A stretch of 60,493 bases of DNA, the filler included, from Hausera hauseri (Eukaryota), in NCBI GenBank assembly GCA_046269625.1. It is 11 parts of 11 records of this genome, joined end to end, with 100 filler letters (N's around TTAATTAATTAA, not from the genome) between each part and the next. Parts side by side here need not be neighbours in the genome. Positions count along the whole stretch, not along the records: positions 31,160 to 36,527 come from JBJURY010269286.1; 10 more parts are not named here. One strand, given 5' to 3'. Position numbers and translations under genes: made by a program. Within the stretch, counting starts at the first letter, position 1; the number at the start of each line of letters is the position of its first letter. Positions 1 to 60,493 of the stretch are shown here, piece after piece. Under the pieces are notes generated by a model, which was not told the origin of the DNA, ran no database searches, and worked only from the letters and a program-made list of their open reading frames with translations.

Positions 1-10
1 TTATTAATAA

Positions 11-442
11 TCAATTCATGATCCACTGTCCGAATACCGAGTACAGCACTTTTCCATTGCTAAACACATTGACACAAAGTGGGCGAAACAATGTATATCT
101 CAGCGCAGGAAACAGTTCGTGTTCACACGTACATTCAGTGGCCATTGCTAATTTGTACAGATTGATTGTTTGGTAGTCTAACTTAGTCGTTACCATTATT
201 GATTGGATTTGGTCAATAACAATTCCGAATGGCATTAGTTTAATGTTACTGTCAGCTGTGATTGGTTTGCGACAACCAATAATATGACACTCTCCCGATT
301 GAAATATAATGTATGTAAAATCCGGTGGACACTTGAGGACATACTGCCTCGGCTTCCATTAATTAGACGACAATGCACTAATACACTCAGTAACATGGTC
401 GCGATAGTTGACATTGGCTATTATAATTGAAACAGTGTTCAT
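11..442 (-). pseudogene. TATA-binding protein (TBP)-like gene, two-repeat fold, one premature stop
   Basis: One frame from ATG 442 through a stop at 359-361: IANVNYR...KPRQYV...YIIFQSGECHIIGC (repeat 1, cf. TBP LIFxSGKMVCTG) and IQSIMVTTKL...INLYKL...EHELFPALRY...VNVFSNGKVL (repeat 2, cf. TBP IQNMV...YEPELFPGLIY...LIFVSGKVVL). Confidence 0.8.
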
Positions 443-511
443 ACTGCACCTACTTATATGTATATGTATATGATTATAAACAAAATGTACAAGAAATGCA
501 TCGCCAGTGAC

Positions 512-1144
512 ATGAAGCTGNNNNNNNNNNATTGTAGGCCCCAGTGGAAGTGGCAAAACGAACTTTGTTTGCAGAACCTTGACATATTCCAATCGCCGCT
601 GTTGAATCACATTTACTGGCGTCAGGGCAGTGGCAATGATGCAGAGTCATACCTGACACGTCAGGAATTCTGTAAATTAAAATCCGTAACGGTAATAGAT
701 GGGTTTGATGAGAACTGGTCTGAATTATTAAGCAGCGGTGATGTTATTGCCATTGACGATTTATTTCAAGAAGCAACAAAACAAATCGGCTTCAACAACC
801 TGTTCACGAAGATTGCACGACACCGTGGTGTGACGGTTATTTTCATTACGTAAAACATGTTCCATCATGGCGGACAGCATTGAACAAGAAATCTAAACGT
901 ACACTATTTAGTGTTATTCAAAAATCCCCGTGATCAGAGTATCATTAATTATGTTGCACGACAAGCATTTCCTCACAGCAGAGCCTACTTGATAAATGTA
1001 TATCATGATGCTACGAACAAACCGCATGGGTATCAGTTTATTGACTTTACACAACAGTACCCGGATGACATGCGTGTACAAACAGATATTTTCAATCCGA
1101 AAGGTGTATGTGTCTATAAACAAATTCGAAAATCGACAATATGA
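512..1144 (+). pseudogene. Maverick A32/FtsK-like DNA packaging ATPase
   Basis: Walker A IVGPSGSGKT just after the gap at 531, Walker B IAIDDL, then FTKIARH, IFIT*N, LNVHYLVLFKNPRD and KPHGYQFID. It has a frameshift and stops. Confidence 0.92.
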
Positions 1145-1356
1145 TTGCGATAAAATGAAGAATTTCCGAAAAACAATTGTTAAACGTAAACCTATCAAGC
1201 AGGTGTCTGCAAGAAACGTGTATCAAAACGAACCGCTACAGTCAAGCGATTAATCAATTTTGTGCTTCGAACAACAGCAGCAGCAACTAGATGCAAATTA
1301 CCGTCACAGTGGCAACGGTTATAAACAATTACGTGTTAGCATCAGTACGTCCAAAA

Positions 1357-1650
1357 ATGCTATTGAAACGTAGTCAGCCGTACTTTATTGCTTTGCTCAA
1401 AGCACCTACAAGACATAAGCGAAACATGCTACAATCATTCCCTAAATTTGTAGTAGACGATTTCATGGAAATTTTGTACAATATTATTGTGGGTTACGTT
1501 GACATTGGTAGTGGAAAGCGAAATTTATTAAAGTATCTAAAATGACTCATTGGCCTTGCCAACACTCGTAGTAAACGACTGAAACGAAAGTTTATGTACC
1601 AGCAAGATGACGGATTCCTTGGTGCAATTCTACCAATTATCACGTCATGA
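1357..1650 (+). pseudogene. Small conserved Maverick basic protein (PW/core-like) ending in a QxxGFLGAILP amphipathic tail
   Basis: EILYNII.G.V...KRNLLKYLK*...KRLKRKFMYQQDDGFLGAILPIITS resembles the Maverick 'ExxxNxLxG...QKGGFL' protein. Confidence 0.65.
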
Positions 1651-1790
1651 CTGGGTGGACGTATTTGTGGGAGAGTTTAGTATAAATATAACGGTAAGTA
1701 TATGATGATTTAGGGATATTGGTGCCTGGTTTTTATCACTTTGTCCCAGTTTACCGAATTTTTTATTAACGTTTCGTTCTAATTGCTGCA

Positions 1791-2790
1791 ATGCAAACAA
1801 AAACGACATCATCGACAACAACAATAGGCGACTTGTGGTTCGATCCGTATCATCTTTTCGGGTATACTGGCGTCGACAAATTTGAAAAGACTTTCAAACA
1901 GACTCGGCAACAGACCCAACATTGGCTGGGGAAACAGTTAGCATACAGCCTAAACAAACCGATAAGAGGGCGGTTTCCAAATCTTGCGTACCGTGATGCA
2001 GGTGTAAATAATGTATGGTAAATGGATTTGATAAAAATGATTCCGTACATCAACGATGGGTATCGGTACGTGCTGACATGCGAGGAAAATGTATATCCAG
2101 TAAAGAGATTGACGAAGCTGTTCACACATTAATAAACCAACAGAAACAACCACTGAAACATGTATAAACGGATTTGGTTAAAGAATTTTAGAACTCCCAT
2201 CTCGCATTTGTTTTGAGGCGGTTCGGTGTAAACCACTACTCTGTGTTTTCATAATACAAGACTGCACTCGTTGAACGATTTAATCGAACCATACGCGGCC
2301 GACTGAACAAATCCTTTTCCAAGCAGGGCAATAAACGCTCGGTAAATGTGCTACCGGATATTATCAATGCATACAATCATTCGATACATCGTGGCGTCAA
2401 TGGATTACGGCCGCTGGATGTAATCGACGATTTGGACATGTGGCTTTACCAAAACCTGCAACAAGCAGTTAATCGTCGTCTGAAACATAGATTTGGTTAT
2501 TATGTACCCATTTTATGGCCGAACACAACGCCATTTATTAAGAATTTCAATCAGAACTGGAGCGATTAGGTTTTCCGAATTTCAGAAATCAACACAAAAC
2601 AATCATCCGTCATGTAAGTTTTGGAAGATGAGAACGGTGAGGAGATACGTGGTAAATTCTACGAACAGGAACTGCAGGTACTGTCAGAAAAACCCGACAT
2701 ATATCGTATTGACGAAATTATACGTTTGCGCGGTAAAGGTTCGAGTAAACAATATCTCGTCAAGTGGCACGGATACACTGCAACAAGTTA
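1791..2790 (+). pseudogene. Maverick c-integrase (rve) with C-terminal chromodomain
   Basis: Motifs YSLNKPIR, W*MDL, NDGYRYVLTC, VERFNRTIR, YNHSIH, NWS, GKFYEQELQ and YRIDEII...YLVKWHGY. Confidence 0.92.
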
Positions 2791-2811
2791 GATTTTTGCA
2801 TCACAGATTCA

Positions 2812-3857
2812 ATGAGCAGCATTTACTTGGTACTTGGTAGTAACAGATCATTATCACAACATGACGATAATGACAATACCGCTAAACAGTTTACCATGCA
2901 CTTGGACCAACCGATCGATTTACGCCAGGGAGCATGGGAAGTGGCGCTGATGGATTTCACATTTACATTTTCACACAAATCAGTAAGTGAGAAAAGCGGT
3001 ATTTACTTTATCCGACTATAAAATTACCCTATTTCAAGTCGTTTACAGTTAATCCGAGACTCTAAGAAATATATTCATCGCAATTATTCGCAATACAATT
3101 TCTCGGTTTATGCTTATTTTTCAAACTACCGTATGGAACTAACACATCGACATCCCATGGAATTGCAGTTTGAATCCATGGCTGATGCTGAGGCACGGGG
3201 TTTTCAATCAGTCAGTATACGCTCGAAAGGTCTACGGCTAGGAGGACATGTTATAATTGGTGAAAAATCAAACCTTTCCACTAATGTGACAACTGCAGCT
3301 GTAGTGAACTGGATTAGGTCAGAATCAGTCTTTCGATCATATATTGTACCATATGACTTATTTATGAAAACGGAATTGGAATTGTGTGAATACGTCCAAA
3401 AAACGTCTACGTTAGCTGTAAAGACATGAGAAATAAACATAGATGATCACATTTCGCTTACACTACATGACAATGTTATATATTTTGCCTCTGATGAATT
3501 ACTGGCTCGGAATCTAGGTTTTTAAAAATGCGAATTCTATCAAACCATTGTTGGACAATCTATTGTTGCCAAATACAAACCACAATTCTATGGAGCATTT
3601 TGACGGACTTAGCCGAATCCGTACTCGTTGGTGGAGAACGTAAACAACTACTGGCTTCTACCGAACTGGATTCTGAAACATACAAAACATCGGGTGAAAC
3701 TGTTCACGTTAATATGCTTAGACTCATGTACTTATCACTGGCTCACAATATTGTGCACAGTATTTCCGTGTATATACTTGATGAATTTTGCGAACTCATT
3801 AAATTTCTGATGGGTCAACGACACATTTGACGTTATATTTTATGACATCAATAATAA
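2812..3857 (+). pseudogene. Minor capsid (penton/PX-like) protein, paralog 1
   Basis: N-terminus IYLVLGSN...NTAKQFTMHLDQPIDL..AWEVALMDF; C-terminus TDLAESVLVGG..KQLL...MYLSL...ISVYILDE. Confidence 0.72.
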
Positions 3858-3891
3858 ACAAACTGCATAATCATTATTGACATCATTGTAA

Positions 3892-4973
3892 ATGAGTATT
3901 TACATGATGTTGCCTAGTAACAGTTGTCCGACGACTCGCCCAGTGAATACATTCAGCCAGTGAATACATTGTAGATTGGAACCATTCATTTGAACTTATC
4001 TGGAAAATGGGAGGTTGCACTGACGGAATTTAACTTTTCTATACGCAACGATGACATAAAAAGGTAGTATGAATATAACGTACAACAAAACTGTTACTGA
4101 AACCAAAACACATTATTGTCCTCTGACACTTACTAACAATAAAATAACAGTTGGAGAATCTTCCATTTGCACGACCAGTACAAATTACTATTCATATAAC
4201 AAGATCGGTGTTTTTATTTTGGGGAAAAACTTACATTTTATGAAAGATTTTGAATTTACTGTCACCATTGAGTTTTCTGAGATAGCGCAGAAATTTATAT
4301 TCAAAAATACAGAGTACAAAGGTAAACATATTAAAACTAAATATGCAGTTGCGCCAAGATTAAGTCCGTACATTACCAGATAACGGTGAAATTTACCTAT
4401 ATAGCACAAAGGGTTTCAACATTATACGTATAGATTGGATGTAATGTCTGGTGCGAATCTGTAGTACATCTCTTTCAACACTTTTCTTAAAATCAAAAGT
4501 GCAAGGCGATATTTAAAGTTTTCGAGTCAGATGCAAATGGGTACATTAAATTTGAACTGGCTAAGGATATTGTCGACATTTCATTGCACAATGCTTTGGC
4601 CATGGTGTTGGGTTTTGAAAAACAACGGTTTGAGGCATCGAATACAAAGACGGCGGCGGCATATGTTGCTACACTTAAACCCAAACTAAAAACTGGACTA
4701 AGTCAAATATGCATTTACGTGAACGTCACCGAACCGATTTTGGTTGGTGGAGTACGTATACCGCTACTCCGTGCAATTTATCCGGAAAACAGTAAGTATA
4801 TTTTTGGCGACAATGTCACTGTCAAGGTCAATAATACAATGTACCTACCTGTGGCAACTACATCTATAAACAATGTTCAAGTGAATATTAGATGTGACGT
4901 GAGCTACCTTATTGAATTTCCGTACTCTACCACAACTTCTCTAACTCACCATTTCCGTCAAATCCATGATTGA
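3892..4973 (+). pseudogene. Minor capsid (penton/PX-like) protein, paralog 2
   Basis: N-terminus MSIYMMLPSNS...LSGKWEVALTEF; C-terminus IYVNVTEPILVGGVRIPLLR...MYLPV...INNVQVNIR...TSLTHHFR. Confidence 0.78.
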
Positions 4974-5328
4974 TTCTGAAATTGTTTCCATTTACAGTAA
5001 ACCCCAGCAAGGCAGTGAACTACCGTATCTCGCTGTTAAACAGTATGGCTCTGGATGGTTGCGTACATTGGCACGTTTATCATATCCAGTGTTGAAGAGT
5101 ATTGGACCCGTGGCAGCAAAACAGCACAGGATGTACTATATAAAAACAAATCGATTTTACCACCACTTATAGAATACACCTTGAGAGAAATAAAAAGCTC
5201 TGCACCGGGAGTCGTTGAATCAGTCAAAAAATAATTCGCCGGTAGTGGCTTGAGAAAACGACGTAGATCATCATCGAGCTCATCAACTATAAACATACGT
5301 CAAAGTCGTACGATTTTCGATAGATTGA
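4966..5328 (+). pseudogene. Maverick core/membrane-active-like protein (QYGSG + amphipathic helix, basic tail)
   Basis: KQYGSGWLRTLARLSYPVLK...AGSGLRKRRR...TIFD. GxG motifs are candidate adenain cleavage sites, and the gene lies just before the MCP. Confidence 0.65.
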
Positions 5329-6559
5329 TGGACAAATTGCATCTGCAAAATCTGAATTGTGCATATTGGACAAAGCCGCATAAGAAGTTGTTATTGACAA
5401 TGCAGTATTTGCAGAAATCTAGCCCTTTGATTCTGTTTCAACGGACGATAACATTGACATTCAATTCAACATTATGGCATTGGACAATGAATATCTAGAT
5501 TTAAACTATACGCTTGTCATTGTTGAAAAGGATGCATCAACGGTTTTCACTGAAACAGACCCTGTCACACCGGCCAATTATCCTTTCCTCACACTGTTCC
5601 AGGAGGCTTCACTGACTCTAAACAGCGTCAAAATTGAATGCAACACCAATCTATACAGTATCAAAACACTCATTGAAACGGCTCTGAATTACAGTGCAGA
5701 CGCGAAAACGATTTATTTGACGAAAACCATCGGATATGACGCCACTGCACAAATCGTCAGGCATGGGTGGCAGAATCAAAGGGGCTTACCATGTGCGGAC
5801 CGCTGTACTTTGAAGTTTTTGATCAGCCAAAATACCTACTGCATGGTGTTAAAGCCATGATTCGGCTCAAACGCAACGACACTGTCCTTTGTTTAAAAAC
5901 CGCAGCTGAAGACTTCGAACCAATACTGAAAATTACCGAGGCACGACTATGCGTACATTGTGTAAAGGTAGAACCATCTGTGCTCATGGGACATCGATTA
6001 AGCTTGGAAACACAAAATGCCTGTTAACCATTACAAGTCACAGAACTCGTATTTTACACCATATCCAAAGGTTCAACTACGTTTTACAAAGATGCACTGT
6101 TTGGCGACATGCGATTGCCGAAATTTGTGCTCGTTGCATTTGAAGTGACTGTTCTACAAACGGGCCGTAATACCATCGATTCGGAAACGCTTACCCATAG
6201 CAATGTGAATTATATCAATTTGAGTCGGAATGCGGATTTCGCTGAGAACAAACAAGCAGGATTTCAAGACCGGCGATTACGTTTGCGCATATATGCAATC
6301 TATCGTGCGCAACATGGGTTTGCTGAACAAACATGTCAACAATGGCATATGGATGGATTTGTTCAAGTCCACCTATCCATTCTTAACCTTTGTCCTGGCT
6401 CCGGTTTATGACGTTAAACAGACTCAACTACGTCAGCAAGGAAACCTACGACTGGAGGTTTACTTTGCTAAAGCGTTGGAGAAATCTACCGTGATGTACA
6501 TTTAAGGTGTATTTTATGCCAAGGTTGAAATAACGAAAAACGAAACCATCATTGTATAA
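5328..6559 (+). pseudogene. Maverick major capsid protein (PY, double jelly-roll)
   Basis: KSEL..., EYLDLNYT, NYPFLTLFQEASLTLN, IETALNYS, FDQPKYLLHGV..IRLKR, LPKFVLVAF, GNLRLEVYF. Multiple frameshifts. Confidence 0.9.
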
Positions 6560-6591
6560 ATAAAATCTTCATCTTTGTACCATGAAGTACT

Positions 6592-6990
6592 ATGAAGTAA
6601 TTTATTTTGATTACTACCATTCTGCTTCAATCACATTTTACATTTAGCTCAAATGAGCTCAGTCACTATGGAAAACTGCTCTTGGACGTGAAATTTCGTG
6701 GCGTGTTTCCACTGGACTGTGTGCCGCGTGATTTACGAGAAACTGACAGCTTTATTGTCAATACACAAACATGGGATTGCTGTGTACGTCCATCCGACCA
6801 ACCTCGTCAGAGTATTCGATCCTCTCGGATTTTACTGTCTGCCATCTTTAGTTTCTCAAATTGAACGGCTTTCATCATCATACCGAGTTGAATATAATCG
6901 AGTTCATTATCAACATCCAATGACTACTATGTGGACATTACTGCTTATTGTGGCTTACATTACAATCACTTTTGTGAAATATATGTATTA
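6592..6990 (+). pseudogene. Adenain-like cysteine maturation protease
   Basis: FRGVFPLD, FIVNT, (H)xIAVY, VFDPLG, YN...YQ...TxCGHYCL across frameshifts. Confidence 0.85.
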
Positions 6991-7410
6991 TTTTATTGCT
7001 GTTGTTTTGTGTACCAAAGAGCGAACAATTCATGAGAAATATAATATGTGACTTTTGATCACAATCATTCTCCTTGTGAGTAGTAGTACTCAATTATGAG
7101 TTCGTCATACAAAGTAAAATTCACACGACTTTTTACAAAACGAACGAACGCATTTACAACGATGATGATTNNNNNNNNNNGCTTACATTACAATCACTTT
7201 TGTGAAATATATATTTGTATTATTTTATTCCTGTTGTTGGTTTTTTTTGCGAACAAATCATGAGAAATAATATGATATTTTCATTGATCACAATCATTCT
7301 CCTTGTGAGTACTAGTACTCAGTTATGAGCTCATCATCGTCGCCGTCGTCATAAAAAATAAAATTCAAACGACTTTTTACAAAACGGACGAAGGCATTTA
7401 CAACGATGAT
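6953..7410. repeat. ~220-bp direct duplication either side of a 10-N scaffold gap
   Basis: gcttacattacaatcacttttgtgaaatat...tttacaacgatgat occurs at ~6953-7170 and again at 7181-~7410 with small indels. Confidence 0.85.
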
Positions 7411-8089
7411 ATTTTGACTTGTTAACAATGCGTTTTTTCGTTTGTTCGTTCGTTCGTTCGATTTCATTTTTCAGCCCGATCCATTGGTCTGATCGAGAGG
7501 CCGCTATAATATGAAAATTTCCCAACTTATTGACAATGTATTGGACCAATTTCCATCACCGGCAGACTTGAAAATGGGGAAATTTTACCCGTTTGAAAAT
7601 TCCCTATGGAATTTTCCCCATGTTCTCATGGTCTGACCGACGTGCAACAATGTCCATTGCAATCGGCAATATCTATTTACCCCTGTGTAAATCGTTCCGT
7701 GTTACACGTGGAAAATTTCCTGTTTTGATTTTTCCTCTTATAACGCCTGTCCCTTACATTTCTGTAAGCCGTATCTCTGTTAACTTTTGCTCACCTCGTC
7801 ACGCGCTATTGATGTCACCTGGTCCGAACCTCTTTGCTCGACCTCATTTTCTAGGGGGGGGGTCGTGAGAAAATTTTAGTGAAATGTTCAGAATAGCCAA
7901 TCAGGTGGGGAAAACTGGTCGGCTGACCAATCAGAGAAGTGCGGTGGAGAGCTCACTTCTACATTACTGACCACATAAATAGATAAGTCTCTACCGACAA
8001 CTCCCTTTCTCTCTCTCAGACCCCATAGCACGGTTAAGTAAAGATAAATTTAATTACGTACGATTATTAAATAAAAGTTCTCCCAATTT

Positions 8090-8189
8090 NNNNNNNNNNN
8101 NNNNNNNNNNNNNNNNNNNNNNNNNNNNNNNNNTTAATTAATTAANNNNNNNNNNNNNNNNNNNNNNNNNNNNNNNNNNNNNNNNNNNN
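8090..8189. other. Artificial contig spacer N44-TTAATTAATTAA-N44
   Basis: Six-frame stop linker. It recurs at 12300, 16379, 20895, 25430, 31060, 36528, 42756, 47481 and 55590 (100 bp each). Confidence 0.99.
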
Positions 8190-8450
8190 ATGTCGTAGCT
8201 ACATCGCATCGTTCGATAAAGGAATCCAGATGCCTCTGTACGAGCTGTTGCAAGACAACTATCGAGGAATCGTAAGGCTAATAAACTCAAATCACAGAGA
8301 ACACTGGCAACTTGAAAACAACACTGCCGAATACTGTGATGAATACTCGTAATGAGACGAATATGTGAATAAGGACAGTTTCTGATTGATTGATGGATGA
8401 CATTGTGAGGTAAAAAATACACGAGTTGTGTCCGCAACCGGGGCACCACA
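8190..8450 (-). repeat. 3' LTR (partial) beginning TGTGGTGCC after PPT GAGGGGTGA
   Basis: The same GGTGA|TGTGGTG junction is seen at 16227 (+) and 18465 (-), and a variant at 26115 (-). Confidence 0.8.
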
Positions 8451-11400
8451 TCACCCCTCGTGGCATAAGAGAGATTATGTAAAGGTGAAAAGAATAAGAA
8501 AAATAATAAGAATGAAAACAATGAATCGCAACGAAGGAGCAATGTGTAGTGCCTAATCGTTATAGTATGAATCAGGCGTTGTGTACCATCAAAGAACTTT
8601 TCTTTGCTGTAGGCGCTAAATGTCACTGCATGTCTTGATTGATTAGTGCTTGGCTGTTGTGCGACATTATGTGATAGAATTTTGTGAGATTATCTGGTTC
8701 AATAGATTTAGGTGATGGAGGTGATGAAAGTAGTGATATTGACAGAGATGGAGGAAATGATGATAACTGAGTGTGACAGAGCAATGGTTGCTGTAACGGC
8801 GCAAAGACGTGGAGAAAGTGGGAGGATAGATCAGGAGTGGGGGTGGAATTTGAATTGGAGGTAGAGTTGGCATCCGGATTGTCATTAATGAAGAAAGCGG
8901 GCTTCAGATTCGAAATAGGAACGTTGTAAGGTTTGTCTTGGCGTAATAGATCGTGGTTGTATGAGATGAGAGATTCAGCAGTTTGTATGGGCCAACATAT
9001 TGAGGTCAAAACCCGAAGGCGATTGATCGTTTAGCCACACAAACTTGGCGGTGTTCAAATCCTTCGGAATGTACGATCTCTTATTGTTGAAGAGACGGCA
9101 GAATGAGTCTGAGCTGACATCGACAAATTGAGATTGTGCTGCACGAATGTTTTCAACTGTGGGATTGTCGTCGAGATCAGAAAGTTCAAAACCAGAATAG
9201 GAGTTCCAAAGAGTGCCTCGGTGGAGCACAAACGGTAGTGGTTGAGAGTGTGTTGCGCCACCCTAGTAGAACAAATGGTAGAATGGAGGTCCAATTACGA
9301 TGATTGTCAGCCAAAATTTTTAAAGAATTTTTCATGGCTCGATGGAACCTTTCAAGGAGGCCATTTGCATGAGGATGATATGGTGTAGTATGGAAATGGG
9401 ATATCCCCAAGCGTTTGACAAATAATTTGAAGAGTTCCGATTCAAATTGCGGACCTTGATCCGTTATTATATAACGTGGGGAACCAAAACGACTAATCCA
9501 GATTTTTATGAAGACATCGGCTACTGAATCAGTGTTCGTTGAACGAAGAGGAACGGCTTCAGGCCAGCGAGAAAAACGATCTATCATAGCAAGGATATAT
9601 TGATATCCGTTGTTAGAAGGCAGAGCCAACAAGATCAATATGAAACGTATGAAAACGTGAGGTACGGGGGAAATGGTAAAGCGGCGGTTTAAGATGTTTG
9701 TTGATTTTGTATTTTTGACAGGCTACGCATTCCTTAACCCAGCCCTGTACATCTTTGCGCATCGATGGTCAAACTACATGACGATGAAGCAGGCGAAAGG
9801 TTGCTTTCGAAGCCGGATGATGGAGTGAATGCGTATAAAGGAAAGCTGGTTTTTGTAAAGGTGTAGTTAGAATGATCTTTTTATTATCGGAATTCGACGT
9901 ATCAAAAGATAAGGAAGTCAGCAGACGGTTGATTAGCCGTTAAGACTTCAGATGAGAAAATCGGCTCAACTGTAATGGAGCCAACTGACCTCTACAGAAA
10001 ATCTGCTGCCAAATTATCTGTGCCTAAAATGTTTTCTAAAACAAAACTGAATGTAGACAAGTATGATGTCATTCTTGCCTCGGCAATGGCTGTTTTAATG
10101 ACATGATATGCACTAGAGGCTTCTGGTCTGTTTGAATCACGAATGGAGGAGTTTTGGGAATATCATCAGGTGCAACCGGAATTTGATGATAAGCTTTATG
10201 CAAGTCAAATGTGGAGTACGTGTTAGTATTGGTAAGACTGTACAGGAAGCCCTTTATGAGAGGTAAAAGGTAAGCATCCAGGGCTGTTAGGTTTAACTGC
10301 CGATAGTCGCCACATGGTCTGTGTCATCTTTGTTACTACATGCAACGGTGAAGCCCATGGTGATTTTGATATTAGAATAATACCAGCCTTTTCAAGTTCA
10401 CTGAACCCTAATTCAACGGCTTTTTACTTACGAGGTGACACTGGTCTGACCTTTGTCTGATAGGTCTTTGGTGTTCGGTGGCTATGTGGTGATAAGTTGT
10501 AGAAAGCGGCTTGAAGTTCACGTCCTTTTTGAGTGTGCGGAAACAAGTTGTGATATAAAATTTGAGATTGGAATCCATAGATGAGAATGATTGACGCATA
10601 TCATCAGAAGCGACAGTGGATGGTGTTGGCGAAGATTAACCGTAACTTCCACCATCAACACTCCGTTTCCTCGGTTTTAAAACCAACTTAGATACGTTTG
10701 ATGTGATGGAAGAAATGAATAAAATACTAAATGTATCGTTATTAGCCGACAAACAAGTTTTCAAATTCACACGCGAGTTGACAGCCGAGAACGACGGAGT
10801 TTCTACTCGGCTGTTTAGTAGATATTTGTTGGCATCCACGACGGAGTTTCTGCACAGCAGACAGCGATACTTGCAGTCAACTAGCAGATATGTGCGACCA
10901 GAAAATCTGAGCCGATTATTGGCGAATTAATATTAGCCACGTGGAATATCCAAACTTATCTGGCAAGTTGGCGAATGTGAAAATCAGTTCCGTGGTACCT
11001 GCAGTGTGCAACGGTTGACCACTGGCAGTGAAAAGCGGTGGAGAAGAAACTATTTTCAAGGGAAGGAGTGAAAAGGAAGCTCCTGAATCGATGAGGAAGT
11101 CAATGTGTGAAGCATTGTTAGGGAGCAATGCAGATTTTAACAGAAAAACTGCCGAGGCTGTGTTAAGACGGCCAGAAGATTCAGCGGTATTGCCTATACC
11201 AGAATGTGCTGTGGCATCTGCCGGCGTTGTTAGTTTTTTAAGGTTTATTGGGTAAAAGAAGAGGAATAAAAAAAGCGACGAGAAGACGATGGGGAAAAAC
11301 TAGAATTCTTTTTATAATATTTGCATCCTAGCACACAACCTAGCCTTGGACTGATTTTTTGTGTAATAAATGCAGATTGGGCTGTCTACTGCATAACGTT

Positions 11401-12299
11401 CTTCGTAAAATCGACAGCCCAAAAGACACTTCCTTGCGTCTCTGCCGAATTTGTTGTGATAAAAATAAAATATTCTTTCATCTCGAGATTTGGATCGAAA
11501 AGAATGCCTGAAAAGGCTGCGATCGCGCGAAACACGGTTTTCACTGCGTCGGGGCACAGATAAGTCACTAAGTTGGGCTTTAATCGCAGAAATTGCTTGT
11601 TGAAGTCTATCAAATTGTTTCTGCATCATTTGCAGTTGTTGTGAAAATAAAATAGTATCTGCATGTGGTGGTGTAAGCGTGGTTGCAACAGCTACGGGTT
11701 GAGTTGTTCGACTGTAGGATGTCGAAGCTTTTATCTGCCAGTAAAGCGAGTTTTTCAAGTGCTGTTGAATCGTCTACGACAGTAAGCAATGCTCTGATGG
11801 AAGTGGGTAAGGAGGAAAGAAAATAAGGACGAAGATCGGCATTGTTTGTAGGAGTGACACCTAAGAAACTCAGTTGAGAAATTGCGGTTTTGAGGAAATC
11901 AGACGACATTTGAATTCCGATAGCATGTTCATTAAAGTATTTTTGTATTATACTGTCAATGGAAGAGTCGGTAATATGTAAGACTAATTCAGAGCATGTC
12001 ATATGGATTTGAAGAGGTGAGTATATCGGCAAGATTATTGATTTGCTGCTTGATATTTGCTGGAAGAAGGAACAAGCTGTTCGCACGCCAGAAAGAATCG
12101 GTGATGTGATTGGCTTTAAGCCATTGTAAATGAAATTGTAGTCAGGTGCGACTTGAATTAGTTTTGTCAAGGAAGAACTCTGTACAAGGAAAGTTAGGGG
12201 AGGCAGATGGTGCAGGGTCAACAAGACGACGGCCAGAACGGGTTTTGGTGGAGTTTTCAGCATAAGAAGTATCGGGGTCCGATCCACCCCGGATACGAA
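8190..12299 (-). mobile_element. Ty3/Gypsy LTR retrotransposon family A, decayed and internally deleted
   Basis: gag (FLSSLP...LALLAD; YHNKFGRDARKC), protease FLIDSGA, RT N-part (SPWASPLH, DAYLLP), integrase (IDRFSRWPEA, TDQGPQFES, NGLLERFHR), PPT and 3' LTR. Confidence 0.93.
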
Positions 12300-12399
12300 N
12301 NNNNNNNNNNNNNNNNNNNNNNNNNNNNNNNNNNNNNNNNNNNTTAATTAATTAANNNNNNNNNNNNNNNNNNNNNNNNNNNNNNNNNNNNNNNNNNNN

Positions 12400-15300
12400 G
12401 CCTACCCTCTACCATTAATCAACGATATCCTTCACAGGCTCCATGGTTCGACCATTTTTCCTGCATTGATTTACACAAAGCATACCATCAAATTCCGGTG
12501 GCCCCAGCAAACATTCCGAAAACGGCTGTTATTACACCTTTCGGCCTTTTCGAATACCTATTTATGCCTTTTGGACTTCGTAGCGCTTCCCAGACCTTCC
12601 AAAGGCACATAGATACAGTCCTATCAGGTTTAGACTTCTCCTATCCCTATATTGATGATATCTTAATTGCATCACCTTCCTCGAAGCAACATTCCAAACA
12701 CTTACGTTTGATCTTCTGGCGCTTGCACCAAAACAATTTGCAAATTAATTTCGCAAAATGTTCTTCTTTCAACACAAGGTCAACTTTCTAGGACATGTTA
12801 TTTGCTCTTCCAGATATTCACCTCAGCCAGAGCGCACCACACAGCTCAAAACCATTTAGCTACCACGTACATCAACAGAGATGCGTTCTTACCTCGGAAC
12901 GTTGAAATTCATTCATAAGTATGTTCCATACTGCTCCACTCTAACCGCTCTATTTGCATCACTAAGCTCTGACAAGAATAAACGGCCTATTCAATGGACC
13001 GCCAAGCTAGTTAACGCTTTCGATCACCTCAAAGACAATCTAAAAACCGTAGAAATCCTAGCCTATCCGGACTCCCATGCAGAACTTTTTCTAACCATGG
13101 ACGCATCCATAACAGCTGCAGGTGCTGTCCTCCATCAAGTAAAAATGGATCCCATGAGCCATTAGATTTCTTCTCTCAAAAATTCACGGCACAAGAGCAA
13201 AGATATTCCACTTTTGACCGAGAGTTGCTTTCAATGGTCCTTGCCGTAAAACATTTTAAACATCTACTAACTGCACGAACTTTTACAATGGAAATGGACC
13301 ACAAGCTCTTGCTTCAAATTCTCACCGTGAAATCGCCTCCTCCACGTCAGGAGAGACAAATGTCGTATTTGTCCACATTTAATTTTGTAATTAAGCACCT
13401 AAACGGAGTCAACAATTTAGTGGCTGACTTTTCGTCCCGATCGGTCATCTCGATTGATTTTACACCAATTTTTCTCAATCCAAACTTCAATAAAACTAGC
13501 CACCTCCTGACATCCTTAAATCTTTTAAATCGTGTAAAACCATCAACGGTGTGGCCTTTGACACCTCCAAACCTAATAATCCTAAAGTCATTGTGGTACC
13601 CACATTGTAGTCAATCTCCAAAATGAAATAATTGAAATTTTATGTAAATGTTATATGTTTAAGTTTCGATATTTTGATGAAAATTTGAACTCATCTTCAG
13701 TGTCAACTGTTAATAGTAAACCGCCTTATTTTAAAATTTCTGAATACAATTATAATTTAGAATGAAATAAAAAACTAACAATAAACGAAAACCAATATAA
13801 CTTCGCGCTTGGATATAATTGCAGTATCAAGCTTCTATTGTTTGCTATCTTAAAACAACAAATAACAAGCGGTAACCTGATTACAAAAACACGCCGACTC
13901 AAAATAAAAAAGGAATTGCTTAAAAAGGGAAATTAACAAGAAAGCAAAGAAACTTTAAATTACACGAGCAATCATTTTAATTAACTGTATAAATACTGCT
14001 CAAAGGCAAATTACCGCAAACAATCAAAAAGCGATTTGAATAAGCCAAGATATGATCTAGTATAAAAAAGATTTGGAAAAGACGTAAGTCTCATCAAAAC
14101 CCTGTTTGTGTACATGATTTCTGATTAAGCATTCAAAAAATAACATTCTGATTAGACTTCGACAAAACCAGCCACCTCCTGACATCCTTAAATCGTTTAA
14201 ATCGTGCAAAACCATGGACGTTGTGGCCTTTGACACCTCCAAACCTAATAATCCTAAAGTAATCCGTTCTGATTCGCTTCAAACGGAAGCATTCAACAAC
14301 ATCTATTCGTTACACCATCCTGGTGCCAAGGCCACTTTTCGACTCTTACAACACCAAGTAGTATAGCCGTCAATGCGCTCTGACGTGCAGGCATAGGTTA
14401 TGCAGTTTGTGGCATGCCAAAAATACAAAGTTTCTAAGCACTTAAAGCCACCACTATATCATTTTCCCTGCACGTCTCGTTTTGAATCTGTTCACATCGA
14501 CCTTGTAGGCCCACAACCTCTAGACAACGGACATCAGTTTATCCTCACAATTATGGACCGTTCTTTGCGATGGCCAGAGGCTGTCCCGCTGCAGAGTACC
14601 AACACAGAAACTATCGCAGACGTTTTCATCCGCACTTGGATCAGCAGATTTGGATCACCTCGCCACTTCATTTCGGACCAAGGTCCACAGTTCGAATCCA
14701 ATCTGTTTAAAGCTCTTGTCAATTGATTGGGAATTAACCACATTCATACGTCACCATATCATCCTCAATCGAATGGCTTTCTGGAACGCTTTCACCGAAC
14801 GATGGAAACGTCTCTCAAAATCCTTTGCTGAGTCCAGTCGCAGTTGGACTACATTCCTTCCGTACGTTCTGATTGGCTGGCGGAACACACCATCTACTTC
14901 TACAGGCTGTTCATTTGCAGAAGCATTATTTTGCACTTCTATCAGATCATTATTCGAACTGGCTGAGTTGGACAATACTCCTACAGACGAAACCATACAA
15001 GCGACACAAAAACACTTCATTGAGATCAGCAAATACTCATTTTGCAGACAATTACACGGAAATAAACCTTACATTCCCGACGATTTATGTGCTGCCAAGT
15101 TCGTATGGCTAACAAATCAGACGCCATGTGGTTTTCAACCTCAGTATGTCGGCCCTTACAAAGTAATTCGTTTACACTCCCACAATATCATCATCCTCAA
15201 AGATGACAAAGAAGTAAAAGTCACATCAACAACGCCAAACCGGCCTTCTTCATTGACGATACGTCTCCCATCGAAACCACTTCTCCACCAAAGAATCAAA

Positions 15301-16378
15301 CAATGCACTCTTCATACTGCTCAATTTCTTAATCCACTTTTACCTACACTTTTTCCCAAAATTTATACTTCAATTTCTTCTCACAATTCAGCCTCTTTTT
15401 CCCCGTCCGATTTTGCACTTTCTGGCCTTTTCACACTTTTTTCATCCCCTTATAACAACCTGCTTTCTCCTTTTACAGTACTTCCGCCATCAAACATTAC
15501 TTTGACTTCACCAATCTCTCCATCCATTCGTTTCATCATTCCAACCTCTTGCACACCGCCTTCCAATTACTTTTCTTTGCATTCTCCATCTTCTTTCTCT
15601 CCTCCGTTTTGTACCTCTTTGCAGTTTCTCTCTTTTTTCGCCTTCCACACCTTCCTCATCTTCGGTGCTTTCTTTCTTCCTTTCTCCTCACACATCGCCT
15701 TTTACCCCTTTCATTTCTGCTCCGCAACTTCCTCCTCTCTTTACATCTATCCCTATCTTTCTTCCTCTCTCTACCACTACCTCTGTTTCATCTTCCACTT
15801 CCACTCTGTCACACAATTCAATTCAAACTTCTACTCCAACTCTTTTCTCTTCCTTTATCCGCCACTACACCTTTTATCATTCCTCCGTCTTCTAACACTC
15901 TCTTGAATACATTTAACCATCTGTCATCAACAATCTCATCCTCCTTCACCTTCTTCTTCTTTTCTTTCTTACTCGTCTTTGCATGACAAAACACTCACAA
16001 GATGCGATAATTTTTCCCCAACTTCAAACTCTGTAAGCAAACACACCGCAAAAAAAACAAAATATGCAGAGTCACATTCAGCAAGTATAGCAGGGAAAAA
16101 TCAGTAGAAGGTACCCAACGTATTGTCCGCACTAAGACCAACTGACATATACACTGTTTTGTTTAGCGCTTATTTCTTTCCATCTATTTTCGTCTTCATA
16201 ATTTTCACCTTGCCCGCAGGGGGTGATGTGGTGCCAACAGCAGCTGGTGCCCCTTGGCCCATTTGGTTGGGCACGGCCGGGCCTCCGTTGCCGCTGCGTT
16301 GGGCCCATAGGCAAATCTTGATCTTATGCCCTGAAATGTTTGGTTCTAAAATTCCTCTGAGTGTTGAAATCGACTTTC
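12400..16378 (+). mobile_element. Gypsy family A copy: RT (YIDD), RNase H, integrase, S/P/T-rich tail, PPT and 3' LTR from 16227
   Basis: KTAVITPFGLFEYLFMPFGL, YIDDILI, MDAS, DHK, NLVAD, HIDLVGP, SDQGPQF; GGGGGTGA|TGTGGTGCC junction. Confidence 0.93.
13606..14164. mobile_element. ~560-bp AT-rich insertion, solo-LTR-like (TGT...ACA)
   Basis: It interrupts pol. The ends TGTAGTCAATC and GATTAGACTTCGACA are imperfect inverted repeats, and it is flanked by a ~97-bp duplication of pol sequence. Confidence 0.5.
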
Positions 16379-18289
16379 NNNNNNNNNNNNNNNNNNNNNN
16401 NNNNNNNNNNNNNNNNNNNNNNTTAATTAATTAANNNNNNNNNNNNNNNNNNNNNNNNNNNNNNNNNNNNNNNNNNNNGTTAAAACCCTTGATGGGTATC
16501 ACCACCACTCCTGCAGATTGTAAATCGTTGTTATTTAAAGTGGCAAAATAATCAATTAATAAGATTATAACGAAATAACTAACATTTATATAGAATATGA
16601 AATAGGAAATGCACAGGTACAGGTACATAATGTACAAATGTCGGTGCATATAAAATGCGCAAAATTACTGTAAAATAAAATAACAAAATTTAGTATTAAT
16701 TAACGTATATATTTTCGTTAATTAATAGGTACAAACCTAAAGGACAAGTTTTCTATAGGCGCCGATCGGTTTGGTTAATTGCCTGTAGGCAAATTTTAAA
16801 ATTCAAATTTGTACAGCAACGTCTGAAGACAATTTTAATAATTGCAAATCCAAATTCCATGGATGCCTGGAAACTAATCTTGATCCAATTTATAAAATTA
16901 AAATTCAAACCACGGACCTGCGTGAAATGCCCGGGAATCGATTATGATTCAATTAAAAAATAAATATCAAATCTCCGGTTTACACAGAGAAGCCCAAAGA
17001 ACAATTTTCACAATGCGTGGACAAAAGAACTGAGGGGGTGGCGTTCTTTGGAGGACGTTGTAATCCTCTTCCAACCAACTAGGGGTCTGGGGACCATAAA
17101 ATATCTTATTGAATATACAATATAACATTAAAAACAAAGATAAAGAAGATGCATCTAAAAACTCACACATGTAGGAATCCAATATGTACCTGTGTGTTCC
17201 GTTATGACAAAGCTAGAAGTTTAGAAACTGTGACGTCATGGGCACCGTGGCACGTGACACATCAAGTATGGGAAGCCGATGGAAAATTAAATACATCAGT
17301 TCGTTGGGTATTTGGGTAGGCAGACTGACTTGCATTACGCGATATTACTGAAGATCCAATGGTCGCCTCGATTTGAGGGTTGAGAGCGAAACATTCCTGT
17401 AAATATTAAAACCCCGAGAATAGTCCAAAAAATACGTACGCCTTTGACTGCTACTTTTGATTGAACGTGGTCAAAGAAACTTGCAGCTCAAAAATAGTTT
17501 TCACTTCACATTTTGGATATGAATAAAATGATGAATTCGATAGAAAACCTTTATTGTTCATCATAGTACAATATGTCAACGCTAAAAATTTATTATGAAA
17601 GTGTTTTGGTAAATACAAACCATTTATAGAAACAACTTTATTACAAACAGCATAAAAGAGGACGGGTGGATTGACCAAATGACGATTTTTGTACGGCACT
17701 TGTACGTTATAAATTAAGTGAAAGAAATAAACGAATATGTTACAATTATACACAAACAGAGAAACATCTATATATAGGGATTATTGATACTTCCATACTA
17801 ATTTAAAAGATCACAAATATAACCATTCAACATTTTAACAAGAACACTCGAAATAGTTTTATTGTACATTCTGATAACTGATATGTTCAGTAATTCCGGA
17901 CAATGAATCAACATCAATCAAATAAGTGTTTCCGCAACTTTTAAATCTTCATTTTTGATGGATAATGATACAAATTGTTTGGATGTCTTATTAAGACGAT
18001 TTTTAAGTCCATTTTCTATGGCTTACTTGTCAGCTAATCTTTTTTAAAATTTCGAATTTCTTTCATTAGTATTTTGTTTTCGGCTATTAATAATAATTTG
18101 TGTTTTCTAAGTCATACTTCCTTCACTGATTCGAGAACTCATTCTATCTGTTTAACCGATTCTTGTTCGACATCAGTAAAATCATTTTTACTTTCTCCGC
18201 ATGGGAATAAATGAGAATAAATTTGATTGTTTTATACACAACGCCGAGTTTATCGACGCTCTCTGCATATATTTTGTTGATCTTGCAAC

Positions 18290-20894
18290 TTTCGAATACT
18301 GGACTGCTTAATTGGATTCGAGCGGTTGCGTGATAGCGACTGCAGCAAAGAAAACCCGAGGGAGGAATAAAAAGTCCGGCCAACGGCGCCACCAGCGTGA
18401 AACAACGCACTCGGCTGTGTCCGGCCGAAATGGGCCGCGGGGCAACAAAGCATGTGAACACCACATCACCTACCGTGATAAAATGAAAACTATAAAGCGA
18501 AGAACAATAGAGACAAAAAACGCACAAAGGAATAATAGTTGTATCCTATTCGGTTTTTTATGTATCAGCCGTTGTATTTTATCTACATGTTGCTCTCTAC
18601 TTACTGAAAGTAACTCTGCATGTTTTGTTTGTTTGCCTTAAGTTTGACTGCAGAGGTGTAAGTTGAAGGAAAAATCCGAATTTACCGTAGGAACTGTTTT
18701 AATTGTTAAAGATGAAGGTTGCAAAGGAAAATTAGCTGAAGGTGAAAAGAAGAAGGAAGATAAGGTAGATAGGAAGGGTGGAGAATTTGAAAACGATTGA
18801 AAATTTGAAGAAGACTGAGGAAAAACATAAAGTGGGACAGAAATAGAAGAAAGCGTGTTTGAAGAAGATGCAAGATGTGAGGAAAGTTGAAGATTTGAAG
18901 AAAATTGAAGAGACGAATCAGGAGGAAATTTATCTTCAAGTAAAACTGGATCAGTTGGCAGGGTGAAATTGGTTGAGTTAGATGGAAATGGAGAAGTGTA
19001 AAAAGAACCAAGAGAAATGCAGTAGAGTTGTGTTGGTTTTGCTATCTTCAGGAGTATCGTCAACGAAGAAAGACGTTTTTAAGTTTGTGATGTGAACAGC
19101 TTGTTCTTTGCCGCTCTTAAGAACCGTGGCAGTGTGAGAAGACAATGCAAGGAGTTAGAATGACCCAACGTACTGTGGTTGAAAACTACAAGATGAAGGA
19201 TTACAAAGCCAAACAAACCTAGCGGTATAAAGATCATTAGGTATATTTGTCTTGTTGTTGTTTACAATTTTACGAAATGGGTCTTTGTTTAATGTCACAA
19301 AGTGATTTTGCGCATTTCGAATTAACTCATATGTTGGCGTGTTATCTATATCAGTTAATTCATATAGCGCTCATATAGGTGTGCCAAACAATGTTTCAGC
19401 TGGTGCACAGCACGCAGTTGTAGAGGGTGTGTTACACCAACCGAGCAGGACCAGTGGAAGGAGAGATGCCCAGTTACTGTGTGATTCAGCAAGGATTATG
19501 AGTGAGGTCTTCATTGTGCGGTGGAATCAAGTAAACCTTTCGCTAGGGGATGATATGGAGAAGTGTGTATGTGTTTGATCTCCAAGCTACTGACTAAGGA
19601 TTTAAAGAGATTTGACTCGAATTGTGCACTTTGGTCCGTGATGATGAAGCGAAATGAGCCAAATCTGCCAATCCAAGTTTTGATAAAGACCTCAGCGGTG
19701 GTGTCCGTGTTGGTGTAGCGTAATGGAATGGCCTCTGGCCATCGAGAAGCACGGTAATGATGGTCAATATGAATTGATGGCTCTTATCTGGACGAGGAGA
19801 GCCGACTAGGTCAACATGCACGGACTGGAAACGCGACGTACAGGGAAGTGGTATAGTGGTGACTTCAGATGCTTGTTAACTTTAATCTTTTGGCATGTCA
19901 CACACTCCTTAACCCATGTCTGTACATCTGATCTCATCGACGGCCATATAACGTTGCGTTGAAGAAGTCGAAATGTTGCTTTGGCACCCGGATTATGAAG
20001 AGCATGAACGCTGTAAAATGCAGTTTTCTGCAAAGATGAAGAAGGTATTTGTTTGTAATTACCGGCTGTGGAGGTATAGTAAGCGATTCCCTCGATGATT
20101 TGGTGTGATCTGGAGGATTTAAGAATATTATGCATTGGCAGGTTTTGCTGAAGTACTGCCTGTGAAAAAATCGGAATGACTTCTATGATATTAACTGACC
20201 ATGACAAAAAATCGGCAAATAGATTGTCAGTGCCGGAAACATGTACAATTTTAAAACTGAATGTCAACAAGTATGATATATGACGTTCTTATCGAGGTGA
20301 CGGAATTTTCATGTCCATTATACGAAGCAAAGGTTTGCAGTCTGTTTGGATGGTAAAAGACCTGACGATTCACAGATGCGGGAAGTACTTTAGAGTTAAT
20401 ACTATAACTAGGGTCTCTCCGTGAAAAGCTAAATAACTACATTTGGGAGGTGTTAATTTACGAGAAAATGATTCCAAAGGCTCACTGATGTTATTGGATG
20501 TTTGATGCAGTATTGCACCAACCACTGTGGTAGAGGCATCTCTGGTTAGTATTAATTCTGAATCTGGTTCGGGATAAGCTAGTATTTCGACCGTTTTTAA
20601 ACCTTCGCATAGATGGTCAAATTGGTTGATAAGTTCAGAGGTCCAGTGAATTAACTGTTTCTTCTTTCCAGGCGAAAGAAATCAGAAAGGTCTAGTTAAT
20701 TCGGAACAGTGTGGCATATATTTATGAACTAAGTGAAATGTGACAAGAAAGGAGCGCATCTCGGTTGCTATCAGTGGCAGTTGTGTGTTTTAGCTGAGTT
20801 ATGCGGTCTTGTTGAGGCGAGTGGCCACATTGCTGATGACTTGATCAAGAAAGTTGATTTTTTGTTTGGAAAAAGAACATTTAACAAAGTTGAC
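18290..20894 (-). mobile_element. Gypsy family A copy: RNase H-integrase-tail-3' LTR (LTR starts 18465)
   Basis: DAST, QTDCKP, DNLFADFLS, HNPGAKAT, CVTCQK, HVDLVG; GGTGA|TGTGGTG junction. The left boundary is approximate. Confidence 0.9.
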
Positions 20895-21743
20895 NNNNNN
20901 NNNNNNNNNNNNNNNNNNNNNNNNNNNNNNNNNNNNNNTTAATTAATTAANNNNNNNNNNNNNNNNNNNNNNNNNNNNNNNNNNNNNNNNNNNNTTTCAA
21001 TAACATTAAAAAAGCTCATTAAATGTATAACCATTGAAGAAAGTCTTTACTGCTACTAAATATTTAACCTTTTCATACAGTATTTAAAAAATTAAAAGAT
21101 ATTGAATTTTCCTACATAAGCATGATTAAATTTTTTATTATTAAATTTACTTAAAAAACAGTAAAATACTTCAAAATATGATAAAGCATTCTTACTTTAA
21201 TATAAAAAAATAACAAAATTTAAAAGTTGAAGTACCGAAAACAATTTTATAATAAATAATGCATCCCCCCCCCCCGAAAAAAAAAACAGCCCGGGGAGGG
21301 GGGGGGAGATGAGCAGCTACCCGGGCAGCAAATTTCACAATTCTGATAAGTGGTGTATTGAATTTAGCCCAATCAGCTATTTCACTGCTTAAAGATGATT
21401 CATGAGATTCAATAAATTTCCAAATCTCATTTTTTGTTATTCGACATTTTTAAGACATTGGCCTACTTTACTATCTATTACACCATGCATACTAGCAATT
21501 TCTTTCTTCCTATTACCCAGTATTTTTCTATATCATTGTTATTATTCTTTTGAGACCTTCCTTTTCAATCATCTGTTAAAGCACTCTCAAGACTCATTTC
21601 ATGTCTTTTTTTCAAATTCTCCTGCAGAATTTGAAATTAAAAATGTTCTTCATTTTTAATGTTTTGGTCACTTTCTTTCTTTTAAAGTTTAAAGGGCCAG
21701 CCCCTGTACCCCAATTGGTCCAAGATGTAGTTACTTATAATTT

Positions 21744-22127
21744 TTAAACCATATCTCCATCTCTTCCTTGTTTTTGAAGTTCTTCTGTTTTCATGCATGT
21801 GTTTGTTATGTACTGTTTTTTGTCTTTCCTGATTTCTCTTCTGATTTTTCTGGAGCAGATTCTATATTTTTCGCTGTTGCGTTTCGCCCCTTCTCGCTTT
21901 AATTTTCTTCTTTCTTCAATGAGTTTCAGTGTTTCATTAGTGATGTAGTTCTGTTTCTTCTGGATTTTTCTTGGTAACAGGTTTTGTGCTGTTGAAATGA
22001 TGACTTCTCTTGCGTGCGTGGCTAGCTCATCAGGTGTCATGTCCTCTTGTATTGCCATTAAGATTTCAAATTTGTTTTGGACTTCGATGTTGTATTCTGG
22101 TGGTATGCTCTTCAGATCATATCGAAT
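21744..22127 (-). mobile_element. RTE-clade (BovB-like) LINE fragment, endonuclease-RT linker region
   Basis: RYDLKSIPPEYNIEVQNKF...PDEL...ITNETLKLIEERRKLK...IRKDKK...C..EE..QG parallels the RTE/BovB linker RYDLNQIPYDYTVEVRNRF...RRDKK...C..IEE. Confidence 0.75.
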
Positions 22128-22129
22128 TG

Positions 22130-23692
22130 CCATAGATGAGGAAAATTTACTGAGGCGATTCAATCTACGGGCGGGAAGAGAGGACTTCAGAGAGAGCATG
22201 ACAATGGAAGAACCAATGAAGATAGCGCATCTCAGAACTCAGCCGAGTCACGACCAACGTAAAGACAGATCTTATATGAGCAGTCACGACTACGAAGTAG
22301 TAGCACAACAAACCCGATGTTAAAGATGCGGAAGAATCGGTCATAAAATCAGACAGTGTAAGTAACAAAAAACAGAAATATCAAGTGCTTCAACTACGGT
22401 AGAGATGGCCACATAGCCAGACAGAGTCGAGCGAATGCTGAACAGGCCCAAGTCATCGATCAGAGATCAGACAGGACACAACAGCAGATAAAGACTAAGA
22501 TACAGGGAAACGCCTCGCCTGCTATGTAGAGGGTTCAAAAAATTCAAAATAGACACAAAAAGAGCCCAACAGCAAACTCATCAACAACGATAGAAACAGC
22601 AGGAAATAGCAAAAAATGTTTACAGAAGGGAATAAAAAATGAAATAGAAACTAAAACGATCAATTTGGCGGGCGACCCAAGCTCACGTGTACTAAGAATT
22701 GGAAAGAGAAGACTGTGAAGCCTAGTGGACACAGGGGCAGAAGTAAGCCTAAAAAGCGAACGAATATATCGATTAACAAAGGACAAGTCGAGTCATTCCC
22801 TGGAAAGCAAATTTACAATCTGTATCCGGAGAAAACCTGGACGTAATGGTATCAACAAAGATACAGTTCAAAATAGGAAATGGAAGCTTAGAACACTTAT
22901 TTTATATAGCACGAAAAATGAATCGGTCGATGATTTTAGGTCGAGATTTTCAAGTGGAAAATGGAGCTCGGTTGTATTTTGACCAGCATGAAGTAAAGAA
23001 TCAGAGACTGCTATACAGATTTAGAGGATGATATGCATTTTGCTGCAATAGTGAGAAATAAAAGAAACACAACAATGAAACCGAACACAGTAAATATTCT
23101 CCTTGGTAAAGTAAAACAAAGCGAATACTTTGAGGAAGTTGAAACAATCAATCAAACAGAACTAGGTGAAGGTGAAATAATACAAGAACCGGTATAGATG
23201 GTATAGGGCTAATAAATAAGAAGTGGAATGTTCCTGTAATGGTTTGTAACAATACAGATAAAACAATAACATTAAAAAGAGGATGTGTGATAGAGAAAAT
23301 TTATAAATATGACCACAGCAACGAAGGAAACAATGACCAGCATCAAGATGCCGACATTGACAAAGCCACAGCTGCGAGAGCTCAGACATGGGGGATAGAA
23401 GACAAAAACAACCAAGAAAAAAATAAATCAAGTAGATTTAAACGGACGGAAACAAACACCAACTCGCATGCAACACAGACAGCAAATGCTGCAGGAGATC
23501 ACACAATGGTGTCAAAGTTATGATCAACACAACCAGTATAGAGCGTCTGACGTTCTTACTAGTTCTCAAGAAAAGATAGAAGAAAACTCTAATAAAAAAG
23601 CAGACAAAGAAGAAAGAATCAAAGAGCTTCTAAGACAACTAAAATAAGACTCTGAAAATAGAGAAAGAGTTGAAGAATTTATAAAGAAATAT
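22130..23692 (+). pseudogene. Gypsy family B gag C-terminus (two CCHC knuckles), protease and linker
   Basis: C*RCGRIGHKIRQC (22318), CFNYGRDGHIARQS, LVDTGAEVSL (~22725), MILGRDF. Confidence 0.85.
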
Positions 23693-25429
23693 TTGGATGC
23701 TTTTGCCATATCTGACCTTGAGTTAGGTAGAACAACAACAGTAGAAATGGAAATACAAACCGAGGATCATAAACCTATCAGCTTGAGACCTTACAGAGCC
23801 CCCCTAAAGAATCGGGAGATCATAGAAAAAGCTATAGACCAAATGTTAGCAGCAGGGGTTATCGAACGGATCAGGTCAGAATGGGCCTTCCCGGTTGTGA
23901 TCGTGACCAAACGTGATGGAAGTCACCGTTTTTGTGTAGACTATCGTGCCTTAAACGCAATTACAGCAAATGTTTCATATCCCATGCCCCTAATTGATGA
24001 CATCCTCGGGGTCCTACATCAGTCTCAATACTTTACCACGTTAGATGCCAGAAGTGGTTTCTGGTGTATACCAATGACACCAGATGCTAAGAAGAAAAGT
24101 GCATTCTGCACCCACATGGGCAGTTTTGCTTGGAACGTGATGCCCTTTGGGCTAAAAGGCTCCCCAGCGACATACATGAGTTTAATGAATAGAGTCCTGG
24201 AGGGTATGCAAGGATATGCAATGGCATACATCGATGATATACTGATCCACACAGGAGGTGATGTAGAGGATCACCTAACGCACGTAGAAAAAGTCTTTGA
24301 GAGATTACGGCTACACAGGGTAAAGCTGAAGCTCAGTAAATGTTCCTTTCTTAAAAAAGAAACGAAATACCTGGGGTTTGTTATCACCAGGAACGGCGTC
24401 AAACCAGATGAAGAGAAAGTCCAGGCGATCAGGAACATGGCTAGTCCATCAAAAGTAAAAGAAGTTAGGGGATTCCTAGGGACCTGCAGCTATTACAGAC
24501 GTTTTATACCCAACTTTTCGACGATTGCTGAACCACTCATAGAACTAACTAAGAAACACGCTAGATTCAAGTGGTCCAAATCATGCCAGGATGCTTTCAC
24601 ATTCTTAAAAGAGAGTTTGACAACAATCCCTCTTTTGGGGTACCCGGATATGACGAAAGAATTTATATTATACACCGACGCCAGTGATGTAGCCGTAGGT
24701 GCTGTCTTAGTGCAAGAGGCCAACGAAAATGAAGAAGGCGTATTGCCCGGTACGAAATGCGAGAAGCCAATATATTTTCTATCCCATAGGCTAAGTAAAA
24801 GTCAAAGGAAGTGGGCAACAGTAGAGAAAGAGGCCTTCGCAATACACTATGCTCTTCAAAAGTTCAACTTCTATGTGCATAACGCTAAAGTACGTATCAG
24901 AACTGATCATATGCCCCTTAAACAGCTGCTAACATCTGACGTCCAAAATCGCAGGATACAGACTTGGATACTTAACTTGCAGGGTTACAACACCCATATT
25001 GAATACATACCAGGTCCAGAAAATACGTGTGCTGATCTGCTATCCAGGGTTACATACACCTCAGACGGTGGGACAAGTGAACACGAAGCAAGTATTCCGG
25101 ATATAGATGATCGAACATTTGAAGTGAACATTATTAATTCATCACACAAAGAATTATACGAAGGTAACAGTCAGGATGAGGACGATAACCAAATCGTAGG
25201 CATACATGATGCACTGCCAGTGCAAATAGATCCTAAGAATGAACAGGACAATGATGAAGACATTCTCAAAATTAAGCAGCAATTAATGGAAGATGGAGAA
25301 AACGGGCAACGGCTTAAAAAAGAATTTATCATTTTACCAGAAGATGGCAGGCTATATCGAATCTCAAAAACAGAGGAAGGTAAACTTCAATTATACGTAC
25401 CGCTTCATCTACGAAAACTAGTACTACAA
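23693..25429 (+). CDS. pol: Gypsy family B pol: RT-RNase H, open to the contig end
   Basis: ~579 uninterrupted codons with PYR, SEWAFPVVIV, RFCVDYRALN, MPFGL, YIDD, YTDAS, EKEAFAI, TDH and ADLLSR. Confidence 0.95.
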
Positions 25430-26049
25430 NNNNNNNNNNNNNNNNNNNNNNNNNNNNNNNNNNNNNNNNNNNNTTAATTAATTAANNNNNNNNNNNNNNN
25501 NNNNNNNNNNNNNNNNNNNNNNNNNNNNNCTCGATAATTTGATTAATTGTTATTTGAATTGGTTGTTGAAATGAGAAGATCCACAATGTTAAATCCAAAT
25601 GACAATAAAATGACGGAAACAATAAAACAACGGATTAAAATTTTTGTATTTAAAAAAATTCAATAATCTATTTACAATCTTTACATTTATTTACACAAAA
25701 CAAATACAAAGGTTAAGAGCCCGATTAAGCATGCTTTATATAAAGTTGATGCAGTTGATTTCAAAATTTTCGATGAAAAATATGGCAAAACGGTTGTCAT
25801 GAAAATGATGTCCTCCTGTTTTATACTGCTGCCGATTTTGGCAAAATCATCAAGTATGATCGACGAAAATTCTAACCTTTTAAAAATACTATTTGTAGAA
25901 GGGTATATTGCCAACGTGTGAAATGACGTAATAATATCTTGAAATGATAGTCAATGGCCGAACGAGTTTGATTTAATAGACGATTTAATTGACGATTTTC
26001 TCACCTCTGTTGAAAAATTGCTGATCTTCTGTCTTATTCATTGAGAGAA

Positions 26050-29000
26050 ATTGGAGATTGACCAGCAACTATCCCGGTGAGGAAACCGAGTGCACCCACG
26101 GCCAACGGAACCAGATCACCCCCCCCCACCCGTAACAGAAAAAAGGCTATGTAAGGATGAAAAGGAATAATAACAATTATGAGAATGAAAAGTGTTTACC
26201 GTCTATTCAGTTTTAGTATGAGTTAGGCGTTGCGTACCATCACAGAATTTTTCTCTGCTGTAGGTACTGAATGTCACTCTGCGTGGCTTACTCGATACAT
26301 TTGTGCTGGGCTGTTGAGTGATATTTTGTGATGGAGATGATAGCGAAGATGGGTCAAAGAAAAAGGGCGATGCAATTAAAAGTGATGTAAATTCATTTAG
26401 AAAATCGGTAGGAGTGCTAGCGGACTTTGAATTGGAAGTAGAATTGGTATATGGAATGTCGTCAATGAAGAAAGCAGGCTTCAGATTCGAAATGTGGATG
26501 TTGTAAGGTTTGTCTTGGCGTAAGATGGTAGCTGTGTGAGATAAAAGATTCAGCAGTTTGTACGGACCAACATATTGAGGTCTAAAACCAGAAGTAGATT
26601 GATCTTTTAACCACACAAACTTGGTGGAGTATAAGTCCTTCGGAATGTAGGATTTTTTGTTGTTAAAGAGGCGATAGAATGAATCTAAGCTGACCTCTAC
26701 GAAGTGAGATTACGCCGCACGAATGTTTTCGTCTGTAGATTTGTCGTCGAGAGTAGAAAGCTCAAATAAGGCCCGAATTGGAGTCCCAAAGAGTGCCTCG
26801 GCTGCAGCACAGCCGGTAGTGGTCGAAGGTGTGTTGCGCCACTCTAGTAGAATAAATGGTAGAATGGACGTCCAATTACGATGAGTGTCAGTCAAGATTT
26901 TTAAGGAAGCTTTCATTGTTCCATGGAACCTTTCAAGAAGGCCATTTGCTTGAAAATTGTATGGTGTTGTATGAAAATTGGATATTCCCTAGTGTTTGAC
27001 TAGTGATTTGAAAAGTTTCCACTCAAAATCTGGACCTTGATCCGTTATTATGTAACGTGGGGAACCAAAGAGACTAATCCAGATTTTTATAAAGGCGTCG
27101 GCAACTGAATCAGTGGTCTTTGAACAAAGAGGAACGGCTTCAGGCCAGCGAGAAGCACGATCCATCATGGTAAGTATATATTTATATCCGTTGTCTGAAA
27201 GTAAAGGACCCACTAGATCAAGATGAACCGTATGGAAATGTGATGTACAAAGAAAATAGTACAGCAGTGGTTTAAGGTGTTTGTTGATTTCGTATTTTTG
27301 ACAGGCTACTCTTTCACCCAGTCGTGTACATCTTTGCGCACTGATGTCCATACAACATGATGTTGAAGCAGGCGAAAGGTTGCTTTCGAACTTGGATGAT
27401 AGAATGAATGCGTATAAACAAAAGCTGGCTTTTGTAAAGGTGGTGCTAGAATGATCTTTTTATTACTGGTATTTGACGTATTATAAGCAATGCCATGAAT
27501 GATTTTGAATGATTTAAAATAAGTAAGGAAGTCAGCAAATAATTGATGGCCTTTAACACTTTGGTTGAGAAAATTGGCTCAACAGTGATAAAGCAAACCG
27601 ACCTCGATAGAAAGTCTGCCACCAAATTATCTGTGCCTGAAATATATTCCAACACAAAGCTAAACGTAGACAGATATGATATATGTCTCTTTTGCCTCGG
27701 TTATGGCTGTTTTAACGACATGATGTGCAGTAGAGCCTTGTGATCAGTTTGAATGACAAATGGACGAGAGAGAAGTAGATGTTTGAAATGTTTTACTGCC
27801 AGAACTATGGCGAGTAACTCACTATCAAATGTTGAATAACGGCTCTCGGATTGCGTAAGCTTTCGGGAATAGAATTTTAGTGGTTCATCGATGCCATTGG
27901 AGATCTGGTGTAGTACAGCACTAGTAGCTGTGGTTGAGGCATAGGTTGTAAGTATACAATCTGCCTTGGGTTTAGGAGAGGCCAGTATTACTACGGTTTT
28001 AAGGCCTTTGCACAAGTGATAAAATTTGGTTACTAGATCAGGAGTCCAGTGGATCAGCTGTCTCTTTTTCCGGATAATAGATGCGCGAAAGGTGCTCTAA
28101 GCTTATAGCAATGCGGTACGTATTTGCGGATGAAGTGGAGTATGCCTAAGAAACTTCCCGTATCCGTGGTAGTCGTTGGTAGAGTTATGTTTTTTAATTG
28201 TTGTAGTCGACTCGATTGTGGAGAGTGGCCGTGAGCAGTGATGACGTGACCGGGGAAATTTACACGTTTTTGGAAGAAATGACACTTGGAGAAGTTGACT
28301 TGCAAATTTCTATGATGTATTCTGTGAAAGATCATAAGAAGGTGTTCTTGATGTTGTTTGACAGATGTAGAGGCAACTAATATTTCATCAATATATGGAT
28401 GAGCGAAGTCAAGGCCTCAGAGTACGGTATCAATATGCCGTTGGGAAGTTTGAGAAGCACTACGTAAACCAAATGGCATAAAGATCTATTCGTAGAGGCC
28501 AAATGGAGTAATAATAGCAGTTTTTGGAATATCACCAGGTGCAACCGAAATTTGATAATACGCTTTATGCAAGTCAATTGTGGAGTACGTGTTAGTGTTG
28601 GTAAGGCTGTGAAGGATGTCATTTAAGAGAGATAAAGGGTAAGCATCCAGGATTGTTAGATTATTTAACTGCCGGTAATTACTGCACGGTCTGTATGTGC
28701 CATCTTTCTTCGTAACAATATGTAAAGGCGAAGCCCATGGTGATTTGGATCGTCGAATAATGCCCGCCTTTTAGAGTTCATTGAACTCTGATTCAAGAGC
28801 ATTTCGTCTGCGAAGTGAAAGTGGCCTTACCTTTTGTCTGATAGGTCTTTGGTGTTTGGTGACTATATGATGATAAGTTGTGGAGTGCGGCTTGAAATTG
28901 ACGTCCTTCTTGAGAATACGGGAACAAGAATTTTTGATATAGGATTTAAGATCAGAACCCAACAATAAGAATGATGAGAGCATATCATTAAAAGAGTCAG

Positions 29001-30760
29001 TGTCCGTAATTGATGTAGAATCACTGAATATTTCATTAACGACATTTGGTTTAGCCGATTGTTTTAAGATTGATTTGTTCCCACTTGACGAGATTGAAAA
29101 TATGGATGAATTATTGAGTGTGTTGTTATCAGCAGATGAACAGCATGTCACATTGATATTTGAATGAGCAGAGGAAGATAAAATGTCCGACTGGTCGTTT
29201 GGTGAGCATTTGTTAGAATTTGCAGCGAAGTTTCTGCGCAGGAGGCAATTATGCTTACAATCGACTAACAAATCGTAGGCAGCAAAGAAATCGGACCCTA
29301 TTATGGGCGATCTGATGTTGGCTATGTGAAATTTCCAGAATTTCCCTGGTAGGTTGAAGAACGTGAAAGTCAGTTTTGTGGTACCTACAATGTTTAAAGG
29401 TTGATCACATGCAGTGAAATGTGGAGGACAGAGAACTGTGTTAGATGTAGGATCAAAAGACAAAGGAAGAAGTGAAAAAGCAGCTCCTGAATCGATAAGA
29501 AAATCTATTTTTGATGTGTCTCCAAATAACATTTCAGCTTTCAACAGAAAGACTGCAGAAGCGGTTTTGAAACGGCCAGAAGATTGAATGATATTGCCTG
29601 TACCAGAATGTGCAGTGGTATCTAGTGGCATTATTGGTTTTTTGAGACTTGTTGAGGAAAAAAAGAATGTGAGTACGAGGAGGCGAAGAAGATGGAGAGA
29701 AATTAGAATTCATTTTATAATATTAGCATCCTGGCACACACGACCTAGCCTTGGACTGATACTTTGTGTGATAGATGCAGACTGGATTGTCTACTGCATA
29801 TCGTTCATCGTAGAATCGACAGCCTAAAACATATTTCCTTGCGTCTCTGCGGATTTTACTGTAATAAAAACATGTCATTTTACCATCTCTAGATTTGGAA
29901 CGAGAAGAGTGCCTGGAAAAACTGCGATAGCGTGAAATACGATTTTCGCTTTGTCGAGGCGCGGATAAGTCACTGAGTTGAACTTTGATCGCAGAAATTG
30001 CTTGTTGGAGTGTGTCGAACTGCTTCTGCATTATATGCAGTTGTTATGCAAATAAAGTGTTGAATAACGGTGAGTGAGCGGTTGCTGCGGCTATTGGCTA
30101 TGAATTATTAGACTGCAGAATATCAAAACTTTTGTCTGCCAACAAAGCGAGTTTTTCGAGGGCAGTAGAGTCGTCTACTACAGTGATTAGCGCTCGGACG
30201 AATGTTGTCAAAGACGAAAGAAAATACCGACGAATTAGATCGGCATTGTTTGTGGGAGTCACGCCCAAGGAGTTCAGTTGCAAGATGGCAGTTTTAAGGA
30301 AATCCGATGGTTTTTGATTTCCGGTCGCATGTTCATTAAAATATTTTTGAATTATGCTGTCGATGGAAGGGTCCGTGATATGTAGAACTGATTCATACAG
30401 CATATCATACGGGCTTGAAGAAAAGAGTGTGTCAGTTAGATTATAAATTTGCTGCTTGATATCAGCTGGAAGTAATAGCAGCAAATTATTAGCCGGTTGA
30501 AAGGAATCTGTAATGTGATTGGCTTTAAGCCATTGCAAGTGGAACTGCAACCAGGTACGACTATAATTTGTCTTTCCTAGAAAAAATCCGTGCACGGGAG
30601 ATTTGGGGATGTTGTTGGTGCGGTGTCGATAGGTCGACGACCAGATATAGTTTTGGTTAAGTTTTCAGCAGAAGGGTCAAGGTCTGATCCACCACGGATA
30701 CGAAAATGAAGAGTGAGGTAAAGGGTTTTGTAGGAAAATGCAGAAAGCTGGTCCTGGATT
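26050..30760 (-). mobile_element. Gypsy family A near-full-length internal region (gag-pro-RT-RH-IN), PPT at ~26116-26132, truncated 3' LTR
   Basis: gag 30098-30595, FLIDSGA, SPWASPLH, TDHKAL, HLDLVGP, TDQGPDF, PQYVGPY, RRVTFS tail. Many frameshifts. Confidence 0.93.
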
Positions 30761-31159
30761 AGTCAGATTATTTATTAATTGCATTCACTCTCTTATTTGC
30801 TTAATATCTGACATGTTCTTGATTCTTGATACTGACTTCAACAACTGGTGAAATGTTCTCATTTATATGATGCTGCAATTGGAGTTGAGACGTCTCAAAT
30901 TTCAGTTCATTGAACGAATTTCGATTTTTATGAGCACAACTTTCAAGTACATATAACATATCGTTCTTTGTTTCTTCTAAGTATTTTGAAATGTACACGA
31001 ATTTCGATTCGTAGATTGAAACATTATACTCGTAATCCAGAATCGTTTTGATGTCTTTCNNNNNNNNNNNNNNNNNNNNNNNNNNNNNNNNNNNNNNNNN
31101 NNNTTAATTAATTAANNNNNNNNNNNNNNNNNNNNNNNNNNNNNNNNNNNNNNNNNNNN

Positions 31160-31860
31160 CTTCGTTCTCCGGAGTGCGTATTGTACAAATCGAGTTGTAA
31201 CTGGTACTCTTGTCCTAGTTGCAGTTTACAGCACACAGCAGGTCGTCAACCCAGATAACAGTACTCCGGAATAAGAACAGAGGCGTTCAGCGGTATAAAT
31301 CGGGCGGAAATTTGTCTGTCTTCTGGCAGTTCTATTTTGGTATCAATTCGAATACATTTATTCTTTAAGTCTTTGGAAATCCCAATAATGTTATAATCTA
31401 AAAGCCTTTTAAATGGATCAGTGTTTTGGATTATCTCATCCGTCTTGGCTCGATTCGTGCCATTTCGTTAAGGCATTATTATTAAGAATTCAGTAATTAT
31501 ATATGCTTGAGCTCCCGGTTGATTATAATAACACATCTATAACCTGTATCGGTAGTTTTGTCCGAAATCCAATTCACAACATTTCCTATGAACTCCATAT
31601 TGGAAATCGCATGTTTTCATCGTGGATCTAGTTACAAATATTATTTGAAATTTTACATGACTTTGAATAGGTTTACTCGCTTCAAACCATGCACATGGTT
31701 TGATCCAATCCATATCGTATACCCTAAGTGACTGTAAGTTCAGGATATCTTTTCGTCTTGCCGCATAATGTAGTTTTTCGGTTAAAGTTATCTACCTTTC
31801 CTTGAGTATATACGAAGCGATTAACGATAAGGCGAGAACTATTTGTACATATGATATTGG
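31160..31860 (-). pseudogene. Env-like / secreted Cys-rich repeated domain in frame with integrase
   Basis: Manual translation of the integrase frame continues ~210 codons with 4 stops. It gives two similar modules (CCELDFGQNYRYRL / CCKLQLGQEYQLQL) and sequons NGT and NAS. Confidence 0.6.
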
Positions 31861-32868
31861 TCTGGTCACTATCGATGATGTTTTTATTTCTTTATTTGTT
31901 TTGCTCGAACGCAAATTATAGCGTTTGTTTGGTCTTATTTCCGTTTTAACTACTCTCTGGATTGATATGACCTCCTCCTTGCCATTTTTGTTCATATAAA
32001 TTGTGTTTGGTGTGGTTTTGGTAACTTCGTAGAGTCCTCTGCCTGTTCTGGTGAGTTTAAGAGATGCGCCTTTCTTTGCCACTCGGTAATGTGCGTAAAC
32101 CAAATTTCCTGGTTCTAAGTCGTGTGGTTTAGCCTTCTTGTCACATTGCCCTTTATATTGTTTTTGGTATTCTCTGGATAATTCCTTGGCTATTTCCCAA
32201 CACTTGTGTAATCTCAATTGTAATACTTCGACAAAATTTTGCTCTAAGTCTTCCGTTCTGGTTGCATATGGAATCAGTCCTAAATCTGTAGGCAGTACAG
32301 CTTCTCTACCGTACATCATGAAAAACGGGGTGAATCCTGTTGCAGCATGTGGAGTAGTATTAATGGCAAACTGTGTACCTTCCAAGAAATCGTCCAAATC
32401 TTTCCGGTCTTTCGCGACTACTGTCGATAAAATTCGTATAACTGTCGACTTCATTCGTTCAACCACTCCGTTACACTGGAGATGATAAGCTGTCGTGGTT
32501 AGTCGCTTGATTTCGAAAATTTTGGTAATCTTTTCGAGCAGTTCGCTCGTAAAGTTTCTCCCTATGTCTGTCAAAATTTGTTCAGGCGTCCCATATCTGC
32601 AAATAATTTTCCGGACTACTACTTCTGCCAGGGTCTCTGCCTTTTGGTCTACTAACGCTATAAGCGTGACGAAATGAGTCAATCGGTCTACACAGGTCAA
32701 AATGTATTTATTGCTTTTGTGAGTCGTAGGTAACCTTCTTACAATATACATGGACATTGCTTGCATTGGTCTGTCGGGCACATTGATGGGTTTAAGCTCA
32801 GCGACGTAGTTTTTCACTTTTCTCTGTTTGGTTGCGCATATTTCACAAGCATTTACCCAATTTCTCAC
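31792..32868 (-). CDS. Gypsy family C integrase core and C-terminus with hydrophobic signal-like tail
   Basis: 358-aa ORF with Zn CxxC and a D,D(35)E region, ending YVQIVLALSLIASYIL. Confidence 0.88.
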   Translation of the reverse strand: MRNWVNACEICATKQRKVKNYVAELKPINVPDRPMQAMSMYIVRRLPTTHKSNKYILTCVDRLTHFVTLIALVDQKAETLAEVVVRKIICRYGTPEQILTDIGRNFTSELLEKITKIFEIKRLTTTAYHLQCNGVVERMKSTVIRILSTVVAKDRKDLDDFLEGTQFAINTTPHAATGFTPFFMMYGREAVLPTDLGLIPYATRTEDLEQNFVEVLQLRLHKCWEIAKELSREYQKQYKGQCDKKAKPHDLEPGNLVYAHYRVAKKGASLKLTRTGRGLYEVTKTTPNTIYMNKNGKEEVISIQRVVKTEIRPNKRYNLRSSKTNKEIKTSSIVTRPISYVQIVLALSLIASYILKER

Positions 32869-35800
32869 ATCGATGTAAATGCTCGGCCAAAGATATTTAT
32901 TTTATATTCTTTCCAATATCTTCTTCCACGACATGTGTCCGGTTAGGTATAAGTCGTGTTCGGCCATTAGCACTTCCGCACGTAATCCCTTTTGGTATGA
33001 CGACTAATTTTCGTCCCTTTCGTTTGTATTACAACACATTTTCGTGGTTCAAATCTCCTGCGATGCAGCATTTGTGACCATGTCGTCGTAGGTATTTCCG
33101 TAACTGATGACTCTTTGATGTTTTGTTTCTATCAACGAACTCGATAATTTGTTGTACAACTTTGTCTTTTCTTTGTTCGACAGAAATCTTCAATGCCTTA
33201 TCTAGTGTGAGAGGCCGTTGCCTCTATATTAAGTCTTCGAGGTAGGCTTTTCTCATTACCGTAACTGCGTTTGTTTTAGTTTTAAGTCTTGACAATGCAT
33301 CGACATCGACATGTTTATTTCCGGGTTTGTATGGGAATTCAATATTGTAACGTGAGATCTCCTCAATCCATCTGTTGTTTGTACAGGTCGGATTATTTGC
33401 TCTACCCTTTAAAGTCGTAACTGCCTTATGATCAGTAACGATTACGATCTTTTGTCCATAGACATACACGTTAAAATGTCGCAGGGCTTTCTTCACCGCT
33501 AACGCTTCCAACTGCGTCACAGAATAGTTCTTCTCGGCTTTCTTTAGAGAGCGTCCTCCATATGCCATAGGGTGTTCTAGCTCCTCGTCTTCTCGTTTCT
33601 GAGATAATTCTTACCCAGTGCCTTCCTTACTGGCGTCTGTTTTGATTTTGAATGGTAGGTTGAAGTCAGAATATCTTAAAACGGGTTCACTAGTTAGAAA
33701 TTTCTTCATTTCATCGAAGGCTTTCTGTTCAACGTCGGTCCATTTCCATTTGATCCCTTTTTTAAGCAAGCGGTACAAAGATACGTTTATCTTTGAATAA
33801 TACCCACATAAAACTAACCAGTGCCTTAATTCCTTTTTATTCTGTGGTTCCATGCAGTCCGATATTTTACTCAGTAATTATTTATACGGCTTTCATCCTC
33901 CTTCTTCAAGTATATTCCCAAGGTAAGACACAGAATTTTGGGCCCATTTGCATTTCTTAAGATTCAGTTTCAATGCCGCTTGCGCCAATCTCATGAATGT
34001 ACCTTCAGTGTCCTTTAAATGATCTTCTTCCGTCTTCGACGCAATCATGACGTCGTCCAGGTAGGCAAACGCGTGTTCCAATCCCATTGGCATCTTGTTC
34101 ATCATGCGGGTAAAGGTGGCTGGCCAGGTAGTTATTCTAAATGGCATAACATTAAATTCGTATATACCGTCGTGTGTCTTAAATGCAGCTTTGTAACGAT
34201 CTTCTTCCTCTATCTCCACTTGCTAATATCCGGATTGTAATTGAAATGTGGTGAACCATTTTGCTCCAGAAAGTCTATCCAAGGCTTCCTTTACCGATGG
34301 TAATGGGAAGGAGTCTTTCATCAAAAGTGTGTTTAACGCTCGATAGTCAATACAAAATCGGTGCTTAGTGGTACCTTTTTTCTTAACCATGAGTATAGTT
34401 GAGTACCAAGATCGGTAGCTCGGTCTAATTATGTCGGCCTTTAAAATTTCTTCAACTCCTTTGGTTATCTGTGGCCTTAACGAGTGTGGAGGGGTACTAT
34501 TTCGGCATATTTTGATCCTCTAAATCTGTTTCATCGTTGACCCAGGCTTTTTCTTAAGGTGGATCGCGAGTCTTAAGGCTTTAGCTCGGAAAATATCTTC
34601 TTCGTCTTTAGCAATGACCGAGCTATAACGACAAAGTAATTCGTAAAATCAACGGTATGATTCTGGTGAAAATTTTATTTCAACGTGGGGTGGAAATTCA
34701 GTACATTTATAAGGTTTCTATTCGACAGTGAATGATTATACTCTATGTGTGTGCCATAAAGTGGTATTGGCGTACAGTTTGATTGGAGTTTGTGCATTAT
34801 TCGCTATTCTGATCGGTATGCGACCCATTGATACTCTTGTTAAAACGTTACTGAGTTCGATGTTTGGATTAAGCGATTCATTCGGCTCAAAATATACTAG
34901 CTGATCGTCATCTTGACGTATATAAACGTATATTAATATTTCGGTTCTGGACGGTATGTTTTTATCTACGGAAATCCGAACGTCTCCGAATTTTCTGTCT
35001 TTAGTGGTTTTAATTTCTTTTATTGGGCCACGTTTGATCAACTTCCCTGCATTGCAATCTATTGCTATGTTAGGTAGCTGTCTCAATATATTGCACCCCA
35101 ATACTACATCATCCGTTAATTGCTCCATTATTGAAAATTCATGATGAAAAGATTGTCCCATAATACGAATGTCTGGTCTCCATCGGAATTTGCTTTAAGG
35201 CGATTGATCGGGTCTGTTGTGGGAGGTGGTTATAATTGTATCCGTAGGAATTGCCGTTTTGAATCATATTTTATCAGTGATATTTGTGATCCTGTATCTA
35301 TCAAAGCGTAGACTTTCCAATCTTCTAATTGAATTTTTGCGAAGGGCCTACCTTCGATTACCGTACCGTAATAACTTGGTGCTATTTGGGGGCGTCGTAT
35401 CATGGGCACCTTATAGCCGTTGATGGTAACTTCAGTGGTTCCAACTGGCTGATCGATCAATTGTCTTAACTCTCCAATTGGGTATAGTTCATTATTCGCA
35501 CAATTCGCGTTTTCTATTCCCTGGTTTCTAACCGGCGGCTGGATTTCTTGTTTTTGGAGATTATTTGTTTCGCGGCTTCTGGTAAATGTCGACTGCATTT
35601 CGTTTGGTCTAGGTACTCTAGGTGAATAAATTATACTGTAATCGTCGACTGCCTTGAGACGATGCGGAGCAGACGTTCTTTTCGTTTCGTGGATCTTACG
35701 CATTATTCAGTAATGTTTTGTTCCTTCGTAAGGATCCTCTAGACTAAACGGCTTCCGATAGATTCCTGTCTAGCACGAACTCATAGATTGTTTCTCACAG

Positions 35801-36744
35801 ACTTCGTACATAGGTGCCGTTGGCGGCAGTATTGGTAATGGTAGTTTCATAGCCGAGTAGGTTTTGTGCCTGTTCGACTTGGAGATAACGTTTCCTCCTT
35901 TAGGTTCGTCATCGTCAGAGTTATTTCTTCGTGTCTTAGTATCCATGAATTTTTGCCTGTAATCGAATGTGTCTTACGTCTTCAATTATTGTAACCAACA
36001 TGTCGCTCCACATACACTTTCCATCTACTCTCTTCATAAGCCTTTAGGAATTTACCGAGAGGTATTATAATAGCCGTTAGAATCTTACACGAGAATCCCG
36101 TCAAAGTGAATATCTCGTATCCATTTATAATTGCTTGAATTATCGCTTTACCAGTTGAATCAAGAAATAAATTGCTAGGAATCCTGACGCGGCTTCTCCG
36201 AATATCAAGAATCTTCAACAAATTTATGCAATATTTCCGTAGTTACCCTTCGGTAGTAGTTGACACCGAGCAATGATTTCCACTTCGCTTGATAACGCCA
36301 GTTTTCTAGTATTGCATGCATGGCTATGTTTAATTCATGTGTGCGCTGATGGGGGAAAGCGAGAAATTGTCTGAACGCCTCTACTTTTTTGGTCGGTAAA
36401 TGCCCTTTGCGGCGGTATCTTGAAATTTATCATCGGTTATTCCTTTTATTAAATTTGTTCCTGTTAACTTGGTCGGCGGCGTAATTATGCCGCCGTTTGG
36501 TAAACTTACCCAATCGGTTTCGCTACGNNNNNNNNNNNNNNNNNNNNNNNNNNNNNNNNNNNNNNNNNNNNTTAATTAATTAANNNNNNNNNNNNNNNNN
36601 NNNNNNNNNNNNNNNNNNNNNNNNNNNGCACGAAGCTCTAAGCAACGGAGCTAACTGGCCATGTATTTAACAAGTGTTGTGGCTTGGATCTACTGTCCTA
36701 CTTCGCGGCGCAACTGGGCTAATACATAACAAGAAGATTCTCTT

Positions 36745-36816
36745 CTCCTCGTCGAGGAATCGAACCCCGGTCTTCCAACTGACAGGGAGAGATACTGTCC
36801 ACTATACTAACGAGGA
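36745..36816 (-). tRNA. tRNA-Asp(GTC) pseudogene
   Basis: TCCTCGTTAGTATAGTGG...CTGTCA...GGTTCGATTCC; the anticodon stem is disrupted. Confidence 0.85.
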
Positions 36817-36943
36817 CATAGGACCTTTACTACTAGAGCAATTGCGAGTCTGTGTGCCCTTAACCCTCATTGCTCAGGTGTCTGCTAAAAGATGAAAATA
36901 GAAATGGATGCACCACAGTCATCACTCACCTTAGACATATTAA

Positions 36944-37015
36944 GGCTCGTTGGTCTAGTGGTATGATTCTCGCTTCGGGTGCGAGAGGTCCCGGGTTCGA
37001 ATCCCGGACGAGCCC
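36944..37015 (+). tRNA. tRNA-Pro(CGG), intact
   Basis: GGCTCGTTGGTCTAGTGGTATGATTCTCGCTTCGGGTGCGAGAGGTCCCGGGTTCGAATCCCGGACGAGCCC folds into a full cloverleaf. Confidence 0.97.
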
Positions 37016-39099
37016 TTGTCTAATAAATACTGAATTTTGGGGCACAGCCTGGTTGGTGAGGTCAGCTCACAGGTTCAGGCCTTACCACTGCAAACAAACT
37101 GGAACACTCACACGTCTTCAGTTCAGAGATGATTGTGTCCGGCATCATCAACCCAGGCTACAACTGAGTAGTCACTTTCATGTTTCACCTCTGATTTATC
37201 CTGGCCAGGGTTGCAGTGGTTACAGGAGGCTTCTCACCAGAAGTACTTCTTTCTGTTAAAAGATGCGCTGATGTAGGTCAAAAATCTTGATTACCGTTTC
37301 GGTGCTTTATCTCTTAATGTTGAAGGACGTTCCCTAAACTGTTGTTTCCTTCATATATATATATATACGGTACAGGAACTCTCCTGAGAATCGAATGTGA
37401 AAATTAATCACAGACAGAATGGATAGTCAGAAACTGAGAGGGTCTGATCTATTGGAACCTCAGAATCCATATACACTAATAAATAAAAACACTAACAAAA
37501 TGGAGGATCAAATTATTAAACAATTACACAATGGAACATATTGATCAACTTGGGTTGTGGAGGAAGACGGCTCAATGAAACGGTGATTTTCATGTTCCGC
37601 ACTGGGCAAGACCCAAGCCACAGTCAGAGATCCTAAAGCTCAGTCTTCGTCCACAGCTTCTGGTGTTGAGAACAGTTCCAATCGCTCATGTCATGGTCAT
37701 GGCCAGGCAGCGGAGTTGGAGCAGAGGGAGCTAGATAATAAAAAGGAAGGCAGATAGAAAAATGTTATCATTACTACCCTCATCATTATAGCTTGCATAG
37801 TTTACGTGGAATTACATTACATAAAAACCAACGATAAAAGCAGAATCACGGGAAAATCTTGGTGTCAGCAGTTTGCAAATGGAAAGTTTGTCATTCTTAC
37901 ACTAATATTAAGGGTCCCGAGGAGTGAAGTCGTTCTGTTACACACTTGTCCAGACACGATGACGAAGCTTATGTCAAATTAAACTTTGGGCCTACACCAA
38001 GATGGAAACATACTTGGAGTTGCCTTAGGCCTCTCTGCCTCTACGGTACCTCCCATCTCCTGTACTAGGAATGCCAACTCTGATGGAATGGGCAGAGGCG
38101 TCCTCCTCTTCACACATGGTGTGGCTGGAACCACATCCAGGACAGTAAATTAACCAGTTAATCTTTGAATCGAACACCACATTCGATTACAAAAACTTAT
38201 CTGTGTGTATTTTATACTATCAACTGGTGATGAATGCAATTGATTCGGTGCAACAGGAGGAGGTTTGGACAGCACAGCAGATGGAACTACATCGGCATAT
38301 CAGATTTCACAGCGTATACACATTGTCAGTGTTAGTAAGAACTCAAACCGTCATACTCTTCCTTCTCAAGTGTCCTATTGTTTTGCAAATGTAAAATGTC
38401 TAATTCCCCACAAGCCCATTAAACAATTTCACTATCCTAATCACTACCGATGTTAATGGATTCGATACGAAGGTAATGACCATACCAATGTTAACATAAC
38501 CCAAAGAATGATACAGTCAGGTGGTTATTAAAATGGGGTATGTAAGCGAGGGTCGTTTGTGTGAAACCAGGTAATGTATGAACATGAGCAAGTGATCTTC
38601 TGTTAAATACATGTTATTTGTATTTGTATTGTTATTTGACTCCATTTGTGTCGCTGTACCCTTTTCTTTAGTTCAGAATTACGCCCACTCTACTCGTTAG
38701 TCTGAGGAGGAAGAGCAATATGGACAAGCATGCATGTAAGTGTTAGTACCCAAAGCTGCTTCATTTGCTTTCAACACAGCACAAATGTAGAACAAAAATG
38801 CAAACTTACCCCCACCGATGTTCGAATCAGCTCATCAAGGCAGGAATCAAATCATAGTCCTGAGGAGAATTATTATAATGCCAAAACACATCCATTTAGC
38901 TAGAGAAACATGGCTGGAACATGGCCAGAACACAAACAAAAGAACAGTTTAAGTCAAGGTTCAGTATTGGACAACAATTCATCATGTAAAACAAAGGTAC
39001 TCCAGTCCTGAAACCTTTTATTTCCAAAATCTGTTTTTGATCCCGGTGACACTCTTGGTGTGGCAGCAAATGTCGGAACAGTAACTGCTAACACACAGA

Positions 39100-40833
39100 C
39101 ACTGAATTAATCCATGAATTCTGACATTGCAGTGTGAAAACAGTATACCCTCCCCAGTTCTTCATCCTCGTCCATCCTATCCTCATCGCTGTGGCACAGA
39201 CAACAGTTGAAAACAAAAAGAATCAGTTTGTTCAATTTAAGATGAATTGCAAGCACTAAACATATACATAGATAAAATATAAAAGACCATTTCATACAGA
39301 AATGGTAAACATTACCATACGTAAACATGTGAATATAAATAAAATAACTGGGGCCTTCGGGGCATACTCAGCAGTAAGCGTGAGAGCAGAGGCAACTGCT
39401 GCCTCTAATGCAGGTACTGCTGCAGTTTGTACATACGTTTCCTTGGATGCAGCTCTTCTACATGATGAAATCTGCTCTGCTGTCCCATATCTCCTTCCAG
39501 CTGCTCTTGGCCCGAGAGCCAAAACTGAGTGCATAATGCGCAAATGACTGTAGGCTGTCCTTGCTATAATTTGGTAGGCTGTCCCTCACCCATACAATCC
39601 CCTGAAGCCTCCTCCTTCTGGAAGTTCTTGATGAGATACATAGTGTACTCCACAAAGCCACCTGAAAGATTTCACTTTATACTTCCCAAATTGCAGTATG
39701 TATTGCCCCAGCACCTCTGTCCGGTCTGAGCCATCACCTCTCTGATGGACCACAGTCAGAGCATTCTCACGCACCCTCATGGACGCAGACTTGTCCTGCA
39801 GAATGGTGTCCTCCTTGATCCGTCTGACTTCTTGAGACGGCTCCTGGAGCAGAAATCCGAGTGGTGGAATGCAACACAGATTTTCCTGGGGAAGAACACC
39901 ACTTTCTTTTGCATATTGACCTGGCAAAAATAAAATACTTGCATTTGTGATGCAAATACTGATATTGCAGGGTGCTTGCTATAAACAAACTTTGGTCTAT
40001 GAAGTCTTGTCATCATCCATCTTAACATGAGGATTGCGGAGACTCAACATCTGTGTGACACATTTGATCTATAACAGGGTGTTAAAGTGGTCACTTTGGC
40101 TATGCCACAACACATTTTTTATCTTATAATAGGCCTGATAATGAGTTATTTTCCCAGAAATTAAAAATTAAATTATAAGTATACATAAATAATGAACATG
40201 TTTATTACAAGGCTATTTTTTATATTGCCTTAAGTAATAAAAATCTATCACGTTAACAACATCCACACAAAACATTCTTTAAAGTAGACTAGTTAATTAA
40301 ACGTAGCATGAAAGATAGAACCTTTAACACAGTAATACTAGTAATGACCACGTGGGTTTATTATCCATCACTTATTTTAACCACAAGTCGAATGAATTAC
40401 ACCATACAACAACCTGATCTGTCTGACTGAAATTTTAAACGTGGGTCAACATGAATGTGACACACATATGAAAGCAAATATAAACGCGATCCTGTTCGTT
40501 TGCTATTCGACGCGTCATTTCAGTACAAGCTGCTAACCTTACGTTACCCTCAAATGCAAGCCATGCTGTTTACTTATCGTACAGGACACAAAAACAGTTC
40601 ACACCCGTCGCAAACAACACATCTTACCTTTGATAAATGAACAGCAAGCGTCAGAAATCGTAGCGAGTAACTCGTGATCTTTAGTTTGAAACATTCCTGA
40701 GCCCGAACATTTAAAATGGCGAAACGCAGTGGCCAGAAATATATTACATCCGAAGTGGTTTAGCACTACCATAGATAAGGAATGGGAATCCGTTTAGGGC
40801 GTTTAGCTAAACAATACGCAAAGTGAGGAAGAG
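39100..40833 (-). mobile_element. Dada-type DNA transposon remnant (5' part), abutting a split tRNA-Gly
   Basis: Exon ~39430-39920 encodes EVLGQYILQFGKYKVKSFRWL..YTMYLIK..SKDSLQSF.HYALSF. From memory this resembles the N-terminus of teleost tRNA-targeting Dada transposases. Splice donor ~40625, acceptor ~39922. The 3' extent is unknown. Confidence 0.6.
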
Positions 40834-40861
40834 GGCCCGGGTTCGATTCCCGGCCAATGCA
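40834..40861 (+). tRNA. 3' fragment of tRNA-Gly (GCC/CCC type)
   Basis: GGCCCGGGTTCGATTCCCGGCCAATGCA matches the T-arm and acceptor strand; no 5' part was found. Confidence 0.85.
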
Positions 40862-41140
40862 TCTGCCATTTTGAGCTTACCCTAGTGGCAAGCTGTAATT
40901 CAATGTCATATGAAATGGATTCAAAATAGGCAACCATCTTATGAAAAGGCCATTGTTTCCCTGTTGCCAAACAAGGTTAGCCACAACAAAAGTACATTGC
41001 ACTACTTGAAGACCCCAAATAGAAAACAACACATGGCTAGTCAGTATTGATAGCAAATGTAGCCGCAAGGAATTTACCGCTTTCACTATAGGAAGACTCA
41101 AAAAAGAAAACAGCCCAAAAGTAGTCACTATATAAAAATT

Positions 41141-41213
41141 TGTTTCTGCCCGGTCTCGAACCGGGGACCTTTCGCGTGTAAGGCGAACGTGATAACCCCT
41201 ACACTACAGAAAC
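41141..41213 (-). tRNA. tRNA-Val(TAC)
   Basis: GTTTCTGTAGTGTAGGGGTTATCACGTTCGCCTTACACGCGAAAGGTCCCCGGTTCGAGACCGGGCAGAAACA followed by a T5 terminator. Confidence 0.92.
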
Positions 41214-41312
41214 TTAGCTTTAGGCCATGTTGACTACACTTGTGTGTTTTGAACAAAAGAGACTCATAACAGATGGAGGAAGGCAATCGAGAAATTCTAA
41301 AAAAGGAACCAC

Positions 41313-41385
41313 TGTTTCTGCCCGGTTTCGAACCGGAGACCTTTCGCGTGTGAGGCGAACATGATAACCACTACACTACAGAAAC
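41313..41385 (-). tRNA. tRNA-Val(CAC)
   Basis: Cloverleaf with CT-CAC-AC anticodon loop, G:U variants and a downstream T6. Confidence 0.93.
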
Positions 41386-41467
41386 TGCCTGTATCTGCTC
41401 AGATAAAGGAAACTTTATCTGACTTGGTGATGGGCCATGGGCTAATACACAACAAGAAGATTCTCTT

Positions 41468-41539
41468 CTCCTCGTCGAGGAATCGAACCACGGTCTTATG
41501 CGTGACGGGCAGAGATACTGTCCACTATACTAACAAGGA
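41468..41539 (-). tRNA. tRNA-Asp(GTC) pseudogene
   Basis: Second copy of the Asp gene with shared flanks (cf. ~36716-36860); it has stem mismatches. Confidence 0.85.
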
Positions 41540-41650
41540 CACAGGACCTTAACTGCTTGAGCAAACGCGAGTCTGTGTGCCTTTAAAGCAAGGGAAACAG
41601 TAGCATAAGTTTTCACAATCCAAACAAATCCACCACAACACACAAGAAAG

Positions 41651-41933
41651 CTGTCAGTGATGGTCAGATAAACATTGAAGTTAAACTTACAGTTGACACA
41701 GCAGCAGATAGGTCTCTGTTTCCTTTGCAATGTGCAGTACAAAGAGTCACAGCAGTCTGGGACTAAAATAAACCTGACTTGCAGTCTGTCAGTGATGGTC
41801 AGAAAAAACTTTGAAGTAAAACTTACAGTTGGCACAACAGCAGATAGGTACCCAGGTATATCCCTGTTTCATTTGCAATGTGCAGTACAAAGAGTCACAG
41901 CAGTCTGGGACTAAAATAAACCTGGCTTGCAGT
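41651..41933. repeat. Two-copy tandem repeat (135 and 148 bp)
   Basis: ctgtcagtgatggtcaga...gactaaaataaacctg(a/g)cttgcagt starts at 41651 and 41786. Confidence 0.9.
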
Positions 41934-42332
41934 CTGGCTGGGAGCCTGAACTCATCCAAAGCACTTCATACCACTTGCTTGTCTACTCCCTTTCCAGAAA
42001 ATCAAAAGCTCTTTGTCTGAATTCCAACTGTGACACCAGTCTTGCTAAGAGCCTCCACTCATCCCAACGACTTGATACTTTCTGCTGGTCCCCTCACTTT
42101 CCAGAAGTTCTTTGTCCGAATCCCAGCTGTGACATCAGCAGACTCTACCCTCAGTCATTGGAGGATAGAGGTGGGAGGCGTGTCGCTGCCAATCCTGATA
42201 CACCAATCACGTGGTGGCATCTGCTGACTGCAAGTACAATTGCTCACCAAGTTCACCTTTACAGGGCCACAAAAATACAACCAGAAACTGCTTTCAGCAA
42301 TGCGTTTCACAAATTAGGAGCCGTCTACATCG

Positions 42333-42404
42333 GTGCTGGTGGTATAATGGTGAGTATAGGTGCCTTCCAAGCAATTGACCCAGGTTCGATTCCTAGCTAA
42401 TGCT
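42333..42404 (+). tRNA. tRNA-Gly(TCC) pseudogene
   Basis: GTGCTGGTGGTATAATGGTGAGTATAGGTGCCTTCCAAGCA...GGTTCGATTCC with acceptor-stem mismatches. Confidence 0.85.
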
Positions 42405-42637
42405 TTTTCTTTAACCACCAGGCAATAAAGGAAACAAAAGTTGCTTTCATACTTCTTGCTTCTACTTAATCCCGCCATCTCTGACAGAAAAGCCATACGG
42501 CCCAGGAATCCATTTTGTAGGTCGATGACCACTAACAAGAGCAGAAAACAGCTAATGAAAAAGTCACATTGCACTTATTGTAGTTCATTAGCTGTTTTCT
42601 GCTCTTGCTAGTAGTCATCGGCTACGAAATAGATTGC

Positions 42638-42711
42638 TGGCACGTACGGAGATAGAACCCGCGACCTAGGCGTGATTAGCACGAAGCTCTAAGCAACGGA
42701 GCTAACTGGCC
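42638..42711 (-). tRNA. tRNA-Ile(AAT) degenerate (5' part repeated at 36628-36660)
   Basis: GGCCAGTTAGCTCCGTTGCTTAGAGC...CTAATCA...GGTTCTATC; A and B boxes carry substitutions. Confidence 0.85.
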
Positions 42712-42855
42712 ATGTATTTAACAAGTGTTGTGGCTTGGATCTACTGTCCTACTTCNNNNNNNNNNNNNNNNNNNNNNNNNNNNNNNNNNNNNNNNNNNNT
42801 TAATTAATTAANNNNNNNNNNNNNNNNNNNNNNNNNNNNNNNNNNNNNNNNNNNN

Positions 42856-42971
42856 ATGACGTGCCTTCCTCCCATTCGCCAGTTTCCCTTCCCCACCATG
42901 ACGTGTTCTCCTCCTATTGGCTTCCTTCCTTCCCGGGGGGGGTTGACGCCAACTCCTCCCTTCCTACTACT
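42856..42971 (-). mobile_element. Polinton-like terminus (5'-AGTAGTAGG...) inserted in BEL integrase
   Basis: The minus strand switches from ...TPNHFIIAGQ coding to AGTAGTAGGAAGGGAGG... with a CCAAT box and two ACGTCAT motifs. Confidence 0.55.
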
Positions 42972-45900
42972 GACCGGCTATAATGAAATGATTGGGTGTG
43001 AAAACGATGTCGTCTTTACTGTCAGCTGATGGAACTGTAAGTGGTCCATTATTTGTTATTCCTTCAATTTCACACAAAATGGTTTGTAGCTCTTCATCGG
43101 TAACATGAGCATCCCCCCGGATTTTATTCAATGCTCCTTTAACTGATTTTATTAATGCCTCATAAGCTCCACCAAAGTGCGGCGCACCTGGAGGGTTAAA
43201 TATCCACCGTATGTGGTTTTGTTCCAGATTTAATTTTGCTGAATAGTTATCTGGTTGTATCTCATAAGTCTCTTTGTCTGCCCCAACAAAATTCGTTCAG
43301 TTGTTTGATACAATTGTTGATGGTCGTCCTGTTCTCGACATAAATCTTTTAAACACTCAGATGAATGAATTCGTATTCAAGTCCGAAGCTAACTCTAGAT
43401 GTATTCATTTGCAAACAAGACACGTGAAGAGGCAGATAAAACGTTTTTCTTGGACATGCCCTTTTCTTTGCTTGGTATTAATCGGACTTGCAAAGTCTAC
43501 GTCTGTTTTGTCAAAGGCCTTTAAAGGTAACTGAAGTTTGAACGCTGGTATAGGTGCCATCTTAACGTTTACCCCTTTGGCTCATCCTCTTTGGCATGTT
43601 TTACAATAGTTCTTATATGATTTTGTACTTTTCTGATTTTTGGGAACCAATATCTTTTAGACAATTCGGCCACCTGATGGTTTATTCCAGCAACGTGTTT
43701 CAGTATCAGATGTACATCTTTTATTATTAACTTCGTAACTTGGATTCTTGGTGATAGTATTATTAGGTACTTGAATTCCCTGTTCAGCCATGGTGTCGTG
43801 ATCAGTCGACTGTTGGACCGTAAGATGCCTTCGGTGTTTAAAATCGGGTCCGCCTTAAATATTGGACTTTTGTTATTTATAGCCTTTTTTCTTTGAGTAA
43901 ATTTGTTCCTACTAGGAATTCTCGTTCTTGATCTGATTTTATAAGTTCCTTTCCTGCCATGTCTTGGAGGTCTAGCCGGTCTACTTCTATTATGCTTATT
44001 CTTTCTTGTCGTATTAACTGTTCTATTTTCGACTCAATACAATTCCTCCACTGAGACTTCTCGTTCGTTAAGCTTATTTCGTTTTCATCATTATGTATCA
44101 GGAAGTTTTCTACTTCTACTTCTTGATTGTATCTCTCTTCTGACCATGTAAACAGACCAGTGGTATCCTTTCTTCTTTCTACATCTATTTCCTTTAAAAA
44201 TTCTTGGTGTTGTTTCGACCAACTAATTTCATCTTCTGACAAGAATTTTGGTCCATACCACCAATTATGATTCCCTTTCATTTCTTCTACGGATTGGCCT
44301 CTTGACAAGGCGCCCGCTGGGTTCTTGCTTGGTTTTACATATTTCCATCAAAAGTTTGAAGAAAATTCCTCTATTTACGCTATACCGTTTGCTACGAAAG
44401 TTTTGTAGTGTTTGATGCAGTTTTGGATCCAGTGTAATACATTTTTACTGTCAGTCCAAAGTGTAAGCCTTTCATTCTTCTCTTTCATAGCCTTTATTAT
44501 CCTTACTTTTAGTTTGACTCCCACACAATTTGCTAACTATTCTAGTCTCGGTAATGCTATCGATTTTACTGGCATCACTTTCGCTTTAGCTGCTACCAAT
44601 ATCGTTAGAAAGTTTCCGTCCTTTTTCCTTGTTCTGACATAACCCACTGAGCCATAACCTAATTTCGAGGCGTCACAAAATATATGCAATTCCCAATTCT
44701 CATCTTTATTCAATCCTAGGTATATGTCGATCTCTATTTCGTTCAATAAGTAGACCTGTTCCATCTAAGATTTTATTCTTTTCGTTATTTCATCTGGTAA
44801 TCTTTGATCCCATTCATAATTTCCAATCTATAGTTCCTTCTCATCATCTTTCCACTTATAGTGTAACAACTTAGAAATTCCAGGTGATCGTAGATTTTGG
44901 GGATTGTGCTTAGTAAGGTCCTTTTCGTTATTGTTTGTTCGGCAACGTCTCTTTCATTAAACAGGTATTTGTCATCCATTACTTTCCATTTCACTTCCAA
45001 CGTCTTTGCTGCTAATGTGTTCTTTCCTGATACGCCATATTCCTTTGATCTTTTGTCATTTGGAATATCGGCGATGAGTCTCTCTGAGTTCGCTGCCCAT
45101 TTGTGAGGAGCCATTCCCGCCTTATTCCATATTTTGTTTAATCCGTGATACAGTTCTATTATCTCTTCTTCAGTTGGAGCTAAATCTATGCAGTCGTCCA
45201 TATACGCAGAGTGCTTTATAATTTCTGTTGCTTTCGGATATACCTTTTCAAACACTTTCGCATTAAACCTGGACACCAATTGTGCTAAAAAAGAGGAACT
45301 GTTTAATCCGAACATTAATCTATGGAATTTGTATGTAACATCTTGATTATTTTTCTTCCATAAGAAAAGTATATATTTTTTGTCCGCTGGATCCACTGAT
45401 ATTTGGAAGAACATCTCGTGTATGTCGCAAACTAAAACGTACTTGTTTCGACGCATCCGAAGTAAAATACCAACTACGTCAAGTTGTAATTTTGGACCGA
45501 TTTCCAAGAAGTCATTTAAACATTTCCCTCTATTCTTCGCGGCTGCGTCAAATAATATTCGACATTTTGTGGTATCACGATCAAATTTAACTACGGGAAA
45601 GTGTGGTAATAACCATTTCCTTTCCTTTTCCTCTTCTTTCGATATTTCTCTTATATATGACTTCTCCTCATACTCTAATAACTTCATTGCACTTCTCTTT
45701 CACTCTATTATCTTTGTTCAGTTTTTTTATTAATAAATCCAATCTTCTTTTTGCCATCCATGATAAGTCAAAACCACTGACATCTGGATGTCTCTCTGTC
45801 TTTCAACGTAACTTATCACTAAACCTTTCGTTTCCGTATTTTATTCCGATCGTCATCTAAGTTATTCAATTCCTGTCTTTCCTGGAATCCTTGTTCAGCC

Positions 45901-47480
45901 TCCCAAAATCTGTTCCAATCTTCTTGTATTTCATCGATTCTAGTCCAGAATGTTCTAACGTATTTGGTCCTTACCTTTTCCTTTTCATCCCCGATTATCC
46001 AAACGCACGTCCATCCAAGTGGAGTCAATCTGGCTACCGGTTCGTTTGTCTTTCCCGCTACTTCTTTTATAGATCTACGTAGATGTATGTAGTTCGCACC
46101 GATTATTCCATGGACTGATTTCGGCGATTTTTGAACGGCAAACTTTATAGTACTCAAGTGTAGCCATTTATTCTTCTTAATTTTCCAATTCACAGCCATC
46201 ATTTTCCAAGTTGGATCATGGTGAACTAATCCTTCAATTGGATGTTAACCTTCCCGTTCTTACTTCGTAAGTTTATTTTTACCCGTTTCATTTTCGACCT
46301 TGTAGTTTCCCCACATGCTACCATGACGGACACATTTTTCTGACTGCCGACTAATTTTAATTGTTCTACAACAGAACGTTTTACAAAGAATTCTGTACTC
46401 GCATTATCTAACAACATACACACCTTTACCTTTCTATCTCTATTCTCGAGCCATACGCATACCGTACGTAAGGCTATCTTATTTCCTGTTGGAGCCTCTT
46501 CTGATAGCCGAGTTACGTAAGAGCTAACTTGTGCTTCTTTAACATCATCTCCGTATTCATCCACTTCTTTCCTTAGTTCTTCATCACATTGTGCAGTGTA
46601 ATATGTTTTTTCTCGTTTTTTAAGTGTATTTCTGTTTGACGGCAGATCATAAGCATAACGACATTTTCCCCATATTTGCAATTCCCTTTCATGTAGTACT
46701 TACAAACTTGCATTTTCCTATTTCCTTCATTAATTTGCAAATATTTACATTTATTTTTAAATGTGAAATCTCCGCTTTTCTCGACCTCCCAGCATATTTG
46801 GTTTTCGGTTTTGTTCATTGATTTAATACTGTATCTTTTTCTGTTTTGCTTGGAATTGGCGCCTTATTCCTGCTGATATCTTTGTCTACGTAAAAACTTC
46901 TTTGCGATTTTCTTTAAAATTCATGCCCTTTAGAAGGTATATAACTTTTATTATAAGCAAGAAACCATTTTCCAACTGTCAACTTATTTTCATTGTAGGT
47001 CCGATTAGACTCATAATCTTTTCCTGGATTAAAGGTATCTATGCCTCTGACACTTTCGATTGTATATCTTCGGATACCTGCTTCCAACTCTTCCCGTAAT
47101 TGTAACTCCTCAACTGTTCGATTTGAATTATTTTCAGCAACATGTCTTTCCCATAAAAATATTATAGACTCTGGGAGCTTTTCCATTAAACTTTGATACA
47201 ACAACCCTCCACCTAATTCTTCTTTCCTTCCAAAATTTTGTATCCTTACTGCTATGCCATCTAGTAATGCGACAAACAGGTATAGACCTACGATATCCTC
47301 TTCTCTAATTGGTTTGAACCGAATCACCTTAGTCATAAAGGCGGCGTAGCACCGCTGTTCCCCTATATAATAAGAGTTAAGTTTTTTTATTGCGGCTTCG
47401 TAGCCCTCTTCTGGTAGATCAAAATTCTCAATTAACCTTTTCGGCTCTCAACAAAGACACTGGTTTAATTGTAATTCTTT
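42972..47480 (-). mobile_element. BEL/Pao LTR retrotransposon, decayed (gag-pro-RT-RH-IN)
   Basis: LLDNAS protease, TPLGW, LPHFPV..DTTKCRILFDAA, CLNDFLEIGP, YMDD, LHIFCDAS, LPRLE, NPA..SRG, WWYGP.FL, WIFNPPGAPHFGGAYE, TPNHF. Confidence 0.95.
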
Positions 47481-47580
47481 NNNNNNNNNNNNNNNNNNNN
47501 NNNNNNNNNNNNNNNNNNNNNNNNTTAATTAATTAANNNNNNNNNNNNNNNNNNNNNNNNNNNNNNNNNNNNNNNNNNNN

Positions 47581-50500
47581 GTGACGTTTTCAGTGTACGG
47601 TGGAAGCGTTCTAGGAGGCCATTTGATTGGGGATGATAAGGCGTTGTATGAATGTGATGGATCCCCAATTGGTTGACGAGGGATTTGAACAGGTTGGATT
47701 CAAATTGGGACCTTGGTCCCTGATGATGAAACTAGGTGATCGGAACCTGCTAATCCATGTGCGAATAAAAACGTCAGGTATGGTGTCGGTGTTTGTCCTC
47801 CGCATAGGAATGGCTTCTGGCCATCGTGAGGAACGGTCCATGATGTTGAGAATAAATTGATGACCGTTGCCTGGAGGAAGAGGGCCAACTATGTCGATAT
47901 GCACGGACTCGAAACGCGATGTGCAGGGTAAGTGGAATAGTGGTGGCCTTAAATGCTTAGTGATTTTATATTTTTGGCATGCAACACACTCCTTAACCCA
48001 TGCGTGCACTTCGAAACGTATTGACGGCCATATTACTTGTCGATGGAGGAGACGAAAAGTGGCTTTATCACCAGGATGGTGTAGTGAATGTACATGATGA
48101 AATGCTTGTCTGTGCAAGGAAGGTGCTAGAATGATTACTGAATGACCTAATTTGGATGTGCCCAAAGCCACGCCGTCAACGATTGTGCAAGATTTAAGAC
48201 TTAAGCATGTCTAGAGGTGGCTGGTTCTGTTGAAGTTGTTCTTGCGTAAAAATGGGAGAAAAACTTATCGAACTAACCAACCTAGATAAAAAATCAGCAA
48301 CTATATTGTTAACTCCTTTTATATGTTTAATATCGAAATTAAATGTCCACAAATATGATATTTGGCATTTTTGGCGTGTGGAAGGGTGTTTCATGGTCAT
48401 GATGTTAAGTAAAAGCTTATGATCAGTTTACAAAGTGAAATGGCGAGCGACAAGTAGGTGTGAAAAATGCTTTACAGCGAGCAAGATTGCCAATAGTTCT
48501 CGATTAAACGTGGAATATCTTGTTTCAGGTGTTATTATTTTGCTAGAAAAGAATTCCAAGGGTTGGTATTTTCCTTGTAGATCTGGTGAAGTACAGCGCC
48601 TACAGCAGTGGTTGACAAATCTGTGGTGAGAATAAGATCTACATCAGGCTTGGGAAAGGCAAGAATATCAACAATTTTGAGGCCTTCACGTAGCATGTCA
48701 AATTTGTCAACCAATTCAGGTGTCCACTGAATTGGCTAATGTTTTTACCGCCGCTTAGGTGTGCGAACAGAGCCGTTAATTTTGAGCAGTACGGGATGTA
48801 TTTATGCACGAAGTGTAATGTGCCAAGGAAGCTACGCATTTCGGTGGTTGTACGTGGCAATTGTATGTTTTTAAGGGCTTCGACTCGGTCTGATTGTGGA
48901 GAATGACCGTCTGGTGTGATGAAGTGACCTAAGAAATTAATGCGTTTCTTGAAAAAGTTTCATTTGTCGAAGTTAATCTGAAGGTTATGATGGTGAAGGC
49001 GTTGGAGTATTTCGCGAAGGTGTTCTTCGTGTTGTTTGGCCGAAGATGAAACGACTAGAATATCGCCGATATAAGGGTGTGCGAATTAGAAATCGGAAAG
49101 AATGGAATTAATGTGCCTCTGAAAAGTTTGTGCAGCATTCCGTAAACCGAATGGCATAAAGAGGTATTCGTAGAGGCCGAAAGGAGTAGTTACTGCGGTT
49201 TTTTTGATATTTTCAGGTGCTACCGGTATTTGATGGTAGGCTTTAGCTAAATCGATGGTCGAATAGATGGTGGTGGACTTAAGGCGATGTATAATATCCT
49301 TAATGAGTGGCGAAGGATACGCATCCATGATTGTCAGGTTGTTAAGCTGTCGGTAGTCACCGTATGGTCTGAAGGTACAGTCCTTTTTTTGGACAACGTG
49401 TAATGGTGACGATCAAGGAGATTTGGAACGGCGTACTATGCCGGAACGTTCTAGCTCGAGAAATTCGGCTTCTACGGCCTGTCTACGGCGAGGTGACAGA
49501 GGCCGTACCTTTTGGCGTATTGGACGTTGGTGCTGTGTGACTATATGGTGTAGAGTGCTGTTGGCAGGAGTGAAAGTACGGTCTTTTTTAAGGAAGAATG
49601 GACATGATTTGTTGATAAATTGCTGTAACGTTGTAGGTAGATGTGAGAGATTCGGTGAAAGTGGTGAAACGGTTTGAGTAGTAGCGGATGCAATTTGTGA
49701 GTTGTTAGGTGATGTGCAGTCGAGTGGAATTTGGTGCAAGATAATTGAGTTGAAAATGGTGTTGTCTGAAGTAACTTCGCTGAATGGGACAGTGTTAGTG
49801 GCAGTGCCACACTTATCGACATCAAATCTTGATTGTACATCCATATTATAGTTTAAAAATTTACGAATAGAATTATTGTTATAATAAATCAAATTATTGC
49901 AGACTTTTTTAAAATTGAGTTCCGTCCCACGGCCGACTGCGCGGTAGTCGAAACGCTATTAACATGACCAAAAATGCCGCCAACGGTGTCTCTCCTCAAA
50001 CATCGCTGACTGCAGTCAACCAGTACATTGTAATGTGAGAGAAAATCAGATCCAAGGATTGCCGACTGGACGTTAGCGACTGTGAACGTCCAACAGAAAG
50101 ATGTAGAGAAACCAGACAAAGTGAATAATAATGTAGCCATGCTCGAGATGCGCAGCGGCTGCCCTGAAGCAGTATATAAAGGCTTAAGTTTGAATGGAGA
50201 ATTTTGTGTAGGAAAGGCTTGCGGTAATAGAGAAATTGCTGCTCCTGTATCAATAAGGAAGTCAAGAGATTGAGTTGTAGGAGCAGTAATTGCGGCTTTT
50301 AGCGTGAAGACTGCGAAAGATACATGCCGGCATTTAGAGTTTGAAGGAGTGCCTTCGCCAGAGGTTGCCGTGACTTCTGGCGGCGAACTTAGATTTTTGG
50401 AAGTGTGACGACTGTTTGAAGTGAAGGCAGTACGTCCGTCGTTCGTATTGGATTTGAAGGTGCAGCCGTGGATACATTTACGTGCTTGATTTTTGAATCT

Positions 50501-51790
50501 TGCATGGTAAATGCAGATAACGGTGTTGGAGGAAAATTTACTGTTGTAAAATTGGAAACCCAGGCAGCATTTCTGAGCATGTGTTGAATCCACTGTGGTA
50601 GTAGCAGACCGACGAACGCGCAGGCGATGTTGAGCGGTTTCGTGACGCAAAACGGGTACGGGAAGCGGCAAAAGCCTCTCGTCGAGACAAAGACAATTCA
50701 TTTAATTTATCATTTATTATGTTAATAGTTGCCTGAAATGCAATATTTTCAGCTCCTAGCAGATTTAGCTGCTGTTCTATGGGCGTGTTAGTGGTTTGTA
50801 TGTCGTTGGCAGCAACTGCTACTGAAACTACGGGTTACGAATTTATGTTTAGGACGTCGTATGTCTTATCGGCCACTTCGGTCAATTTTTCAAGCGGCGT
50901 GTATTCTCCCACCACGGTAAGAAGGGCCCGGATTTGGATAGGTAGGGCGTTCATAAAATAATGGCGTAGAAGATCCGGGTTATATTCCCTAGTGAAGCCA
51001 AGAGTACGCAAGTGTGTAAGTGAAGTACGTAAGAAGTCACTGGGTTTTTGCGTGCCCAGTGCATTTTCGTTAAAGAAACGCTGCATTACGGTGTCAATGG
51101 AGGGTTTGGTCTGATTTAAGACAGCGTCGAAGAGTTGGGTATAGGAATCAGGGTGCTGAAAGATCTCTAACAAGTTATGTATTGATGCTTTTATTGAGCT
51201 GGGGAGAAGATAGAGTAAGCTGTGGGCTTTAGATAAGGATTGTGTGATGTCGTTAGACTTTAGCCAGAGTTGATGGAAATGAAGCCACGTCTTACTGGAC
51301 TTTTCGTTATCGATGAAGTATTCAGTGCAGTGAGGAGTGTTGGGAGGGTTTTTATGGGGATTTGCATCGATTGAAGAGATTGGCGGGTTTGGTTTAGAGA
51401 AATAGAGGATGGGTATGGATTTTTTGTGGTAGTTGTATCCGTGGTGTTGATAGTTGGTGGAGAATTCATTCCACCACGGATACGGAGATGTATGTTGAAG
51501 CAAGTTCAATTGGGAAGAGAAAATTTCGTTAAGATGAATGATAGCGCCGTGATGAGTAAGAAAGAAGTCAGAAGACCCAAGGGAAGAAGAGATGCGGGTG
51601 TGAATGGTGAAAATGTGTAGATGTTTTGTGTGGGCCGTATATATGTGGGTGTTATTATAAAAGAAAAAGGAAATTGGGGAAGTAGTGGTGCGCCTGGGGC
51701 GTGACTTAGGGCCGACATCGAAGGTCCCCCCCGACCGACCGGCACAGAGTTGGCGGCCGGGCTTTCCGCCCCGGCAGGGCGGGCACAAAA
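47581..51790 (-). mobile_element. Gypsy family A copy, 5' part through integrase core; GC-rich 5' LTR remnant ~51680-51790
   Basis: gag (ALP..LTEVAD; CIYHARFKNQARKC), FLIDTGA, DAYPSP, MPFGLRNAAQTFQR, HIDIVGP. Confidence 0.92.
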
Positions 51791-51852
51791 ATACGGGGCG
51801 CCCGAGTTTCCTCCGAAATCACGCAACGGCTGACTAAACTCTTGAGCCAATT

Positions 51853-52459
51853 TCAAAATTTTCGGATAACATTTCGTGGCTTCCTTGTACTTCCTAACTT
51901 GTGGACTAAGCCATAATAGTGTAAGCAAATTGAATTACGAATTCGACTTTTGAGAAGTTGGTAAGCTTCGGGTAGTGGAAATTTAGAAATATTTACAGAA
52001 AATAAAAATGTATCATTAATCGGCTTACGTTCGAAAGTGATAATTTGGGTTCCAAAATCGTCGAGGAACATGTTTAACACGGTGTTATCCCGTAACGATC
52101 TGAGTATTTCCGGAAAGTACGAAATCATTCGGTGAAACATCGTTGGCACTATATGCAAAGTTGTGTGTCAAATGATTTGTAATCGAACGTCTGATGTAGC
52201 TGTCCGTCTCTTCAGGCCAATTCATTCGCCATTGTCTTTTATGACGAATGCAGAACCAGGGTACAATGAATCATTGTTGATGCACGGCACCTGACTTAGT
52301 GCCTGAGCCTTGCTGGCCAAATTCTTGGTGATTATCAATCTATTCTCGCAGCGAATTCCGACATTTACGCAATAGTGAGCCAATGCCTGTTTGAATTCGG
52401 TGTTTTGATCAGTTCTAAAGTTAATGTCATTACCAAAATAACTCTTCTTTATAATCGTT
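51853..52459 (-). pseudogene. Unidentified host-gene-like fragment fused downstream of the MCM2 fragment
   Basis: Protein-like frame (EFKQALAHYCVNVGIRCENRLII...HIVPTMFHRMISYFPE) with stops; the family was not recognised. Confidence 0.4.
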
Positions 52460-53325
52460 TTAAACGCGTTAATCAGCGAAACTTCCTCATCGTTTAGTAC
52501 ACTGGGGATGAGTTGTTCGTCAGTTTTTATGAGGTTATTTACGAGGATATAAATATTAAACGCAGGAAATCCATGTTTGATATTTGTTGACGAATCGTAT
52601 TGCAAACAAAATGCCAGTAACATCAATTTCGTCATCAGGTTTGCACATATCAACAAGGTCGTCCATCAGAACTGTCTTCTGACTACGTGGCAATCGCCCA
52701 GCAACAACATATCCTGAAGTTTCTTGAATAGTAATTCTTTGATAATTTTTGTATACAGTCTGTTCAGAATCGATGTTAAAAGGACCAATCGACTGGCAAT
52801 CTGGACAAGATGTCGGTTTAATTTGCTTATTCACCTCTGATTATATAAACGGTCGAACGACGCAGTGACATTTGACGCATCCATAATAAGCTTGACTTAA
52901 CTGAGGGAAAACATTTGTGCAATTTGCAACTACTCCAGAGACACGAACCAACTGACCGATGTGAGCCTCACGTAGAGATCTTATTTCCTCAATCAAGGGA
53001 AGATGGCAAATGCGTATGTGGATAACGTTTGATATTTTCTCGTAGTTTTTGTGTCTGTTTGATGACTTCAAATGCTACCTCATGAAATATTTTCAGCATT
53101 TCCAATGGTGCTTCCGGTACAAAATATGCAAATGCCTGTTCAGTTGCTACCAAATGATCATAATCGACAACGACACTTCGCTCATTCCTTTGTGCCATAG
53201 CAGAAATTCGTTCAGAATACATCAACTTCCCCTCGGAATTCATGTACGGTTGCAAAAATGTAAAACGATTTTTTATTGTTTGTCTCGTTTGCGGTAAGAA
53301 ATCCAGATGAATTCGGACACTTTCT
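52460..53325 (-). pseudogene. MCM2: MCM2 N-terminal fragment (helical, Zn-finger and OB domains; no AAA+ domain)
   Basis: [86 protein letters not shown]. It has frameshifts and a stop. Confidence 0.93.
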
Positions 53326-54521
53326 ATATTTGTTCCAGTTCTCATTAACTGGAAGATAAAGAGAATCCATTTCAAGCACCCCGGCAATCGTTGCCAAATT
53401 AGGGGGACGATTACAAAATTCAGGCCATAATTTTCGAAATATCAAAGCAGTCGTTAATACATCGGTAGCGCAATATGTGGTTAGGCTTTGAAAATCTTTT
53501 ACTACAGATTCCATAGAACCCTTTATGAAAACTTCTTGCAACTTGTTACTTGTAGCAATATTACTTTTAGGATAATAATGTGTGAACACTTCATATAGGC
53601 TAATGAATGAAGCGTCATTGATCCACTTTTCATTATCTCTAATATCTTCTATAGAAAAATCATCAATATCTTCCCGATTATTTGCATAAAATTGCTTCTA
53701 TAATTTATTGTAAACACGATTTTTATCAAATGACTGTTTCAAACTCCTCTATAACGACGTCATTCCGCAAATGGCAATATGTAACGACATTGTATCGATA
53801 AACCGAATAGCGCTACCTGCAATATAGTATTCATCCATTATTTGTTGTCGATCGCGAGTAACAAAATGCCCAATTATACATTTAGGTTTAAATTTATTCA
53901 TTCTATCGGAAATCGGAGCCAATTCGTCGCTTGTTATATTGAGATTATTCCGTGGAATACCCTTTATCAACTGATCACTCGTCCATGAATACAAATTGTT
54001 GGCTCCCAAAGCAACAGCAATTATTGCCCGATGACTTTCAGCAGTGATTATTTCAACGTCGAAAAACAATAGATCTTCATCTGGAACGTCAACCTTACTT
54101 GCACTTTGATTGATTTTATTGTATTTCGTCCATCCACTTTAGAATTTCCACTGTTTTGGAATTGTTGGAATATTCCAATCACCAATGACGTCGTTAAAAA
54201 GTGTCAAAAAGGTGAAGTAATCCGTTTAGCAGCAATTTCTAGATGGCTTTCAACTTTATTTCTATGCATCGTCGGTAGGTTGAATTCAACGAATATACTT
54301 TTATACGTTTTTGAAATATCAACATTCAATTTCTCAAAAATGCTACACGTTTCACGTAAATCAAGTTTTTGTGGTGGTGAATTGTGAAAAAGTCTATTTC
54401 GGAGAGAATCACTTATCATTTGAATATTTATTTTATTCATTCTTTTAACATGCGTTTCACGAAATGCAAAACATCGAATCAAATAATTATTTGAAGACCT
54501 GAAAATTTTTAATGTCGCCAT
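53326..54521 (-). pseudogene. POLG: Mitochondrial DNA polymerase gamma N-terminal/exonuclease fragment
   Basis: NIQMIS, GWTKY, FFDVE (ExoI), IIGHFVTRDR (ExoII), FIDTMSLHIAICG, YCATDV (ExoIII), LEMDSLYLPVNENWNKY. It has stops and a frameshift and is truncated before the polymerase domain. Confidence 0.92.
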
Positions 54522-55833
54522 TTCGCGATCTATGAAAAACAACAGTTCTAAATCAACTGATAAATCAAATACATTAAATTCGTCGGCAATACTAACCATT
54601 TCTTCATTATCTTGGAGAATCTGGGTATCGTTAAAAGTGAAAAATACATTTTGTTCATCCATTTTCCAAAATATGCTCTGACACCAATTTATTATATAAA
54701 TAAAGAAATTCGCCAATATGAGTCAACCGAATCCGTACTGAGTTAAAATTAAACAAATTGATAATAAACGAAACCTCAGGGAAATCAAACTCCAATCAAA
54801 ATGGTTAGAATTATTCCAAAATTGATAGTGGGTAAAGTTAACAAAATAATCCAAGCAAATCTGCAATAAATAATTTCACTGAAACAAGAACAGTTTCTAA
54901 TTCTACAGTTGTAAATAAAATTCCGAATGAATAACGACTCATAAATAATATTGTTCACAAATCAAAATGGCTAATGATTGATTTATTGCAACGCAAACTG
55001 TACATTGTAAAAAATTGTACCATATTTAAACAGAATTAAAAGTTTCAACAGTTTTTTATATAGGACACCATATAGTACAAAATGCCAAAGATTTGTTGAC
55101 ATCAAATTAAAATAACCAAAATTAGAACTACTACAGATGAGAAGAAATAAGCTGTACAAGAAAATATCACAAAAATTATGTAATGTAACGTATAAGTAGA
55201 TGTGACATAACAAACAATGAGTCATATCGATGATGTGTGCAATCATTTTGTAACAACGTTGAATATCGGTGTCTGATATGGTTTGAAAGAAATTTGCATA
55301 AAATGATGTAACTGATCTGTCGTTGACAATGAACCTTTCCAGAAACTGGGTCAAGGATGTCCGGAGCATTGGAACGTATTTATTTAGAAATGAATCTTCC
55401 GTGCAACTTGATGTATTGTCCATACAAAGGATACATATTATGATGTTGGTCGATCGTTCCTGGGTTATTTGTAGAAAAAACACTATGATGATGGTTCAGA
55501 ATTGAAGTTAATTTCTAACGCATATTCATGTAACAGATAACATTGAAAATTCATGTTGTATTTAACATCAATTGATTTTGTTTCAAGAGNNNNNNNNNNN
55601 NNNNNNNNNNNNNNNNNNNNNNNNNNNNNNNNNTTAATTAATTAANNNNNNNNNNNNNNNNNNNNNNNNNNNNNNNNNNNNNNNNNNNNATAAGAAGAGC
55701 CAATTTTTAAATATTTTGTTGCTAGATAAGAGTGTTTTGTATAATTGTATGTTTTGACAGGTACTTGTATTTGCGTTTTGTGTATTGTTTACCTAAGTAG
55801 GGTACCCTGATTGGTGCTGGGGTAGGTAAGGGG

Positions 55834-58800
55834 ATATAATTTTGTTAAATTGTATAAATTTATGTAATATCAGCAAATTCCTGTCCTTGGGTGGTATCCA
55901 ATTTCTTCTTCGTCTTCTTCATGTTGTAAGCCTTAATAATGGTGGGTGTCGTTAGCAGATTTGGGCTAGGTGGATACCGAGGTAGTAGGGGAGATAATTT
56001 ATTCTTAAGTAATAGTAATGTATATAATAGTCCTTATAGTAAGTATTCATAAGGGGGTTGTTCAGCTGCTTCAGGTGCTTCTTCAAGGTGTCGTCAGCAG
56101 AGGTGGGTTAGGTGGATACCCTTTCAGGTTGTTATGTGCTTGTTTATAGTGTTTTGTGACTTTATAATCGGTAGGTTGATGATTATAATATATGGTGTTT
56201 CTTCTGATCTTGTCTTGTCGAAGGGGTTTGGGGTGGGTCTTCGACGCTGTGTGGTAGCTCTAGCAGAAGGTTGACCATTGCAGTAGATATCTCGTTGTTG
56301 AAGGTGGATCTCATCCATGGTGGTTGAGGTCTTCGTCGTCAGCATCATCAAATGACTAGTATTTCCCAAGAATTGGGTCTTGTCTATGGTTGTTGAGGTC
56401 TTCGGGACTAGGTATTGGTTGTGTCTTGTCTGTTGTAGTGATAAGGGTATTAGTCAGCACCATCAGGTGACCTGTCGTATAAGGAAGGGGGAAGTTTTGA
56501 GCGTTTTTAGATTAGTCATATCATCAGGTTTCCTGATGTTAATGGTATTTGGCAGCAACATGTGCCCGGTTGGTTGTATAATGAAGGAGAAGGTAGTAGT
56601 GTTGTTAGTGATATTAGTCGTCATCACGAACCGTATCGTATAAGGAAGGGGAAGATAGCAGCAGTGTTAGGTGTTAGTCATCTGGTTTTACCTTCATCAG
56701 CACTTTATGTCGGCCATTTTTCCAAGTCAGCCACTTTCCAGTTCAGGTCGGTCTTTCAGGTCGGCAATTTTCCATGTCGGCCTATCAGGTCAGGCATTTT
56801 GTTTTTTTTCCATGCAAGCAATTCTCAATAGAGCCAACTTTATTCAAGTTGCCCTTTCAAGTTTTAAGTCGGCCATTTTTTTCAGGTCAACTATTTTGTT
56901 TTTTCAAGTCGGCCTTTCAGTTCGGCCATTCAAATCGGTCATTTTTCCAAGTCGGCCATTAGAGTCGGCCATTCAGGTCGGCCATTTTCTTTTTCCATAC
57001 CGATAAAATTGCAGAGCGACAACTTTATTCAAGTCGTTCTTTCAGGTCGGCCTTTCAGGTTGATCATTTCTTTTTATATATATATCCTACTCACAAAGGC
57101 TCCACCCCACATGTCTTGGGTGATGGTTTCTCATCGTAGCTGTCAGTATCTTCCACGACGTCTTCATCGTTTATTATAATGTTATAGTCACTTGGGTACA
57201 TGATGGTATCTGAAGACTGTGATGTTGGTGTTGGCGTGCTTGGAGGCGGGGTTAGGCTAACACAAGGATAACAGTTACGGGTTCTCACAAAGTGGGATGT
57301 CACTAGACTATGATATTTGTCTGGATGCGGATCAATACATCAAAGTGTTGGATGGCCCGTGAATGGTATTTTTGAGGAAGATCTAGGCAATAGTACAACC
57401 CTAGTTGCACCAACAACGGACACAAAATACAAAAGCGAGCTCTATAGATTTAAAAACATTTGAGGTCGCTTGCTTGAGGAGTCTAAGAAATTGGCATGAT
57501 TCCACAGAGAAAGAACATTGGTGGCATAATCCTGATTGTCCCGGAAAAATTTAATTATTCCGCTCGATCAAAAACTCGCAGAACTCACAGAAACATTTTG
57601 GGTAAGAATAGTATTTCTGTAAATTTCTTTGTTGTCTTATTACTCGGCCGGGTCGGATCATCTTTCTACATGATATATTTTATTACCCTGTAAAATGTTT
57701 TACTTGTCAGTGTAATTTTAACTCTGCCTTTCATGGAGAAAATTGTTGATCCACTTTCGAACGAGCTTCGGCAAAGTAATTTTTCATAACAAGCTTTCAA
57801 GAGGACAAGAAAATGAAGAGATGTTATAGAGATCATGGAATTGGTTTTTTTTTTCAAGTGGAAAGACCTCAGCAGTGTCCATTTATTGTATAACTACCAT
57901 GATACTGAATCAACAACCACGAGTCGTCAAAGATGGGATGGAACGTTGACATATCAAGCAGTGTCAAAGACTGCAGAGCGGTCTTGGATGGAATGAACAA
58001 AGCTGATATTCTGCACACCATATATAATGCACATATAAATTAATATGCTGTACATGACATAAAATCAGTCCTTTTATAATTTATAATGGCATGCATCCTG
58101 AAAACTTCCTGTTGTTGGAGTTTGGAAGAAATTTGGTCATGGCACTCATCAAAATGGCAACAAACAAAAACAAAATAGAGCTTGACATTCATTTGACACC
58201 AAAAATATTTTCTGTTTGAAAAGTTCAATCTGAATCAGACTACAATTGTTCTTTCTGTAATTTTTTTTGGTGCTGCAATGAAAAAAAAATTGAAGATGTT
58301 TTCTAAAATATCATGTACAGTAATGCAGTCTGATGACGAGAAGGTCACTGACCTCGGTTCCTGACGGTAATTATAAGTACCATCTTACAAAAAAAACATG
58401 TTGAAATATTTAAAAAACATTTTCTTTCTATGATTATTGCTCACCAAAAGCTGCCCTGTGACACAAAAATTGTAAGAAAGTTATTGGTAAATTAATTCAG
58501 GTTACAAAGGGTTAAGGGTTGTGTCGGGACAAACAGTATTCAGAAGATGAGACAAAAACGCAAACGTCTTGAACATACTCATTGTAAAATTATACTTTAA
58601 CCCCTATTTTTTTCTTTCCTCTTCTTCCACCCTGAATACCCTGAATTTAAAAAAAAAAAAAAGAAAAAAAGACATAACCGCTAAATTCAGGAAAGCATTG
58701 CGGGGTCCCCACACAGAATTTTGTGTGGGGTGGCTGGAAGACAAGGCAAACCAACTAGCACATATTTGTGATATGTGGACAACGATTCGACTACTCAGAT

Positions 58801-59793
58801 GGGTTCTCCATTATGATAGACGGAAGATCCGCTCAGCAACAATGACAACACCCTCAACCTCACCTCCAAGCTTGCCAACATCAACATCACAGTCTTCAGA
58901 TACCATCATGTCCCGACATGGAAACAGTTGTCGCTCTATAAAACTGTTGGCATGGAAAAAGAAAATGGCCGACCTGAAAGGCTGACTCGAATGGCCGACA
59001 TAGAGAAATGGTCTGCTTGAATGGTCGACCTGGAAAAATGCCCGCCCTGAATGGCCGGATTGAATGACCGACATGGAAAAATGGCCGACCTGAAAGCCCG
59101 ACTTGAAAATGGTTGTGCTGAAAAAAAATGGCCGACTTGAAATGTCGACGTAAATAGGCAAGTGTGTTGCCTCTAGGGAAAAATTGCTGGCATGGAAAAA
59201 GAAAATGGCCGACCTGAATCGAAAGGCTGACATGGAAATGACCTGGACAACCAGAGACAAAACCCAGTCCTTGTGAAATACTAGTCATCTGATGATTATG
59301 ACCACGAAGACCTCAGCCACCATGGATCAGATCTGCCCTCAGCAACCAGGTATATACTACAATGGTCAACCTTGTGGTAGAGCCAGCCCTCAGCAAGATG
59401 GACATGACCTCAAGTGCTGCCCCGAAGACCCACCCCAAACCCATTGGAAAAGACGTGATCAGAAGAAACGCCATATTACATAATCATAAACCTACAGATT
59501 ACAAAGTCACAAAACACCATAAACAATTACATAACAACCTTTGTATCCACCTAACCCACCTCTGCTCACGACACATCGAAGAAGCACTCTGACAACCCCC
59601 TTATCAATGTTACTATTATTTAAGAATAAATTATCTCCACCTGCTATCCCAGTAACCACCTACCCCACATCTGCTGACGACACCCGCCATTATCGAGGCT
59701 TACAATATGAAGAAGACGAATTAGAAAACGGTAATCACCCAAGGATAAGAATTTGCTGACATTACATAAATATATAAAATTTAACAAATTATA
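55834..59793. repeat. Large diverged inverted duplication: arms ~55834-57270 and ~58846-59793
   Basis: For example ttcgtcttcttcatgttgtaagcc (~55910) vs ggcttacaatatgaagaagacgaa (~59700). Both arms encode TSQSSDTIM and carry (aaaatggccgac)n arrays. Confidence 0.9.
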
Positions 59794-60493
59794 AATTATT
59801 AAAGGGTTTCTCATTTTGTTCTTTACATTTTAACTGCCCAAACTTCATACACTTCATAATAGTTGCTGTATATTTGAGATAACAAAATGCACCCTTTACA
59901 GAGCCTGTCGATTGTTAAGGGTTAAATTTTTATTTTCATAAGAACTCACTTGGCCGTAAATTGATGTATTTCCACTTCTTTGACCATGCTTTCCATTGTC
60001 TCTGCTATCCGATTTGGTTTATTACTTTGAATTTCATAAATGTAAAAGTTTCGTATATTGGAACGACAAATCGTAGAATCATAAATATTCCATTTGGAAA
60101 TAGCAATTTTTAAATATTTTGAAAACTAATATATACATTGTCAAAGTAGAGTAAATGAAATGAACATATAATTAATATTGGCTTTATGAAGACTGTCGTT
60201 TTCACACAATGGTGTACTGATCAGGCTACATACTGTATAAAGCCACTCAATATTTACTTTAAAAGAAACGGGTATGCAAAGATATTTATTTATTATGTTT
60301 AGTTCATATAAAGTAAATTTGATACTTTGACGAGATCCACGGAAATAGCAAATTTGTTTTCTGTTACCCTATCACAGTCAACTTTGTTTAATATCTTAAT
60401 TAAAACAATCTGCTGACATCACGGAATATACCGCTTATCATCAAACTATAAAATTATTGTAAAAATAGACATGAATTATTAATAATTGTATTA

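Follow-up and report, generated by a model that had tools for sequence, protein, structure and literature searches.

A decayed Maverick in the window (the whole stretch of Hausera hauseri DNA analysed here, 60,493 nt including filler) contains a copy of a compact TBP-like gene, the intact relatives of which probably encode a late-promoter specificity factor of intact, adintovirus-type Mavericks. The window copy is dead, carrying three lesions (start, stop and frameshift), and it is of value as a lead to a family that comprises at least 58 clusters (50% identity, profile search at E ≤ 1e-30). Together with a positioned promoter box, YATAAAC(A/G), the element-borne TBP names a candidate switch and its target for the timing of capsid production without an RNA polymerase of the element's own, which serves the question of whether animal Mavericks are autonomous viruses.

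The window contains a decayed Maverick with a TBP-like gene

The Maverick lies within the first piece of the window (1–8089), the pieces being set apart by N44-linker-N44 spacers, and the remaining pieces are mostly LTR-retrotransposon debris (57 ORFs scanned) with matches to reverse transcriptase, RNase H, integrase and DUF1759, which would fit an animal genome. A separate region on the minus strand (52556–54138) holds intron-poor, broken pieces of two host replication genes end to end, and looks like captured gene fragments in a mobile element. The first piece encodes the exonuclease of mitochondrial polymerase gamma (PF18136, E 1e-39 and 8e-16), and behind it come the N-terminal and OB domains of MCM (E 4e-14, 1e-10 and 7e-20). 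The following features were assigned within the Maverick.

1..424, minus strand: TBP-like gene, pseudogene; start position lost (424–422), in-frame stop (361–359), frameshift near 45–50, 3' end beyond the window
453..460, minus strand: TATA-like box, 36 nt upstream of the position homologous to the TBP start
475..482, plus strand: element box TATAAACA, 37 nt upstream of the ATPase start codon and arranged back to back with the box of the TBP gene
512..1123, plus strand: A32-like packaging ATPase, broken; encloses the gap 521–530; frameshift and two stops; 63% to the L001 ATPase (E 1e-76)
1115..1122, plus strand: element box, 40 nt upstream of ATG 1155, which opens a short basic ORF
1320..1327, plus strand: element box, 37 nt before ATG 1357
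1357..1674, plus strand: small conserved gene of cluster c5, broken; weak adenovirus pX-like tail (Pfam E 0.011)
1791..2809, plus strand: retroviral-type integrase, broken; seven stops and a frameshift; 49% to the L036 integrase (E 4e-85)
2812..4961, plus strand: two tandem minor-capsid-like genes, broken; putative label, from position and size
3853, plus strand: one-mismatch box before ATG 3892 (second minor-capsid-like gene)
4963..5192, plus strand: small conserved gene of cluster c20, broken, ahead of the capsid gene
5288..5295, plus strand: element box, 40 nt upstream of the major capsid start codon (5328)
5328..6556, plus strand: double jelly-roll major capsid protein, broken; two frameshifts and four stops; 41–56% to L036 (E 1e-97)
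6555..6925, plus strand: one-mismatch box (6555) with a broken adenain-like protease; a cluster member matches Peptidase_C5 at E 0.0015, below the Pfam cut-off

The Maverick markers found in this element are the retroviral-type integrase, the A32-like ATPase, the double jelly-roll capsid and the adenain-like protease. A member of the integrase's cluster matched rve (E 1e-12). The capsid fold was taken from a model of the L036 protein, which matched iridovirus, PBCV-1, mavirus and Sputnik capsids in a fold search (best E 1.9e-16), whereas a capsid profile gave no match among PDB sequences. The minor-capsid-like genes, conserved and in the expected place, returned no Pfam match, and the c5 gene is presumably the PZ/GasderminX gene. 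pPolB is absent from the visible part of the element, which starts inside the TBP gene, its left end lying beyond the window. Between 6953 and 7410, a direct duplication of ~229–244 nt (92–100% alike) straddles a gap (7171–7180) and may represent a subterminal repeat or an assembly artefact.

The first-pass annotation had described a frame of about 143 codons, interrupted once, that holds both TBP repeat signatures. This frame is present at 442–11 (minus strand), with a single in-frame stop at codon 28 (359–361), and both quoted motifs are found there, although several of their letters reflect private decay at otherwise near-invariant columns of the family. With the stop read as X, the frame matches PF00352 (E 6e-10, 39.3 bits against a cut-off of 22.9) as the sole family up to E 1, the match consisting of one stretch only, in repeat 2. 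The best PDB sequence matches were TBPs in 8/8 cases (best E 3.9e-5), and all candidates from a protein search (11/11) were compact PF00352 proteins of 114–165 aa at 32–73% identity.

The gene had been placed head-to-head with the ATPase at a distance of 70 bp. The orientation stands and ATG 512 does lie 70 nt from 442, but the alignment of relatives begins at 424 rather than 442 (tblastn of the intact natural relative P0002: 424–44, residues 1–123, 73%), and the intergenic spacer is therefore ~88 nt. Position 424 is no start codon in the window copy. The far end of the quoted frame had to be revised: similarity leaves it near 45–50 and resumes in another frame up to position 1, therefore the end of the TBP gene lies outside the window. 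The last ~10 codons of the 143-codon frame are not homologous to the relatives.

The three lesions look private to the window copy, because related contigs in four public runs (2390, 113, 47 and 25 contigs) differ from it at the stop and near the frameshift in 4/4 runs, and at the start position in 2/4. The terminal branch of the window TBP measures 0.47 in a quick tree, compared to 0.02–0.07 in its two closest relatives. As had been proposed, decay is shared with the neighbours, the ATPase, integrase, capsid and protease frames all containing stops and/or frameshifts.

The TBP gene is part of the element

A scan of metagenome contigs identified 88 TBP relatives, and 80 loci were kept. An ATPase, integrase, capsid, protease or pPolB gene is carried by 39/80 of these TBP loci, and by 14/19 of those of at least 5 kb. 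The marker counts in the 80 loci are 24 for ATPase, 20 for integrase, 13 for minor capsid (a putative label across loci), 12 for major capsid, 13 for protease and 8 for pPolB. Marker identities in the relatives include Pox_A32 in 7/12 ATPases, rve, Peptidase_C5 (weak) and DNA_pol_B_2. Five loci of this size are unlinked: L006 and L011 have accessory genes in common with linked loci, L076 and L080 contain large-virus frames that resemble family B polymerase and ribonucleotide reductase (by eye), and L077 has a cellular-type TBP.

TBP distances track those of the ATPase (Mantel rho 0.81, 20 loci), capsid (0.85, 9 loci), integrase (0.80, 11 loci) and pPolB (0.94, 7 loci), with at most 2/2000 permutations as high (L065 and L036 set aside). 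The TBP family is under purifying selection, with a median dN/dS of 0.20 and a maximum of 0.65 over 50 non-independent pairs (L036, L071, L072, L074, L076 and L077 set aside).

Gene order varies between loci. TBP is usually found upstream of the ATPase in tandem, lies behind the protease in L028, L032, L033, L034 and L037, and is divergent in the window and L025. The head-to-head arrangement does not hold as a family layout, most relatives being tandem. In the group C elements L054, L057 and L063–L065, KilA-N/DUF3627 and PLA2-like genes are located upstream of TBP. The neighbour genes c2, c7, c13, c15 and c6 gave no Pfam family above cut-off and no TFIIA- or TFIIB-like partner. An atlas search returned TBP clusters only, and a viral contig collection contained no relative of the TBP, capsid or ATPase alignments. 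One weak TBP-like match (25%) was located on a 3.4-kb contig of a bacterial metagenome bin (L081:2935–3351), which may be a eukaryotic or viral piece binned in error.

In a quick IQ-TREE tree (101 rows with long branches, archaeal and named NCLDV sequences not being among them), the window protein groups with P0002 and P0003 (SH-aLRT 100) within a 62-row reduced element clade (SH-aLRT 96). This clade adjoins an 11-row group from PLA2-bearing elements (SH-aLRT 87). Nesting in host TBP/TRF was not seen in this quick tree, the window row standing apart from the 15 core cellular rows. With relatives linked to Maverick genes and placed outside the cellular TBP/TRF rows, the first-pass assignment of the TBP gene to the element is upheld.

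The large-virus TBPs L074, L076 and L080 fall outside the element clade, on a separate branch of the quick tree; in these loci TBP adjoins polymerase-like and ribonucleotide-reductase-like frames of a large DNA virus. The L073-type TBP joins weakly (SH-aLRT 86, with one long unnamed row) and L071 is placed elsewhere. L073, L075, L078 and L079 are Maverick-like, and their near-cellular TBP immediately follows a gene for the p15 coactivator PC4 (PF02229, E 4e-21). The capsid- and protease-bearing locus L071 (1–3582) has two tandem TBP-like genes, one very divergent (PF00352 E 9e-7) and one near-cellular (E 1e-42), possibly a duplication caught during specialisation.

The N gap at 521–530 lies close to the TBP gene. 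ATPase codons 1–3 (512–520) are located to its left and match the N-terminus of the L022–L024 ATPases, and one contig of run X1 spans window positions 379–520. Because the ATPase begins on the TBP side of the gap, the gap hides about seven ATPase codons rather than a misjoin.

The reduced TBP keeps the saddle fold and the TFIIB side

The fold was read on an AlphaFold2 model of P0002 (73% to the window copy; 17-row alignment, pLDDT 89.1). A Foldseek search with this model returned 44 PDB matches at E ≤ 0.001, all those shown being TBPs or TBP complexes (E 7e-9). In VIA-align, 38 TBP entries scored Z 10.5–12.9 (Z 12.9 with an rmsd of 2.2 Å over 142 residues), and the next unrelated row scored Z 6.3. 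Across the two comparisons, 142–148 residues were aligned. P0002 as modelled has the two-repeat TBP saddle fold (residues 1–149), in agreement with the family assignment made from the signatures. Repeat 1 of the model is without any helix of four or more residues. The repeat-1 helix H1 and the basic H2 are deleted or shortened in groups A and B, and present in groups C and D.

Residue conservation was compared between 61 reduced-family rows and 16 cellular rows, four long or broken rows having been dropped before aligning. Based on this alignment, three of the four intercalating Phe are kept (61/61 each), while the fourth, the first of repeat 1, is a gap in 61/61 rows. The repeat-1 Asn is kept in 59/61 rows, and the acidic Glu residues of the repeat-2 stirrup in 60/61 and 61/61. 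Five changes are fixed in the reduced family: V>R (60/61), T>M (60/61), N>S (60/61), V>T (55/61) and L>N (61/61). The 11 group-C rows share them (10–11/11) yet keep the helices. We take the columns of these fixed substitutions to face the DNA, repeat 1 to contact box positions 7–8, and the helices lost from repeat 1 to be those that bind TFIIA, TAF1, Brf1 and Mot1. The acidic stirrup residues are described as the TFIIB contact in the accessible part of PMC12529657.

A positioned box precedes ATPase and virion genes

The YATAAAC(A/G) box was tested de novo on 74/80 loci (L071, L072, L074, L076, L077 and L080 set aside). It was found that ATAAAC occurs in 102/261 de-duplicated 80-nt upstream regions against 14.5 expected, and that 105/257 YATAAAC sites lie 30–49 nt before an ATG opening at least 60 codons, compared to 8/257 when read antisense, these counts overstating independence since the loci are related. 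The control words AATAAAC and YATAAAG were found at 30–49 nt in 9/105 and 11/127 cases, respectively.

The box is found before the ATPase in 14/20 cases, the major capsid in 6/10, the minor capsid in 8/14, c5 in 10/14 and the PLA2-like gene in 7/8, and is scarce before the integrase (3/14), protease (1/4), c20 (1/6), pPolB (0/6) and TBP (0/45), counts that are noisy for the non-TBP genes, the starts of which were set at the first Met. A paired test within the same 19 loci found the box before the ATPase in 17/19 and before TBP in 0/19. The pPolB upstream region of L056 has a box at −61. A canonical TATAWAWR precedes 16/45 TBP genes, and in many of the TBP upstream regions of L001–L053 the TATA is accompanied by CCAAT-like words and by TCA(T/C)T words that resemble an initiator (by eye), as in ordinary Pol II promoters.

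Box sites exceed expectation in the groups with derived TBPs (93 observed and 37 expected in group A, 47 and 14 in B, 61 and 17 in C). No enrichment accompanies the near-cellular TBP of group D (6 and 5.5), a control of four loci from about two lineages that are distant in other genes too. L071 gave 2 and 1.4, and the box is not in excess in the PC4-TBP loci L073, L075, L078 and L079.

The window itself contains six boxes on the gene strand against 1.4 expected (1/500 shuffles) and none on the other strand. Four of the six lie 37–40 nt before an ATG (ATPase, basic ORF, c5 and capsid), while those at 2163 and 4865 do not. The second minor capsid gene and the protease each have a box with one mismatch ahead of them, and the window integrase and c20 have no box within 60 nt. 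The first-pass proposal that the protein could redirect host Pol II to element promoters draws support from this positioned, gene-class-specific box, and such redirection is plausible on the sequence evidence.

An LRR gene follows the TBP region in five group-B loci (L029, L031, L038, L046 and L049), with a late box in 4/5. An antisense box ahead of TBP was considered as a general autoregulation device and rejected, occurring in 3/45 cases.

Proposed mechanism and alternatives

In the proposed mechanism, host machinery would transcribe the TBP gene first, from an ordinary TATA-type promoter; the TATA-like box at 453..460 is likely a host-read early promoter of this kind. The reduced TBP would then bind and bend YATAAAC(A/G) in the minor groove, the lost Phe and the new polar residues favouring C at position 7, which the host consensus YWTAWADN excludes. 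The retained acidic stirrup would recruit host TFIIB and Pol II, and the loss of the repeat-1 helices would free the reduced TBP from TFIIA/TAF/Mot1-type control. A second wave would follow in which the ATPase and virion genes are switched on. All four steps, binding to the box included, are predictions. In the window, where the two boxes stand back to back, the TBP protein may in addition damp its own promoter, although this is speculative. The repeat-1 changes fit the proposal in that, with the contacts assumed here, they would lie on the side of the box that departs from the host consensus (C at 7).

Several observations count against a late factor. Among the presumed late genes, the protease, c20 and integrase mostly lack the box and minor capsid counts are also incomplete, a strict canonical TATA precedes only 16/45 TBP genes, and the loss of one Phe and two helices could weaken DNA binding.

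The box could instead serve as a late promoter throughout Mavericks, with host TBP or a helper virus factor as its reader and the element TBP acting elsewhere (for example at termini or Pol III-type promoters). Host TBP may read the box weakly, because there is a crystal structure of it on a variant of the adenovirus major late box that contains C (title of PDB 1qn3). All loci compared carry a TBP, and the box might thus be general to Mavericks and read by another factor. We assume the C of the crystallised variant to be at position 7. Virophage and PLV promoters that match helper giant-virus motifs are also prominent in the accessible literature. On the other side, the accessible text of PMC1935006 gives a host TATA consensus, YWTAWADN, without C at position 7, and places one Phe pair between positions 7 and 8. 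Loci with a near-cellular TBP have no excess of the box, and the fixed substitutions would lie on the DNA-binding face. Taken together, we regard a box read by other factors as unlikely.

More doubtful still is a decoy, in which the protein would soak up host TFIIB or occupy host TATA boxes, so damping transcription or defence, the box being incidental. It would agree with the TFIIB-side stirrup being the best-kept surface while repeat 1 is eroded, and with Pfam scoring repeat 2 alone in the window copy, but it gives no reason for the DNA face to have gained invariant polar residues in each of its halves and leaves a positioned, non-canonical box before virion genes unexplained. Finally, a host TBP/TRF pseudogene beside the element, or an assembly join at 521–530, is scarcely credible and is refuted by linkage, the ATPase N-terminus left of the gap and the tree: although the N gap separates most of the ATPase from the TBP gene and the head-to-head layout is rare among related loci (L025 alone is divergent, and other genes intervene there), the start of the ATPase and the box ahead of it lie on the TBP side and match relatives, the X1 contig covers 379–520, and the relatives are intronless element genes apart from the cellular rows.

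Returning to the element TBP as a late-promoter specificity factor, we see about even chances for a wider version. A large part of animal Mavericks and adintoviruses would run their own two-stage transcription programme, a captured TBP having been pared stepwise (near-cellular, helix-retaining, minimal) into an orthogonal TBP–promoter pair that brings host TFIIB and Pol II to virion genes alone. If true, no smaller late-transcription switch would be known, and this one would be independent of the herpesvirus and poxvirus solutions. It would also provide direct evidence for helper-free particle production by these elements. As a probable natural altered-specificity TBP, the family shows which surfaces can be dropped, and it could give an orthogonal promoter–factor pair.

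Comparison with known systems

The window element resembles Mavericks/Polintons, adintoviruses and MELD viruses (PMC8502044) in its integrase, A32 ATPase, double jelly-roll capsid and adenain, and its relatives also carry pPolB and PLA2-like genes. Starrett et al. 2021 label a TBP gene, on a polinton-like element, in the legend of their Fig. 5 (MELD viruses), without discussion in the accessible text, and the adintovirus gene list as accessible there contains no TBP and gives no promoter (PMC8502044). This labelled TBP, or an unnamed 'Adintoc' group, could be the TBP family described here. In the available parts of two further papers, TBPs are mentioned only in mirusvirus-like elements (PMC10675990) or only in the references (PMC12220804). 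Our literature search, the scope of which lay outside subscription papers and repeat-library reports, found no description of a Maverick TBP family or of the YATAAAC(A/G) box.

Cellular and archaeal TBP/TRF proteins (PF00352; PDB 1cdw, 1ytb and 1mp9) share with the family the two-repeat saddle, three Phe, the repeat-1 Asn and the E-x-E-L-F-P stirrup. In contrast to cellular TBP, the family is borne by mobile elements, measures ~145–160 aa rather than ~180 at 20–26% identity, and is without the fourth Phe and, in the model, the repeat-1 helices, with five DNA-face positions fixed to other residues.

The TBP-like factors of NCLDVs, mirusviruses and poxviruses are likewise viral TBP folds. The best viral match of the P0002 model in BFVD is a Heterosigma akashiwo virus TBP (E 1.3e-7), an ASFV B263R-like protein matched at E 7e-5, and chains of the vaccinia initiation complex scored Z 5.3–5.8. 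Weak structural matches were also found to herpesvirus BcRF1 (E 4.5e-3) and a UL87-domain protein; the viral TBP-like proteins of NCLDVs and herpesviruses score below cellular TBPs. Most NCLDVs pair their TBP-like factors with their own RNA polymerase, whereas Mavericks have none of their own.

The herpesvirus TBP mimics (KSHV ORF24, EBV BcRF1 and HCMV UL87) share with the Maverick protein a viral TBP fold, a more polar DNA face and a non-canonical late box. According to the accessible part of PMC12529657, ORF24 uses TBP-like Phe and a polar interface on TATTWAA late promoters, and is a large multi-domain protein that acts in a six-protein viral complex, binds Pol II and is without the acidic TFIIB residues. 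The Maverick protein, by comparison, is a single domain of ~150 aa that keeps the acidic TFIIB residues and reads, on our proposal, another box, and no partner complex was found for it among the genes surveyed. By analogy, the Maverick TBP most likely works like ORF24, BcRF1 and UL87, without being a member of their group.

Follow-up and report, generated by a model that had tools for sequence, protein, structure and literature searches.

The Maverick copy at the start of the window (the whole 60,493-nt stretch of Hausera hauseri DNA analysed here) and its intact relatives carry a TATA-like box, (T)ATAAACA, about 35 nt ahead of the packaging, capsid, protease and integrase-region genes. The box lies on the coding strand at a fixed spacing, is constrained at the DNA level, is confined to one Maverick clade and coexists with a second, canonical promoter class. 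On balance we favour the reading that it is a late core promoter served by the element's own TBP-like protein, and the analogy with the herpesvirus ORF24/TATT system leans, to a similar degree, towards an early-to-late switch of that type. Maverick gene control was essentially undescribed in the papers searched, in which we found neither a promoter motif for these elements nor a description of such a box/TBP system.

A broken Maverick with a TBP-like gene

The window copy is a broken Maverick with a slimmed-down TATA-binding protein (TBP) gene, 73% identical to P0001, and intact relatives are known. Its gene pieces align with those relatives and include a packaging ATPase, major and minor capsid proteins, a protease and a retroviral integrase. 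Profile matches to PF04665 (ATPase), PF00665 and PF00770, the latter two in relatives, gave the gene set of a Maverick/Polinton. Pfam gave no capsid match, and the capsid labels are presumed from alignment and known motifs. The features are as follows.

14..442, minus strand: disrupted TBP-like gene, with an in-frame stop and a decayed 3' part; Pfam PF00352, E=6e-10; tblastn
425..430, minus strand: TCAATT, initiator-like site, 30 nt after the 460 box
453..460, minus strand: CATATAAG, near-canonical TATA-like box, 36 nt ahead of codon 424
475..482, plus strand: TATAAACA box, 37 nt ahead of the packaging ATPase, in the head-to-head gap
512..1144, plus strand: A32-like packaging ATPase, broken; C-terminal VYKQ encoded by the next box
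1115..1122, plus strand: TATAAACA box in the ATPase end, 40 nt ahead of the small basic ORF
1155..1331, plus strand: putative small basic ORF, broken; same position in relatives
1320..1327, plus strand: TATAAACA box, 37 nt ahead of ATG 1357
1357..1680, plus strand: conserved ORF of ~105 aa, broken; ATG 1357 is the start in relatives
1681..1688, plus strand: TATAAATA, positional homolog of the YATAAACA box ahead of the small MG-ORF and integrase
1745..1873, plus strand: small ORF remnant overprinted on the integrase 5' end; tblastn to L013, L014, L022, L026 and L001
1791..2815, plus strand: retroviral-type integrase with C-terminal chromodomain, broken; PF00665 in relative L008
2744..2751, plus strand: AGTAAACA, degenerate homolog of the relatives' chromodomain box, aligned by eye
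2812..3845, plus strand: minor-capsid-like gene 1, broken; label presumed from position and known motifs
3853..3860, plus strand: AATAAACA, variant or decayed box 39 nt ahead of ATG 3892
3892..4973, plus strand: minor-capsid-like gene 2, broken
4865..4872, plus strand: TATAAACA in the minor capsid end, 101 nt ahead of ATG 4966
4966..5335, plus strand: presumed PZ-like gene, broken
5288..5295, plus strand: TATAAACA box, 48 nt ahead of the homologous capsid start
5336..6559, plus strand: major capsid protein gene, disrupted by stop codons and frameshifts
6555..6562, plus strand: TATAAATA overlapping the capsid stop codon, 37 nt ahead of ATG 6592
6592..6930, plus strand: broken adenain-type protease gene containing a GT-AG intron of 51 nt (6597-6647); PF00770 in relative L020

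The window contig held no protein-primed DNA polymerase B; long PolB-like ORFs were present in L008 and L014, their profile matches falling outside Mavericks and Pfam giving no PolB match. No long inverted repeat was found in contig 1-8089, which holds only part of the element, and the rest of the window contained retroelement integrases only, with no second copy. A weak TBP-like tblastn match at 7805-7942 (E 0.003-0.03) was treated as chance. With its ATPase, chromodomain integrase, capsid genes and adenain protease, and candidate pPolB genes in L008 and L014, the clade resembles Mavericks, Polintons and adintoviruses; in vertebrate Mavericks, unlike the clade described here, there are no introns, and TBP lies outside the eight core genes (PMC8097293, PMC8502044). 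A TBP-like gene in MELD viruses is labelled in a figure legend of PMC8502044.

The box is enriched on the coding strand of the window

The original prediction paired seven TATA-like motifs with ATGs 37-40 nt downstream, and all seven pairs were found at the given coordinates and spacings. TATAAAC occurred six times in positions 1-7100 compared with 1.05 times in 2000 dinucleotide shuffles (P=0.0015), and TATAAACA five times compared with 0.42 (P=0.0005). The reverse strand of this region had no boxes, the enrichment being on the coding strand only.

Four pairs (475/512, 1115/1155, 1320/1357 and 6555/6592) were upheld, ATG 6592 because the intron directly behind it is common to L008 and L014. 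The homologous boxes lie 32-48 nt ahead of the ATPase in all eight relatives compared, 34-36 nt ahead of the small basic ORF in 5 of 5 and, for the box at 1320, at 33-52 nt in 6 of 6. The pair 3853/3892 is plausible in that the minor capsid gene of L008 is followed by a box at the equivalent place and its protease is preceded by an A-first box, but A-first boxes otherwise scored 0 of 21. The proposed box GATACAC at 2772 was rejected: it differs from the box at two positions, a match as good as that found before 21 of all 149 ATGs, and it encodes G-Y-T of the chromodomain. The relatives' chromodomain box lies ~28 nt further upstream, aligned by eye to window positions 2744-2751. ATG 5328, proposed as the capsid start, was likewise set aside, as it sits in the frame of the upstream gene rather than the capsid frame and the capsid starts of three relatives align at 5336, 48 nt from the box.

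Both genes said to lack a box at the usual spacing, the integrase and 4966, have one further upstream that the original prediction did not list (TATAAATA at 1681 and TATAAACA at 4865). The former occupies the place of the relatives' box before a small ORF overlapping the integrase start, where YATAAACA stands 32-35 nt ahead of the MG-ORF in 5 of 5 relatives, and the long spacing ahead of the 4966 homolog (99-107 nt) is kept in 4 of 5. On the minus strand, TATAAT does read at 478, 36 nt before ATG 442 as claimed, but the TBP start is codon 424, at which the TBP starts of six relatives align. The dual use proposed for 473-480 is therefore not needed, and we rejected it.

Box position and sequence are conserved in intact relatives

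In a set of 27 non-redundant relatives, all with the same TBP-like gene, a de novo k-mer scan of the region 28-52 nt upstream of ORF starts ranked TATAAAC first among 7-mers; it preceded 37 of the 198 first-ATG starts, against 2.08 expected. Spacing from box to ATG had a median of 35 nt and a sharp floor at 32. In an unbiased test of sites, 44 of 98 NATAAACA sites had an ORF ATG at 32-45 nt and none at 28-30 nt; non-overlapping letter permutations of the box reached at most 11%. By the same measure 37 of 62 TATAAAC sites were followed by an ORF compared with 4 of 93 TATAAAA sites. Of the 62 TATAAACA sites, 25 lacked an ORF at 32-45 nt, some of them because of long spacing or an intron. Among 51 core starts, which were set by hand and some of which were picked after boxes had been seen, 37 had a box at 30-52 nt, 10 more at 75-107 nt and four none. 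Thus, intact relatives strongly support a gene-by-gene, strand-specific, fixed-spacing, promoter-like box, which also helps to place gene starts in the clade.

We considered whether the box might not be a promoter at all, being instead a signal of poly(A) type that serves the gene before it, a motif of the encoded protein (YKQ, SINN) or an AT-rich coincidence. Many boxes do overlap the upstream stop codon or sit in gene ends, as this explanation expects, and one box in L014 lies near the end of the last gene with no ORF after it. Yet boxes also occur in head-to-head gaps (window 475, with no same-strand gene upstream, and L014 1953), and spacing is tight to the downstream ATG (interquartile range 33-37) but loose to the upstream stop (range -113 to +61). 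ATPase ends read TAT AAA CA in 7 of 7 non-redundant relatives (P about 0.005), with synonymous sites frozen, and the resulting YKQ footprint was found in 110 of 120 clade proteins versus 2 of 141 others. Minor-capsid ends read ATA AAC in 5 of 5 (P about 1e-5), in a frame that differs from that of the ATPase-end box. The same letters are thus constrained as DNA across reading frames, the shuffles and permutations exclude chance, and we regard a non-promoter role as most improbable.

The box has an invariant core with a variable first base (T 30, C 4, G 3, A 1; n=38) and a fixed C at position 7, where canonical TATAWAWR has W, over loci that span 27-47% GC. An invariant ATAAACA could point to a host sequence-specific factor of the forkhead type, which would give tissue-specific expression; the forkhead consensus is RYAAAYA, of which GTAAACA is the commoner form, and the window's chromodomain site does read GTAAACA. 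We consider this clearly unlikely, however: forkhead sites act in either orientation and at loose positions, but none of the 51 starts had GTAAACA, none had the box inverted (0 of 51 each), and the tight spacing suits a core element.

A core promoter and a start site differ in the leaders that they would produce. Where the original prediction expected leaders of ~10 nt, initiation 29-32 nt after the box, the distance in the canonical class, would leave ~3-6 nt at the median spacing, and a scanning ribosome does not readily translate from leaders that short. Such leaders would be avoided, and the lack of an initiator after the box accounted for, if the box were itself the start site in the manner of the baculovirus start-site motif TAAG, with leaders of ~30 nt. 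The floor at 32 nt is nevertheless what a start ~30 nt downstream predicts, and the ORFs scanned, from incomplete elements, included no viral RNA polymerase gene, which makes a start-site role highly unlikely.

Some TBP genes have a second, canonical-type box

The clade has two promoter classes, missed by the original prediction, and the TBP gene belongs to the canonical one. None of 22 TBP genes was preceded by TATAAACA; a canonical box was found in 8 of the 22 and was absent within 30-60 nt in the other 14, and TCAKW occurred near the ATG in 17. In relatives L009, L012 and L022 canonical boxes stand 35-36 nt ahead of the TBP start. TCAKW followed at +27-30 after 6 of 14 TATATAAG sites compared with 2 of 62 TATAAACA sites. 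The second class, seen at some of the TBP genes and at non-structural genes next to them, consists of a canonical TATA followed after 27-30 nt by TCAT and resembles cellular TATA-initiator promoters.

The box is confined to one Maverick clade

Because equal prevalence in Mavericks lacking the TBP gene would have undone the proposed link to the viral TBP, we compared Mavericks outside the clade, where the box was absent apart from 1 of 80 core starts (5 box sites in 216 kb outside versus 51 in 95 kb within). Four outside groups with other TBP-like genes (L047 family, L070 family, L064 and L101) had 0 of 20 boxes; a Maverick TBP gene therefore does not imply a private promoter. No other fixed motif emerged in outside Mavericks with or without TBP-like genes (best P 7e-5 among thousands of k-mers, at low power). 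The comparison favours the link to the element's TBP-like protein, but box and protein type occur together in a single clade; the correlation therefore amounts to one evolutionary event and could be a product of host or clade history. Both the ATPase tree and the TBP tree were quick trees with long branches, the latter built without cellular TBP. Searches of viral contigs with the TBP, capsid and ATPase alignments returned no relative, nor did a search of phage records with the ATPase.

The TBP-like protein has an altered DNA-binding face

The protein belongs to the PF00352 family by sequence and fold similarity to TBP and shares with cellular TBP/TRF the C-terminal repeat, three of the four Phe and the E-P-E stirrup. 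Its DNA-binding face, as judged from the residue-to-base contacts assumed for TBP, carries changes invariant in 120 proteins. Canonical TBP has four intercalating Phe and two full repeats, whereas here the first Phe is Pro in every one of 120 proteins and the first repeat is cut to ~60 aa, unmatched in a PDB profile search. In the second repeat, Asn and Ser replace a Leu and an Asn. The model predicts that the saddle sheet is kept and that the first-lobe helices are absent. The acidic stirrup, which binds TFIIB in canonical TBP, is kept as E (115) or D (5) and E (120) in all 120; TFIIB binding is also the role given in PMC12529657. A structure search of the viral library BFVD returned TBP-like proteins of giant DNA viruses (best E=2.2e-7, TM 0.63).

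These features bear on whether host TBP/TFIID might instead read the box as a weak TATA variant, for example on amplified template, with the viral protein acting, for instance, as a decoy for host factors or as a repressor of the canonical class. Host TBP can bind C-containing TATA variants via Hoogsteen pairs, according to PMC4402545, and PMC10005294 describes a TATAAAcg box that kept 27% activity in one plant assay and a TBP relative, TRF2, that has lost one intercalating Phe and does not bind TATA. The viral protein itself has only three of the four intercalating Phe and is missing much of its first lobe, and other Mavericks have TBP-like genes without the box. Host reading would nonetheless leave unexplained the fixed C7 beside a variable position 1 across loci of 27-47% GC, as well as DNA-face residues invariant in 120 proteins, and the same elements use canonical boxes elsewhere. 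We therefore view it as possible but doubtful.

A candidate early-to-late switch

In our preferred reading, in which the element's own TBP-like protein serves the box, host TFIID would transcribe the canonical class first, yielding viral TBP and replication proteins. Viral TBP would then serve the initiator-less TATAAACA promoters and recruit host RNA polymerase II, probably through host TFIIB because the acidic C-lobe stirrup is kept. Each virion gene would be transcribed separately, the leader being a few bases long, or ~60-75 bases where the spacing is long; monocistronic transcription of the boxed genes, as originally proposed, may be expected from this arrangement.

PMC12529657 and PMC4893493 describe beta- and gammaherpesvirus late transcription by a TBP mimic (ORF24/BcRF1/UL87) at TATT(WAA) promoters. 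Both systems have a viral TBP-fold protein with an extra Asn on the DNA face, and a non-canonical box at structural genes with conventional promoters at early genes. They differ in that the Maverick protein is a stand-alone TBP of ~150 aa whose sequence similarity Pfam can detect, retains the acidic TFIIB stirrup absent from ORF24, and has a box that departs at position 7 rather than, as in TATT, at position 4. The box is TATAAACA rather than TATT, and none of the five partner proteins of the six-protein complex was seen among 40 ORFs scanned. By analogy, the element's system would work like the herpesvirus vPIC/TATT system without being a member of it, and the genes with and without the box appear to fit a late/early split of herpesvirus type.

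The separation of replication genes from virion genes by promoter class points to a timed viral cycle; according to PMC8097293, no virions had been observed for vertebrate Mavericks. The evidence stands in about even balance on the broader proposal that a reprogrammed TBP of ~150 aa, reading TATAAACA and using host TFIIB and Pol II, may constitute the smallest private viral TATA code, independent of herpesviruses and running a timed infectious cycle in a widespread Maverick clade. The principle is already known from herpesviruses and the window copy is dead; if the proposal is true, a compact natural TBP paired with a box of its own would offer a clean model for the way TATA specificity changes and possibly an orthogonal promoter-factor pair.

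Giant DNA viruses also encode TBP-fold proteins and mostly bring their own RNA polymerase, whereas no RNA polymerase gene was seen among the clade ORFs scanned. Virophages and Polinton-like viruses are reported to share with the clade a short conserved motif before genes in a small integrating DNA virus. Their motifs are read by the helper giant virus, whereas here the candidate reader is on the element itself.

Boxes and gene starts in a partial Maverick

The window consists of contigs with N spacers between them, and the box system lies in the first contig (positions 1-8089), which holds a partial Maverick with genes interrupted by stops and frameshifts; from the type of element, the host is probably an animal. 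The original prediction had placed seven TATAAAC-type boxes ahead of particular ATGs, and all seven pairs were confirmed in the sequence. Positions 1-7100 contain six copies of TATAAAC, where 2000 dinucleotide shuffles give 1.05 (P=0.0015); the reverse strand of that interval has none, and TATAAACA occurs three times in the remaining 51.5 kb, both strands counted. Most of the observation held, and four of its details were corrected. The proposed capsid ATG at 5328 is in the frame of the upstream gene, and the capsid start of the relatives corresponds to 5336. The TBP-like ATG had been set at 442; the start codon of the relatives' TBP genes corresponds to 424, with CATATAAG 36 nt upstream and TCAATT 30 nt after CATATAAG. 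GATACAC at 2772 qualifies as a box variant only with two mismatches, a tolerance that 21 of 149 arbitrary ATGs also satisfy, and boxes at 1681 and 4865 had been overlooked. The gene start at ATG 6592 was upheld because L008 and L014, two relative loci, have an intron directly after the same five bases.

Vertebrate Mavericks are reported to be intronless, unlike the three elements whose protease gene has this short GT-AG intron immediately behind its fifth coding base:
Window 6597-6647, protease intron
L008 ~8484-8520, protease intron
L014 ~9199-9237, protease intron

Elsewhere in the window, a tandem duplication of ~230 nt at 6953-7410 repeats the protease 3′ region across a 10-N gap and could be an artefact of assembly; two CCAAT boxes at 7890-7935, close to the end of the contig, possibly mark an element-end promoter region; and several contigs in 8190-60493 carry remnants of LTR-retroelement integrases and polymerases.

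Occurrence of the box in relatives with intact genes

The minus-strand ORF 442-14 matches Pfam TBP (E=6e-10), and all 11 candidate proteins were its relatives, the best being 73% identical. An alignment of ten of them led to 43 loci in metagenome contigs, which form 27 non-redundant groups, and several keep uninterrupted runs of the genes found in the window's element, their order included.

Three tests on the 27 relative loci are independent of the hand choice of starts. An ATG opening at least 40 codons lies at 32-45 nt from 44 of the 98 NATAAACA sites, with nothing in the spacing histogram at 28-30 and counts of 11, 19 and 8 in the bins that follow; same-letter permutations score at most 11%, except for three that hit these sites in a shifted register. 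A de novo scan ranked TATAAAC first (37 of 198 first-ATG starts vs 2.08 expected), and across 94.7 kb there are 51 instances of [TC]ATAAAC with an ORF 32-45 nt further on, spread over 19 of the 27 loci. At 51 hand-set core starts, some of them fixed after the boxes were known, three of them one base off and the L026 minor capsid uncertain, the box lies at 30-52 nt in 37 and at 75-107 nt in 10, and is absent in 4; in L008 it stands 33-36 nt ahead of seven genes. We conclude that the box is real and clade-wide, and very probably a promoter element.

The box is undescribed in the full-text literature searched; subscription papers and Repbase records may also be relevant to this. Neither TATA nor TBP occurs as a term in PMC8097293, PMC10748475, PMC11296320, PMC11161782 or 10.64898/2026.06.19.733378. 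PMC8502044 and its preprint 10.1101/697771 label a TBP-like gene in a figure legend, and the supplement text contains neither TBP nor tataaac, although figures and the remainder of the archive may be relevant. PMC12529657, PMC4893493, PMC4402545, PMC10005294 and PMC12209930 were also drawn on.

A DNA signal of the downstream gene

The box frequently lies within the upstream gene or across its stop codon. The spacing from box to following ATG shows an interquartile range of 33-37 nt (39 cases), and that from box to upstream stop ranges from -113 to +61. The box is read in more than one frame, and its synonymous sites do not vary in 7 of 7 non-redundant ATPase ends (P about 0.005) and 5 of 5 minor-capsid ends (P about 1e-5), P values that assume independence of related, not fully independent sequences. 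It is also present in head-to-head gaps, where transcripts have no end. We conclude that the box is a DNA-level signal belonging to the next gene. Reading it as a forkhead site is disfavoured, since GTAAACA and the reversed box were each found at 0 of the 51 hand-set core starts.

A small ORF with its own box overlaps the 5′ end of the integrase gene by overprinting; it starts Met-Gly, has a Cys-Cys pair and resembles a lipid-anchored peptide:
Window 1745-1873, overprinted ORF
L014:4536-4736, overprinted ORF
L022:637-879, minus strand, overprinted ORF
L026:3410-3661, overprinted ORF
L001:3021-3194, overprinted ORF
L008:4691-4855, overprinted ORF

A second promoter class

TATAAACA was found at 30-52 nt ahead of none of 22 TBP genes. 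Canonical TATAWAW lies at 30-60 nt in 8 and is missing there in 14, and TCAKW lies within 20 nt of the ATG in 17; this canonical class is less uniform. TCAKW falls at +27 to +30 after 6 of 14 TATATAAG sites, 20 of 238 TATAWAWR sites (other bins 1-12), but 2 of 62 TATAAACA sites. The geometry is that of the host TATA-plus-initiator promoter (PMC10005294).

The class also includes a conserved gene neighbouring TBP, with an acidic tail in some copies and an intron in others. Its weak likeness to single-strand binding proteins, through weak atlas matches to Pox_I3 and DUF2738 (0.84, 0.81), weakly suggests a single-strand DNA-binding protein.
L039:536-1294, minus strand, TBP-neighbour gene
L035 and L031, TBP-neighbour gene
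L014:1253-1822, minus strand, TBP-neighbour gene
L008:1502-2138, spliced TBP-neighbour gene
L003, L007 and L017, spliced TBP-neighbour gene

The TBP-like protein and the reader of the box

The protein survey covers the best 120 of 1096 matches, the remainder of which may include cellular TBPs. These 120 proteins are mostly 140-160 aa long; their second repeat finds solved TBPs with E values down to 6e-22, and the first repeat found none in the same search. Mapped on yeast TBP, with the yeast residue numbering and DNA contacts, F99 is Pro and L205 is Asn in 120 of these best 120, N159 is Ser in 117, F116, F190 and F207 are retained in 119-120, and the E-P-E stirrup (TFIIB stirrup) is kept. An AlphaFold2 model of the closest relative of the window ORF (P0001; pLDDT 89.7) has the saddle strands and lacks the first-lobe helix; the viral structures most like it are TBP-like proteins, and BcRF1 ranks 27th. 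The first lobe of TBP contacts the 3′ half of the TATA box, and the altered first lobe predicted here would fit the C in that half, a suggestive match only.

YK[QH] at the end of the ATPase is the footprint that the box leaves in protein; it is present in 110 of 120 clade ATPases and 2 of 141 non-clade ones (150 representatives of a wider search, 9 of which were placed in the clade by a quick tree built on the first 70). A degenerate pattern excluding the clade yielded 70 outside loci in 28 groups, GC-richer on average, with 15 groups at ≤40% GC included; the box precedes 1 of their 80 core starts, any upstream Met allowed. In the outside groups without a detected TBP, the box was found at 0 of 29 starts in the six fullest loci and 1 of 60 core starts across all 24 such groups, many outside loci being fragments beyond which a TBP gene may lie. 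Four outside groups carry other TBP-like genes, with the box at 0 of 20 starts and no other fixed motif found; the box therefore follows the clade's TBP type, which makes up one side of a branch in a quick, long-branched tree, and not TBP genes generally.

We are highly confident that the box is some type of promoter element. The promoter part of the original prediction stands clade-wide, and its other part, service by the element's own TBP-like protein, is judged likely. The scheme we moderately favour is that host TFIID would transcribe the canonical class and viral TBP would then serve the virion module's TATAAACA promoters. The chief alternative, in which the box is read by host TBP and the viral TBP-like protein has a different role, appears less likely.

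The outside TBP-like genes adjoin the capsid gene; some are near-canonical with two repeats and one form is divergent, and Mavericks may have captured TBP repeatedly or long ago.
L101:2229-2780, plus strand, TBP-like gene
L064:2443-2976, minus strand, TBP-like gene
L060:13444-13986, plus strand, TBP-like gene
L070:15943-16500, minus strand, TBP-like gene

Accessory genes of the relatives include, by Pfam, a ubiquitin-conjugating enzyme, a RING finger and a C2H2 zinc finger; a DxE ORF is presumably nuclease-like.
L014:222-719, minus strand, accessory gene
L026:1710-2171, plus strand, accessory gene
L038:1734-1940, plus strand, accessory gene
L014:9591-10055, plus strand, accessory gene

Many Maverick-bearing contigs among L045-L113, probably eukaryotic, sit in bacterial genome bins, at least 40 of them from one bin.

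Follow-up and report, generated by a model that had tools for sequence, protein, structure and literature searches.

Closest to the gene that we describe here are the envelopes of the "errantiviruses": Chary & Hayashi collected 1,512 env-carrying Ty3/Gypsy elements under this name and sorted their envelopes into F-type or HSV/gB-type (PMC13524379). According to the parts of that study that we draw on, these envelopes are fusogens, with either a furin site and a fusion peptide or the five gB domains with fusion loops, and some entries in its tables have fused names (POL-ENV and GAG-POL-ENV). The search used known envelopes as baits, so it would probably miss a gene that encodes fibronectin type III (FN3) modules. 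The word "fibronectin" has 0 occurrences in the main text and supplements of PMC13524379.

Other genes in the envelope position are more varied. The ORF3s of Gypsy elements in bdelloid rotifers encode, in the sections of PMC5408684 that we consulted, GDSL esterases, DEDDy nucleases, or two-helix proteins of 210-230 amino acids. Atlas virus and the Belpaoviridae of nematodes are BEL/Pao elements, not Gypsy elements, and have a phlebovirus-like GN-GC envelope in frame with Pol; their GC, a class II fusogen, combines elongated domains I-II with a domain III of FN3 topology (PMC9094657, consulted in part). Two further proteins are non-canonical and have been linked to passage from soma to germline: the short transmembrane sORF2/FAST-like proteins of the Drosophila MDG1 group (PMC11952523), and the Env of the Oikopleura Tor elements, which is furin-cleaved and has fusion features, and which in Tor3b has its transcription start within pol (PMC4402516). 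FN3 modules are not described for either protein in the parts of these two papers that we draw on.

The element that we report is from Hausera hauseri. It lies on one contig, at positions 31160-36527 of the window, by which we mean the whole stretch of 60,493 nucleotides that was analysed, made of 11 parts joined end to end. We conclude that the gene in its envelope position is real, borne by the family, and apparently undescribed, and that it encodes what models predict to be a tandem-FN3 membrane protein. We found no description of a Gypsy-borne FN3 protein in the open full-text literature (subscription journals and Repbase are beyond that scope). As in the errantiviruses, a Gypsy pol is followed by a putatively signal-bearing, glycosylated, Cys-bridged membrane protein, but theirs have either gB domains or a furin site with a fusion peptide (PMC13524379, in part), while the protein here is predicted to be FN3 and shows no sign of either. 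Like the rotifer ORF3s, some of which have transmembrane segments and cysteines, it is an extra envelope-position gene without a link to a known viral fusogen; unlike them, it is not of the esterase, nuclease, or two-helix types, and "fibronectin" occurs 0 times in the text of PMC5408684. The nematode elements share with the window copy the continuity of frame with Pol, and their GC domain III has the topology that is predicted here, but there is no sign of domains I-II of a class II fusogen in P0005, the one intact relative of our protein.

On this contig, the Pfam matches follow the domain order of Ty3/Gypsy elements (Metaviridae) on the minus strand: protease (weak), reverse transcriptase, RNase H, and integrase. 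The integrase ORF spans 31792-32901 and has 0 stops over 31858-32901. We found no LTR-sized repeat within contig 31160-36527. The features are as follows, in the order in which they are read.

35230..35706, minus strand: end of Gag and aspartic protease region, decayed (Pfam RVP, E 0.053, weak)
33893..34519, minus strand: reverse transcriptase, decayed (Pfam RVT_1, E 1e-28 in the read with stops as X, E 7e-19 in one ORF)
33224..33877, minus strand: RNase H (Pfam RT_RNaseH_2, E 4e-32; RT_RNaseH, E 2e-28)
31861..32901, minus strand: integrase, with zinc-binding part, core, C-terminal tail with RYNLR, and a 20-residue linker; stop-free (Pfam rve, E 1e-9; Integrase_H2C2, E 5e-5)
31804..31860, minus strand: hydrophobic segment, likely a signal sequence (top hydropathy window and alignment with P0005; the signal role is putative)
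31246..31794, minus strand: span with four premature stops (31792-31794, 31537-31539, 31468-31470, 31246-31248)
31492..31746, minus strand: module 1, predicted FN3-type beta sandwich, 4 Cys conserved in P0005 (fold match of the P0005 module)
31396..31491, minus strand: linker between the modules, helical in the P0005 model, with one sequon
31162..31395, minus strand: module 2, predicted FN3-type beta sandwich, 4 Cys conserved, truncated at the contig end (window model and relatedness to module 1)
31060..31159, no strand: assembly join between unrelated contigs (44 N, 12-nt linker, 44 N)

Between the protease and the reverse transcriptase, at 34736-35194 (minus strand), there is a segment of 152 codons without a Pfam match. 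It is possibly a dUTPase-like relic, and a comparable insert appears in the Gypsy element at 22719-23523.

Other contigs of the window carry further elements, and this mixture of BEL/Pao, other Gypsy copies, and a Polinton-like piece suggests that the host is an animal. Decayed copies of what is apparently one other Gypsy family are found at 8190-20894, 25530-31059, and 47581-51818; this family has long, low-complexity, T/C-rich open frames after the integrase (for example 14524-15903, with 460 codons and no Pfam match). A BEL/Pao-type element lies at 42856-47480 on the minus strand (DUF1759, E 1e-5; RVT_1, E 2e-10). At 531-7170 (plus strand), there are decayed ORFs that recall Polinton/Maverick elements, which we presume from ATPase-, integrase-, capsid-, and protease-like pieces; in the five of them that we compared with Pfam, nothing matched at E 0.01. 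At 52992-54138 (minus strand), there are intron-free fragments of the exonuclease of mitochondrial DNA polymerase gamma (PF18136, E 1e-39 and 8e-16). They abut and overlap a fragment of the MCM N-terminal domain (PF14551, E 4e-14), just upstream of the Gypsy at about 47.6-51.8 kb, and the whole looks like a chimera of captured pieces of host replication genes. Finally, one contig (36745-42405) has six tRNA genes (Asp, Pro, Val, Val, Asp, and Gly).

The frame of the integrase does not end where the integrase does. The hydrophobic segment begins 20 residues after RYNLR, in the same minus-strand frame, and has the highest Kyte-Doolittle value of any 19-residue window (1.85) in a read of 580 codons. 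From 31857 to the contig end, this frame runs for 232 codons with 4 stops, compared with 19, 15, 13, 13, and 10 stops in the five other frames. The preliminary description had given about 210 codons and 4 stops for this extension, and two modules about 110 residues apart; we measured 116 codons between the CC motifs of modules 1 and 2. The N-glycosylation sequons that it had noted are two, at 31464 and 31287. The two modules are related to each other (local score 48, matched by 0 of 5000 shuffles). There is no second match to the extension within the window better than E 0.11. Because the contig ends at 31160, the second half of the gene is absent from the window, and the copy lacks the 217 residues that would be homologous to residues 263-479 of P0005. 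This copy is dead.

Related copies show that the gene is nevertheless shared by the family. We took relatives from one public run (share of words 0.19), which is possibly related to the source of the window. At 80% likeness, 1,068 related contigs cover 31160-32000, with depth in all 29 of 29 bins, and 555 of them are under 90% alike. The junction between integrase and signal segment is bridged in frame by at least two pieces, with 0 and 15 gap letters. Two indels are listed in the relatives, each of 3 nt, and gap totals are not divisible by three in 2 of the 8 pieces listed (13 and 1), as would be expected of other decayed copies. Contig depth is lower over the extension than over pol, but depth derived from contigs cannot rank genes. 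To judge from these alignments, the extension is borne by the family rather than private to the window copy.

Among the differences listed (40 of 284, picked by the tool), 19 of 35 in the extension are at third codon positions (p 0.009). The excess comes with the listed differences whose share is under 0.9, where 12 of 16 are at third positions, as expected if there was purifying selection between subfamilies; near-fixed differences are at third positions in 7 of 19 cases among those listed, as expected if the window copy itself had decayed. There is counter-evidence: among the 40 listed of 1,277 differences, 9 lie in the integrase and 0 of the 9 are at third positions, so the test depends on which differences were listed. 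Each of the four stops falls on a listed difference (for all four, the chance is about 0.0004). At each of them, 82-100% of the contig depth differs, although for one stop this depth comes from 2 contigs. Because the relatives differ at all four, the stops are likely private to the window copy.

A full HMMER pass over 1.84 billion representative proteins, among which eukaryotes are thinly sampled, gave exactly 1 match, P0005 (E 1e-40, 40% identity over query residues 1-227). It is a singleton of 479 amino acids, and its source is one ENA contig of 4,939 nt, within which its residence in a retrotransposon is putative. Word-indexed protein searches with the extension found no relative; P0004, which came up in such a search, was set aside as an unrelated integrase match without the extension. 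No relatives of the locus were found in viral contigs, JGI metagenomes, or prokaryote genomes. P0005 has, in order, a signal-like segment, module 1, module 2, a Thr/Ser-rich linker (39% at 285-320), module 3, a transmembrane helix, a basic stop-transfer stretch, and a C-terminal tail of 32 residues with a YxxI motif. It has only two hydrophobic peaks (13-31 and 429-447; the next best is 0.83) and four sequons. Of the 9 cysteines in the window copy, 8 are conserved in P0005, four per module, and two disulphides are predicted for each of these modules. Modules 1 and 2 of P0005 are clearly related (z 9.3), and module 3 has weak similarity to module 2 (42 of 2000 shuffles). The signal-like segment is more conserved than the rest: 16 of 18 residues are the same between 31804-31863 of the window and residues 12-29 of P0005, versus about 40% in the mature modules. 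Signal peptides are not usually so well conserved, which suggests a second constraint, for example a protease site at the junction with Pol, or an RNA element. The earlier inference that this is a real surface protein is supported, and the protein is family-borne.

What fold do the modules have? The preliminary description had remarked that an LxxGxxYxhxh pattern recalls the tyrosine corner of FN3 domains, and had proposed structure prediction and Foldseek. The pattern (L-x-x-G/Q-x-x-Y-x-h) is present once per module, both in the three of P0005 and in the two of the window, and we take L-x-x-G-x-x-Y to be the FN3 tyrosine-corner motif before strand F. A single-sequence model of the window extension has a mean pLDDT of 37.8 and no Foldseek match at E 0.001, although its module 2 matches many FN3 entries (best Z 4.9). 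The P0005 model, from an alignment of two rows, has a mean pLDDT of 43.4, with about 50-65 in modules 1-2 and under 50 in module 3. Both models are of low confidence (pTM 0.25). With the P0005 model, Foldseek gave matches to 163 PDB chains (E up to 0.001), and of the 46 of these that were listed, 45 are tandem-FN3 proteins; the matches listed include fibronectin, tenascin, Tie2, leptin receptor, neogenin, LAR, tissue factor, gp130, contactin, and NCAM. VIA-align placed module 1 of P0005 on a fibronectin FN3 domain (Z 8.6, rmsd 2.4, 82 residues aligned), and about four-fifths of its 50 rows are FN3-type, although Z values of 7-8 are common without a true match. In a viral structure library, there were 39 matches at E up to 0.001, largely to phage tail, FN3, or uncharacterised proteins, and including a protein of a cyprinid herpesvirus (E 5.5e-4). 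Independently of the structure model, a language-model search pointed to fn3 clusters at 0.83-0.88; this is under 0.9 and so a lead only.

Pfam fn3 (PF00041) does not match P0005 or the window modules at E 10, the best structural matches are 8-14% identical to the modules, PDB sequence searches gave nothing significant, and PHROGs and NCBIfam gave nothing useful. A reading of the CC-x-L-x-x-G-x-x-Y motif as NTR/TIMP-type was dropped; the fold searches and the third module favor FN3. The seven-strand FN3 topology is seen for module 1 on a model with pLDDT of about 50-65, and module 2 is weaker. On these models, we think it likely that modules 1-2 are FN3, and module 3 is probably FN3 as well. 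The guess about the tyrosine corner is upheld by fold searches, albeit on the low-confidence P0005 model. The protein would then share with the FN3 superfamily (fibronectin, NCAM, LAR, neogenin/DCC, tissue factor, and cytokine receptors) the predicted seven-strand sandwich and the motif that we call the tyrosine corner. It differs in having no Pfam fn3 match, in its unusual C...C...CC pattern, and in residing in a retrotransposon.

Is the protein made as a fusion to Pol, as had been proposed? In the window, the linker between the integrase tail and the signal segment has no methionine, and the nearest in-frame ATG is at 31995. We found neither a splice-acceptor-like nor a TATA-like site in the 400 nt ahead of the signal segment. 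Of the differences listed, 5 lie in 31858-32000, and none of them creates a stop in the frame of the integrase tail; we saw no frame break in relatives among the listed differences (40 of 284) or indels. The lowest share in the list is apparently about 0.81, so it is unlikely that a near-fixed stop of the family was lost only in the window copy. On the other hand, P0005 was annotated as an ORF of its own. It has methionines at 1, 6, and 10, just ahead of the shared signal segment, and its residues upstream of that segment are unlike an integrase tail. Fused and separate arrangements may both exist in this lineage. The idea of a pol-env polyprotein is supported in part: the frame is continuous in the window copy and the listed pieces, while the ORF of P0005 was called separately.

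It had also been claimed that the extension matches no recognised envelope family, and Pfam agrees: no known envelope family was matched by the window or by P0005, whose sole match at E 10 (E 0.059) is at chance level. P0005 does not have the F-type arrangement of a furin site and then a hydrophobic fusion peptide in the ectodomain. R-x-[KR]-R is absent, RxxR is confined to the tail with none in the ectodomain, and a fusion peptide is unseen, as no hydrophobic window above 0.83 lies between signal and anchor. As for gB, the matches listed for the low-confidence P0005 model are FN3-type. No fusion glycoprotein is among the fold matches listed, several viral rows of which are unnamed and all of which come from this low-confidence model. 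RGD is absent, and so is WSxWS, the motif of class I cytokine receptors. It had been proposed to look for a fusogen or transmembrane segment downstream; a fusogen in the same protein is not supported, because P0005 ends with module 3, one transmembrane helix, and its short tail. The envelope position is thus likely taken by an FN3 surface protein that is not fusogenic and that, as modelled, is unlike envelopes of the F, gB, or phlebovirus types.

We somewhat favor, on the models, a Gypsy family with a single-pass surface glycoprotein of three FN3 modules behind the integrase, which would serve in attachment or adhesion and would likely not fuse membranes. But a shared fold alone is no proof of function, and we considered other explanations. 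The modules could be the ectodomain of a captured FN3 receptor that acts as a decoy or dominant-negative, binding a host ligand or receptor and damping an immune or stress pathway of the expressing cell, with no role in the attachment of particles. Tandem disulphide-bearing FN3 modules, a single transmembrane helix, and a tail too short for signalling do resemble the ectodomains of cytokine receptors, and the fold matches include tissue factor, gp130, leptin receptor, and interferon receptors. The herpesvirus match in the viral library points the same way. Still, P0005 does not have WSxWS, adhesion and matrix proteins rank equal to or above receptors in the fold matches, and the position of the gene is that of an envelope. 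We consider the decoy unlikely.

That the modules are just the receptor-binding front of a longer Pol-Env polyprotein, with a fusogen past the contig end, like GN before GC in Atlas virus, strikes us as quite unlikely: P0005 ends 32 residues past its one transmembrane helix, without a further hydrophobic or fusion-like segment. There are several reasons to take this explanation seriously, namely that the contig stops inside module 2, that the frame is unbroken from the integrase, that nematode belpaoviruses have Gag-Pol-Env in single ORFs and a class II domain III with FN3 topology (PMC9094657, in part), and that the errantivirus tables have POL-ENV names (PMC13524379, in part). We think it very unlikely that a host mRNA was captured once behind the integrase and is a neutral passenger, joined in frame by chance. 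Single-pass FN3 proteins are typical of hosts, and P0005, with its one small ENA contig, may be a host transcript. But the third-position excess among the listed differences, the family-wide cover, and the probably copy-private stops speak against a neutral passenger, and a conserved host family should give more than one match among 1.84 billion representatives, although eukaryotes are thinly sampled there.

If the three-FN3 surface glycoprotein is what we think it is, then it would enter the ER through the hydrophobic segment, which would either be an internal signal of a Pol fusion that signal peptidase cuts, or follow a start of the protein's own. It would be glycosylated and be displayed on the expressing cell or on a budding particle, and the YxxI motif in its tail could allow recycling. 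It would then keep particles or donor cells in contact with a target cell, for example in the germline. Crossing of the membrane would have to come from uptake by endocytosis, from cell contacts, or from a second gene past the contig end. A bolder version is an animal Gypsy lineage with a new class of envelope-position protein: its sole surface protein would be a host-like tandem-FN3 adhesion molecule, in frame with Pol, and the lineage would spread from cell to cell through adhesion and uptake without any viral fusogen. This is possible but rather doubtful.

If the favored explanation is true, then there is a further kind of surface protein in the envelope position, one that is invisible to searches that use known envelopes as baits. 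It would also mean that retrotransposons can adopt a cellular adhesion or receptor fold instead of a viral fusogen, a point that matters for the question of how non-infectious elements become infectious. Because P0005 is an intact natural protein, its display at the surface and its binding are directly testable.
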